A stretch of DNA of 64,000 bases, from contig DVNH01000010.1 of the NCBI GenBank assembly GCA_018714565.1, forward strand, positions 4,563-68,562, in the 5' to 3' direction. The position numbers were made by a program, and so were the translations under genes. The notes under the pieces were generated by a model. That model did no database searches. It worked only from the letters and a program-made list of their open reading frames with translations, and was not told the origin of the DNA. Each line of letters opens with the position of its first letter. The first letter of the stretch is position 1. The DNA comes from Candidatus Merdicola faecigallinarum (GTDB lineage: Bacteria; Bacillota; Clostridia; TANB77; CAG-508). This document shows, one piece after another, positions 1 through 64,000 of the stretch.

Positions 1-236
1 AAAAGAAAGGCAAAGGCTTGCCTAAATACAAGCACCTTGCCTTCTCCTTCTGTCTTACCAACCTCCAGTTTTAATATAATTGGACGGTCTAACGTCAGGA
101 GTCCTTTGGATTACCAGAAAGATCAAAAAAATCAATCCGGCAGAAAGAATAATTACTTTTTTCATAAGCATTTCCTTTCTTGCAAACCAACGACTACAAT
201 TCATATTATATCACTTTTTTATATAAATACAATTTT

Positions 237-1103
237 TTACGCTTCTCTTTTCCAATAGTATAAGTATTGTTGTGCAATACCTGCAACAGAACCAAACTTT
301 CTATGTGCCAATTCCATAATCTTTTCTTTACTTACTTTATTTTCGTCCTCTTCCTTTATGTACAATTCATTCATTACTCTTCTTACCCATACGTCAATAG
401 GGAAAACATCAATTCTTTTTAATTCGGAATATAATAAAATACAATCTGCTACCTTAGTTCCTACTCCAGAAAGAGTTAACAATTCATTTTTTATTTTTTC
501 TGTATCTTTTTCTTGCTTTAATGCTTCTAAATTTACTTTTCCTTCTAAAATCATATGTGTTGTTTCATATAATCGAATATCTCGAAAACCTAGTCCTAAT
601 TTTCTAAACTCTTCTACGGAAACATCTTTCAGTTGCTCCGGGGTTGGAAAGGTATAATATATATTACTTTTCCATATCAATGGATCCCCATATGCTTTTG
701 CTAGTCTTTCAATAATCCCCTTTATTCTAGGAATATTATTATTTGCAGATATAATAAATGATATAATTGTTTCCCATAAATCCTGATTTAAAATTCGTAT
801 TCCCTTTCCGTATTCAATACTATTTCTCATCGCCTCATCTACTTTTGATAAAACTTCTTTTATTTGATTATAATCTCTTTCTAAATCAAAATAGGAAGTA
901 ATTGCATCGAATAAGTTTTCATCACTTATTCCTGTAAAAATAATTTTTCCATCTTCCTTTTTTACATTTAAAACTGTATTTCGAAAAATTCCAGTATAAC
1001 TATTATCCTTATTTCTATTCCATCTAAAACATTGTCCACAATCAAAAATATCTTTTAATCCAAATGATTCATTATCCGGTAATATTATTTTTTGTTCTTT
1101 CAT
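237..1103 (-). CDS. ogg: 8-oxoguanine DNA glycosylase / AP lyase (Ogg-type, HhH-GPD superfamily)
   Basis: 288-aa ORF with the helix-hairpin-helix motif LSGVGTKVADCILLYS and the catalytic Asp context VFPIDVWVRRV. An AGGAAGGAAG RBS precedes the ATG. Confidence 0.75.
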   Translation of the reverse strand: MKEQKIILPDNESFGLKDIFDCGQCFRWNRNKDNSYTGIFRNTVLNVKKEDGKIIFTGISDENLFDAITSYFDLERDYNQIKEVLSKVDEAMRNSIEYGKGIRILNQDLWETIISFIISANNNIPRIKGIIERLAKAYGDPLIWKSNIYYTFPTPEQLKDVSVEEFRKLGLGFRDIRLYETTHMILEGKVNLEALKQEKDTEKIKNELLTLSGVGTKVADCILLYSELKRIDVFPIDVWVRRVMNELYIKEEDENKVSKEKIMELAHRKFGSVAGIAQQYLYYWKREA

Positions 1104-1239
1104 TTTTTCTTCCTTCCTAGTTTCGATTATATTCGTTTTATTCTATTATATACAATCGCTTTTATCATAAAATCACCAACTAACAATTTCCTTCTATTTA
1201 ATAATATCATATGACATAAAGTTCGTATATATTATTTTT

Positions 1240-2130
1240 CTATTTTTTTATCAGTTCATCTTTAAATCCTTTTCCATATACTTCTCTTGCATTTGAAATG
1301 ATAATAAATGCTTTTGGATCAATCTCTTGTGCGATTTGTCTTACTCGGAGAAAATCCCTTCTTCCAGCTGCGCATAATAATACTAATTTTCGATCTTTCG
1401 TATACATTCCTTTTCCAAACAATCCCGTAGTTCCTCTCTTTAATAAATATCCAACCGCTTTTGCAATTTCTTCATTTTTATCTGATATGATAAACAATAA
1501 TTTAGTAAAATTCGTTCCTTCAAATACAATATCAATAATTTTCCCCATTAGGTAAATCGCAATTGCAGAATAAAGTCCAATTTCGAATTCTCTTAACAAT
1601 AAAATATTTGCTAAAACAATTATGACATCGATGATTACAATCATATGACTTGTTTTAACCTTTGGGCGATATTCTTTAATTAAATTAGCAATTAACTCTG
1701 TTCCTCCAGTTGTTCCTCTTCCTTTTAGTACAAATGCAGTTCCAAGTCCAACTAAGATTCCCCCATAGATACAAGCTAAAAAACGATCTTCTGTTAATGG
1801 TAGCCATCTATCAAATATATCTAGAAAGAAAGAATAGGAAAAAGAACCAATAATTGTTCTAACAAAACTTGCTCTACCTAATTTATAAAAGGTAAATATA
1901 CATAATGGTACATTCAAAATAGAAATGGTTACTCCCATAGGAATTTCTAATAAATAATATAGAATCGTTGCAATTCCAGCAAATCCTCCAGAAGATAATT
2001 GATTTGGAAGCAAAAACATAGAGGTGCCAAAGGCCATAAAGCTGGCCCCAAGTAAAATATATACAATTTCTCTTCCATATCTTTCTATCTCTAATATAAT
2101 CTTTTTTCTTTTCCAATTCATAAAAAACAC
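1240..2130 (-). CDS. YitT-family integral membrane protein (DUF161 + DUF2179 architecture)
   Basis: 296-aa multi-TM ORF with the typical YitT N-terminal membrane domain and C-terminal soluble domain. The start may instead be the internal ATG at 2121 (MNWKRKK), which has an upstream TAGGTG. Confidence 0.65.
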   Translation of the reverse strand: MFFMNWKRKKIILEIERYGREIVYILLGASFMAFGTSMFLLPNQLSSGGFAGIATILYYLLEIPMGVTISILNVPLCIFTFYKLGRASFVRTIIGSFSYSFFLDIFDRWLPLTEDRFLACIYGGILVGLGTAFVLKGRGTTGGTELIANLIKEYRPKVKTSHMIVIIDVIIVLANILLLREFEIGLYSAIAIYLMGKIIDIVFEGTNFTKLLFIISDKNEEIAKAVGYLLKRGTTGLFGKGMYTKDRKLVLLCAAGRRDFLRVRQIAQEIDPKAFIIISNAREVYGKGFKDELIKK

Positions 2131-2257
2131 CTATATTACCATTATTGGCAAATTTAGGTGTTTTTATACAGTTGCAAATTCTTCTTTTTTTACAATTTAC
2201 AAACACTATTAAAAAAAATTTATCAATTTCTTTTGTTATAAATTTTGCTCTGTTTTA

Positions 2258-3352
2258 CTATCTTTTTATTTTCTCTTTTTTCCTTCTTTCTTGTTCTTCT
2301 TCGTCTTCTAAAAAATCCTGATATGTTTTTAAAATTTCTATTTCTAGACTTCCTATTTTTATTCGATTATCTCCTACTACTTTTAAAGAAACATCATAAA
2401 TTTCTTGTAGTTTTTCTATATTCTCTTTTTTATGCCCCACTACATTGTTTAACTCACTTGGATGAACAGTTACTTGCACTTCTTTTACCTTAACATTATA
2501 TGATTTAATTTTCTCTACTATTCTATCATACCAAATACTAGATTCTACCAATTGTCGAAAAGCTGGATGGAATGGACCTGCTACTACTTCACTTTCTTTC
2601 TCTTTTGGATCAGATATTTCTTGCGTATTCTGAAGACCAATTCGAATTACCTTTATTTTTCTCTGATTAAATAAGTTCACTAATTCTTTACATCTTTCTA
2701 CAGCTTGTACTAGAGATAGTGGCTCATATTCTCCTTTTTCATATTCTTTTTCCAATTGTGTATGTTTAATTACTAATACAGGGTATATTCTTACTATTTT
2801 TGGTTTCAGTTTTATAATATCTCTTGCTGTTTTTTCTTCATCTAGTTTCGTACTATCTGGAAGTCCTACCATTATTTGATGTCCTAACTCAAAACCATAC
2901 CATCGAATTAATTTGGAAGCTTTTTTAATATCTTGAAAAGTATGTCCTCTCCCTGCTCTTTTTAAAATATAATCATCTGTAGATTGAACTCCTAATTCTA
3001 TCGTTTTCACTTTATATTTCTTTAGCATTTTTAGTATTTCTTTATTAATATAATCTGGTCTTGTTGAAATACGAATAGAATCTACTTGTTTATTTAAAAC
3101 ATATTCATAAGCTACACTTAATAATTCTTCTTGCTTATTTTTATCAATCCCTGTAAAACTTCCTCCGTAAAACGCTACTTCTTTATATATATCTCCATTT
3201 AAACCTGCTAAATATTCTTCTATTGTTTCTTTTACAATTTCTCCTGTTACTTCTTTTGTTTGTCCACTGATACTTTTTTGATTACAAAAAACACAATCAT
3301 TTGGACAACCTAAATGTGGAACAAATATAGGAATTACACATTGTTTTTTCAT
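2258..3352 (-). CDS. radical SAM protein (ELP3-like / YhcC-type) with lysine/glutamate-rich C-terminal tail
   Basis: The CPNDCVFCNQ CxxxCxxC cluster sits near the N-terminus (IPIFVPHLGCPNDCVFCNQ). An AGGAAGGG RBS is 4-5 nt upstream of the ATG. Confidence 0.7.
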   Translation of the reverse strand: MKKQCVIPIFVPHLGCPNDCVFCNQKSISGQTKEVTGEIVKETIEEYLAGLNGDIYKEVAFYGGSFTGIDKNKQEELLSVAYEYVLNKQVDSIRISTRPDYINKEILKMLKKYKVKTIELGVQSTDDYILKRAGRGHTFQDIKKASKLIRWYGFELGHQIMVGLPDSTKLDEEKTARDIIKLKPKIVRIYPVLVIKHTQLEKEYEKGEYEPLSLVQAVERCKELVNLFNQRKIKVIRIGLQNTQEISDPKEKESEVVAGPFHPAFRQLVESSIWYDRIVEKIKSYNVKVKEVQVTVHPSELNNVVGHKKENIEKLQEIYDVSLKVVGDNRIKIGSLEIEILKTYQDFLEDEEEQERRKKEKIKR

Positions 3353-3369
3353 AATGCCCTTCCTTTCTT

Positions 3370-4053
3370 TTACATTTCTTTTAATTCTTCTAATGCTTTT
3401 CTAGCAGCTTCCATTTCGGCTAATTTTTTAGAACTTCCTTGTCCAATTGCTAATTTCTTTCCATCACAACTTACTTCTGCTGTAAATTCTTTTTGATGAT
3501 CTGGCCCAGTTTCTTTAATAATCTGATACTCTATTGATACATTTCCATGTTCTTGTAATTTTTCTTGTAAAACCGTTTTATAATCCTTTAATCCAACATT
3601 TTTACTTGCTATTTCTATTTCTTCTTTTAAATTCTCTATGATAAAGGTTTCTACTGGCTTTAATCCTCCATCTAAATACATTGCTGCAATCACAGCTTCC
3701 ACACTATCTGACAATATAGATGCACTTTTGTTTCCCTGATTTACTTTCTCACTTTTTCCTAATCGTAAGAAATCACTAAAATTATGCTTTATTGCAACTT
3801 TATATAAACTTTTTTCACAAACAACACTAGCTCTAACTTTAGTCATTTCTCCTTCATTCAGATGAGTATAATTCTCATATAAATATTTACTTGAAACAAA
3901 CTCTAAAATGCTATCTCCTAAAAACTCTAATTTTTCGTTACTTGTTTGTCTATTTTCATAAGCATAAGAAGTATGAGTAAGTGCTGTATATAGTAAATTT
4001 TTATTGTGAAAAGAATATCCTATATTCTTCTCTAATTCTTCTATTTTCATCAT
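3370..4053 (-). CDS. rnc: ribonuclease III
   Basis: RNase III signature ERLEFLGDSILEF-like (EKLEFLGDSILEF) and a C-terminal dsRBD. I placed the start at the MMKIEEL ATG, preceded by AGGAGA; the ORF track extends 23 codons further upstream without an RBS. Confidence 0.9.
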   Translation of the reverse strand: MMKIEELEKNIGYSFHNKNLLYTALTHTSYAYENRQTSNEKLEFLGDSILEFVSSKYLYENYTHLNEGEMTKVRASVVCEKSLYKVAIKHNFSDFLRLGKSEKVNQGNKSASILSDSVEAVIAAMYLDGGLKPVETFIIENLKEEIEIASKNVGLKDYKTVLQEKLQEHGNVSIEYQIIKETGPDHQKEFTAEVSCDGKKLAIGQGSSKKLAEMEAARKALEELKEM

Positions 4054-4162
4054 TTTCTCCTTTCTAACTATTCTTATATTATATACTATTTTGACATATT
4101 TGCAAGCAAAACAGATCGACAATTAATAAGATTTTTTTACTTTTTCGTTATATTTTTACTCT

Positions 4163-4272
4163 ATAAAAAAAGTGGCTTTGCCATATGTACAGATTGCTTT
4201 GCAATCGCACAGGCTAAGGTGACTTAAGCTTGTTGCTCCAGAAAAATCTGTCGATTTTTCCTATGCAATAAG
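4163..4272 (+). repeat. Copy 1 of a ~110-nt structured interspersed repeat (tandem with copy 2)
   Basis: Begins AAAAAGTGGCTTTGCCATATGTACAGATTGCTTTGCAATCGCACAG and ends TTTTTCCTATGCAATAAG. It lies between the acpP 3' end and the rnc start. Confidence 0.7.
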
Positions 4273-4377
4273 AAAAGTGGTCATATGTACAGATTGCTTC
4301 GCAATCGCACAGACTGATGTAACTTAACCTTGTTACTTCAGAAATTTCTAACGAAATTTCCTACGTAATAAAAAAAG
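4273..4377 (+). repeat. Copy 2 of the ~110-nt structured interspersed repeat
   Basis: AAAAGTGGTCATATGTACAGATTGCTTCGCAATCGCACAGACTGATGTAACTTAACCTTGTTACTTCAGAAATTTCTAACGAAATTTCCTACGTAATAAAAA. It shares more than 90% identity with the copies at 24.7, 37.5 and 61.9 kb. Confidence 0.7.
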
Positions 4378-4415
4378 AAAGGTATATCCTTCTATGATAC
4401 CCCTTTCATATTTTC

Positions 4416-4655
4416 CTATACATTTTCTTTTATATAGTCTACTACATCGCTAACAGTAACGATTTTTTCTGCATCTCCATCTGGAATTTCCATATCAAAT
4501 TCTTCTTCTAAAGCCATAATTAATTCAACAATATCTAAAGAATCTGCTCCTAAATCGTCGATAAAAGATGCTTCCATTGTTACTGATGTGTCTGCAACAC
4601 CTAATTGATCTACGATAATTCCTTTTACTTTTTCAAAGATTTCTTCTGAACTCAT
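4416..4655 (-). CDS. acpP: acyl carrier protein
   Basis: 79-aa ORF containing [20 protein letters not shown] with the phosphopantetheine-attachment Ser. A GAGGAGGTG RBS precedes it. Confidence 0.92.
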
Positions 4656-4747
4656 TTTCTATTGTACACCTCCTCTCAAGTATCATGCTTTTACTTTTAT
4701 ACACAATAATATATGTTATAAAAAAAGTCAAGCAATTTTTTAATAAA

Positions 4748-5791
4748 TTATACTAATTTTGTTTCTCTCGTTTTTTCAAATTCTTCAATCATTTTTTCAA
4801 CTGCTCTATTCTCTACAAATTGCTCTGCTTGTTTAATCGTAAAACGGAATAATTCTTCATCACTACTTCCATGTGCTTTTACTACTGGTTTTTTTACTCC
4901 TAAGAATAATGCTCCACCATAAGATTTGTAATCCATCGTTTTTGCAAATCGATTAATTGCTGGTAAACATGGTATCGAACCTAAAATGGATAAAATGTTT
5001 TTCTTTAAACTTTCTTTTAATGATCTTTTTACTAGTTTTCCGATTCCTTCTACTGCCTTTAAAAAAATATTTCCTGTGAATCCATCTGTCACAATTGCAT
5101 CAATCTTCCCTGAAAAAGCATCTCTTCCTTCTACATTTCCTACAAAATTTATATTTAATTTTTCTGCATTATCTTTTAATAATTGATAGGATTCTCTAGT
5201 AAGTTCGTTTCCTTTTGTTTCTTCTGTCCCTATATTTAAAAGGCCAATTGCTGGATTTTCAATGTTAAATGTGTTTCTTAAATATATAGAAGACATTTGT
5301 GCAAATTGTAATAAATTAATTGGCTTACAGTTGGTGTTTGATCCACAATCAATTAATAATAGTCTACTTTTATATGCCGGTAAAATACCCGCTAAAGCTG
5401 GTCTATCAATTCCTTTTATTCTACCAACTAAAAGAGTGGCTCCAGTAAGAAGTGCTCCAGAATTTCCAGCAGAAATAAAAACATCTCCTTTTCCTTCTTT
5501 CAAAAGATTAAATCCAACTACCATAGAAGAATCCTTTTTATGTTTTATTGCAACTGTAGGTGTATCTTCCATTTCGATTGTTTCTGTTGTATGATGTATT
5601 TTTAATCGATCTGAAATTTCTGAAATATCATCTTTTCCGTATAATTCTTTTACTCTTTGATTGATAACATCACGATTTCCTATTAATAATACTTCTGTCG
5701 TGCTTTTTACTTCGTTTATTGCTTGAACTGCTCCTTTTATATTTGCATCTGGTGCATTATCTCCTCCCATAGCATCTAGAAGTATAATCAT
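4748..5791 (-). CDS. plsX: phosphate acyltransferase PlsX
   Basis: N-terminus IILLDAMGGDNAP is typical of PlsX. The RBS GAGGGA is 5 nt before the second ATG (MIILLD), so I use that start; the track ORF begins two codons earlier. Confidence 0.88.
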   Translation of the reverse strand: MIILLDAMGGDNAPDANIKGAVQAINEVKSTTEVLLIGNRDVINQRVKELYGKDDISEISDRLKIHHTTETIEMEDTPTVAIKHKKDSSMVVGFNLLKEGKGDVFISAGNSGALLTGATLLVGRIKGIDRPALAGILPAYKSRLLLIDCGSNTNCKPINLLQFAQMSSIYLRNTFNIENPAIGLLNIGTEETKGNELTRESYQLLKDNAEKLNINFVGNVEGRDAFSGKIDAIVTDGFTGNIFLKAVEGIGKLVKRSLKESLKKNILSILGSIPCLPAINRFAKTMDYKSYGGALFLGVKKPVVKAHGSSDEELFRFTIKQAEQFVENRAVEKMIEEFEKTRETKLV

Positions 5792-5911
5792 AACCATCCC
5801 TCATTTCTCTATATTGTTTACTTACAATATATTATAACGTATTTATTTTATTATTTATTTTTTGAAAAATCAATAGATATTGACCAATTAGTCTGATTTC
5901 ATTCCCCTTTT

Positions 5912-5948
5912 CATCAAAAAAAGGCCTTATTTTCATAAGACCTTTTTG
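5912..5948 (-). terminator. Rho-independent terminator downstream of tuf
   Basis: On the minus strand the hairpin is AAAAAGGTCTTAT-gaaa-ATAAGGCCTTTTTTT with one U-G pair. It is followed by a U-tract and starts 12 nt after the tuf stop. Confidence 0.5.
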
Positions 5949-5959
5949 GTTGCACAATA

Positions 5960-7162
5960 TTATTCAATAATATCAGCAACAACACCTGAACCTACTGTTC
6001 TACCACCTTCACGAATAGCGAATCTTAATCCTTTTTCGATAGCAATTGGTGTGATAAGTTCGATTGTCATGTCAATGTTATCTCCTGGCATAACCATTTC
6101 TGTTCCAGCTGCTAATTCAATAACACCTGTAACGTCTGTTGTTCTGAAATAGAATTGTGGTCTATATCCATTGAAGAATGGTGTATGTCTTCCACCTTCT
6201 TCTTTTGTTAATACATATACTTGTGCTGTGAATTTTGTATGTGGATTAATTGTTCCTGGTTTTGCAAGAACTTGACCTCTTTCAATTTCTGTTCTTTGGA
6301 TTCCTCTTAAAAGAACTCCGATATTATCTCCAGCTTCAGCTTGATCTAATAATTTTCTGAACATTTCTACACCTGTAACAACAGTTTTCTTTCTTTCTGT
6401 TGTAAGACCGATGATTTCAACTTCGTCTTGGATTTTTACAACTCCTCTTTCTACTCTACCTGTTGCAACAGTTCCTCTACCTGTGATAGAGAATACGTCT
6501 TCAACTGGCATTAAGAATGGTTGATCGATTGGTCTTTCTGGTGTTGGGATATAGCTATCAACAGCATCCATTAATTCTTTCATTGGTGCATATACTGGAT
6601 CGTTAGGATCTGTTGATGTTGATTCTAATACTTGTAATGAAGATCCTTTTACAATTGGAATCTCATCTCCTGGGAAGTCATAGCTTGATAATAAGTCTCT
6701 AACATCCATTTCAACTAATTCTAATAATTCTGGATCATCAACCATATCGCATTTATTTAAGTAAACAACGATATATTTAACACCAACTTGTCTTGCAAGT
6801 AGGATGTGCTCTCTTGTTTGAGGCATTGGTCCATCAGCTGCAGAAACAACTAAGATTGCTCCGTCCATTTGAGCAGCACCAGTAATCATGTTTTTAACAT
6901 AGTCAGCATGTCCTGGGCAGTCAACGTGAGCATAGTGTCTATTTTCTGTTTCATATTCAACGTGAGCTGTGTTAATTGTAATTCCTCTTGCTTTTTCTTC
7001 TGGAGCACCATCAATTTGATCATATGCTTCAAATTGAGCTCTTCCTAATAATGATAAATATTTTGTAATAGCTGCAGTTGTTGTTGTTTTACCATGGTCA
7101 ACGTGTCCGATTGTACCAATGTTAACGTGTGGTTTTGTTCTTTCAAATTTTGCTTTAGCCAT
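5960..7162 (-). CDS. tuf: elongation factor Tu
   Basis: 400-aa ORF with [26 protein letters not shown] and the DCPGHADY GTPase motifs. An AAAGGAGG RBS precedes it. Confidence 0.97.
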
Positions 7163-7261
7163 TTAAAAATTCCTCCTTTAAATTTTTTGAGAATAAAGAC
7201 TCTTTCTTTATCTCTTTTTTATTTCTTTAAATTTAATAACGTAAATATTTGACACTTGCAT

Positions 7262-7289
7262 TTTATACTACTTTCCGGAAAAAAGCAAG
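7262..7289 (-). promoter_or_regulatory. Possible internal sigma-A-like promoter for tuf in the fusA-tuf spacer
   Basis: Minus strand reads TTGCTT, a 15-nt spacer, then TATAAA. The spacing is sub-optimal, so this is tentative. Confidence 0.2.
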
Positions 7290-7335
7290 CATTTTCTATA
7301 AAATAGATTGTTTCCTAAAAAACACCTTTAAAAAA

Positions 7336-9420
7336 CTATTCTGATTTTTTTGCTCTAGAAGCAACGATTTGCTCTAGTACTGATTTTGGAACTTCTTCGT
7401 AGTGAGAAGGTTCCATAGAATAAGTTCCTCTACCTTGTGTTTTTGAACGTAGGTCTGTTGCATAACCAAACATTTCAGAAAGTGGAATAAATCCTCTGAT
7501 AATTTGGTTTCCTGATCTTGCTTCCATTCCTTCCATTCTTCCACGTCTTGAGTTAATATCTCCAATAACATCTCCCATATATTCTTCTGGAACAGTTACT
7601 TCAACTTTCATAATAGGCTCTAAAATAACGGATTTTGCTTGTTTACATCCTTCTTTAAAAGCCATAGAAGCAGCAACTTTGAATGCCATTTCTGAAGAGT
7701 CAACTTCATGGTAAGAACCATCTACTAAAGTAGCTTTGAAATCGATTACTGGATATCCAGCTAAGATTCCACTTTCACTTGCTTCACGAATACCTTCTTC
7801 AATTGGTTTTACGTATTCTTTTGGAACAACACCACCAACGATTTTACTTTCGAATTGTACTCCTGATCCTGGCTCTAATGGTTCCATTTCTAGCCAAACA
7901 TGTCCGTATTGTCCACGTCCACCAGATTGACGAATGAATTTTCCTTCTACTTTAACTTTGTTTCGAATTGTTTCTTTATAAGCAACTTGTGGTTTACCTA
8001 CATTACATTCTACTTTAAATTCTCTCTTTAAACGATCAACGATAATATCTAAGTGTAATTCACCCATACCAGCGATGATTGTTTGGCCAGTTTCATGATC
8101 TGTATAAGTTTTGAAAGTTGGATCTTCTTCTGCTAATTTTGCTAAAGCAATACCCATTTTTTCACTTGCAACTTTGTCTTTTGGCTCAATTGCAATATCA
8201 ATAACTGGCTCTGGGAATTCCATAGACTCTAAGATAACAGGATTTGCTGGATCACATAAAGTATCTCCAGTTGTTACATCTTTTAATCCTACTGCTGCAA
8301 CAATATCTCCTGCATAAATTTTATCAATATCTTGTCTATGGTTAGCATGCATTAATAGAATTCTTCCGATTCTTTCTTTTTTATCTTTATTACTATTTAA
8401 TACAGTAGATCCTGAATCTAATTGTCCAGAATATACTCTCATAAAGCAAAGTTTTCCAACAAATGGATCTGTTGCAATTTTAAATGCTAATGCTGCAAAT
8501 GGTTCATTATCACTTGCTTTTCTTTCTGTTTCTTCTCCATCCATTGTAACACCTTTAATTGGTGGAATATCAATTGGAGATGGCATATAATCAACAATGG
8601 CATCTAACAATTCTTGAACACCTTTGTTTTTATATGATGATCCGCAACATACTGGAACGATCTTGTTTGCAATTGTTCCTTTTCTTAATCCTTTTTTGAT
8701 TTCTTCTGGTGTTAATTCTTCACCATCTAAATATTTCATCATTAATTCATCATCTTGTTCTGCCGCTGCTTCTACCATGTTTGCACGATATTCTTCTGCT
8801 TTTTCTTTTAAATCGTCTGGAATGTCACATTCTTCAATTTCTTTTCCTAAATCATCTTTATGAATGAATGCTCTCATTTTTATTAAATCAACAATTCCTG
8901 CAAATTCATTTTCTGCTCCAATTGGCAATTGAACTGGAATTGCATTTGCATTTAATCTTTCTTTCATTTGCGCAACACAATTGTAGAAATCTGCACCTGT
9001 AATATCCATTTTATTTACATATGCCATTCTTGGAACTTGATATTTATCAGCTTGTCTCCAAACTGTTTCTGATTGTGGTTGAACACCACCTTTTGCACAA
9101 AATACTGTTACTGAACCATCTAGTACACGAAGTGATCTTTCTACTTCAACAGTAAAGTCAACGTGTCCAGGAGTGTCAATGATGTTAATACGATTATTTA
9201 ACCAATGACATGTTGTTGCAGCAGATGTAATTGTGATACCTCTTTCTTGTTCTTGAGCCATCCAGTCCATTGTTGCTGCACCTTCGTGAGTTTCTCCTAT
9301 TTTGTGAACTCTACCTGTGTAGAAAAGAATTCTTTCTGTTGTTGTTGTTTTTCCAGCATCAATATGTGCCATGATTCCTATATTTCTCGTTCTTTCTAGT
9401 GGAAATTCTCTTCCTGCCAA
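7336..9420 (-). CDS. fusA: elongation factor G
   Basis: Contains [23 protein letters not shown]. The track ORF starts [12 protein letters not shown], but an AGAGGGGGA RBS sits 7-8 nt before an in-frame TTG, which gives the canonical (M)AGREFPLE N-terminus. I therefore call a TTG start at 9420. Confidence 0.93.
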
Positions 9421-9446
9421 CTTGTTTTCCCCCTCTCGGTTATCTT

Positions 9447-9917
9447 TTACCATTTATAATGAGCAAATGCTTTATTTGCTTCTGCCATTCTATGTGTATC
9501 TTCTTTCTTCTTAAATGCTCCACCATTTCCGTTAATAGCATCTATAATTTCTCCTGCTAACTTTTCTGCCATTGTTTTTTCATGTCTTTTTCTAGCATAA
9601 GTTACAAGCCATCTTAGACCTAATGTTTGTCTTCTTTCTGGTCTAATTTCTAATGGAACTTGATATGTTGCTCCACCAACTCTTCTTGCTTTAACTTCAA
9701 GAACTGGCATAATGCTATTAAGTGCTTCTTCAAATACTTCTAGTGGATCTTTTTGCTCTTTTTCTTTTACGATGTCAAATGCATCATAAACAATTTTTTG
9801 AGCAACTGATTTTTTACCATCTAACATAATATTATTTACTAATTTTGTTACAATTTTACTATTGTATATTGGATCTGGTAAAACATCTCTTTTTGCTATA
9901 TATCCTTTTCTTGGCAC
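9447..9917 (-). CDS. rpsG: 30S ribosomal protein S7
   Basis: 156-aa ORF beginning [28 protein letters not shown]. Confidence 0.96.
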
Positions 9918-10065
9918 TATTCTTCCCTCCTTATTATTTTTCGATACTAAATTTCAAGTATCTTAGGTACTCTGAAAAGTATCTTTACTTTTCCGTATAG
10001 TGCAATCTATTCTAAATTTAAGTACCTTAAAATTAGTAACGATTCGCACTAGTTTTACTTATTTT

Positions 10066-10479
10066 TTATTTCTTTGGTCTTTTTGCTCCATATTTAGATC
10101 TACCTTGCATTCTGTCTTTTACTCCTGCTGTATCTAGTGTTCCTCTAATAATATGGTATCTAACACCTGGAAGGTCTTTTACTCTTCCTCCTCTAATTAA
10201 AACAACACTGTGTTCTTGTAAGTTATGTCCAATTCCTGGAATGTATGAAGTAACTTCATATCCATTAGAAAGTCTAACTCTGGCAACTTTTCTTAAAGCT
10301 GAATTAGGTTTCTTTGGCGTAACTGTTTTTACAACAGTACAAACTCCTCTTTTTTGAGGTGCTCTATTATTAGTTGTTCTCTTTTTCTTAGAGTTATAAC
10401 CATGTTGTAGAGCTGGTGCTGTTGATTTTGTCATTGCTGTTTTTCTTCCTTTTCTTACTAATTGATTAATTGTTGGCAC
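10066..10479 (-). CDS. rpsL: 30S ribosomal protein S12
   Basis: Begins (M)[12 protein letters not shown]. It uses a GTG start with an AGGAGGTGA RBS 7 nt upstream. Confidence 0.96.
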
Positions 10480-10545
10480 TTAAATTTCACCTCCTATATT
10501 TTTTAAAAAATTGCACAAATTTGGCAATTTACATTAACGCTAATT

Positions 10546-10574
10546 ATTTTATCATCATTTTCCTATAATGTCAA
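10546..10574 (-). promoter_or_regulatory. Sigma-A-type promoter of the str operon (rpsL)
   Basis: Minus strand reads TTGACA, a 17-nt spacer (ttataggaaaatgatga), then TAAAAT, about 70 nt upstream of the rpsL GTG. Confidence 0.5.
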
Positions 10575-10589
10575 TGCTTTTAGGGATAA

Positions 10590-10650
10590 AAAAAGAGAGA
10601 GACAATTCCCAAAAAAAATGGTTAATTGTCCCTCTCTCTTTCATTTTTTG
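10590..10650. terminator. Bidirectional rho-independent terminator
   Basis: GAGAGAGACAATT...AATTGTCCCTCTCTC stem (about 13 bp with one bulge), flanked by an A-run on one side and a T-run on the other. It overlaps the stop of the 10641 ORF and separates the island from the rpsL promoter. Confidence 0.5.
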
Positions 10651-11045
10651 TGAGCTCCTATTTCTGCCGTTTCCTTATTGGCTTCCTCTTGTGCTCTTTG
10701 AGCTGCCTGTAGCTCTTTTTGTGCCTTTTCTTGCTTCGCTTTTGCCTGTGCTCTTGCTCTTGCTTGTACTACGCTTTTGGTTCTGTTATAAGCAACAGTC
10801 CAAATAATAACACCTAGAGTAGCAATAGCAACAAGTAACAGTGGCATACGCCACAGGTCGAAGTCGCCCAATGCTGCCAGTTGTTTCCCAATTACTCCGA
10901 ATGTTTCTGAGACTAGATCCCAATTAAAACAAACGAAGGAAACAAGTAATACAACCGCCATCCCTATCAGATACCGACAGATCACTCCTCCCATTAGGTT
11001 TGTACTTACCTTTTTGCGCGACCTTTTGATGTTTTTCATGTACAT
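10641..11045 (-). CDS. Small two-TM membrane protein with lysine/alanine/glutamine-rich C-terminal tail, in a GC-rich islet
   Basis: MYMKNIKRSRKK, two hydrophobic helices, then an ARARAQAKAKQEKAQKELQAAQRAQEE tail. AGGAGGAAA RBS. Local GC is clearly higher than the surroundings and it uses the CGG, CGC and AGG arginine codons that native genes here avoid. Confidence 0.5.
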   Translation of the reverse strand: MYMKNIKRSRKKVSTNLMGGVICRYLIGMAVVLLVSFVCFNWDLVSETFGVIGKQLAALGDFDLWRMPLLLVAIATLGVIIWTVAYNRTKSVVQARARAQAKAKQEKAQKELQAAQRAQEEANKETAEIGAHKK

Positions 11046-11229
11046 TTCCTCCTGTTCTTTACTTCGATCCACTGGATCATAGTTTTATTATATCACATTT
11101 TGTTTTCCTTTTCAATCTACATAATTTTCTCTTATGAATAACTTGTGACTTTTTGGAAGGCTGACTTATTTTTACAATTCACAGTTTAGCATATAAAAGG
11201 TTTGCAAAGAATAAACTGTTATTTGTAAC

Positions 11230-11706
11230 TTACTTTTTATTTCTATGAAAGAAATTATAAATAACTTTCCTTATTTTTTGAATAAAAGACTCTTTATATT
11301 CAACTAAACTTGTGTTAGCAGGCTTCTCACTATTTTGTTGCTCATTTCTTATTTCATTCTTTTGGTCTTCTGTTTTTTTCCTTTGTTTAAATATACTTTC
11401 TATACTATACTTTTCTTCAACTTCTGTTTGATTCTTATTTAATATTTTTTTTAATTGTTCCTTTTCCTGTTCATTTTCGCACCAATAGTTTAAATGAAAC
11501 AGCATAATCATAGCTAACGCCTGATTAGTTATATTTTGCTTATACATATCAATCTCTGCATTATATACTGGATTATATCCTCTGTTTCTTTCTCTATCTA
11601 TTAGTTGATATAATTGTTTAGGAAGTTTCTCAATATATTTACTTCCTAGCATATTTAGTACACCATATACTTCGGAATAATAGTTTTTCTGTTGTACATT
11701 TATCAT
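11230..11706 (-). CDS. Hypothetical protein (158 aa)
   Basis: The start overlaps the stop of the upstream ORF (ATGA), indicating translational coupling. No recognisable motifs. Confidence 0.45.
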   Translation of the reverse strand: MINVQQKNYYSEVYGVLNMLGSKYIEKLPKQLYQLIDRERNRGYNPVYNAEIDMYKQNITNQALAMIMLFHLNYWCENEQEKEQLKKILNKNQTEVEEKYSIESIFKQRKKTEDQKNEIRNEQQNSEKPANTSLVEYKESFIQKIRKVIYNFFHRNKK

Positions 11707-13190
11707 CCTATCTCTTGTCCCTCGCTTTCTTTTTCCTGAACATGAACTTCTTTTTCCATTTGTAAAGTATCTTTAATAAAACTTAACGATTGTCCTAACA
11801 TCTCATTAGTAATATCCCTCATGTCATATGAATTTAAGAAATTTGAAAATATATCTTTAGCTCCGCTTACTTTTTCATTTACATTATTCATAAAGTTATT
11901 TGCAAAACTTTTTATTGAATATACACTTTTCCCCATACTTTCATATATATTTTTTAACAACTCCTGATTATTAGTTAACTCCAGGGTTTCATTATTTCTC
12001 ACTAGCTTGCTCGAAGCATATTCATCAGGTATCTCTTGTATTGTAGGTAATACATCAATGGGCAACATTTCAGCGTTTTCTGGTTTTGTAACATAGAATT
12101 CTCTTGCTGTAATATTTCTATCATCTGCATTAATATCTGTTCCTTTGCCAACGCTTTCATACTCCCTCAATCTTATCATATTCATATTTTGTTCATCTAC
12201 AGTTTGAGTAACTGCTCTATAATGATAGATTCCTTCGCCATCGAAAGAGATTTCCATATATTCTCCTGGCTCAAATCCTGTCCCAGATATTGAGTTTTCA
12301 GTAATAGTTAAATTCTCATCTATTTTTTTTACTACATTTTCGATTCCTTCTTTAGAAGTTAAGTCAAAATCCTTTCCTACTGCTCCGGCTACCATCATTT
12401 CTAATTGTCTATAGCAATTTTCATCATTTAAAAATCGTTCTGATACCCCTAGCTTCTCCAATATAGGTTTCATTCCCGAAAATTCCATTAATGTTATGTT
12501 TTGATCTCCATTATTTGGTTGATTATATATATCTTCTGCTATTTGACTAATTTCATCTTGTCTTTCATCAGTATTATCTCTTTGTCTTCTAGCTGAATAT
12601 AAATTTGAACTATCTATTATGTATGGAGTTTGAGAATTCGTTTCTACTAGCTCCCAATATTCATCATACTTAAAATCCAATCCCTGCATATGTTGCGATA
12701 CAGAATCGCTTTTTTGTTTAAACTCTTCTCCTAATTGGTCATATTCACTTTGTTCTAACTGTTCTACCTTTGATTTTGATGTCTCCCCAATTAATATATC
12801 TTGCTCACCAGTTTGATATGTATTTTCATCTAACATTTCTAGCAATTTATTCCCTTCACATAACCACATATTAACCTTACTAATTTTTATTTGATTTTCT
12901 TCTGGTTTAGTTAATTTCGTAGAAGTGCTTATTTTTTCGTGAATAGATGCTATACTTACTTGTTCATTTCCAATCTCCCATTGTCCTTTTATTAGATCTG
13001 CTAATTTATCTGCATCACTCATAGATTCTATTGTTAAATTTTTATCTTTAATTACTTTGCTTAATTGACTTTTTAGTTCTTCATATGCCACACCACTGTT
13101 TATAAAAGCCTCATCTACTCCGGCTTCGCTTAAAACATATTTATACACGTCATCTTCTGACTTACTATCAAAAACAAAATTTTCTAACAC
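11703..13190 (-). CDS. Hypothetical acidic soluble protein (495 aa)
   Basis: Long uninterrupted ORF with a GTG start preceded by AAGGGGA. No TM segment and no nucleotide-binding motif that I recognise. Confidence 0.5.
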   Translation of the reverse strand: MLENFVFDSKSEDDVYKYVLSEAGVDEAFINSGVAYEELKSQLSKVIKDKNLTIESMSDADKLADLIKGQWEIGNEQVSIASIHEKISTSTKLTKPEENQIKISKVNMWLCEGNKLLEMLDENTYQTGEQDILIGETSKSKVEQLEQSEYDQLGEEFKQKSDSVSQHMQGLDFKYDEYWELVETNSQTPYIIDSSNLYSARRQRDNTDERQDEISQIAEDIYNQPNNGDQNITLMEFSGMKPILEKLGVSERFLNDENCYRQLEMMVAGAVGKDFDLTSKEGIENVVKKIDENLTITENSISGTGFEPGEYMEISFDGEGIYHYRAVTQTVDEQNMNMIRLREYESVGKGTDINADDRNITAREFYVTKPENAEMLPIDVLPTIQEIPDEYASSKLVRNNETLELTNNQELLKNIYESMGKSVYSIKSFANNFMNNVNEKVSGAKDIFSNFLNSYDMRDITNEMLGQSLSFIKDTLQMEKEVHVQEKESEGQEIG

Positions 13191-13477
13191 AATTTTCCCC
13201 TTTCAATTCCCTTAAAATGTTAAATTATAATCTTGAATTTAACAATTATAATAATACACTATGTTTATTTTTTTTTCAATTAGTTTTTTTATTTTTTTAT
13301 ATAAATAACTTGTGATTATTTTAATTCTTTTTTATAATTTTCTCTTTCTTAATTTGAAATTAGCTCTGTATTTCCTATTTTATTTTTATTCTCTCATCAG
13401 GAGAGCACCAGAAGCATATGCTACTAGTGCTCTCCTTTCTTGTATTAACTACAATCCCTGCAGGAAGAAGGCAAAAC

Positions 13478-13795
13478 TCATCTGCGACTTCTTCTTGTAT
13501 CGTTTCCCTGACCCTGAGTTTGATTCTCTGTTTGTGTCTGCCCTGCATTGGTATCTTTTTTTCTCCGTGGAAGCTTCACAGTCGAAACTCCACCTTTGAA
13601 AGACTGATACAGGCTACTACCAACCACTCCAATCACAACGCCAATGATCAGCGGAATTGCATTTGATGTGATCCAATTCCAAATACCCTGCCAATCAGGA
13701 CTAGGAATTTTCCCAATCAAATTAAATTCCAGCACCAAATACATCAGCACCATACCTAAGATCAACCAGAAAACTTTACTTTTCAACCTCTTCAT
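13478..13795 (-). CDS. Small two-TM membrane protein with basic/Gln-Thr-rich tail, in a GC-rich islet
   Basis: MKRLKSKVFWLILGMVLMYLVLEF (TM1), PSPDWQGIWNW, a second TM, then a KLPRRKKDT...RRSRR tail. AAAGGAGCGG RBS. It contains an in-frame CGG. Confidence 0.5.
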   Translation of the reverse strand: MKRLKSKVFWLILGMVLMYLVLEFNLIGKIPSPDWQGIWNWITSNAIPLIIGVVIGVVGSSLYQSFKGGVSTVKLPRRKKDTNAGQTQTENQTQGQGNDTRRSRR

Positions 13796-13928
13796 ACTAA
13801 CCGCTCCTTTCCAAATGTTAATTGTTTATATGAAGATGAAACCTAGGGGTTATCTTCTTTATTATACCATAGATTTGTCATTTTTTCAAGTTTATGTCTA
13901 CTCCCCTAGTCGGTGTCATAACTACAAA

Positions 13929-13971
13929 ATACACCTTAAATATTAGATCTTTTCCAATATTTAAGGTGTAT
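13929..13971 (-). terminator. Rho-independent terminator after the 14015..15493 gene
   Basis: A 16-bp perfect stem ATACACCTTAAATATT / AATATTTAAGGTGTAT with an 11-nt loop. On the minus strand it is followed by a U-rich run. Confidence 0.45.
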
Positions 13972-14014
13972 TCCTTCCTTATTTCAGTTTTCCTATTTAA
14001 ATAATTCTTTTATA

Positions 14015-15493
14015 CTATCTTCCATCGCGTCCGCTTTGTTTTTGTTGTTGTTTTGCTTGAGTCCATCCATCAAAAATTCGGTTTTGTGCTTTTGCTTTTA
14101 CTTGTAAACCAGATTTGAATTTTCTTTGATCTCTCTCTATATTTTTTAATACGTCTACACGATCAATTTTACTACTTCTTCTTTGTTTTTTTGCAAGCAT
14201 TGCTTGTTCTATTTTTTCTCTTCCCTTAAAGAAACTTCTTGGGTTAGCAAAACGGAATGCCATTCTCTGTCTCCATTTTGCAAATCCACTAATTTCTTTT
14301 TGTCCTTCTTTTACTCTGTATGGAGTCGTTTCCATTAAAGATACAACAGAATCAGCTTCTTCCCTTTTTTCCTTCTCTAATTCTGATTTTTCTTTTAAGG
14401 CTTCATCCATTGCCATTTCCATTACAGCAATATCTTGTTCCAATTTTGGAATAAATCTCTTTAACTCTGTATCAGATGGAATTGGTCCTACCATCCCTGA
14501 AAAATATCTATTTTGAATATTTGCATCTTTCATTTCTATCTTTCTAGTAGATGTGTTTTCCTCTGCCACTTTTATTGTTTTTCCTAATTTTGCAGCAACT
14601 TTTCCAGCAAGCGCTGCACCTGCTGCATCTCTCTTAGGATTAAATGCATCACGTCTTAAACGAGCCACAAAATCTTTTGCAGATTCTCCTGATCCTTGTT
14701 TTTTTGTTCCGTCATCTTCGTACTCTTTATATGCTTTTGGATCAGAATCCATAATAATATCTCTTTGGTCATAGTAATGTCCTTTTACTTTATTTTCTAA
14801 TTCTGCTTTTTCTGATTTTAATTCTTCTTTTTCTTCATCCGATTTCGCTGGATCTGCAAGTTCTGTTGCAATCGATGCAAGTCTAGCATTTGCTCTTGTG
14901 ATTTTTCCATCTAATTCAAGCAATTTTCGATCAATCTCTTGTGTTTTTTTGAATTCTTCGATTTCTGCTTTCATGCCATCTCTTAAATCCATTATCGGAT
15001 TCATATTGGTTTTAATCTCATTTTGTTTTGCTTCTATTTTTCTGTCATACTCTGCTATATTTCTATTGTGATATGTTTTTTCTAATTCTCCAGAGCGCTC
15101 TGCTTTTATAATTTCTGAATATACATTATCAATTATTGTTACTTTGCTATCTCTACTTGCTTTTAATAAATCTCTTGCTTTTGTAAAAGTATCTACTTCA
15201 GATGGCTCTAAAGGCTCATCTTCGTTGTATTCTCTACTCTTAATAATTGTATCCATTTGTGAAATTGCATCATCATATAAATCTAGAATATCATCTAAAA
15301 CCAACTCATTACCATTAATTGTAATGTTTTGTAAATTATTTGTAATTCTTCTTAATAAACCTTTTACATCATTATCACTTAAAGCAACTGTTGTGTCTGT
15401 TCTTGACAATAAACTATCTCTAATATCATTTACAAGATTATCTACTCTTTGTCCTACTCTACGCAATTGTTCATTTCCTGATCTTAAATCCAT
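14015..15493 (-). CDS. Hypothetical coiled-coil protein (492 aa), charged and helical throughout
   Basis: Long E/K/R-rich ORF with heptad-like regions, no TM segment and no Walker motif. RBS AAAGGGGA. Confidence 0.5.
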   Translation of the reverse strand: MDLRSGNEQLRRVGQRVDNLVNDIRDSLLSRTDTTVALSDNDVKGLLRRITNNLQNITINGNELVLDDILDLYDDAISQMDTIIKSREYNEDEPLEPSEVDTFTKARDLLKASRDSKVTIIDNVYSEIIKAERSGELEKTYHNRNIAEYDRKIEAKQNEIKTNMNPIMDLRDGMKAEIEEFKKTQEIDRKLLELDGKITRANARLASIATELADPAKSDEEKEELKSEKAELENKVKGHYYDQRDIIMDSDPKAYKEYEDDGTKKQGSGESAKDFVARLRRDAFNPKRDAAGAALAGKVAAKLGKTIKVAEENTSTRKIEMKDANIQNRYFSGMVGPIPSDTELKRFIPKLEQDIAVMEMAMDEALKEKSELEKEKREEADSVVSLMETTPYRVKEGQKEISGFAKWRQRMAFRFANPRSFFKGREKIEQAMLAKKQRRSSKIDRVDVLKNIERDQRKFKSGLQVKAKAQNRIFDGWTQAKQQQKQSGRDGR

Positions 15494-15546
15494 ATTCCTC
15501 TATCCCCTTTCTTAGGTTATAGATTGACACCTACCTTCCTCTTCTT

Positions 15547-15741
15547 TTAATTTAATGATTTTTCTACTGCCTCTATAATTAATAACTTTTTTTGTATTTC
15601 TAATGTTAATTTTGTATATTCTGCAAGTTCCTTCGTTGAAGCTTTCTTTAAATCTTCTTCCGAAATATTATTGTTGATTTCATCTAATTGTCTTATAATT
15701 TCTTCTTTTTGTCTCATTAACTCTTTTAAATTTTCGTTCAT
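15547..15741 (-). CDS. Small helical protein (64 aa)
   Basis: MNENLKELMRQKEEIIRQLDEINNNISEEDLKK is predicted to be helical. It is the first gene of the island transcription unit. Its small size makes it uncertain. Confidence 0.35.
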   Translation of the reverse strand: MNENLKELMRQKEEIIRQLDEINNNISEEDLKKASTKELAEYTKLTLEIQKKLLIIEAVEKSLN

Positions 15742-15985
15742 AGATCTTTCATCTTAATTTTTAAAATTAAGATATCCTCCTTTCATTTTATCTTATGTTA
15801 ACCTATCTTTTTTTACATCACTATTATAATTTTACTATATTTTCCTATAAAAATCAACAAAAAAACAAAAATTTATATATTCTTCTCCTTTTTTAGTTAT
15901 ATATTAAATTTAATAGAATTTTTGAAAGACATCCCATGCTTTTTTTGAATTTTACCTATATAACTTAGATCATATGCAAAAATAA

Positions 15986-16019
15986 AAGAATGTTTAATCC
16001 TATTGTAATAAACATTCTT
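15986..16019. terminator. Bidirectional terminator after trmFO
   Basis: AAGAATGTTTA / TAAACATTCTT 11-bp stem with an A-run upstream and a T-run downstream. Confidence 0.4.
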
Positions 16020-16028
16020 TTATTTCTT

Positions 16029-17339
16029 TTATTCTATTTTTATTTCTTTTAATTTTTTCATTGCTCTATCTGCTAGTGCCTCATATCTCATTTTCTTATC
16101 TCTAATTTTTTCTGAAAGTTCTGGTAATATTCCAAAATTTGCATTCATAGGCTGAAATTTGTCATTTTCTGTCACAATATATTTCGTAATTGCCCCACTC
16201 ATTGTTTCTTTTGGAATCTCTATTTTTTCTTTTCCCTGTAATATATTGGCAGCATTTATTCCTGCAATTAATCCTGACATAATAGATTCTACATATCCTT
16301 CTACTCCAGTAATTTGTCCCGCAAAGAATATGTGAGGGTTTGTTCTTAGCTGATAACTTTCATTTAATAGCTTAGTAGAGTTGATATAAGTATTTCGGTG
16401 CATTACCCCATATTTTACGAACTCTGCTTTTTCAAGTCCAGGAATAAGAGAAAACACTCTTTTTTGTTCTCCAAATTTTAAATTTGTTTGAAACCCTACT
16501 AAATTATATAGTGTTCCTTCTTTATTGTCCTGTCTTAATTGTACAATTGCATATGGTCTTTTTCCTGTTCTTGGATCCGTAAATCCCACTGGCTTTAAAG
16601 GTCCAAATCTTAATGTATCTTTTCCTCTTTTTGCCATCACTTCCACTGGCATACAGCCTTCAAAAATTTCTCTTTTTTCAAATTCATGTAGTTCTACCAC
16701 TTCTGCACCTATTAATTCTTGATAAAATTGTTCATATTCTTCTTGGTTCATTGGAAGATTAATATAACTTGCTTCTCCCTTTCCATATCGATCACCAATA
16801 AACGCAATTTCAAAATTAACACTTTCTTTTGTGACAATAGGCGCTGCTGCATCATAAAAGAAAAGCTTATCTTGTCCCGTTAAGTCTCCTATCTTATTTG
16901 CCAAAAGATCTGCAGTTAATGGGCCTGTCGCAACAATAATAATATCATCTTCTTGAAATTCGTTAAAATCTGTGATTTCTTTATGGATCACTTCAATATT
17001 TTGATTTTCTCTTATTGCATTTGTTACTTCTTCTGAAAATTTTTCTCTATCCACCGCTAAGGCTTGCCCTGCTGGCACCTTTGTTTGATCAGCAATTTTT
17101 ATTAGAAGAGAATCCATTTGTCTAAGTTCTTCTTTTAAAAGTCCACATGCATTTGTATGCAAGTTCGATTTAAAAGAATTACTGCAAACAATCTCTGCTA
17201 AATTTTCATTCGAATGTGCTGAAGAATATTTCTTCGGTTTCATTTCATATAATTTTACTTTTATTCCTCTTTTTGCGACTTGATAAGCAGCTTCAGATCC
17301 GGCTAAACCTCCACCTATAATATGAATTATTTTTTCCAT
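16029..17339 (-). CDS. trmFO: methylenetetrahydrofolate--tRNA-(uracil54-C5)-methyltransferase TrmFO (Gid)
   Basis: Begins MEKIIHIIGGGLAGSEAAYQ (FAD-binding GGGLAGSEAA). I placed the start at the ATG preceded by GGAATGGAGAAAAG; the track ORF has 21 extra upstream codons. Confidence 0.88.
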   Translation of the reverse strand: MEKIIHIIGGGLAGSEAAYQVAKRGIKVKLYEMKPKKYSSAHSNENLAEIVCSNSFKSNLHTNACGLLKEELRQMDSLLIKIADQTKVPAGQALAVDREKFSEEVTNAIRENQNIEVIHKEITDFNEFQEDDIIIVATGPLTADLLANKIGDLTGQDKLFFYDAAAPIVTKESVNFEIAFIGDRYGKGEASYINLPMNQEEYEQFYQELIGAEVVELHEFEKREIFEGCMPVEVMAKRGKDTLRFGPLKPVGFTDPRTGKRPYAIVQLRQDNKEGTLYNLVGFQTNLKFGEQKRVFSLIPGLEKAEFVKYGVMHRNTYINSTKLLNESYQLRTNPHIFFAGQITGVEGYVESIMSGLIAGINAANILQGKEKIEIPKETMSGAITKYIVTENDKFQPMNANFGILPELSEKIRDKKMRYEALADRAMKKLKEIKIE

Positions 17340-17404
17340 CTTTTCTCCATTCCTATTTTCTCTTCGAATTATCAATCTACACGATTGTTTATGGTATATC
17401 ATTT

Positions 17405-20400
17405 TTATTCAAATAAGCTCATGATTTCATCTTTACTTAATTGGCTAATAAAGGTAGTTTCTGTACCAATCATTTGATCAATTAATTTTTCTTTTTTCTC
17501 CTGTAATTCATAAATCTTTTCTTCAATCGAATTCTTCGTAATTAACTTATATACTTGCACATTATTTTTTTGCCCAATTCGATAAGCTCTATCTGTTGCT
17601 TGATTTTCTGCCGACATATTCCACCAAGGATCATAGTGAATTACCATATCCGCACCAATCAAATTTAACCCTGTTCCTCCTGCCTTTAATGATATTAAAA
17701 ATACTTTTACTTCTTCATTTTTATTAAAATCATCTACTAAGCCAATTCTTTCTTCTACTTTTGTTTGCCCCGTCAATTTATAATATTTTATATTCTCCTT
17801 CTTTAAATGCCCTTCAATAATTTTAAACATTGAAGTATATCCAGAGAAAATTAAAATCTTATGTCCTCCTTCTACTGCATCTTTTACCAATTCGATACAT
17901 TGTGTTAATTTACTACTTCCACTTTGATAATTTTCGATAAATAAAGAAGGATGACAACAAATTTGTCTTAATCTTGTAAGAAGAGCTAATATCTTTATTT
18001 GGGATTTTTCGAATCCTTGCTGTTTTATTTCTTTCATTGCCTCTGTCCTTGCTTGAGATAAATAAGACATATAAATCTTTTGTTGCTCTTCTTCCATTTC
18101 ATTATTTAAAATAGTAACACTTTTTTCTGGTAACTCTTTTAATACTTCTTTCTTTATTCTTCTTAAAATGAAAGGTTCAATCATCATCTTTAATTTCTTA
18201 CTTGCTTCTTCATCGTTATCTCTCATAATTGGGATTTCATAAATCTGTTTGAACTTTTTATAAGTAAACAAATAACCTGACATAATATAATCAAAAATGG
18301 ACCAAAGTTCTGCTAATGAATTTTCAATTGGCGTTCCTGTAAGGGCAAATTTGGTATGGGCATAAATTCTTTTTAATGCTTTTGCATTTTGTGTATGACT
18401 ATTTTTTATATATTGTGCCTCATCCGCAATTTGATAATAAAAGTGAATATCATTTTCTTCATAAAAATCGATATCTCTTTTTAGTAAATCATAGGAAGTA
18501 ACAATAAGATCATAATTTGAAATTTGTTTTATTTTCTCTTTTCTTTCTTCTATATTTCCTCCCATAACTAAAACTTTTATCTCTGGTGCAAATTTTTCTA
18601 TCTCACTTTTCCAGTTTAATGCAAGTGAACTTGGTGTTACAACTAAAGAAGGAATCGGATTTGGAGTATTTTCCAGATAATCCAAAAGCAAAGCCAATAC
18701 TTGTACTGTTTTTCCAAGTCCCATATCATCTGCTAAAATTCCACCTAATTGATATTGATTTAATACTTTTAGCCATCGATATCCAATTTTTTGGTAATAA
18801 CGCAATTGACATTTTAAACCTTTTGGAACATAATCTGTATTTTCGATTTCCTTATCATGGATTTGATTTACTAAATCTTTATACTCTTGGTTTTTTTGTA
18901 TTTCAATATGTTTTAAGTTTTCTAATATTTTATTTAAATATAAAGTTCGATAAAGTGGTACCTTAATTTTACCTCGTTCCAAATCTTTATAATCTACTTC
19001 CATTCCATATTCTAAACTATTTAGAAATTGAATATCTTCATTTTGTTCTAAATCAATAAAACTTCCATCTTTTAACCTATGGTATTTTTTTCGAATATTG
19101 TATTTCGCTAAAATCTCTTTTAACTCTGTTCGATCAAATTCTAAACCTGTTAAATCAATATCTAACAAATTGTTTTCGATCTTGACTCCTATCGTTCCTA
19201 ATTTAGGCTGTCTAATCTCTTTCGTTTTAAAGTTGTCTGTTACTAAAACCTCAAATCTCTTCATGTATTCTTCGATATCTTCGGATAAAAAGTGGTAAAT
19301 TGAATCATCACTAACTAGTATAAATCTTAAATTTGCAGAATCTAATAAAAATCCCGTTTTTCGAAATAGATTTAAACATTCTGTTTCTTGCACTACATTT
19401 CTTGCAATTTTATGTTCTTTTTCAATATCAATTGGATTGAATTCATAATCCCCATAGCAAAATTTAACATCTGCAATAATATAATTATTTTTATCATAAT
19501 CTAAATAAACTTTTACCCTTAATTCTTTTGGTATATATTTTTCCCTGACCTCTGGCAAAATATTTTCAATAATAATACTTTCTTTTAACTTTGGTACGAT
19601 TAAAGAAAAGAAATCTGGTAATTCCTTTTTACTAAATTTAATTGTTTGCACAAAATTTTTACGAAAAATTTCTAATAATTTAAAAGTGGTATGTTTAAAT
19701 TCTTTTTCACATCGATATAGCATGTCATCTAATAAAAAATAAATATATTCTTTTCCTTCTAATAAACTATAATCCTTTTCTTGTATACTTGGTGCAAAAA
19801 TAAATTCTTCACTATTAATTTGTTCTAATTTAAAAGTAATATTTGGCTCAGCTGGAATTAATTTTATTTTATTTTCTTCCGAATTCCCATGCATTGCAAT
19901 TGTTTTGCCTTTCATAATTTCAAAAAATTCATCCAAACCAGTATTACTAAGAAGAACAAAATTATCATTTAAAACTTTTCCATAATATCGATATCCTGTA
20001 TTTCCACTACTATTTACATATTTTATAATTTCTGCTTGTTTTAAAACAAATTCTAAAAGTTCTTTGCTTTCTGGTACAAAATTGCAAGGATCATGAACAA
20101 ATTCTAATTTTGTTCCATATCGATATTTTTCTTTTTCTAACATTCTAGTATAAAAATCGGATAGACTCTTTATTTTATACAGCTTTTCCTCTCCTATTTT
20201 TAATTCTAATTTCATTTCTTTACTATATTGGTCATACCATATTTCTGGAAAAATCTTTACTTTATGTGTTGCTGTCATTTCCTCTTTTGTTTCATAAGTT
20301 TCTACTTCTTCTTGATAAAAAGCATGAATCATCTGTTTAAAATTACGATAATTTCCTTTTCCTATTTGCTTTGGTTGCAAATCTACTGTTTTTTTTGTAT

Positions 20401-36891: not shown

Positions 36892-37509
36892 TTATTGCTC
36901 CTTTTCAAGAAATAATTTATTTTCTCTAATATATTGTTCTACTTCATTTGGTAATAAATATTTAATGCTTTTCCCTCTTCGAACTAAATCCCTTACTAAG
37001 CTAGAACTTAAATTTAATCGAATCGGCTGTTCTACCTTTGTAAATGAATTTTTATATTGTTCTAAAAACGGATCTTGCTTTATTATTTCTTCCATATGAT
37101 CCTGATCTCTCTCTAATACAAAAATACGATACTCATTTACTAAACTTTCTGCCTCTTTCCACGTAGATAACTCTTTTAAGTTATCGGTTCCTATCATAAA
37201 ACAAATTTTATACATTGGATATTCTTTTTGAAACATTCTTAATGTTTCAATTGTATATAACGGTCTTGCTTGCTTTAGCTCAATATCAGATACAAAAAAA
37301 TGGCTATTTTTATCACATACCATTTTTAACATTTCAAATCGATATTGATTTGGTAATAGATCTCGTTTATGATATTTACTATTTACTGGCACAAAAATTA
37401 TTTTTTCAACATCTTTATATTCATCAATCATTTGCTCTGCTAATAAAAAGTGTGAATTTAACGGAGGATTGAATGATCCTCCAAATATAACAATTTTATT
37501 TTCTTCCAT
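36892..37509 (-). CDS. nadD: nicotinate-nucleotide adenylyltransferase
   Basis: IVIFGGSFNPPLNSH (the HxGH-type nucleotidyltransferase motif region). Confidence 0.9.
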   Translation of the reverse strand: MEENKIVIFGGSFNPPLNSHFLLAEQMIDEYKDVEKIIFVPVNSKYHKRDLLPNQYRFEMLKMVCDKNSHFFVSDIELKQARPLYTIETLRMFQKEYPMYKICFMIGTDNLKELSTWKEAESLVNEYRIFVLERDQDHMEEIIKQDPFLEQYKNSFTKVEQPIRLNLSSSLVRDLVRRGKSIKYLLPNEVEQYIRENKLFLEKEQ

Positions 37510-37533
37510 GAATATCCCTCTCTTTTACTATTC

Positions 37534-37648
37534 TATAAGAAAAGTGGCTTCGCCACATGTACAGATTACTTCGTAATCGCACAGACTAAGGTAACTTAAC
37601 CTTGTTGCTCCAGAAATTTCTTTCGAAATTTCCTATGCAATAAAAAAA
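37534..37648 (+). repeat. Copy 4 of the ~110-nt structured interspersed repeat
   Basis: TATAAGAAAAGTGGCTTCGCCACATGTACAGATTACTTCGTAATCGCACAGACTAAGGTAACTTAACCTTGTTGCTCCAGAAATTTCTTTCGAAATTTCCTATGCAATAAAAAAAGC. It lies between the mscS stop and the nadD start. Confidence 0.7.
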
Positions 37649-37710
37649 GCGAAATTCCTTTAAAGTGACTGTCAAAAACGTACACTTCTAGAAAAATCGC
37701 TTTTTATAAT

Positions 37711-38790
37711 TTACTCCTCTTCCTTTTCTTCGTTTTTTACAAATACAGTACTTGTTGGATATGCAATTTTTACATTTTCATGTTCTAATATTTCCATAAT
37801 ATTTCCATTAATTTTTTCCTTTGCATTTAAGTAGGTATCGTAATCCACAGAATTTGTAAAAACATAAATCATAATATTAATTCCGTCTGGCTTGATCGTA
37901 TCAAATTTTACATAAGTATCTTCATTTATTACATTTGGATGATTAATTAGCATAAAGTATATTTTACTTGTTACTCTTTTTACCACTTCCATTGGAGTAT
38001 CTAGATCTAATTTTATGTCTAATTTATATTTTCTTTTTTCCATCTTACTCCAATTGATGATTGATTCATTCGAAAGTACTCCATTTGGAATATTAACTAA
38101 TGAATTATCCCATGTACGAATACGTGTGCTACGAAATGTAATATCTTCTACAATTCCTTCAAAACTTGCTGTTTGCACCCAATCTCCTACCACAAATGGC
38201 TTATCTACAATTAGCATAAATCCACCAAATAAGTTTTTTGCCGTATCTTGTGCTGCTAGTGTTATAATAACACCTCCAACTCCAAATCCAGCTAAAATAC
38301 CATTAATATTAAATCCTAACCTCATGATTACTAACAAAACAGCTACAATGTATATAATTACTCGTATTAATTTATAAAAAAAGCTTAATCGATTATCATC
38401 CACATCCATTTTTAATTTTGCTTGAATTTTCTTTAATGTTTCAGAATCGGTTGTAAACATATTTCCAAAACCATTTGCAACTAATAAAATCACTATACTT
38501 TGAAAGATTTTATCAATCCACCCTACTACAACTTCTGGAAAACTTAATACTTTTGTTGCTAAATAAACTCCAAGCACTGTAAAAAAGATTTTTAATGGCC
38601 TATAAAAAGCTTTTTCTTTTATCTTCTCTTTCTCTTTTATTTTAATTTTAAATATCTTTACAATAATATAGGCTAGCGTTGAACTAATTAAATAAAAAAA
38701 TATAACAATACCAATTGCAATTAAAAAATTTATAATCTGTTTTAAATCGATATTTTTTATCCATTCTAGTATTTGGTTCATTTGGTCCAT
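37711..38790 (-). CDS. mechanosensitive ion channel (MscS family)
   Basis: Three to four TM helices followed by the MscS beta-domain (FVVGDWVQTASFEGIVEDITFRSTRIRTWDNSLVNIPNG). Confidence 0.85.
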   Translation of the reverse strand: MDQMNQILEWIKNIDLKQIINFLIAIGIVIFFYLISSTLAYIIVKIFKIKIKEKEKIKEKAFYRPLKIFFTVLGVYLATKVLSFPEVVVGWIDKIFQSIVILLVANGFGNMFTTDSETLKKIQAKLKMDVDDNRLSFFYKLIRVIIYIVAVLLVIMRLGFNINGILAGFGVGGVIITLAAQDTAKNLFGGFMLIVDKPFVVGDWVQTASFEGIVEDITFRSTRIRTWDNSLVNIPNGVLSNESIINWSKMEKRKYKLDIKLDLDTPMEVVKRVTSKIYFMLINHPNVINEDTYVKFDTIKPDGINIMIYVFTNSVDYDTYLNAKEKINGNIMEILEHENVKIAYPTSTVFVKNEEKEEE

Positions 38791-38813
38791 ATTTTCTTCT
38801 CCTTATTTTATTT

Positions 38814-38874
38814 TATAAGAAACTTAGGCCTTGTTGCTCCAGAAATTTATATCGAAGTTTCCTATATAATAAGA
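38814..38874 (+). repeat. Truncated copy 5 of the structured repeat (central ~50 nt deleted)
   Basis: TATAAGAAA + CTTAGGCCTTGTTGCTCCAGAAATTTATATCGAAGTTTCCTATATAATAAGAA. It keeps both element ends but lacks the two GAA-triloop hairpins. Confidence 0.55.
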
Positions 38875-39020
38875 ATTATATCATATTATTCCAAATAACA
38901 ATATCTCTTTCAAAGTTTTTTTTAATTGCTTCTAAATTTACTTTTTATCAATATGAAACGGAAAAGGAAGAGCTAGTTTAAGCTCTTCCTTTCTGACAGA
39001 CAAAAGATAAAATTTCACTA

Positions 39021-40931
39021 TTAAATTTTTAACGCAATTACACCACAAGGTGCTAATTTATCTTTTGTACTGTTATTGATATTATATACTACTTCTGCTT
39101 CTTTATATCTTTCCGGTACAGTAAGCGTTACCTCATGATCCGTTCGATTCGCGGCAAACCAAATTCCTTCTACGTCGTCTTCATCAAACCTCTCAAATGC
39201 AAAATATTCTGGCGTTATTTGATAGTTATCCGTTTCCGCTTGTTTCAAAAAAGGATATTTCTCACGAATCATACCGAACTCTTGGAAGAAAGAAATCAAT
39301 TCCTGCTCTTCTTCCACCTTATCCCATGGAAAAGATCCTCGGTTGACTAAATTTCCTAATCCTTCTTGGCCAACTTCATCTCCTAAAAAAATGCAAAAGT
39401 TTCCTGGAAGGAAAGCCAGTGTTGCAACATAAGGCTTTAACTTCATCTTTGCAGCTTCTCTCTCTTCTTGCGTAAGCTTATGTCTTTTTACCTCATCGCT
39501 TATATTGCTATACGGTAAATCCCATCCCCACTCTTTATCTTGTACAAAATCATCACAACCAAACAATTCGATTAATCTTGACATATCATGAGTGGAAGTG
39601 AAATTCATCAAAGAATGAAGTGTCTCACTTGGATATTCTGTTAGAACTTGTTTTAAACAATCTTCTAGCTTCGGTATATCATTATATTTAAAATAACGAA
39701 AAACACCATCTACTAAAAAATAATTCATAACAGAATGCATTGTAAAACCATTACCAACATAAGATCTTCCTTGACGCATTGGGTTTTTCCAAACCTCTCC
39801 CATTAAGAAGAAATCTTCCTTGTTTCGTGCACATGCTCCATTAATTCCTTCTATGAAAGGATCGGTTAACTCATCTGCGACATCCAATCTTAGACCATCA
39901 ATTCCCCATGAGAACATTTCATCAATCGTTCCTTCTGGTCCATAAATATATTGTTGCCATTCTTCAGAATTACCATCACATTCTGGAGTATTTAAGTGAC
40001 CCCACCAAAAGCAATATTCTCCTTTTTCATTTTTCTTGTAAAATGCATAATATGGAGATTCTTTACTCTGATAAGCTCCAACTTCTTCGAAAGTACCATA
40101 TTGGTTGAAATATTTACTATCATTTCCCGTATGATTAAACACTCCATCCAAAATAATGTGAATTCCTCTTTTATGTGCTTCTTTACAAAGATGTCTCATA
40201 TCCTCTTTTGTTCCCTTATAGGGATCGATTTCTCTATAATCGCTGGTATCATACCCATGGTTAGACTGAGCAAAATTAATTGGATTCAAATACAATAGTG
40301 TGATACCTAAAGATTGAATATAATCCAATTTTTGTTCCAATCCTTTTAAATTTCCCAAATAAAAATCTACATTCCAAAATCCATCTTTATTTGGTCCAAG
40401 TACTGGCGGTTCATTCCAGCTTTCGTGGATGGTACGGTGACTCATTTTTTCTGGTAGCTTCGCATCCTGTTTTCTTCTGTGTTCTCCTTTTTCTGCCTCT
40501 CTTTCACTATCCCAAAATCGGTCAACTATAATTTGCCCCATGATAACTCCTTTTGCATAATCCGGAGCCTTTAAGCATGGAGTAATATCCCAACATTCTC
40601 TTTGAGATATTTGATTTGGTCCTGTCCTTTTATTCTTTTTATAATAAAAGAACTGGCCATTTGCTTCATAGGAAAAGTAGATATAATAGGTCTGTCTTTT
40701 TTGTAGAGTGATATTGGTTTTAAAATATGCAAATGTATCATCTTTCTCTAGATAATCCATTTTTTGCACTCTTCTTACCCCTCCTTGTTTATCTCCCAGT
40801 GAAATTTTTACTCTTTCGATCCATCCAAATCGCATTGCAATCTGAAGGATAACCACGTACTCTATTTCAAATTCGTTTTCTCTTACTTGTTCCATTTTAA
40901 ATCGTATGTCTTTTTTTCCGTGTTCTATCAT
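39021..40931 (-). CDS. GH13 alpha-amylase-family glycoside hydrolase (neopullulanase / maltogenic-amylase-like)
   Basis: GH13 conserved regions: DGVFNH (region I), GIDGLRLDVADEL (II), FLMGEVW (III) and FTSTHD (IV). There is an N-terminal extension domain. Confidence 0.8.
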   Translation of the reverse strand: MIEHGKKDIRFKMEQVRENEFEIEYVVILQIAMRFGWIERVKISLGDKQGGVRRVQKMDYLEKDDTFAYFKTNITLQKRQTYYIYFSYEANGQFFYYKKNKRTGPNQISQRECWDITPCLKAPDYAKGVIMGQIIVDRFWDSEREAEKGEHRRKQDAKLPEKMSHRTIHESWNEPPVLGPNKDGFWNVDFYLGNLKGLEQKLDYIQSLGITLLYLNPINFAQSNHGYDTSDYREIDPYKGTKEDMRHLCKEAHKRGIHIILDGVFNHTGNDSKYFNQYGTFEEVGAYQSKESPYYAFYKKNEKGEYCFWWGHLNTPECDGNSEEWQQYIYGPEGTIDEMFSWGIDGLRLDVADELTDPFIEGINGACARNKEDFFLMGEVWKNPMRQGRSYVGNGFTMHSVMNYFLVDGVFRYFKYNDIPKLEDCLKQVLTEYPSETLHSLMNFTSTHDMSRLIELFGCDDFVQDKEWGWDLPYSNISDEVKRHKLTQEEREAAKMKLKPYVATLAFLPGNFCIFLGDEVGQEGLGNLVNRGSFPWDKVEEEQELISFFQEFGMIREKYPFLKQAETDNYQITPEYFAFERFDEDDVEGIWFAANRTDHEVTLTVPERYKEAEVVYNINNSTKDKLAPCGVIALKI

Positions 40932-41114
40932 ATTGATCTCCTTTCTTAATTAAAAAAGAATTCTTCCCTTCAAAAACACCACTTTTCCTAGTTTATACTT
41001 TATTATGAATTTTTTCATTTGTCAATGCGTTCTTTATGCCAAAAAACGATATAAAACTAAAAGAATTACTCTCTAAGTTTTATATCGTCCTTTTACTTAT
41101 TTATTTTTTGTTTC

Positions 41115-42776
41115 TTATTTTAATGCTTTTTTTGCTAATTCAAATCTTTTCTCTATCTTTTCTTTTCCTAATATTTGCATAATCTCATACATATCTGGAG
41201 TATTCGTTCTTCCCGTTAGCGCCACACGAAGTACTGTACTTACATCTCCCACATGTCCTGGATAAGCATCTGGATTTGCTTTATATTCTTTCACTTCTTT
41301 TGCATACCCTAAACTTCCTGCCAATTCTTTGATTCGATCAAACCAAGTTTGTTTATCATCTTCTGGATGATAATATTCTTTCATATAGGCATCCAAAATT
41401 TCTTTTACCTTATCTGAAGTAGAAATTGTTTGATAAGGATACTCATGTTTTTTGGCTTCGAAAAGAGATTCATACATATATTCTGTTTCTTGCAAAACAT
41501 CAGACCATTTTGCAATATCTTTACGAGGTTTTTTATTTCCTCTTTCAATATTAAATACACGTATACTATATTCTTTGTTTTCTTCCAATAATTTTCTAAG
41601 TGTTTCATCATATTTACATGCCCATTGATAGCTTTCCTCATATACTTTTTCTGCTGTATATTTTGAGATAATCGTTTTTGATATATCTAAGATTTTTACC
41701 ATATCAAATAAAGCTCCACTTACACTCATCTTGTTTATTTGAAGATCAAATTCATCTACTGATTTATCTGGATTTGCTCTTCTCCAACTTTCAAAGTTTG
41801 AATTTGCAATATTATATAAATATTCAACAACTGCCTCTTTTGGAATTCCCAATTCAGTGTAATAACTAACTGCTGCTTCTGGATCTTTACGTTTGCTTAA
41901 CTTTCTTTTATTTCCACCATCTTCTTTCATAATTGGTGCAATATGAGCATATTTAGGGGCTTTAAAACCTAACATAGAAAATAATTGTAAGTGTAAAGGT
42001 ATGGAGGATAACCATTCATCTCCACGAATAACTAATGTTGTTTTCATTAAATGATCATCTACTGCATGAGCAAAGTGATAAGTTGGAAGTCCATCTGCTT
42101 TAATAATAACAATATCTTGATCATTTTCTGGAAAATCCACATTTCCCTTAATTACATCATGATGTTTTATTTTTCGATCTTCTCTTCCTGGTGATTTTAA
42201 ACGAACAATATATGGTTTTCCTTCTTTTATTTTTTGTACCATTTCTTCAACAGTTAAATTTCTACATTTTGCCCATACTCCATAATACCCTGGACGAATT
42301 TTGGCTGTTTCTTGTTTTGTTCTCATCTCTTCTAGATCTTCTGGAGTACAAAAACAAGGATATGCTTTTCCCTGCTCGATTAAATATTTAGCATAAGCTT
42401 GATAAATATCTTTTCTTAATGATTGTTTATATGGTCCATAACTTCCTTTTTCAGAATTTTCTCCTGTCATTCCTTCATCTGCTTCTAATCCAAAGTCTTT
42501 TAGAGAAGTTACAATTTCTGTTACTCCATTTTCTACTTCTCTTTTTTGATCCGTATCTTCAATTCTTAAAAAGAAAAGTCCTTTCGTTTGTTTTGCTACT
42601 TTTTGTGCAATTACTACTTGATACAAAGAACCTAAATGAACAAATCCTGTTGGACTTGGTGCAAAACGTGTTACTACCGCACCTTCTGGTAAGTTTCTTT
42701 CTGGATATTGTTTCTCGTATTCTTCAATTGGTTTTGCATTTGGAAAAATTAAATCAGCTAATTCTTTATAATCCAT
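41115..42776 (-). CDS. gltX: glutamate--tRNA ligase
   Basis: Class I aaRS with PSPTGFVHLGSLYQ (HIGH-like) and KLSKRK (KMSKS). At 553 aa it is somewhat longer than typical. Confidence 0.85.
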   Translation of the reverse strand: MDYKELADLIFPNAKPIEEYEKQYPERNLPEGAVVTRFAPSPTGFVHLGSLYQVVIAQKVAKQTKGLFFLRIEDTDQKREVENGVTEIVTSLKDFGLEADEGMTGENSEKGSYGPYKQSLRKDIYQAYAKYLIEQGKAYPCFCTPEDLEEMRTKQETAKIRPGYYGVWAKCRNLTVEEMVQKIKEGKPYIVRLKSPGREDRKIKHHDVIKGNVDFPENDQDIVIIKADGLPTYHFAHAVDDHLMKTTLVIRGDEWLSSIPLHLQLFSMLGFKAPKYAHIAPIMKEDGGNKRKLSKRKDPEAAVSYYTELGIPKEAVVEYLYNIANSNFESWRRANPDKSVDEFDLQINKMSVSGALFDMVKILDISKTIISKYTAEKVYEESYQWACKYDETLRKLLEENKEYSIRVFNIERGNKKPRKDIAKWSDVLQETEYMYESLFEAKKHEYPYQTISTSDKVKEILDAYMKEYYHPEDDKQTWFDRIKELAGSLGYAKEVKEYKANPDAYPGHVGDVSTVLRVALTGRTNTPDMYEIMQILGKEKIEKRFELAKKALK

Positions 42777-42923
42777 ATTTTCTCCCTCTTTTCTTAAAAC
42801 ATGTCCCTATTATAGCAGAAATTCTTTGAAATAACAATTCATTTCGCATATTTCAATGAAAAAGAATATATTCTTTTATCCGAAAGTTATTTGGTAGTGA
42901 ATTTCTTTATTATCAACAAATAC

Positions 42924-42955
42924 AAAATACCAAGCCTTTAAAAGCTTGGTATTTT
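42924..42955. terminator. Terminator after rnj
   Basis: AAAATACCAAGC / GCTTGGTATTTT 12-bp stem with T-rich flanks on both strands. Confidence 0.5.
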
Positions 42956-42965
42956 AGCATTTTTA

Positions 42966-44900
42966 TTATATTTCCATAATAATCGGTAAAATCATTGGAT
43001 TTCTCTTTGTTTTTTGGAAAATATAATCTTTTAAATTATCTCTTAAATTTGATTTAATTGTTGACCAATCTGTAATGTGTTTTTCTTCACATTTTGCAAT
43101 TTCATTTTTAATTACACTTTTTACTTCATCCATTAGATTTTCTGATTCTCTTACATAAACGAATCCTCTTGAAATAACATCTGGTCCTGCAATAATCGTT
43201 CCGCTATTCGAATCCATTGTCATAACAATAATAATTAATCCATCTTGTGATAAATGTTGGCGATCACGAAGTACAATATTTCCAACATCTCCGATTCCCA
43301 AACCATCTACTAAAATTCTTCCAGATGGTACTGTTCCTGTTAATTTTCCTTCTTTCTCATTCAACTCTAATATTCTTCCATTTGTCATCATAAAGATATG
43401 ATCTTTATCAATTCCCATTTCTTTTGCAGTTTCACTATGAGCCATTAATTGTCTGTATTCCCCATGTACTGGTATAAAATATTTTGGTTTTACTAATGCT
43501 AACATTAATTTTTGTTCTTCTTGACAAGCATGGCCTGAAACGTGAATATCTGCTAAAGCACTATATACAACTTCTGCTCCAATTTGCATTAGATCATCAA
43601 TTACTTTTGATACTAATTTTTCATTTCCTGGAATTGGGTTAGCTGAAATGATAATTAAATCATTTGGAGTAATTTCTACTTTTCGATGCTCTCCTGCTGC
43701 CATTCTAGTTAAAGCAGACATTGTTTCTCCTTGGCTTCCTGTTGTAATAATCACTAATTGTTCATCTGTATAATTTTTGATCATATCAATATCAATAAAT
43801 ACATTATCCGGTGCTTTTATATAATCCAATTCTCTTGCTGTATTAATCATGTTAATCATACTTCTTCCACAAACAGCAATTTTTCTTTTATGACGAACAG
43901 CAGAATTTACAATTTGCTGTACTCGATGAACATTGGATGCAAATGTTGCAACTACAATTCTTTTCGTACAATTTTGGAATAATCTCTCAAATACATCTCC
44001 TACTGTTTTTTCAGACATAGTATAACCTTTTCTTTCTGCATTTGTACTGTCTGACATTAACGCTAATACACCATTATTTCCGATTTCTGCCAAACGATTA
44101 AAATCCATTAATTGTCCATCAATTGGCGTATAGTCAATTTTAAAGTCTCCTGTATGCACAATTGTTCCTGCTTTTGTTGTAATTGCAAGTGCAACAGAAT
44201 CTGGAATACTATGAGAACTACGAATGAATTCTACACGGAATTTTCCAAGTGTAATTGTTTGTCCTTGTTTTACTTCTACCAACTTCGTAGAACGTAATAA
44301 TTTATGTTCTTCTAATTTATTTTTTATTAACCCACAGGTTAGTCTTGTTGCATAAATTGGGATATTTATTTGTTTTAAAAAATATGGAATCGATCCAATA
44401 TGATCTTCATGCCCATGAGTAATTACCATTCCTTTTATTTTTTCTTTATTTCGTTCTAGATAAGTAACATCTGGGATTACTAAGTCTACCCCTAACATTT
44501 CATCTTCCGGAAAAGCAATTCCACAATCTACAATAATCATTTCATTGTCATATTCAAAAACAGTAATATTTTTACCTACTTCGTGTAATCCTCCAAGTGG
44601 GATAATTTTAATTGTTTCTGGTTTAAAATCAAATCCCTTTTTCTTATCTGCTTTTCCTTTTTGCATTTTTCGATTTGTATTTTTATGATTTTCTACTATT
44701 TCTACTGTTTTTTCATTTCCATTATTTACGACTTCTTCTTTATTTTGAATTTCTTTTTCCACATTCTTTTTTTCTACATTTTTATAATTTTTCTTTCTTC
44801 CTCTTGTTTTTTTCTTTCCTTCTGCTTTTCCATTTACAGCAGTTTTTATTTCTTCTGTCATAATTTCACTCCTTTTCTTTCTATTTTTAACTCTATGCAA
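42966..44900 (-). CDS. rnj: ribonuclease J (metallo-beta-lactamase / beta-CASP) with ~85-aa lysine-rich N-terminal extension
   Basis: IKIIPLGGLHEVGKN and HGHEDHIGSIPYF motifs, plus the beta-CASP and C-terminal domains. The true start might instead be the internal Met (MQKGKADKKK). Confidence 0.85.
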   Translation of the reverse strand: MHRVKNRKKRSEIMTEEIKTAVNGKAEGKKKTRGRKKNYKNVEKKNVEKEIQNKEEVVNNGNEKTVEIVENHKNTNRKMQKGKADKKKGFDFKPETIKIIPLGGLHEVGKNITVFEYDNEMIIVDCGIAFPEDEMLGVDLVIPDVTYLERNKEKIKGMVITHGHEDHIGSIPYFLKQINIPIYATRLTCGLIKNKLEEHKLLRSTKLVEVKQGQTITLGKFRVEFIRSSHSIPDSVALAITTKAGTIVHTGDFKIDYTPIDGQLMDFNRLAEIGNNGVLALMSDSTNAERKGYTMSEKTVGDVFERLFQNCTKRIVVATFASNVHRVQQIVNSAVRHKRKIAVCGRSMINMINTARELDYIKAPDNVFIDIDMIKNYTDEQLVIITTGSQGETMSALTRMAAGEHRKVEITPNDLIIISANPIPGNEKLVSKVIDDLMQIGAEVVYSALADIHVSGHACQEEQKLMLALVKPKYFIPVHGEYRQLMAHSETAKEMGIDKDHIFMMTNGRILELNEKEGKLTGTVPSGRILVDGLGIGDVGNIVLRDRQHLSQDGLIIIVMTMDSNSGTIIAGPDVISRGFVYVRESENLMDEVKSVIKNEIAKCEEKHITDWSTIKSNLRDNLKDYIFQKTKRNPMILPIIMEI

Positions 44901-45395
44901 AAAAATAAATTAGCTCAAATAATATTTGAAACTAATTGATCCTTCTTTAAATTTCTTTACAAGAAAAGCAGCTCTGCCACCCTTACTTTTCCTTCCATCC
45001 TTACTATTTAAGAATGAATTCTTTTAAACAGCACGATTATTGTATTTTTAGATCATAAAATATCTCTTTCTCATAAATATCTAAAAATACAAAATGAAAT
45101 ATTTATTTCTCATCTTAAAATATACGCTTTCATTCATATTTTAAATCTTCTCTTATTATTTTCATTTTTTAAATCGTAACTTATTTTCTATGCACCTTTT
45201 CCGTTCTCTTCTCTTTTTTATACATAGATTTTAAAATTTAATTTCCGAATCAATCTCTTAATTATTATCTGTATTTATTTATTTTTTCATACATAAAACT
45301 AAAATCTCATTCTTTTTATCCCTCTTGGATAACAACTGTGATCTATTATACTACACATTTTTCCATTTGTCAAACTTCTATCATTAGAACCATTG

Positions 45396-45424
45396 TTTGC
45401 ATTTTTATCTATTTTGTGCTATAA
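45396..45424 (+). promoter_or_regulatory. Strong sigma-A promoter with extended -10
   Basis: TTGCAT, a 17-nt spacer, then TGcTATAAT, 54 nt upstream of the 45478 ATG. An AAAGGAG RBS precedes the gene. Confidence 0.5.
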
Positions 45425-45477
45425 TATATATATTTAAACAAAGTTGAATAAGGGGTTTACGAAAGGAGACTACTACT

Positions 45478-45990
45478 ATGAAAAAAAGAACAACTAAAAA
45501 AGAAGCTTGGTGCAACCGGATGATTATTTTAACTGTAAGTTTATTCATTATTTGGCTTTCTTTTCAGTTTTTCTCAGCAGCTTTTGATTTAGCGTCAAAT
45601 AGAGATGCTATTAAATATTTGAATCAATATGCAAACTGGGATTTAACTGACCATCAGCTGTATGACCAGTATGAAGAGAACATCGAAAACATCTCCCGTA
45701 GTTCCGACATCGGACAATGGATGGTGGAATCTGGTTCCACTTATACAGGACAAATCGTTCGATTTGCTGTACTCGCTGGATTTGTTGTTGTAGATTTCTT
45801 CGCAATCTATCTAATTGCTAGCCTTATAAAAATGATCATTCTCGACTGTCTTCATCATCTCTTTGGAGGAAAGCTCGCACAGTCCAAAATGGATTTCCGA
45901 ATTTCTATCAAAGAAATTTCAAGACAGCGCCGGAAAGCAAAATTCAAAAGAAATTCCAAGCATCTTACAAACAACCGCAGGGCTTCCTAA
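45478..45990 (+). CDS. Small two-TM membrane protein with basic C-terminal tail, GC-rich
   Basis: MKKRTTKKEAWCNRMIILTVSLFIIWLSF..., NWDL after TM1, a second TM, then a RQRRKAKFKRNSKHLTNNRRAS tail. It has in-frame CGG codons at two places. It is the only sizeable plus-strand gene in this part of the window. Confidence 0.5.
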   Translation: MKKRTTKKEAWCNRMIILTVSLFIIWLSFQFFSAAFDLASNRDAIKYLNQYANWDLTDHQLYDQYEENIENISRSSDIGQWMVESGSTYTGQIVRFAVLAGFVVVDFFAIYLIASLIKMIILDCLHHLFGGKLAQSKMDFRISIKEISRQRRKAKFKRNSKHLTNNRRAS

Positions 45991-46018
45991 GCCCTGCGGC
46001 TTCCCTTTGTGTTTATTT
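45975..46018. terminator. Bidirectional terminator; the stop codon of the 45478 gene lies in the hairpin loop
   Basis: CCGCAGGGC-ttcctaa-GCCCTGCGG followed by CTTCCCTTTGTGTTTATTTC. It sits between convergent genes. Confidence 0.55.
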
Positions 46019-46050
46019 CATCCTTTTATTTTCTTCTTTCTTTGTGATTA

Positions 46051-49000
46051 TTATAATATAGCTTCTATTTCATAAATTTTTCCATCATCCATTAACTTTA
46101 CTTGCGTTTCTTCTCTTTCCATTCCATTTATTCTTAGTCTGGCAATTCCCGTATTTTTCTTTTCCGGATTTTTTATAGTAATTTTATACTTTGTTTTCCC
46201 ATATTGGTATGAAATTTTGTACTCCTCCCATTCCTTCGGAATACATGGTTCTATTCTTAAAAATCCATTTTTTACTTTTAATCCTAAAATATATTCTATC
46301 CCTGCCAAATAAAGCCAACTACTTGAACCGGTATACCATGTCCAACCTCCACGACCAGCTAAATTTTGAGCTCCATATACATCCGCTGCAACTACATACG
46401 GCTCTACTTTATATTTCTGTGCCGCTTCTTTCGTTCTTGCATGTTCAATTGGATTAATCATTTTAAAGAATTCAAATGCTTTTTCTCCAAATCCTAGCAT
46501 GGCTTCTGCAATAATTGCCCAAATTGCTCCATGGGTATATTGTCCTCCATTTTCTCTTACCCCTGGCAGATAAGACTTTATATATCCTGGTTTTAGTTTT
46601 CCTTTATCAAATGGTGGATCTAATAGTTTTATAATTCCGTTTTCTTTATCTACTAAATGATTTTCTAAACTTTCCATAGAAATATATTTTTTATCATTAT
46701 CTCCTGCTCCGGAAATAACGGACCAACTTTGAGCAATACTATCAATTCTACATTCTTCGTTTTCTATACTACCTAAAATTTGTCCATCATCCATAAATGC
46801 CCTTTTAAACCATCTTCCATCCCAAGCATTTTTGTTTAAAGCTTTTTTCAAGTTTTGAATAATTTCCTCATAGGTATTTGCTCTTTCTTCTTCCCCTTTT
46901 TCCTTTATGATTGGGATAAAATCTTTTAGTATTTTATATAAGAAAAATCCAAGCCATACACTTTCTCCTTTTCCTTTTGGTCCTACATTGCTTAAACCAT
47001 CATTCCAATCTCCAGATCCAATTTTAGGAAGTCCATTCTCTCCAAATTTCAAAGATCTTTCAATTGCTTTGATACAATGCTCATAAATGTTTCCTTTCTG
47101 GTCTGTTTCTAAAAATAAATCATATTTTTCAATTTGATTTTCTTCCAGTAAGTTACCTTTCAAATAGTTGGTTTCAATTTCTAAAATTTGCTTATCTCCT
47201 GTTGTTTTAATATATTCTTCTACCAAATATACTAACCATAGTAAATCATCTGAAAATTTAGTACGTATTCCTCTTTTGGTTTCTGGATGCCACCAATGTT
47301 CTACATCTCCTTCTATAAATTGATGTTTACTTTGCTCTATAATCTGCTCTTTCATAAACGTTGGATCCATATATTTTAGTCCTAAAGTATCTTGCAGTTG
47401 ATCTCGGTAGCCAATTGCTCCTCCAGATTGATAGTATCCTGTTCTTCCATATAATCTTGATACAATGATTTGATAAATAAGCCATCCATTTAATAATATA
47501 TGAAATGATTCTAATGGTGTTTCTACCTGTACTCGACTTATTCTATCCTGCCAATATTTTTTCACATTTAAAAGTTCTTGCTTACAATTTGACAAGTTCG
47601 AATATTGATAAGCAATATTTTTCATATCTAATAAGTTTTCCTCTTCTCCTAAACAAATTGAAAATTCTTTTCTTTCATATGGTTCTAATTCCATTTCAAA
47701 TTCAATTGCAATACAAGAATCTTGCCCTAATCCGTCTTCACAATCCAAAGACACTTTATGAATTCCTACAGGATTTTGCAAACCCGAATTTCCTAGAAAG
47801 AATTTCTTATTTCCTGTATAAGAATGAATTTCTTCACTACATGTAATATAAACTTTCCTTTGTTTTGGATCATCTGTATATAAGTTTTGTGCGTAAACAA
47901 TATTATTTTCTTTTTTTACCTGTATATTTCCATTGGTTTTTAATTCATCTTCTCCTAGCACAGCCTTCACATAATAGAATATTTTCAGTTTTTTCTTCTT
48001 AGGAAGCGTATTTTTTAAAGTAACCTTATTTATTTTTATCTTTTCTTCTCTAGGAACAAAAATTTCTGCTTGTTGTATGATTCCTAAAGAAGTATGCTCA
48101 TATTTGGCATACCCAAAACCATAAGTAATATAATAATCACTTTTATCTGGCATTGGTCTACTTCCTAAAGACCATGCTTTTCCATTTTCTAAATCTTTTA
48201 AATAAATAATTTCAGATGGTATGTCAAAACATGGATTATTGTTCCAGGCAGAAATTCGATTTAGTCTACTATTATCAGACCAAGTATATCCTCCCATTCC
48301 TTCTGTTAATACCGTTCCGAAATGTTTATTTGCAAGAATATGACTCCATACAGTTGGAAGTTTAGAATCCTCATTTACTTTTATTACATATTCTTTTCCC
48401 TCATTAAAAAAAGCACCATATTCATTATAATATTGGATTGGTTTACTAGTTTGAATTTGGTCAAGTTCATTTCCTCTTATCATTTCTTCTTCTAAAACAA
48501 TCTGTTTTGCTTCAATATTTCCTATATTTTTTATACTATTTTTGTAGTTTTCTTGCATTTGTTCTAATTGAGATTTTAAATTTCCCCAATGTGCATCTAT
48601 TTTTAAATTGCTCCTATATTCTAATATTTCTTTATCTTCTTTACTTAATTCATATTCATTTAGTACAAAAATTCCTGCTTTTCTATTTTTTAAATAAGAT
48701 AAATGCCTATTTAAAATTGCATTTTCGATTGCTTCTTTTACATATTGCTCATAACTATATTTTTCTTGATTTAAAATTACAAGTTCAATCTCTATATTTT
48801 TAATTTTTAAATACTCATAAATTTTTAGTAATTCTTCTATCACATAAATATCATTTGCATCCCTTATTTTCACTAACAAAATTGGATCATCTCCGGAAAT
48901 TCCAAATTTCCATAGTTCCTCTTGCTTATATTTTCTTTTTGCATAAGAAGAGATATATAATTTTTTCATTGGATTTTGTTTGATTAAATAAGAAAGAATT

Positions 49001-52000
49001 TCTTGCGATGCTTCTATTTCTTTTCCACTTAATTCTAAATATCTTGCCTCTTCAATACTTTTGGCTTTTACTAATTCAAATGTCTTTTTGATTTTTTCTT
49101 CACTACTATATTTTTGGATTAATGGAATAATTTCTTCTTCCTTATTCCCCGCTACTAAAATAAGTTGAAAAGAAATTTTATCATTTGGTTTAATTCTTAC
49201 TGTTCTTTTCATTGCAACTGCAGGTTCTGTTACTAATCCCATACTTTTTGAAAAAGTATTCGAATGTTCTACTTTTTGTGGTAGTCCTAAATTACTTCTT
49301 CCATAAAATTTTTCTCGATCAATTTCATATTCCAATTCTCCAATTGTTTCATTTTCTGTATATAAATTTACTCCTAAAAATAGATTCTCTCCACTTTCTT
49401 CTCTTGGCCTTCTTTCTATAATGATACTATTTGTCTCTTCCTCTCGATGGTAACGTAAAAATAAATTATTAAAAGCCATATGAGAAACATCTTGTGCTTG
49501 TGTAGACAAAACTGGTTCAAAATATCCTGTTATTTCTAATAAAGCTTCATTGTTTCCATGATTCTCTATTTCTAAATTCCTAATTTCAACTGGTTCGTTT
49601 GAAGCAACTGTAATTTTCGTTCTTGTTTCGAGATCTCCGTCCATTCGATCAATTTTAATTGAATCTGATGAAAAATATACTTTATATTGATCCGGTTTCG
49701 GAAGATAACTCATATGGTTAGAAGTCCAAATTCGTTTGGATTGAACATCTTTAATATAAAAGAAAATACCTTGATCTAAATCTGCGGTTTCTTTATAACG
49801 ATTAATATAATAATTCTTATATTTACTATAGCTTTCTCCTTTTTGATTGCAAACAATAGTATAATTTTCATTTGCAATGACACAGGATTGATCTGAATGT
49901 TCATCAATTTTTGTGTATACCTTTTCAAAATAACTTTGTGAATCTTTGTAAATCAATTTTTCTGGTTTCTCCTTCTTTTCTTTTGTAATAATAACATTTT
50001 CTGGCATCCTTTCTTGTAAAAGTATTTCCATAGATCTTATTTCCGGATTTTTCATAAATCTCTTTTGCAAAATATTTTTTTGAAATAAATTATTCAAAGA
50101 TAATAAGATAAGTCCTTGATGATGTGCCATAAATGTTTTTACTACCGCTTTTGTTTCTCCATATTTTAGCCTATTACTTGTATAATCAATTGCTTCATAC
50201 ATACCATATCTTCCCATAATACCTTCTTGCTCTAGTCTTTTTATATTTTCCAATACTTCTTTTGGATAATCGGTAATAGCAAGAACACTTCCATAAGAAG
50301 ATACTACTACTTCATCGGCAAGGCCCCTTTTTAACCCTAGCCATGGAATACCAAATGCTTTATATTGATAATTTCCATTTAAATCTTTTAGATTGAAAGC
50401 AGACTCTGAAATTCCCCACGGAATTTTTAAACTTTCACTATATTGCATCTGGCTCATTACCATAAAATGACAAGATTCATCTAGCAAACTTCCTGGATAT
50501 TTTGGAATATTAATATTCGGCATTAAATATTCAAAGGCTGTTCCAGACCATGAAATTAGTCCTTGATACTTCCCAAGAGTAGTTAATGTTCTACTTAAAT
50601 TATTCCAATGTTTTACTGGTACATCTTTTTTGCTAATTGCAATTAAACTTGCTTGTCTTGCTTCTGATGCTAATAGATCATAATAAGAATCTGTTAATTT
50701 ATTTTCTTCTACATTAAACCCTATTGAGAAAATTCTTTTCTCTTTATGATACAGAACGGAAAAATCCGTTTGTTTAATAAGATGATCTATTTTCTCTATC
50801 ATAAATGAAATTTGTTCTAAATTTTTCTCCTTATGCTCTTCTAGAAATTTTTTTAATACATATAAATATCCAATAAAATTCCCACTATCTACAGTAGAAA
50901 TATATCTTGGAACTAGTGGTTCTAATGTTTTGATTTCATACCAATTATATAAATGTCCATTCCATTTACTCAGACTTTCAATTGTATTTAACATATTTGA
51001 AATAAGCTGGATCGTATCCTCTAAAGTCTCAAATCCTAGATCATAACTGGATACAGCAGCTAAAAGTCCAAGTCCGATATTAGTAGAAGAGGTTCTGTAT
51101 ACCCATTTTTCTTTACGATTTTCCTGATAATTATCCGGTGGTAAATAATTTGTTTTTTCATTTAAATTTTCTTTAAAATAATTCCATGTTTTTTTCCCTA
51201 TTTCTAATAAATAGTTTCTTTCTTCTTCTGTTAACATTTCTATTTTTTCGATTTGCTTTTTTTCCTTACTAATTTTATAAGCAAGATATGGAGAAAGAAT
51301 CCATAATAAACTAAATATTGTTATTACTATTTTTCCTAAAGTAGGAAATGACATAAGTGCAAATAGCAATATAAAAATAGAAAAGAGAATCGAAAACCAC
51401 ATACTTTTGTAATAAGACCATACATCCGTCTTCGCATTTTTTTCTGCTTCTTCTGCAGTTGTCCATTCTAATAGATGTTTTTTGCTAACCGTTTTTCGGT
51501 AAATTGTTTTGACAATAGCATCTAGTGAAACCCAAGCTTTATATGGAAAAAAGGCAAAATTTAAAATCATTCTTGTCCAATCACCATGATATCCATTCAT
51601 CACAGGAGAAAACATTTTTTGTAATTTTTCTCCATCTTTTTTATGAACGACGCGATTTATTATTTCTAAGATCATTGGTATGGTAATTGCTACAAATGAA
51701 ATAAGAAAAAATGGAAAAGTACTGATTGAATCGATAGTTTCTAAAAAGAAAGAAAATAAAAATAATAATACACAACTTATTTCTAACATGCTTCTTCTTA
51801 AATTATCTAAAATCTTATATTTGGATAATAGATTAAGCGGATTCTTTTTTTTGTTTCCATTTTTATCTATTATTTTATTCTTTACCCACTTACTAATTTG
51901 CCAATCTCCTCGAATCCATCTATGAAGCCTACTCATGAAACTATTGTATTTGCAAGGATATCCATCCATTAATAAGATATCTGATGCAAGTCCGCATCTT

Positions 52001-54225
52001 AGATAACAGCCTTCTAGTAAATCATGACTTAGTACCGTATTTTCTGGTATTTCATTTTTTAGCACTTGTTCGAAAACGGAAATATCATAAATACCCTTTC
52101 CTGTAAAAATTCCTTCTCCAAAATTATCTTGGTAAACATCCGAGATGGCATTGGTATATAAATCCGTTCCTCCACTACCTGCAAAAATTTTAGTAAATAA
52201 AGTTTTTCGACTGGTAATAAGGTCAATTCCTACTTTTGGTTGAATAAGAGCATGTCCTTCTACTACTATATTTTTTTCTTTATCCAAAACAGGCTTATTT
52301 AGAATATGAGCCATTGCTCCTACTAACTCAAAAGCAGAATTTAATACTAAATCGGTGTCTGCATCTAAGGTAATTACATATTTTATTTTAGGAATTTCTT
52401 CTCCATAATCTTCTATTGTATTTACGATAAAATCAGAAGGTTCCTTTTCTAAGATATAACGATTAAATTGATTTAACAATCCCCTTTTTCTTTCCCAACC
52501 TAAATACGAGCCTTCTCCTTCATTCCATTTTCTTGTACGATAAAGAAAATGAAATTTAGGAAAGAAACGATCTTCATATTTTTTATTTAATTCTTTGGCT
52601 AGCTCTTTTCCCAAATTTATGATTTCTTCATCTTTTTTTACCGTTTTTTGGTCTTCACTAGTACAATCTCCAAGTAGAGTAAAATATAAATTTTCTGTTT
52701 GATTTGCTAAATAATATACCTCTAATTTTCCAAATAAATCTTGAAGTTTTTCTTTAGAATTAATAATGGTAGGAATTACTACCATAGTTGCATTTTCTTT
52801 TTCGATTCCATTATAAAAGTCCATTTTAGGAATTAGTTTTGGTTTTATTGTCTTATTTAAAATTTGTTGTACAATCTGCAAAATAATTTCTGAAACTGGA
52901 ATGAATGTAAAAAGAAACATCAATATAGCAAAAATTCCATTTGTTTTTTCATAAGTATATATTCCACTAAATAAGCTAATAAAAAAACTAATTATATAAA
53001 TACAAGAAATATACCATTTTACTTTTGTATTTTGTTTTATTATATGTTTTTTTACGCCTAATACTTGATACAGAGTTTCTTTTCCTTCATCGATTAAATA
53101 ATAACCAATATGTGCTTTTTTTTCTTTTCCTGTGTTATTTGGTGAAGTTTCGAATACTTTTTCTTCTCTATCTTCTTTAGCTTTTTCTGCTAAATCTATC
53201 ACTTTCTTTGCGATATACATTTCTGATATTTTACTTTTTTTAGCAGTTTCTTTAATTTGATTTCGATAATATTCTTTTGTTTTATAATCCATAAACTCAT
53301 AAACATTAGCGGGATCTTTTTTTAATATTTCTTCTACTCCATTAATTTTTTCAAAAATTTCTAAAAAATTAATGCGATTCATTTCTTTTAAACTACGAAT
53401 GCTATTTCCCATGCTTACTCTACGAAGAGCAATGTCAAAATGCTCTTTTTGGATTACATCCGATACTGTGGTTCCAATTTTATTTACTTGTTCTTCTAAT
53501 GCATCTAAATACCCATATGCCTTTTTCCCTTCTTTTTTTAGGCGATAAGACATATATTCAATAAATGGATATTTCATTTCTCCAAACCCAAATTTTTGTG
53601 TTTTATAATTTTTATCTAATTTAAATTCTTGGTTTTCTTTTCCCTCAATAATTCTCTCAATGATATTTTCTACTTTATATTTCTGCATTTGACTGGAATA
53701 AATCTTTTCGCAAATTTCTGCAATATTTTCGATTAATGCAATTTGAATAAAAAGTCCTATATTCCATATTTCATCCATGTTTAAATATTTTTTGTTTTGG
53801 TAGGCTTGTAACATATAGGTTAGATTTTCACTATTAATCTGGCTATCCGTATAAGCGCACATCTGAACAGCTAAAAAATAAATTCTTGCTACTCCTTTAT
53901 AAGGTCCATTTTCAAGTCCTAAAAAGTTTTTATATTTTTTTAATGTTAATTCATGTTGCAAACTCTTTACTGTTTCTTCTATTATATAATAATTATCTAA
54001 GATCCACTCTCCTGCCGGATGAATGTGAATTCCTAATTTTAAATGAGTATTTAATAAATAATATACCTTTGTAATAAAATTAAAATTTTCTATCATTCTA
54101 GGAATGGGATAAGATTCTTTATCCGATCTACTTTTTAATACATTATCCGATGCTAATTTTTCTAGGTAATTTTCTAATTGTTGCTTATCTAATGCGGTTC
54201 CTTTTACATTCCATGTTCCAAACAT
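46051..54225 (-). CDS. cyclic beta-1,2-glucan synthase-like protein (Cgs/ChvB/NdvB architecture: N-terminal cytoplasmic region, TM-embedded GT-A glycosyltransferase domain, C-terminal GH94 phosphorylase)
   Basis: 2724-aa intact ORF with TM clusters around residues 380-470 and 800-1000, a GT-A DxD motif (VITLDADTDL) and a C-terminal GH94 cellobiose-phosphorylase-like region (...GIEYILGLKV...). AGGAGA RBS. Confidence 0.75.
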   Translation of the reverse strand: MFGTWNVKGTALDKQQLENYLEKLASDNVLKSRSDKESYPIPRMIENFNFITKVYYLLNTHLKLGIHIHPAGEWILDNYYIIEETVKSLQHELTLKKYKNFLGLENGPYKGVARIYFLAVQMCAYTDSQINSENLTYMLQAYQNKKYLNMDEIWNIGLFIQIALIENIAEICEKIYSSQMQKYKVENIIERIIEGKENQEFKLDKNYKTQKFGFGEMKYPFIEYMSYRLKKEGKKAYGYLDALEEQVNKIGTTVSDVIQKEHFDIALRRVSMGNSIRSLKEMNRINFLEIFEKINGVEEILKKDPANVYEFMDYKTKEYYRNQIKETAKKSKISEMYIAKKVIDLAEKAKEDREEKVFETSPNNTGKEKKAHIGYYLIDEGKETLYQVLGVKKHIIKQNTKVKWYISCIYIISFFISLFSGIYTYEKTNGIFAILMFLFTFIPVSEIILQIVQQILNKTIKPKLIPKMDFYNGIEKENATMVVIPTIINSKEKLQDLFGKLEVYYLANQTENLYFTLLGDCTSEDQKTVKKDEEIINLGKELAKELNKKYEDRFFPKFHFLYRTRKWNEGEGSYLGWERKRGLLNQFNRYILEKEPSDFIVNTIEDYGEEIPKIKYVITLDADTDLVLNSAFELVGAMAHILNKPVLDKEKNIVVEGHALIQPKVGIDLITSRKTLFTKIFAGSGGTDLYTNAISDVYQDNFGEGIFTGKGIYDISVFEQVLKNEIPENTVLSHDLLEGCYLRCGLASDILLMDGYPCKYNSFMSRLHRWIRGDWQISKWVKNKIIDKNGNKKKNPLNLLSKYKILDNLRRSMLEISCVLLFLFSFFLETIDSISTFPFFLISFVAITIPMILEIINRVVHKKDGEKLQKMFSPVMNGYHGDWTRMILNFAFFPYKAWVSLDAIVKTIYRKTVSKKHLLEWTTAEEAEKNAKTDVWSYYKSMWFSILFSIFILLFALMSFPTLGKIVITIFSLLWILSPYLAYKISKEKKQIEKIEMLTEEERNYLLEIGKKTWNYFKENLNEKTNYLPPDNYQENRKEKWVYRTSSTNIGLGLLAAVSSYDLGFETLEDTIQLISNMLNTIESLSKWNGHLYNWYEIKTLEPLVPRYISTVDSGNFIGYLYVLKKFLEEHKEKNLEQISFMIEKIDHLIKQTDFSVLYHKEKRIFSIGFNVEENKLTDSYYDLLASEARQASLIAISKKDVPVKHWNNLSRTLTTLGKYQGLISWSGTAFEYLMPNINIPKYPGSLLDESCHFMVMSQMQYSESLKIPWGISESAFNLKDLNGNYQYKAFGIPWLGLKRGLADEVVVSSYGSVLAITDYPKEVLENIKRLEQEGIMGRYGMYEAIDYTSNRLKYGETKAVVKTFMAHHQGLILLSLNNLFQKNILQKRFMKNPEIRSMEILLQERMPENVIITKEKKEKPEKLIYKDSQSYFEKVYTKIDEHSDQSCVIANENYTIVCNQKGESYSKYKNYYINRYKETADLDQGIFFYIKDVQSKRIWTSNHMSYLPKPDQYKVYFSSDSIKIDRMDGDLETRTKITVASNEPVEIRNLEIENHGNNEALLEITGYFEPVLSTQAQDVSHMAFNNLFLRYHREEETNSIIIERRPREESGENLFLGVNLYTENETIGELEYEIDREKFYGRSNLGLPQKVEHSNTFSKSMGLVTEPAVAMKRTVRIKPNDKISFQLILVAGNKEEEIIPLIQKYSSEEKIKKTFELVKAKSIEEARYLELSGKEIEASQEILSYLIKQNPMKKLYISSYAKRKYKQEELWKFGISGDDPILLVKIRDANDIYVIEELLKIYEYLKIKNIEIELVILNQEKYSYEQYVKEAIENAILNRHLSYLKNRKAGIFVLNEYELSKEDKEILEYRSNLKIDAHWGNLKSQLEQMQENYKNSIKNIGNIEAKQIVLEEEMIRGNELDQIQTSKPIQYYNEYGAFFNEGKEYVIKVNEDSKLPTVWSHILANKHFGTVLTEGMGGYTWSDNSRLNRISAWNNNPCFDIPSEIIYLKDLENGKAWSLGSRPMPDKSDYYITYGFGYAKYEHTSLGIIQQAEIFVPREEKIKINKVTLKNTLPKKKKLKIFYYVKAVLGEDELKTNGNIQVKKENNIVYAQNLYTDDPKQRKVYITCSEEIHSYTGNKKFFLGNSGLQNPVGIHKVSLDCEDGLGQDSCIAIEFEMELEPYERKEFSICLGEEENLLDMKNIAYQYSNLSNCKQELLNVKKYWQDRISRVQVETPLESFHILLNGWLIYQIIVSRLYGRTGYYQSGGAIGYRDQLQDTLGLKYMDPTFMKEQIIEQSKHQFIEGDVEHWWHPETKRGIRTKFSDDLLWLVYLVEEYIKTTGDKQILEIETNYLKGNLLEENQIEKYDLFLETDQKGNIYEHCIKAIERSLKFGENGLPKIGSGDWNDGLSNVGPKGKGESVWLGFFLYKILKDFIPIIKEKGEEERANTYEEIIQNLKKALNKNAWDGRWFKRAFMDDGQILGSIENEECRIDSIAQSWSVISGAGDNDKKYISMESLENHLVDKENGIIKLLDPPFDKGKLKPGYIKSYLPGVRENGGQYTHGAIWAIIAEAMLGFGEKAFEFFKMINPIEHARTKEAAQKYKVEPYVVAADVYGAQNLAGRGGWTWYTGSSSWLYLAGIEYILGLKVKNGFLRIEPCIPKEWEEYKISYQYGKTKYKITIKNPEKKNTGIARLRINGMEREETQVKLMDDGKIYEIEAIL

Positions 54226-54329
54226 TTTATTTTCACTCTCCTAAAAGTTATGTATTTTTCTTTTAGGTTTTCCATGTTTGGTAAAATTTATACGATTTTT
54301 CCTATGCAATTAGAATATATTGATTATTT

Positions 54330-55055
54330 TTATTTTTCATAAAAGTAATCAATAATTCCATTATAAATTCCCCATGCTAATCGATCTTGGTATTCATCTT
54401 CTAATAGCTGTTTTTCTTCTTCTGGGTTAGATAAAAATCCACATTCTACAATGCTTGTTGGTATTTCTACATTTTTTATTATATAGATATTATCTATTTT
54501 CATTGGTACTCTTTTATTTTCTTTTTGAATAGCTTCATTTAAGTTATTTTGTATTGAAGTTGCAAGCTTTTTTCCTTGTTCATTTCCTTCTTTATAAAAG
54601 GTTTGCCATCCCCAATATTGCTGCTGTGGAATTTTATTTAAATGGATCGATACAAAAATATCTGCACTAGATTCATTTCCAATTTTTACTCGGTTACGAA
54701 TATCTGATATTTTCTTTTGTTTTAATGTTGTTTTGTCTACATCATAAATTCCATTTTCATCCGATCTTGTTAATATAACTGTACTCCCACTTTGTTCTAG
54801 CAAATTTTGTACTTTTAATGCAATTTTCAAATTGGTTTCTGCTTCTGTTGTCCCATGGCTTGATTCCGCACCTTCATCTGGTACACCATGTCCTGCATCT
54901 AATATAATGGTTTTATTGCTTACTGGAAGTGCCACTGTTTCTACTACTTCTAATTCTTCCATTCTTTTTGAAGATGGATATAATAAACAAGTAGTAAGTG
55001 CAATCATAATTGTCATACCAATTAATATTAATCGTTTTCGATTTACAATAATCAT
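54330..55055 (-). CDS. cwlD: N-acetylmuramoyl-L-alanine amidase (Amidase_3, CwlD-like)
   Basis: Signal/TM N-terminus, then ILDAGHGVPDEG and VSIHLN zinc-amidase motifs. Confidence 0.75.
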   Translation of the reverse strand: MIIVNRKRLILIGMTIMIALTTCLLYPSSKRMEELEVVETVALPVSNKTIILDAGHGVPDEGAESSHGTTEAETNLKIALKVQNLLEQSGSTVILTRSDENGIYDVDKTTLKQKKISDIRNRVKIGNESSADIFVSIHLNKIPQQQYWGWQTFYKEGNEQGKKLATSIQNNLNEAIQKENKRVPMKIDNIYIIKNVEIPTSIVECGFLSNPEEEKQLLEDEYQDRLAWGIYNGIIDYFYEK

Positions 55056-55156
55056 AATAAAAAACTCCCATACTTTTTTCTTTCAGTTTATGAGAGTTTT
55101 TTTTATTTATTCTTATTTTTATTTATATTCTTACATCAATTATTTTTTAATCTTTT

Positions 55157-55753
55157 CTATTCTCTTTCTTCCTCCTCTTTTCGTTTAAATAAAGTTTTCA
55201 AGAAATCTTTTACTTCTTTTGGAACCATGAATGCATAATATTGTGGCAAAGTTTGGGTATTCTCTTTATTTTCTATTACATATTTTTGTAGATGATCCAG
55301 TCTATCCACTCTATCAAAATCTAATTCTAGAAAATCATCCAATGGTATTTCTACTAGAGCTGGCAAATCATCTGGCTGTATTTTTCTATCATCTGTAATG
55401 TTTAATAAATAAAAATCGGCATGCATACTTAGATCGGAATCTCTTTCAAATGGGTTCATTTCTCCCATTCTAACCTCTTTACTAAAAATAGGATGTTTTG
55501 TAATTTTCATTTTCGTAAAGTCGATTCCTTTCAATTCTTCTGAAATTTCTCTTAAAATTGTTTTTTTAGAACTTTCTCCATCATCCTCTTCTTTTTGCCC
55601 ACCTAACGTTTTAATAATAGCAGCTCTTTTTCCATTTTCTAATTCATACCATCTTTGTGGTTTTTGCATTCCTAGAACAACATTACCATTATGAATTACT
55701 ATGGCCTCTGCCCCTCTTACCTTGTTTAAAGTTTTATCTGCTATCTCCATCAA
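55157..55753 (-). CDS. NUDIX-like hydrolase with divergent Nudix box
   Basis: The segment GGQKEEDDGESSKKTILREISEELKGI approximates GX5EX7REUXEEXGU. The start overlaps the upstream ORF's stop by 4 nt. Confidence 0.45.
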   Translation of the reverse strand: MMEIADKTLNKVRGAEAIVIHNGNVVLGMQKPQRWYELENGKRAAIIKTLGGQKEEDDGESSKKTILREISEELKGIDFTKMKITKHPIFSKEVRMGEMNPFERDSDLSMHADFYLLNITDDRKIQPDDLPALVEIPLDDFLELDFDRVDRLDHLQKYVIENKENTQTLPQYYAFMVPKEVKDFLKTLFKRKEEEERE

Positions 55754-56715
55754 AAACTAGCTCCTTTCCGATCAACTTGTAATGTAGCACATATCTTACA
55801 GTTAATCTTGTTATTTCCCATGCCACTTCCACAGTGAACACATCCACCATTTTCTTCTTGGTTAAATTCATAATTTCTACAATAGATTTTAAAAAGTGCA
55901 TATTCAAATTTATTTTTAAATTGAAATATATTGCTACACCCTTTTTTATATTCTTCTTCTGAAATTTCGTTACCAATGCTTCTTATTGTCTCATATATTC
56001 CGGATCCTGTAAATGCCATTGTTTGTGGTCTTGTAATACAAATTGCTGGCAATTCATCTTCATACGCTTTTCTTAATGGATATTTTGTTTTTATTTCTCC
56101 TTCTTTTTTCATCCTTTCTTCTATTGGTATCGATAAAATTTCCTGTTTTACACTTTCCTCGTGAAAAGGTGCTATATATTGCATATTCACACTGCGTGCG
56201 ATTACATCGGACATAATCACAATTTCCTCTACTCTATCCTTAATTGCCTTATCCAATGATTCATTATCTCCTTTCCACTTTTGAAAAAAAGGAAAGCTTC
56301 CTAATAAATCATCTGCTCCTTCTCCACTAGAAATACTTTTTAGTCCTGCTTCTTTTGCATATCTCGTTCCTAAAAGTAAAGTCGTTGTAGAACTTACCCA
56401 TTCCGGATTAAACGATTTTAATATTTTAACAGATAATTCTACAATTCCTTTTACCTGTTCCGGTTTAACATAAAATACTTTATGATTTTTTATATTTAAC
56501 GCTTTTGCAACCATTTTACTATACTCTATATCTGAACTCTCTTTTCCTTCTACCCCAACGGTAATTCCCATAACATCCGGATTATATTTATGAGCATGAT
56601 ATAAAACTGCCGAACTATCAATTCCTCCAGAAAATAAAACAGCATCTGGTGGATTTTTCTTTATCACATCATCAATTTTATTTTTTATTCCTTCGTACAT
56701 CATTAGGATCAGCAT
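55750..56715 (-). CDS. Asparagine-synthetase-like PP-loop ATP pyrophosphatase (no glutaminase domain) with C-terminal Cys4 zinc ribbon
   Basis: PP-loop AVLFSGGIDSS, AsnB-type SGEGADDLLGSF and a C-terminal CVHCGSG...CKIC. The start overlaps the rSAM gene's stop by 7 nt. Confidence 0.7.
   Translation of the reverse strand: MLILMMYEGIKNKIDDVIKKNPPDAVLFSGGIDSSAVLYHAHKYNPDVMGITVGVEGKESSDIEYSKMVAKALNIKNHKVFYVKPEQVKGIVELSVKILKSFNPEWVSSTTTLLLGTRYAKEAGLKSISSGEGADDLLGSFPFFQKWKGDNESLDKAIKDRVEEIVIMSDVIARSVNMQYIAPFHEESVKQEILSIPIEERMKKEGEIKTKYPLRKAYEDELPAICITRPQTMAFTGSGIYETIRSIGNEISEEEYKKGCSNIFQFKNKFEYALFKIYCRNYEFNQEENGGCVHCGSGMGNNKINCKICATLQVDRKGASF

Positions 56716-64000: not shown

What the first reader, a model, noticed from the sequence alone, without database searches (positions are those of the whole stretch)
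4160..4380. Novel ~110-nt highly structured interspersed repeat family (6 copies), always at the 3' ends of minus-strand genes and always in the same orientation
The copies are at 4163-4272 and 4273-4377 (a tandem pair), 24695-24808, 37534-37648, 38814-38874 (centrally deleted) and 61925-62047. The full-length copies are more than 90% identical. On the gene-sense (minus) strand each unit reads as three hairpins followed by a U-tract. The first is GGAAATTTC-gtta-GAAATTTCC (GAAATTTC is itself palindromic). The other two are GAA-triloop hairpins, GATTGC-GAA-GCAATC and GTGGC-GAA-GCCAC, followed by UUUUCUUAUU. The units are bounded by a direct repeat, TTCCTAYGYAATAA(G); the direct repeat is perfect at copy 6, which looks like a target-site duplication or a recombination module. 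All copies lie in short intergenic gaps inside co-directional gene runs: acpP|rnc, ftsW|murG, mscS|nadD, GH13|mscS and aspS|the spermidine-synthase-like gene. At 24.79 kb the element provides the ftsW stop codon. It behaves like a REP/BOX/RUP-type element or a mobile terminator or attenuator module. I do not recognise it as a described family.
Basis: seen in the sequence. Interest (0 to 1): 0.75.

Follow-up and report, generated by a model that had tools for sequence, protein, structure and literature searches.

The report
Terminator-targeting miniature mobile repeat
The six repeats are real copies of a small, hairpin-rich, transposase-less mobile DNA element of uncultured gut Clostridia that inserts just after the T-run of transcription terminators, so it is an undescribed member of a familiar class of bacterial junk-like repeats rather than a new kind of regulatory RNA.

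Summary
In detail: five ~100-105-nt units and one 54-nt short form lie on the minus strand, and none matches an Rfam family. The same family occurs in at least 18 species-level genome bins of uncultured gut Clostridia and in over 100 metagenome contigs. Hairpins H1 and H2 are supported by compensatory changes, and the window's minus strand is the folding strand.

The element is mobile. Two orthologous empty sites exist. One intergenic spacer is filled in opposite orientations in different species. Tandem arrays of up to three units occur, and one copy sits in frame inside a gene. Insertion is always 3' of TTTT(T/C)TTAT, usually a terminator T-tract, and the right flank is not conserved. The unit ends in its own hairpin plus TTTTCTTAT, which recreates the target.

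There are no terminal inverted repeats and no variable target duplication. An IS200-family element from similar gut and rumen metagenome contigs uses the same target and has the same end architecture. The best reading is a non-autonomous element of the IS200/IS605 (single-strand Y1 transposase) or REP type; the enzyme that moves it was not identified. An IS110-family element specifically inserts into its 5' hairpin.

The parts
4163..4267 (-). Copy 1, the downstream unit of the tandem pair between acpP and rnc. Hairpin 1 is of the AAAAATC type. The 3' end reads TTTTTTTAT.
   Evidence: coordinates taken from alignment A2
4268..4367 (-). Copy 2, the upstream unit of the tandem pair. It has a 5-nt deletion in hairpin 3. 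Its terminal TTTTCTTAT is the insertion site of copy 1.
   Evidence: The pair is fixed in 8 near-identical strains.
4368..4407 (-). Native acpP terminator: hairpin GAAAGGGGTATC..GATATACCTTTC followed by TTTTTTTAT. This is the target occupied by copy 2.
24696..24800 (-). Copy 3, between ftsW and murG. It inserted in the last codons of ftsW, after CCCTTTTTTAT. The ftsW stop TAG is at 24796-24794, inside the element. Hairpin 3 plus the T tract lie at about 24705-24717.
37535..37639 (-). Copy 4, between mscS and nadD, ending about 25 nt before the nadD start codon. Hairpin 3 is at 37544-37556.
   Evidence: The same spacer is occupied in L044 in the same orientation and in L025 in the opposite orientation.
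38815..38868 (-). Copy 5, the short form. It has the 5' motif, hairpin 1 and the core ACAAGGCCTAAGT, and ends in TTTCTTAT. Hairpins 2 and 3 are absent.
61935..62039 (-). Copy 6, between aspS and the spermidine-synthase-like gene. Hairpin 1 is at 62005-62040, the core at 61986-62004, hairpin 2 at 61959-61982, hairpin 3 at 61944-61956, and TTTTCTTAT at 61935-61943.
61924..61934 (-). Extra TACGTAGGAAA after copy 6.
62040..62078 (-). Native aspS terminator: hairpin at 62050-62078 followed by TAATTTTTAT. This is the target occupied by copy 6.
34172..34246 (-). A terminator (34208-34246) followed directly by a hairpin-1-only palindrome, TGTATAAGAAAAT..ATTTTCTTATACA (34172-34207). It is a small relative of the family.
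54270..54308 (-). Solo 5' motif with a hairpin-1-like stem, TGCATAGGAAAAATCGTATAAATTTTACC, in the gap upstream of the 2724-aa ORF.
   Evidence: (D8)

Best explanation
The repeat is a non-autonomous mobile DNA element of the IS200/IS605 or REP kind: a palindrome-associated, transposase-less miniature element that a Y1 (HUH) single-strand transposase would move in trans.

A unit of about 105 nt, read on its top strand (the window's minus strand), consists of:
- a 5' motif T(G/A)(C/T)(A/G)TAGGAAA that runs into a long hairpin, H1;
- a conserved unpaired core, ACAAGGTTAAGTTAC;
- hairpin H2, GTGCGATTGC-GAA-GCAATCTGTAC;
- hairpin H3, GTGGC-GAA-GCCAC;
- a 9-nt tail, TTTTCTTAT.

Shown: the unit integrates immediately 3' of TTTT(T/C)TTAT. 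In these AT-rich, gene-dense genomes that sequence is most often the T-tract of an intrinsic terminator or the spacer after a tRNA gene. The right flank is not specified. The unit's own 3' end is a hairpin followed by the same T-rich ...TTAT, so every insertion recreates a target.

Inferred: the hairpins are recognition structures on single-stranded DNA. Cleavage and joining occur at TTAT| on both sides, as in IS608-type elements.

Not identified: the enzyme itself. Candidates are an IS200-type TnpA, such as the co-resident 'ISy', or a RAYT-like Y1 protein.

A side effect in this window follows because all copies happen to lie in gene sense. Each adds a second terminator-like hairpin and U-tract behind acpP, ftsW, mscS, the GH13 gene and aspS. 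Whether that alters transcription is untested.
For: Mobility:
- Empty and filled orthologous sites. L028 reads ..TTCGCTTAT|AACTTCAT, where L006 reads ..TTCTCTTAT|[unit ending TTTTCTTAT]|TACTTCAT. L039 is empty where L003 is filled, after a terminator.
- One unit in L034 against three in tandem in L009, with the same right flank.
- The mscS|nadD spacer is filled in opposite orientations in the window and in L025.
- Copies within a genome are 89% identical against 83% between genomes. Non-orthologous copies in one genome bin reach 98-99%.

Target:
- Over 91 independent sites, the left flank reads T.79 T.81 T.92 T.79/C.13 T.93 T.90 A.90 T.97. The right flank is at background composition.
- 21 of 38 sites directly follow a terminator-like hairpin, and 2 more follow a tRNA 3' end. 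The figure for unoccupied TTTYTTAT sites is 32%.

Architecture:
- There are no terminal inverted repeats (alignment A2).
- Hairpins begin 1-8 nt from the left end and finish 9 nt from the right end.
- H1 and H2 show compensatory changes: pair 20-52 is GC in 28 sequences and AU in 16; pair 21-51 is CG in 28 and UA in 23; pair 89-95 changes GC to AU six times. 92% of cells are paired, against 30-45% when the partners are slid.
- G.T pairs outnumber A.C pairs 142 to 30, so one strand is the folding strand. Sense-strand folds are 3-7 kcal/mol more stable than antisense folds.

Direct parallel in similar gut and rumen metagenome contigs: the IS200-family element 'ISy' has a Y1 TnpA (PF01797). At 8 independent sites it sits 3' of a terminator hairpin plus T-run plus T(T/A/G)AT. 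It ends in a GC hairpin followed by TTATTAT|. In L163 a repeat unit is inserted exactly after that ISy end.

Other Y1 genes: RAYT-like genes occur in related contigs, and a decayed one lies 8 nt from a copy in L050.
Against: - No transposase gene with ends homologous to the unit was found. The ISy ends share only the target, the terminal TTAT and the general layout (nhmmer finds nothing at E<=10).
- The replication-linked orientation bias reported for IS608 and ISDra2 is not seen: 48 with and 35 against GC skew, and 29:33 in the first set.
- The conserved target is 8 nt long, more than the 4-5 nt typical of the family.
- TTAT on both sides cannot be told apart from a 4-bp target duplication by sequence alone.
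- The intact RAYT-like genes are not flanked by the repeat.
- No strain-level polymorphism was seen at the acpP locus.
Confidence: 0.55

Rival explanations
1. The unit is a cassette moved by an IS110-family (bridge-RNA-guided DEDD) recombinase. It would excise as a circle whose junction, TTTTCTTAT|TGCATAGGAAA, recombines with T-rich ...TTAT|T targets. The model is the ssr9 module of ISPpu9, which spreads using that element's transposase.
For: - IS110 elements lack terminal inverted repeats and integrate site-specifically (PMC11208160).
- ISPpu9 forms circles that contain ssr9 alone (PMC12288879).
- The unit's right end mimics its target. The same is true of the co-resident IS110 element 'ISx', whose right end is TTTTATTTTCAAAGGAAA and whose target is TTTTTTATATTATAGGAAA.
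- ISx forms transposase-less miniature derivatives in the same genomes (L047, L024, L003).
- This mechanism predicts no replication-strand bias, as observed.
Against: - The only IS110 element found crosses over 11-12 nt inside the unit, at GGAAA|AATCG, not at TTAT|. It uses the unit as a target, not as its own ends.
- No IS110 element with TTAT ends was seen.
- This model gives no reason for helices kept by compensatory changes on one strand, unless the unit encodes an RNA.
Confidence: 0.15
2. The repeat is primarily a host-selected cis-acting RNA module (terminator, attenuator or 3'-end stabiliser) that has been copied between gene ends.
For: - All 6 window copies are in gene sense at gene 3' ends.
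- H3 plus UUUUCUUAU passes a terminator scan.
- The structure is conserved, with covariation, on the sense strand.
- The tandem pair is fixed in 8 strains.
Against: - In other genomes about 40-50% of copies are antisense to both neighbours.
- Copies occur inside ORFs (L006) and next to tRNA genes.
- Most copies sit behind a terminator that already exists.
- Orthologous sites lacking the element exist.
- Copy 2 has a broken H3.
Confidence: 0.1
3. The repeat is a classical MITE moved by a DDE transposase, with a 4-bp TTAT target-site duplication.
For: TTAT, or (C/T)TTAT, is present on both sides of nearly every copy. Its size of about 105 nt and its intergenic location are typical of MITEs such as RUP or Correia elements.
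Against: - There are no terminal inverted repeats. The two ends are unrelated hairpins.
- Conservation extends 8 nt to the left and not at all to the right. This asymmetry is not expected from a symmetric DDE target.
- The position before the right-hand TTAT is C, an element-derived base, where the left-hand one is mostly T.
Confidence: 0.1

Closest known systems
Non-autonomous IS200/IS605-family elements (palindrome-associated transposable elements) and IS200 itself
   Same: - Insertion is 3' of a T-rich tetra- or pentanucleotide.
- Specificity is on the 5' side only.
- There are no terminal inverted repeats.
- Subterminal hairpins lie on one strand at both ends.
- The right end is a hairpin, a short linker and then the cleavage tetranucleotide.
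- An IS200-family element in similar metagenome contigs (ISy) has the same terminator T-run...T(T/A/G)AT target.
   Different: - No cognate transposase with homologous ends was found.
- The target is 8 nt long.
- The right-end tetranucleotide equals the target, so tandem arrays form.
- No replication-strand bias is seen.
- The unit has three hairpins plus a conserved unpaired core.
REP/BIME/REPIN elements with RAYT transposases (Enterobacteria, Pseudomonas)
   Same: - Short structured extragenic repeats occur in tens of copies.
- An (A/G)TAGG motif lies directly 5' of a hairpin, like the REP GTAG.
- The architecture is modular and mosaic.
- The repeats are the dedicated insertion target of an IS110-family element, as REPs are for IS621, ISPpu9 and ISPpu10.
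- RAYT-like Y1 genes occur in related genomes.
   Different: - The units are not inverted REP doublets. They are asymmetric, with three different hairpins, and form head-to-tail arrays.
- The intact RAYT-like genes seen are not flanked by the repeat.
- The host is an AT-rich Clostridia lineage.
bcr1-bcr3 repeats of the Bacillus cereus group
   Same: They are Firmicutes interspersed repeats of 100-400 bp. Their mobility is linked to one or more TTTAT motifs at the ends, by a 'site-specific recombination-like mechanism' (PMC6542083).
   Different: The bcr1 elements are restricted to the B. cereus group, and their mobilising enzyme is also unknown.
ssr9 module of ISPpu9 (IS110 family, Pseudomonas putida)
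   Same: It is a small non-coding module that propagates as a selfish element using a transposase supplied in trans, in a genome where the IS targets REPs.
   Different: The ssr9 module shares its end boxes with its IS. The unit here does not share ends with the IS110 element found.
RUP and BOX (Streptococcus pneumoniae), Correia elements, and Rickettsia palindromic elements
   Same: They are about 100-nt structured intergenic repeats. Occasional in-frame insertion into genes, as in L006, resembles the Rickettsia elements.
   Different: Those with known mobility have terminal inverted repeats and TA-type duplications. They show no preference for terminator T-tracts.

Membership tests
IS200/IS605-type non-autonomous element | Inserted immediately 3' of a conserved T-rich tetra- or pentanucleotide, with specificity on the 5' side only | tested here: met
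   Empty versus filled sites. Left-flank logo TTTT(T/C)TTAT over 91 sites, with the right flank at background.
IS200/IS605-type non-autonomous element | No terminal inverted repeats | tested here: met
   The 53-copy alignment A2 shows a 5' end TGCATAGGAAA and a 3' end GCCACTTTTCTTAT that are unrelated.
IS200/IS605-type non-autonomous element | No target-site duplication | tested here: inconclusive
   TTAT occurs on both sides. It could be the flank target plus the element's own end, or a 4-bp duplication. The base before it differs: T on the left, C on the right.
IS200/IS605-type non-autonomous element | Subterminal imperfect palindromes at both ends that fold on one (top) strand | tested here: met
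   H1 starts 1-8 nt from the left end and H3 ends 9 nt from the right end. Covariation in H1 and H2. G.T 142 against A.C 30.
IS200/IS605-type non-autonomous element | A Y1 (HUH) transposase whose own element has matching ends | tested here: not met
   The IS200-family ISy shares the target, the terminal TTAT and the layout, but has no homologous ends. The search covered only fetched loci, not whole genomes.
IS200/IS605-type non-autonomous element | Orientation bias relative to replication (top strand on the lagging-strand template) | tested here: not met
   48:35 and 29:33 relative to local GC skew. The window's 6 of 6 fit, but that is local. GC skew on fragments of 4-15 kb is only a proxy.
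REP/REPIN-RAYT system | Conserved GTAG-type tetranucleotide directly 5' of the palindrome | tested here: met
   (A/G)TAGG precedes the inner H1 stem in nearly all copies. The REP sequences quoted in PMC11208160 end in ..GGCCTAC, which is GTAGGCC on the other strand.
REP/REPIN-RAYT system | Mobile unit is an inverted doublet of two REPs | tested here: not met
   Units are asymmetric and arrays are head to tail.
REP/REPIN-RAYT system | Single-copy RAYT gene flanked by the repeat | tested here: inconclusive
   A decayed RAYT-like gene lies 8 nt from a copy in L050, with a fragment in L039. The intact homologues in L081 and L082 are flanked by hydrogenase genes, not by repeats.
DDE-type MITE (RUP, Correia and similar) | Terminal inverted repeats and a duplication of variable target sequence | tested here: not met
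IS110-derived cassette (ssr9-like) | Ends identical to those of a resident IS110 element | tested here: not met
   The ISx junctions are ..ATAGGAAA| and ..CAAAGGAAA|, which lie inside the unit rather than at TTAT|.
Any Rfam 15 RNA family | Covariance-model score at or above the gathering threshold | tested here: not met
   No hits in the whole window. Only noise was found in E-value mode on copies 1, 2 and 6, with best E 0.28 and scores far below threshold.
Intrinsic (Rho-independent) terminator | GC-rich hairpin directly followed by a U-tract | tested here: met
   H3 plus TTTTCTTAT is flagged in copies 3, 4 and 6. It is not flagged in copies 1 and 2. Termination activity cannot be tested here.
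bcr1-type repeats | Sequence homology to the bcr1-bcr3 consensus | not tested
   No bcr sequence was available. Only the shared TTTAT end motif is known, from PMC6542083.

The most novel reading that the evidence does not exclude
The family may be the Clostridial counterpart of the REP world, arranged as three nested layers.

1. A structured single-strand DNA element carries its own extended guide. The 5' motif ATAGGAAAA is complementary, allowing G.T pairs, both to its own right end TTTTCTTAT and to the T-tract target TTTTTTTAT. The core AAGG..AAGT pairs with ACTT.TCTT at the right end. This would turn every terminator T-tract into a landing site for a Y1 transposase supplied in trans.
2. The element in turn serves as the dedicated landing pad of a bridge-RNA IS110 element.
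3. The host may keep sense-oriented copies as portable back-up terminators.
Probability: 0.15. Interest if true: 0.6.

Novelty: new member of a known kind. Interest (0 to 1): 0.4.

Why it matters
- It defines a previously uncatalogued repeat family. It is absent from Rfam and from the plasmid and phage collections searched, and no description turned up in the few targeted paper searches run. The family is common in a group of uncultured, low-GC gut Clostridia.
- The family will affect assembly, gene calling and operon prediction in those genomes. Examples are stop codons supplied by the element, in-frame insertions into genes, and extra terminator-like hairpins inside operons such as ftsW-murG.
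- It gives a clean natural example of terminator T-tracts used as a transposon target by both an IS200-family element and a miniature element.
- It also gives an example of an IS110 (bridge-recombinase) element whose natural target is a specific motif of that miniature element. This is useful for anyone mining natural bridge-RNA target pairs.
- It does not open a new category of biology.

Tried and rejected
- **Rfam.** A whole-window search at gathering thresholds and E-value searches on copies 1, 2 and 6 found nothing real. A search on the ISx locus L058 also found nothing.
- **Phage or plasmid origin.** blastn against 72,556 plasmids and 50,697 phages gave no match, and a scan of viral contigs gave none.
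- **Integron attC.** The core contains GTTAAGT, which fits GTTRRRY. However, there is no paired R''/R' arrangement, the neighbouring genes are housekeeping genes, and units occur in tandem. Rejected on reading the sequences.
- **Class C group II intron remnant.** These introns also target terminators, but the unit has no GUGYG 5' end or domain V/VI-like 3' end, and it is far too short.
- **Small ORF.** Some copies would encode MFLCDCEAICTCGEATFLI. The window copies lack the ATG, and a 2-nt indel breaks the frame.
- **Long-range helix** between the core AAGGTTAAGT and the right end ACTTTTCTT. It is compatible with 5 indel-linked changes but is otherwise invariant, so it remains unproven.
- **Strain polymorphism.** An exact-protein look-up of AcpP returned only strains at least 99.75% identical, all carrying the tandem pair.
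- **Search for an autonomous master copy.** The genome scan (51 loci), the metagenome scan (117 loci) and tblastn with IS110, IS200 and RAYT queries found no transposase bracketed by the unit's halves. The hits they gave were then confirmed by database homologues that carry Pfam PF01797.
- **Hairpin rule.** My first automated terminator test mis-trimmed the T-runs and was replaced by the test. The rule is lax, since 32% of control sites pass it.
Full report
**1. The observation**

The window has 30% G+C, and nearly all its genes lie on the minus strand. The GC skew of the plus strand is -0.15 to -0.34 throughout.

The repeat finder recovers the family at all the stated places. A 28-nt core pattern matches five times, all on the minus strand, with none expected in shuffles. 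An nhmmer profile built from the five long copies finds all six.

Pfam confirms the neighbouring genes as acpP|rnc, ftsW|murG, mscS|nadD, GH13|mscS and aspS|a spermidine-synthase-like gene.

Refined unit limits are given in the parts list. Copy 5 (38815-38868) is a complete short form that ends at its own ...GTTTCTTAT, not a central deletion. Identity among the long copies is 81-95%. No Rfam family matches.

**2. Distribution**

One exact-pattern scan of one genome per species found 51 stretches. All are in uncultured Clostridia or 'Clostridium sp.' genome bins, plus one bin labelled Bacilli, giving 18 bins in total. None of them is the window's own species; the best flank identity is 77%.

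The profile finds 68 copies in the first set and 137 in the second, of which 88 are full length. Phage, plasmid and viral-contig collections have none.

**3. Anatomy and structure**

Read on the window's minus strand, a unit has these parts:
- T(G/A)(C/T)(A/G)TAGGAAA, running into a long hairpin H1. The inner stem is GGAAAAATC/GATTTTTCC (GGAAATTTC in the window) and the outer stem is TTGC/GCAA or TTGTATA/TATACAA.
- A nearly invariant unpaired core, ACAAGGTTAAGTTAC.
- H2, GTGCGATTGC-GAA-GCAATCTGTAC.
- H3, GTGGC-GAA-GCCAC.
- A tail, TTTTCTTAT.

On a 53-copy alignment, 92% of cells are paired, against 30-45% when the partners are slid. H1 and H2 carry compensatory changes: GC in 28 sequences against AU in 16; CG in 28 against UA in 23; AU to UA five times at each of two adjacent H1 pairs; GC to AU six times. 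H3 is weaker.

A long-range helix between the core and the tail is possible but almost invariant, so it cannot be tested.

G.T pairs outnumber A.C pairs 142 to 30. Sense folds are 3-7 kcal/mol more stable than antisense folds. The minus strand is therefore the folding strand. Both GAA loops sit in GCGAAGC, which I recall from the work of Hirao and colleagues as an unusually stable DNA mini-hairpin. That recollection is only a hint that the structure matters at the DNA level.

The family is modular. Variants swap H1, H2 or H3 for other hairpins (L003:3616, L009:6046-6215, L032, L040, and several). Shorter units with the same ends also exist (window copy 5; L039, about 1420-1459).

**4. It is mobile, and where it lands**

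Two orthologous empty sites were found.
- L028 reads ..TTCGCTTAT|AACTTCAT, where L006 reads ..TTCTCTTAT|unit...TTTTCTTAT|TACTTCAT.
- L039 has a bare terminator plus TTTTTTTAT, where L003 carries a unit.

Further signs of mobility:
- L034 has one unit where L009 has three in tandem, with the same right flank.
- The mscS|nadD spacer is occupied in the window and in L044 in one orientation, and in L025 in the other, although the flanking genes are only about 70% identical. These are independent hits on one hot spot.
- Copies are more alike within a genome (89%) than between genomes (83%). Non-orthologous copies in one bin reach 98-99%.

Over 91 independent sites the left flank reads T T T T/C T T A T, each position at 0.79-0.97. 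The right flank is at background composition.

About 60% of sites directly follow a terminator-like hairpin or a tRNA 3' end, against 32% of unoccupied TTTYTTAT sites under the same lax rule. The rest include coding sequence. In L006 a copy lies antisense and in frame inside an RluA/RluD-like gene, adding about 38 residues relative to the L028 orthologue. In the window, copy 3 entered the last codons of ftsW.

Because the unit ends in a hairpin plus TTTTCTTAT, it regenerates its own target. This accounts for the head-to-tail arrays (the window pair; L012 with three units; L009, L002, L005, L048). It also accounts for the '14-nt direct repeat', which is simply the first bases of the next, often truncated, unit.

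**5. Orientation**

- In the first set, 22 copies are co-oriented with both neighbours, 20 are antisense to both and 9 lie between convergent genes.
- Against local GC skew the split is 29:33.
- In the pooled set of loci of at least 4 kb it is 48:35 (my own rough binomial estimate is p about 0.2).

Orientation is fixed relative to the T-run, not relative to the gene. Many terminators are bidirectional, with an A-run before the stem and a T-run after it (for example L029).

Antisense copies often abut the stop codon of a convergent gene, because the reverse complement of the terminal TTAT, ATAA, contains a TAA stop codon.

**6. Mechanism**

The combination of features is the published signature of the IS200/IS605 family (PMC4227781):
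- insertion 3' of a T-rich short motif;
- specificity on the 5' side only;
- no terminal inverted repeats;
- no variable duplication;
- one-strand hairpins close to both ends.

A direct parallel turned up in similar gut and rumen metagenome contigs. In L163, an IS200-family tnpA is followed by its right end...CCACCCGTTTCACGGGTGGTTATTAT|, and a repeat unit begins at exactly that point. Full copies of this element, here called 'ISy' (TnpA proteins P0242, P0248 and P0249, all with Pfam PF01797), sit at eight independent sites. Every site is immediately 3' of a terminator hairpin plus T-run plus T(T/A/G)AT. The right end is constant: a GC hairpin followed by TTATTAT|.

So a Y1 transposase system with just this target and this end layout exists in the same ecological setting. 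What is missing is sequence homology between the ISy ends and the unit. The enzyme that moves the unit is therefore not identified.

RAYT-like Y1 genes are a second candidate.
- A decayed one lies 8 nt from a copy in L050, and a fragment lies in L039. Its homologues carry PF01797, and one is named RayT by its source.
- The intact homologues sit inside a hydrogenase operon without flanking repeats.
- According to PMC5581495, Group 1 RAYTs occur in Clostridia and are only weakly associated with repeats.

The lack of replication-strand bias counts against the classical fork-coupled model. I put the Y1 reading at about 0.55.

**7. An IS110 element uses the repeat as its landing pad**

L033 carries a 5'-truncated IS110-family transposase (Pfam PF01548 and PF02371) inside a repeat copy. 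Full-length relatives, 413-424 aa and 83-87% identical, define 'ISx'. It has a left end of about 260 nt with a promoter-like TTGCTA-17-TATAAT.

At 13 independent ISx or mini-ISx sites, the left junction is ...T(A/G)TATAGGAAA| and the right end is ...TTTCAAAGGAAA|. The insertion point is the 5' arm of H1, either in canonical units (L073/L075, L033, L047/L024) or in H1-like mini-palindromes that follow T-runs.

The '5'-variant' copies that begin TTTTATTTTCAAAAGAAA|AATCG are units carrying ISx or a miniature ISx derivative. This mirrors the way IS621, ISPpu9 and ISPpu10 target REPs (PMC11208160; PMC12288879). It is also the basis for the rival model in which an IS110 recombinase moves the unit. 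The crossover points differ, however, so ISx itself is a parasite of the unit and not its driver.

**8. What the copies do in this window**

All six copies are in gene sense. Copies 2 and 6 lie directly behind native terminators; copies 3, 4 and 5 do not. H3 plus the U-tract passes the terminator scan in copies 3, 4 and 6.

Copy 3 lies between ftsW and murG, and copy 4 ends about 25 nt before the nadD start codon. A polar or attenuating effect is therefore conceivable, but it is untested.

The acpP|rnc pair is identical in eight near-clonal strains. That shows neither selection nor mobility.

**9. Verdict**

It is a new member of a known kind of element: a REP- or IS200/IS605-type miniature mobile element with a preference for terminator T-tracts. 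It is not a new class of regulatory RNA. Interest is moderate.

Noticed in passing
window 24794-26010 (minus strand): The ftsW gene is split. Pfam profile positions 3-186 map to ORF 25360-26010 and positions 274-344 map to ORF 24794-25111. The frame changes between about 25,111 and 25,360. This is either a frameshift (pseudogene) or an assembly error.
   Followed up: partly
L052-L061, L070-L080; L033:2078-3017: An IS110-family element ('ISx', 413-424-aa recombinase, about 260-nt left end with a promoter-like TTGCTA-17-TATAAT) is inserted at 13 independent ISx or mini-ISx sites. Each is at ..T(A/G)TATAGGAAA|. An intact copy lies inside a canonical repeat unit in L073/L075.
   Followed up: yes
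L047:1058-1246, L024:5637-5824, L003 about 2245-2320: Transposase-less miniature derivatives of ISx, made of left end plus right end and about 75-190 nt long, sit at the same GGAAA| site. Some are inside repeat units.
   Followed up: partly
L163:2-494, L202-L215: An IS200-family element ('ISy') inserts 3' of a terminator hairpin plus T-run plus T(T/A/G)AT at 8 independent sites. One site follows a tRNA gene's terminator (L207). Its right end is the hairpin CCACCCGTTTCACGGGTGG followed by TTATTAT.
   Followed up: yes
L081:2501-3052, L082:2501-2995; L050 about 6200-6615: A RAYT-like Y1 gene is embedded in an [FeFe]-hydrogenase-type operon, between 2Fe-2S thioredoxin-like and NuoF-like genes. The L081 copy carries an in-frame GC-rich GTAGG-hairpin insert (residues VGVAALGDP). 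The L050 paralogue has two such inserts and a frameshift.
   Followed up: partly
L017, L024, L037, L039, L040, L050 (exact matches); variants in L081, L082: A second, GC-rich REP-like repeat, GTAGGGGCGATTTTAATCGCCC, co-occurs with the AT-rich family in some genome bins. It is absent from the window.
   Followed up: partly
L006:7331-7445 versus L028 about 2942-2957: A repeat unit lies antisense and in frame inside an RluA/RluD-like pseudouridine synthase gene. It adds about 38 residues (VIRKVTSSHVQVALQPHESKKLNLVALEKSDDFSYAIRE), as Rickettsia palindromic elements do.
   Followed up: yes
window 4411-4422 (minus strand): The acpP stop codon TAG lies inside TGTATAGGAAAA, a copy of the family's 5' motif. 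It sits just upstream of the acpP terminator. This may be chance or an old remnant.
   Followed up: no
L007, L045, L011, L014, L179: Units sit directly after the encoded CCA end of tRNA genes. In L179 a unit ends flush against the 5' end of a tRNA gene.
   Followed up: no
L033:3235-3300, L058, L072, L074, L078, L013: Another small repeat, ..AAATTTCACA(C/A)AAAATTGC(T/A)..GCAATTTT(T)CG.., recurs just downstream of hairpin-1-type palindromes.
   Followed up: no
window 46051-54225 (minus strand): A single 2724-aa ORF, not examined. The hairpin-1-like solo motif at about 54270-54308 lies just upstream of it.
   Followed up: no

Follow-up and report, generated by a model that had tools for sequence, protein, structure and literature searches.

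Membrane tethers that end in an amphipathic helix are known from MinD, FtsA and SepF and from the SpoVM-SpoIVA pair, and coiled-coil-rich scaffolds are represented in bacteria by crescentin, FilP/Scy, DivIVA and EzrA. Pairs of secretion substrates and chaperones are exemplified by type VII substrates with their YxxxD/E signal and by the effector chaperones. For clostridia, the review PMC9527704 describes holin-dependent, non-lytic export, in which TcdE and TpeE go with large toxins.

The locus analysed here belongs to a window of 64,000 nucleotides (the whole stretch of DNA under analysis) from Candidatus Merdicola faecigallinarum, an uncultured Clostridium represented by a chicken-gut MAG. 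Lineage-restricted clusters of hypothetical genes are common in such MAGs, and the present finding is mainly one of these. The interval between trmFO and rpsL spans 5.5 kb and the ORFs in it are all accounted for. The ORF list contains six, all on the minus strand and placed where an earlier note on this DNA had put them:

16029-17402, trmFO, flank of the six-ORF interval
15547..15741, minus strand, orf1, 64-aa acidic helical protein
14015..15493, minus strand, orf2, 492 aa, highly charged, partly coiled-coil, no TM segment
13478..13795, minus strand, orf3, 105 aa, two TM segments, basic N-terminus, charged basic tail; GC3 0.415
11703..13190, minus strand, orf4, 495-aa acidic protein
11230..11706, minus strand, orf5, 158 aa, basic, translation coupled to that of orf4; pI 9.2
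10641..11039, minus strand, orf6, 132 aa, two TM segments, Ala/Gln/Lys-rich helical tail; GC3 0.353
10066-10479, rpsL, opposite flank of the interval

Each of the described systems finds a partial parallel here. With its folded domain, flexible linker and C-terminal cationic amphipathic helix, and with its coupling to a partner, orf5 resembles the MinD, FtsA and SepF tethers and the SpoVM-SpoIVA pair; unlike them, it has neither an ATPase nor an actin-like fold, shares no sequence or structural similarity with them, and its membrane binding is putative. Similar to crescentin, FilP/Scy, DivIVA and EzrA, orf2 is long, highly charged, partly heptad-periodic, non-enzymatic and fast-diverging with conserved ends, but it has no Pfam match to DivIVA, EzrA or other coiled-coil families and lacks both the N-terminal TM segment of EzrA and the lipid-binding motif of DivIVA. 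As in substrate-chaperone pairs, a small conserved gene of the orf5 type stands beside variable large proteins that share a C-terminal YxxxD-containing motif; in contrast to them, there is no Pfam match to a WXG100 or LXG domain and no match to a known chaperone fold. As in TcdE/TpeE export, a genome of the Clostridia places a large signal-peptide-less protein beside a small membrane protein whose C-terminal tail is charged, whereas a holin match, an endolysin or hydrolase and a toxin domain are all missing, and export is hypothetical.

Family assignment

Searches with orf1-orf6 gave nothing significant in Pfam, NCBIfam, PHROGs, PADLOC, PDB or Rfam. Profile searches recognise no enzyme or catalytic family in the six proteins, as the earlier note had said, and the remote-homology check assigned none of them to a housekeeping family. 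The roles that it had offered as candidates, namely a PspA/flotillin-like scaffold, a secretion or immunity pair and a phage-defence accessory, found no significant family match. A PspA/IM30/ESCRT-III or flotillin (SPFH) identity was rejected, as none of the six proteins matched PspA_IM30 or Band_7 in Pfam or NCBIfam; the best signal of this kind was the best PDB sequence match of orf2, CHMP4B, with an E-value of 0.15. PADLOC-DB returned only stray matches to Cas8a, Cas11a and Cas6d over short stretches, with E-values of at least 0.006. The order orf1-orf6 is identical in four independent strain assemblies. The six genes are real, and they have no match to a known protein family.

Transcription signals

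The following signals and repeats lie in and next to the interval:

13928..13972, minus strand, intrinsic terminator 3' of orf2, hairpin and U tract; dG -25.5 kcal/mol, z -8.6
13861..13889, minus strand, orf3 promoter-like site, TTGAAA-17-TATAAT with TG; 11/12 positions match
13399..13436, strong hairpin 3' of orf3, no strand assigned; dG -28.1 kcal/mol, z -6.8
13291..13321, 31-nt imperfect direct repeat, copy 2, upstream of the orf4 promoter
13251-13279, orf4 promoter, sigma-70-like, near-consensus
11124..11154, 31-nt imperfect direct repeat, copy 1, just upstream of the orf6 promoter
11087-11115, orf6 promoter, extended -10, sigma-70-like; 11/12 positions match
10590..10641, minus strand, intrinsic terminator 3' of orf6, hairpin then U7; dG -28 kcal/mol, z -5.3
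10546-10574, rpsL promoter, downstream of the orf6 terminator

Both terminators reported previously (10590-10650 and 13929-13971) were recovered as hairpins with U tracts. The six-gene transcription unit to which they had been assigned does not hold, since one of them is internal, after orf2, and orf3, orf4 and orf6 have promoters of their own, that of orf3 being sigma-70-like and of the extended -10 type. The hairpin downstream of orf3 has no U tract on the coding strand; a T-rich tail follows it on the plus strand. Because of the internal terminator, this third hairpin and the separate promoters of orf3, orf4 and orf6, the interval is likely to be divided into four or more transcription units. 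Orf4 and orf5 overlap by 4 nt (ATGA) at 11703-11706, as described. The two copies of the 31-nt repeat are 81% identical, a weak and marginal signal in a shuffle test (p about 0.02), and may mark an insertion, serve as a shared operator or have arisen by chance.

The two-TM genes and their base composition

Two TM segments are predicted in each of orf3 and orf6, in agreement with the earlier note. Its length of 143 aa for orf6 had to be revised to 132 aa, with ATG 11039 as the most likely start: this codon is preceded by the RBS AGGAGG, and 132 aa is the length in most database copies and as called in four assemblies. The GC-richness of the two genes was borne out, as GC content peaks nowhere higher in the 64 kb than in these two (0.44-0.45 versus a mean of 0.30). 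The excess resides at third codon positions, where the values of 0.415 and 0.353 stand against 0.168 ± 0.030 in 36 other genes, and orf1, orf2, orf4 and orf5 are near native (GC3 of 0.16-0.21). A structured non-coding RNA was rejected as the cause of these patches on two grounds: Rfam gave no match at gathering score or at E≤1, the terminator hairpin excepted, and strain variants of the patches show the conservative substitutions and in-frame indels of coding constraint (in orf3, conservative substitutions and an in-frame 2-codon indel). High GC3, at twice the genome mean in orf3 and orf6, is common to the positional two-TM counterparts in other species; hence, the GC-richness of orf3 and orf6 is not a mark of recent transfer. 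An excess conserved across species could bear on codon choice and on the membrane targeting of very short proteins.

The trmFO-rpsL slot in related genomes

The gene order SNF2-trmFO-gap-rpsL-rpsG-fusA recurs in 39 of 80 relatives; among the 33 whose downstream sequence extends to 9 kb or more, 19 have it. In these 39 relatives the gap measures 146-8334 bp (median 2.1 kb), is empty only once and nearly always carries one charged, fast-diverging, same-strand ORF of 320-1070 aa. Its content is unrelated among the relatives. The large slot ORFs of other sub-clades have no detectable homology to orf2 (hhalign probability 1% or less), which leaves a common ancestral scaffold family hypothetical. 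The slot of L005 is occupied by a transposase and a diversity-generating retroelement (DGR) whose target is pilin-like. As at a chromosomal hot spot, conserved flanks (SNF2-trmFO and rpsL-rpsG-fusA) thus enclose a filling that varies in size and sequence; unlike a hot spot, the slot usually harbors a gene of one kind, encoding a large charged protein, is almost never empty and is marked by neither an integrase nor a tRNA. Because these two marks are missing, much of the variation may be divergence in place rather than gain and loss, and the slot offers a convenient natural marker for the divergence rate of non-enzymatic charged proteins.

Part of the present filling has a counterpart in the nearest relative, L001, where orthologues of orf1 (75% identity) and orf2 and an 81-aa two-TM gene are followed directly by rpsL. 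The L001 protein is the sole detectable homologue of orf2 (38% identity, E 2e-91), and the 81-aa gene, which occupies the position of orf3, shows a collinear weak similarity to it (z=5 against shuffles). By sequence and position, orf1, orf2 and probably orf3 have orthologues in L001. The three-part architecture is also found in L045 and L074, with the big ORF split in L063 and with the big-ORF pair inverted in L061 and L009. The small orf1 family always lies directly upstream of a large charged ORF: its HMM finds members in the same orientation in L001 and L074 and inverted in L009, L061, L076 and L011, each adjoining a big ORF. Orf1 itself is identical in four other strains. Orf2, with 93 acidic and 95 basic residues, is conserved at its ends (about 160 N-terminal and 100 C-terminal residues) and variable in the middle. 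The earlier note had called it entirely coiled-coil, which is correct only in part: 23% of windows, as compared with 3-4% in globular controls, surpass the shuffle threshold for heptad periodicity. Since orf1, orf2 and orf3 recur in the nearest relative, they appear to be an inherited triad that has diverged very fast, with orf3 transcribed separately.

Our preferred reading, held tentatively and at somewhat less than even confidence, is that the interval represents what this genome carries in a slot that varies across the clade, a composite rather than a single module, and that its proteins work by the adaptor and scaffold mechanism set out below.

The orf4-orf5 pair

Orf4 is acidic, as claimed (pI 4.4), and orf5 carries the opposite charge (pI 9.2). 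The AF2 model of orf4 predicts two copies of a domain of about 150 aa, each a helical bundle with a beta meander of 5-6 strands, and has only weak CapZ-like matches (E 0.01, TM about 0.2). The C-terminus consists of a conserved 'SYDxxDITxEML' helix and a Q/E-rich tail. The protein is nearly an orphan, with 6 matches among 1.84 billion protein representatives; L081_672 and L094_653 are distant homologues. Another relative, P0149, which is acidic and has no signal peptide, contains an inserted LysM domain (PF01476, E 1.6e-11) that Pfam does not find in orf4 itself.

Orf5 belongs to a family of proteins of about 150 aa in 75 clusters with five invariant residues (P29, H71, N73, Y74 and W75). Its model comprises a helical domain with pLDDT above 90, a low-confidence linker and a C-terminal helix that is cationic and amphipathic (hydrophobic moment 0.59). 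No match was found in Pfam, PDB, Foldseek or BFVD, and orf5 represents a new family whose predicted fold is confident and has no structural neighbor in PDB or BFVD.

Among 16 distinct contexts of orf5-like genes, 12 have the gene at most 60 nt downstream of, or overlapping, that of a larger and usually Pfam-less protein; the other 4 lack a large upstream partner. An orf5-like gene follows all four orf4-family members that have complete downstream context. One partner is a SecA-like ATPase. We ran an HMM of the orf4-family C-terminus on the orf5 partners and on 777 control C-termini. Its top non-family matches include the unrelated orf5 partners L086_384 (DUF4116, 22.8 bits) and L084_347 (14.2 bits), and L100_647 of the partner set scores 17.8 bits; four partners gave no score, and a TtcA-like enzyme of L047 (16.6 bits) was a single clear false positive.

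Orf5-like pairs occur on an integrative mobilisable element (IME) inserted in murA, on an inovirus-like contig and at differing core junctions (downstream of parB, within the dcw cluster and downstream of ruvB), and some genomes have several copies. The IME and inovirus-like locations concern relatives of orf5 and not the present copy; a prophage or integrative element was rejected for this interval, which has no recombinase, no significant PHROG match and only a marginal flanking repeat. From gene order and distribution, orf4-orf5 behaves as a separately distributed, coupled cassette between the two small membrane-protein genes orf3 and orf6. Its insertion here we infer from one close relative and the marginal repeat, and a deletion in L001 is equally possible.

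Such a distribution raises the question of whether orf4-orf5, perhaps with orf6, is a mobile cargo pair of a conflict system (toxin-immunity, abortive infection, exclusion or anti-defence). The mobile-element locations, the insertions at differing core-gene junctions across genomes, the tight coupling, the variable partner and the multiple copies would all suit this. However, PADLOC, Pfam and PHROGs gave no significant defence, toxin or immunity match, and neither orf4 nor orf5 carries a toxin or nuclease domain that these databases or NCBIfam recognise; searches of 50,697 phage and 72,556 plasmid records gave no matches; orf4 consists of a duplicated domain that does not look catalytic; and a conserved small protein beside a varying large one is the reverse of typical toxin-immunity co-variation. 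A conflict function is decidedly unlikely.

The same distribution bears on the view of the earlier note, in which all six genes form one horizontally acquired functional module. The interval is indeed the third-largest slot filling among 40 genomes, orf3 and orf6 are compositionally atypical, and homologues of orf2 and orf4 are confined to close relatives. Nevertheless, the slot varies throughout the family, orf1-orf3 have orthologues at the same site in L001, GC3 is native-like in orf1, orf2, orf4 and orf5, and other species share the high GC3 of the two-TM genes; the interval has four or more transcription units, orf5 pairs are known from loci that lack the remaining island genes, and neither an integrase nor a convincing flanking repeat is present. 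What survives of the acquired module is the orf4-orf5 accessory cassette, found also on mobile elements; acquisition of six genes at once is disfavored as highly improbable.

Possible functions

In the mechanism that forms part of our preferred reading, the six proteins would be non-enzymatic structural or adaptor proteins at the cytoplasmic face of the membrane. Orf2 would be a coiled-coil scaffold working with orf1, and orf3 a possible membrane partner. Orf5 would act as an adaptor whose helical domain recognizes the conserved C-terminal helix and tail of variable partners, here orf4, and whose linker and cationic amphipathic helix would bring these partners to the membrane; the tether and adaptor roles are suggested by its predicted architecture alone. 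Candidates for the process served are envelope or division scaffolding and the delivery of signal-peptide-less proteins.

A tethering helix next to an acidic protein of this kind also recalls sporulation, where orf4 would be a LysM-type morphogenetic protein without a signal peptide, similar to SpoVID, SafA or SipL, and the helix of orf5 would anchor it at the forespore membrane in the way that SpoVM anchors SpoIVA. The LysM domain of the acidic, signal-peptide-less relative and the amphipathic helix of orf5 are in agreement with this, as are a Germane-domain gene near one orf5 pair and a sigma-70-family gene adjoining another. It is nonetheless quite improbable: orf4 has no LysM, Pfam and NCBIfam show no similarity to SpoVID, SafA, SipL or SpoVM, and pairs are carried by an IME and an inovirus-like element and can number several in one genome.

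Alternatively, the proteins might leave the cell, with orf2 and orf4 at the surface or released, orf3 and orf6 acting like non-lytic holins, orf5 serving as a targeting chaperone, and the fast divergence of the large proteins reflecting host or phage pressure. Twice here, the gene of a large signal-peptide-less protein precedes a separately transcribed gene for a two-TM protein whose tail is charged, and the pattern recurs in L001, L045, L063 and L074; holin-like secretion of signal-peptide-less toxins in Clostridia is described in PMC9527704. Among strains, orf2 and orf3 are the most polymorphic as compared with the other island genes and the invariant snf2, trmFO and rpsL, although pN/pS is below 1. 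The LysM domain of P0149 is peptidoglycan-binding, a DGR with a pilin-like target occupies the slot of L005, and the conserved C-terminus of the orf4 family contains YxxxD-type strings (YDMRD, YDVRD, YDNYD and YDSQD), a short motif; the loci examined contained no type VII core gene. Orf3 and orf6 do have a holin-like shape, being small TM proteins with a charged C-terminus, but this architecture is not holin-specific: the best PHROG holin match has E=0.41, Rz-like spanin matches have E of at least 0.005, and tblastn of orf3 and orf6 against 50,697 phage records found nothing. Furthermore, the interval contains no peptidoglycan hydrolase or endolysin gene, most orf5-containing loci lack a downstream two-TM gene, and one orf5 partner, the SecA-like ATPase, is a cytoplasmic protein. 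We regard export as unlikely. Against our preferred placement at the cytoplasmic face, the LysM domain of the orf4 relative and the holin-like form of the two small membrane proteins would suit an extracytoplasmic destination just as well.

A broader and improbable possibility is that the orf5 family constitutes an unrecognised protein-targeting route of gut Clostridia and their mobile elements, which reads a C-terminal 'YDxxDIT' tag and delivers its bearers to the membrane. The tagged, signal-peptide-less proteins would be a polymorphic set (orf4-like, DUF4116, LysM-bearing and SecA-like), and they might cross the membrane by way of the small holin-like two-TM proteins, whose genes have unusually GC-rich codons. 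If the idea of an adaptor and a tag is true, it would give a first functional handle on unassigned protein families that are spread through uncultured, small-genome gut Clostridia and mobile elements.

Gene content and transcription of the trmFO-rpsL interval

The interval between trmFO (16029-17402) and rpsL (10066-10479) contains six open reading frames on the minus strand, as the earlier note had placed them. Their products are deposited as hypothetical proteins (IAB70_01070 to IAB70_01090) of Candidatus Merdicola faecigallinarum, which belongs to the Clostridia, comes from the chicken gut and is uncultured.

15547-15741, minus: orf1, 64 aa
14015-15493, minus: orf2, 492 aa
13972-13928, minus: strong terminator 3' of orf2
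13478-13795, minus: orf3, 105 aa, two transmembrane segments
13399-13436: third hairpin, 3' of orf3, dG -28 kcal/mol
11703-13190, minus: orf4, 495 aa
11230-11706, minus: orf5, 158 aa
10641-11039, minus: orf6, 132 aa, two transmembrane segments
about 10641-10590, minus: strong terminator 3' of orf6

The six genes keep their order between trmFO and rpsL in all four independent assemblies from other samples, the orf3 and orf6 variants found among strains are conservative substitutions and in-frame two-codon indels, and pN/pS is below 1 wherever variation suffices for measurement. Together, these observations indicate that the genes are real and translated. Across five strains (the window and assemblies L102-L105), orf2 and orf3 vary most within the island and among the genes next to it (pS 0.015-0.018), and snf2, trmFO, orf4-orf6 and rpsL are nearly invariant. 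The rpsG-fusA-tuf stretch of L103 is divergent, which suggests recombination.

The ATGA overlap of orf4 and orf5 is confirmed by their coordinates. The proposal that all six genes form one transcription unit did not survive: in addition to the internal terminator and the hairpin, there are near-consensus extended -10 promoters upstream of orf3 and of orf6 and a promoter-like site upstream of orf4. The probable units, as read from these signals, are orf1-orf2, orf3, orf4-orf5 and orf6, with the rpsL promoter situated after the orf6 terminator. The hairpin following orf3 lacks a coding-strand U tract; its T-rich tail lies on the other strand, which has no evident gene at this point. The last gene is a two-transmembrane gene as described earlier, but it is shorter than the 143 aa given then, since its most likely start is 11039 and its product 132 aa.

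Searches for known families

Pfam, NCBIfam, PHROGs and PADLOC gave no significant match for any of the six proteins, and Rfam gave none in the interval. No enzyme is recognisable among the six in these family libraries, in agreement with their original description. Remote-homology and Foldseek searches, run for several of the proteins, likewise assigned no known family. PDB sequence and profile searches with orf2, orf4 and orf5 found nothing below E 0.1, and the orf5 model had no structural neighbour in the PDB or BFVD (best E only 0.45-1.3). Foldseek matched orf4 to the actin-capping protein CapZ at E 0.01, but with a TM-score of 0.13-0.21, and we took this as a lead rather than a match.

In a word-indexed search of 5.8 billion proteins, orf2 and orf4 retrieved only themselves; six relatives of orf4 emerged when 1.84 billion representatives were searched exhaustively with HMMER. 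Scans of JGI metagenomes with orf2 and its orthologue from the closest relative (L001), scans of IMG/VR with the orf2 and orf4 alignments, and tblastn searches of phage records with orf2, orf3, orf5 and orf6 and of plasmid records with orf5 were all empty.

Composite filling of a variable slot with conserved flanks

The locus is a composite that occupies a conserved slot of variable content. A TrmFO-based genome scan yielded 80 relatives. The order SNF2-trmFO-gap-rpsL-rpsG-fusA is present in 39 of them and, among the 33 whose downstream sequence extends to 9 kb or more, in 19. As this comparison of gene neighbourhoods shows, the flanks are conserved and the content varies, the gap ranging from 146 bp to 8.3 kb (median 2.1 kb); the 5.55 kb in the window is the third-largest filling. 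All slots but one encode a protein of 320-1070 aa that is highly charged, D, E, K and R making up 32-45% of it, and that has neither a transmembrane segment nor a Pfam domain; its gene has the same orientation or is sometimes inverted. These proteins split into many clusters that have no detectable relationship to orf2. Comparison of the orf2 cluster with seven of the others by hhalign gave a probability of 1% or less, which lends no support to a shared origin of the slot proteins as a whole. The slot of one relative, L005, additionally carries a diversity-generating retroelement and a transposase of the PD-(D/E)XK type; the retroelement adjoins a 484-aa ORF with a pilin-like N-terminus.

L005, 13610-19439: MutS_I-like 151-aa protein, bAvd protein, RVT_1 reverse transcriptase, PDDEXK_2 transposase

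At the same site, L001, whose TrmFO is 78% identical, has counterparts of all three genes, directly followed by rpsL: orthologues of orf1 (75% identity) and of orf2 (38% identity, the N-terminal 160 aa and C-terminal 100 aa being conserved) and an 81-aa two-transmembrane gene collinear with orf3 (z=5). This arrangement points firmly to orf1-orf2-orf3 as an inherited triad. With TrmFO at 78% and orf2 at only 38% identity between the same two genomes, orf2 has diverged very fast. L045 and L074 share the three-part architecture, as do L063, where the big ORF is split, and L061, where the big-ORF pair is inverted. According to the orf1-family HMM, the small protein adjoins a large charged ORF in six further loci, four times as an inverted pair.

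The remaining part of the composite includes orf4 and orf5. In L061, two consecutive two-transmembrane genes precede rpsL, which is the arrangement of the window minus orf4-orf5. In its predicted structure, orf4 has two copies of a domain of about 150 aa, made up of a helical bundle and a beta meander, and its C-terminus consists of a conserved 'SYDxxDITxEML' helix and a Q/E-rich tail. Three distant relatives of orf4 (L081_672, L094_653 and P0149, the last with an inserted LysM domain) are each followed by an orf5-like gene. These contexts argue strongly that orf4-orf5 is a separate, mobile coupled pair. A 31-nt imperfect direct repeat flanks the pair, but as an insertion scar it is marginal (p about 0.02): both copies lie just 5' of promoters, and pairs at other loci have no comparable flanking repeat.

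The orf5 family

By its alignment, the protein orf5 is a clear member of a new conserved family. The family is well defined (about 150 aa, 75 clusters), with invariant residues P29, H71, N73, Y74 and W75 and a conserved C-terminal helix, 'VEYKES-F..KI..KIK..F'; a Pfam run on each member of the alignment showed no consistent weak family. AlphaFold with the family alignment predicts a helical domain (pLDDT above 90) and, beyond a linker of low confidence, a terminal helix whose hydrophobic moment is 0.59.

Of 16 distinct contexts, 12 have the orf5-like gene either at most 60 nt 3' of a gene for a larger protein or overlapping its end. These partners are usually variable and without Pfam domains. 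The contexts include:

After parA-parB
After ruvB
Twice in the dcw cluster (L086, 5833-11219), where ftsL and a PBP gene are separated by five additional genes: a DUF4116 protein with an orf5-like gene, an 878-aa SecA-like paralogue with another orf5-like gene, and a 142-aa ORF
In murA (L084-L089 and L101, about 2.9-13 kb of each locus): integrative mobilisable element leaving split EPSP_synthase fragments, with Mob_Pre relaxase, Bro-N, DUF6076, a large serine recombinase and, following the gene for a 335-347-aa protein that has an HExxH motif, an orf5-like gene
L099 (IMG/VR contig, 10.3 kb): inovirus-like, with a Zot-like ATPase, small hydrophobic proteins, an XRE repressor, and an orf5-like gene 14 nt past the gene for a 385-aa protein

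The partners L084_347 and L099_385 share the HExxH motif but no similarity outside it. An HMM of the orf4-family C-terminus, run against 777 control C-termini, placed the unrelated orf5 partners L086_384 and L084_347 near the top, with one clear false positive; L100_647 also ranked high within the orf5-partner set. We propose that orf5 may be a tether that reads a tag on variable partner proteins. Alternatives are a conflict system carried as mobile-element cargo and export through holin-like partners.

Codon composition

The earlier note had found the two small membrane genes GC-richer than their neighbours, and the excess resides in GC3, which is 0.415 in orf3 and 0.353 in orf6, exceeding the 36-gene mean by 6-8 standard deviations. 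The other four genes are not atypical: GC3 of orf1, orf2, orf4 and orf5 is native (0.16-0.21). The excess is common to the orf3 and orf6 counterparts in five other species, and a third small membrane gene has it as well:

45478-45990, plus: 170 aa, 2-3 transmembrane segments, basic tail, GC3 0.359

High GC3 is therefore a property of these genes rather than a scar of transfer. The third gene lies in another of the few GC peaks of the window. Amino-acid composition alone was rejected as the cause because the excess is at third codon positions, and RNA genes were ruled out by the empty Rfam search and the coding-type strain variants.

With this result, the reading of the island as a single acquired six-gene module, for which its composition had spoken, is disfavoured: the triad stands at the same site in L001, orf5-like pairs occur elsewhere, and four of the genes have near-native GC3.

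Interpretation

The earlier observations thus largely stand, and their interpretation does so in part. The locus comprises lineage-restricted unknowns, including an interesting new family, and has an unexplained compositional signal; this falls short of a demonstrated coherent new system. The island proteins would be membrane-proximal scaffolds and adaptors; a role in sporulation is an alternative to such a scaffold function.

Other features of the window

Two further features were noted:

24794-26010, minus: split ftsW, with a 216-aa N-terminal half (25360-26010) and a C-terminal piece (24794-25111)
46051-54225, minus: single 2724-aa ORF with several transmembrane segments

Four independent assemblies of the species have the ftsW split as well (216 + 92 aa), so that a genuine frameshift, a pseudogene or a recoding event seems likelier than an error of assembly.
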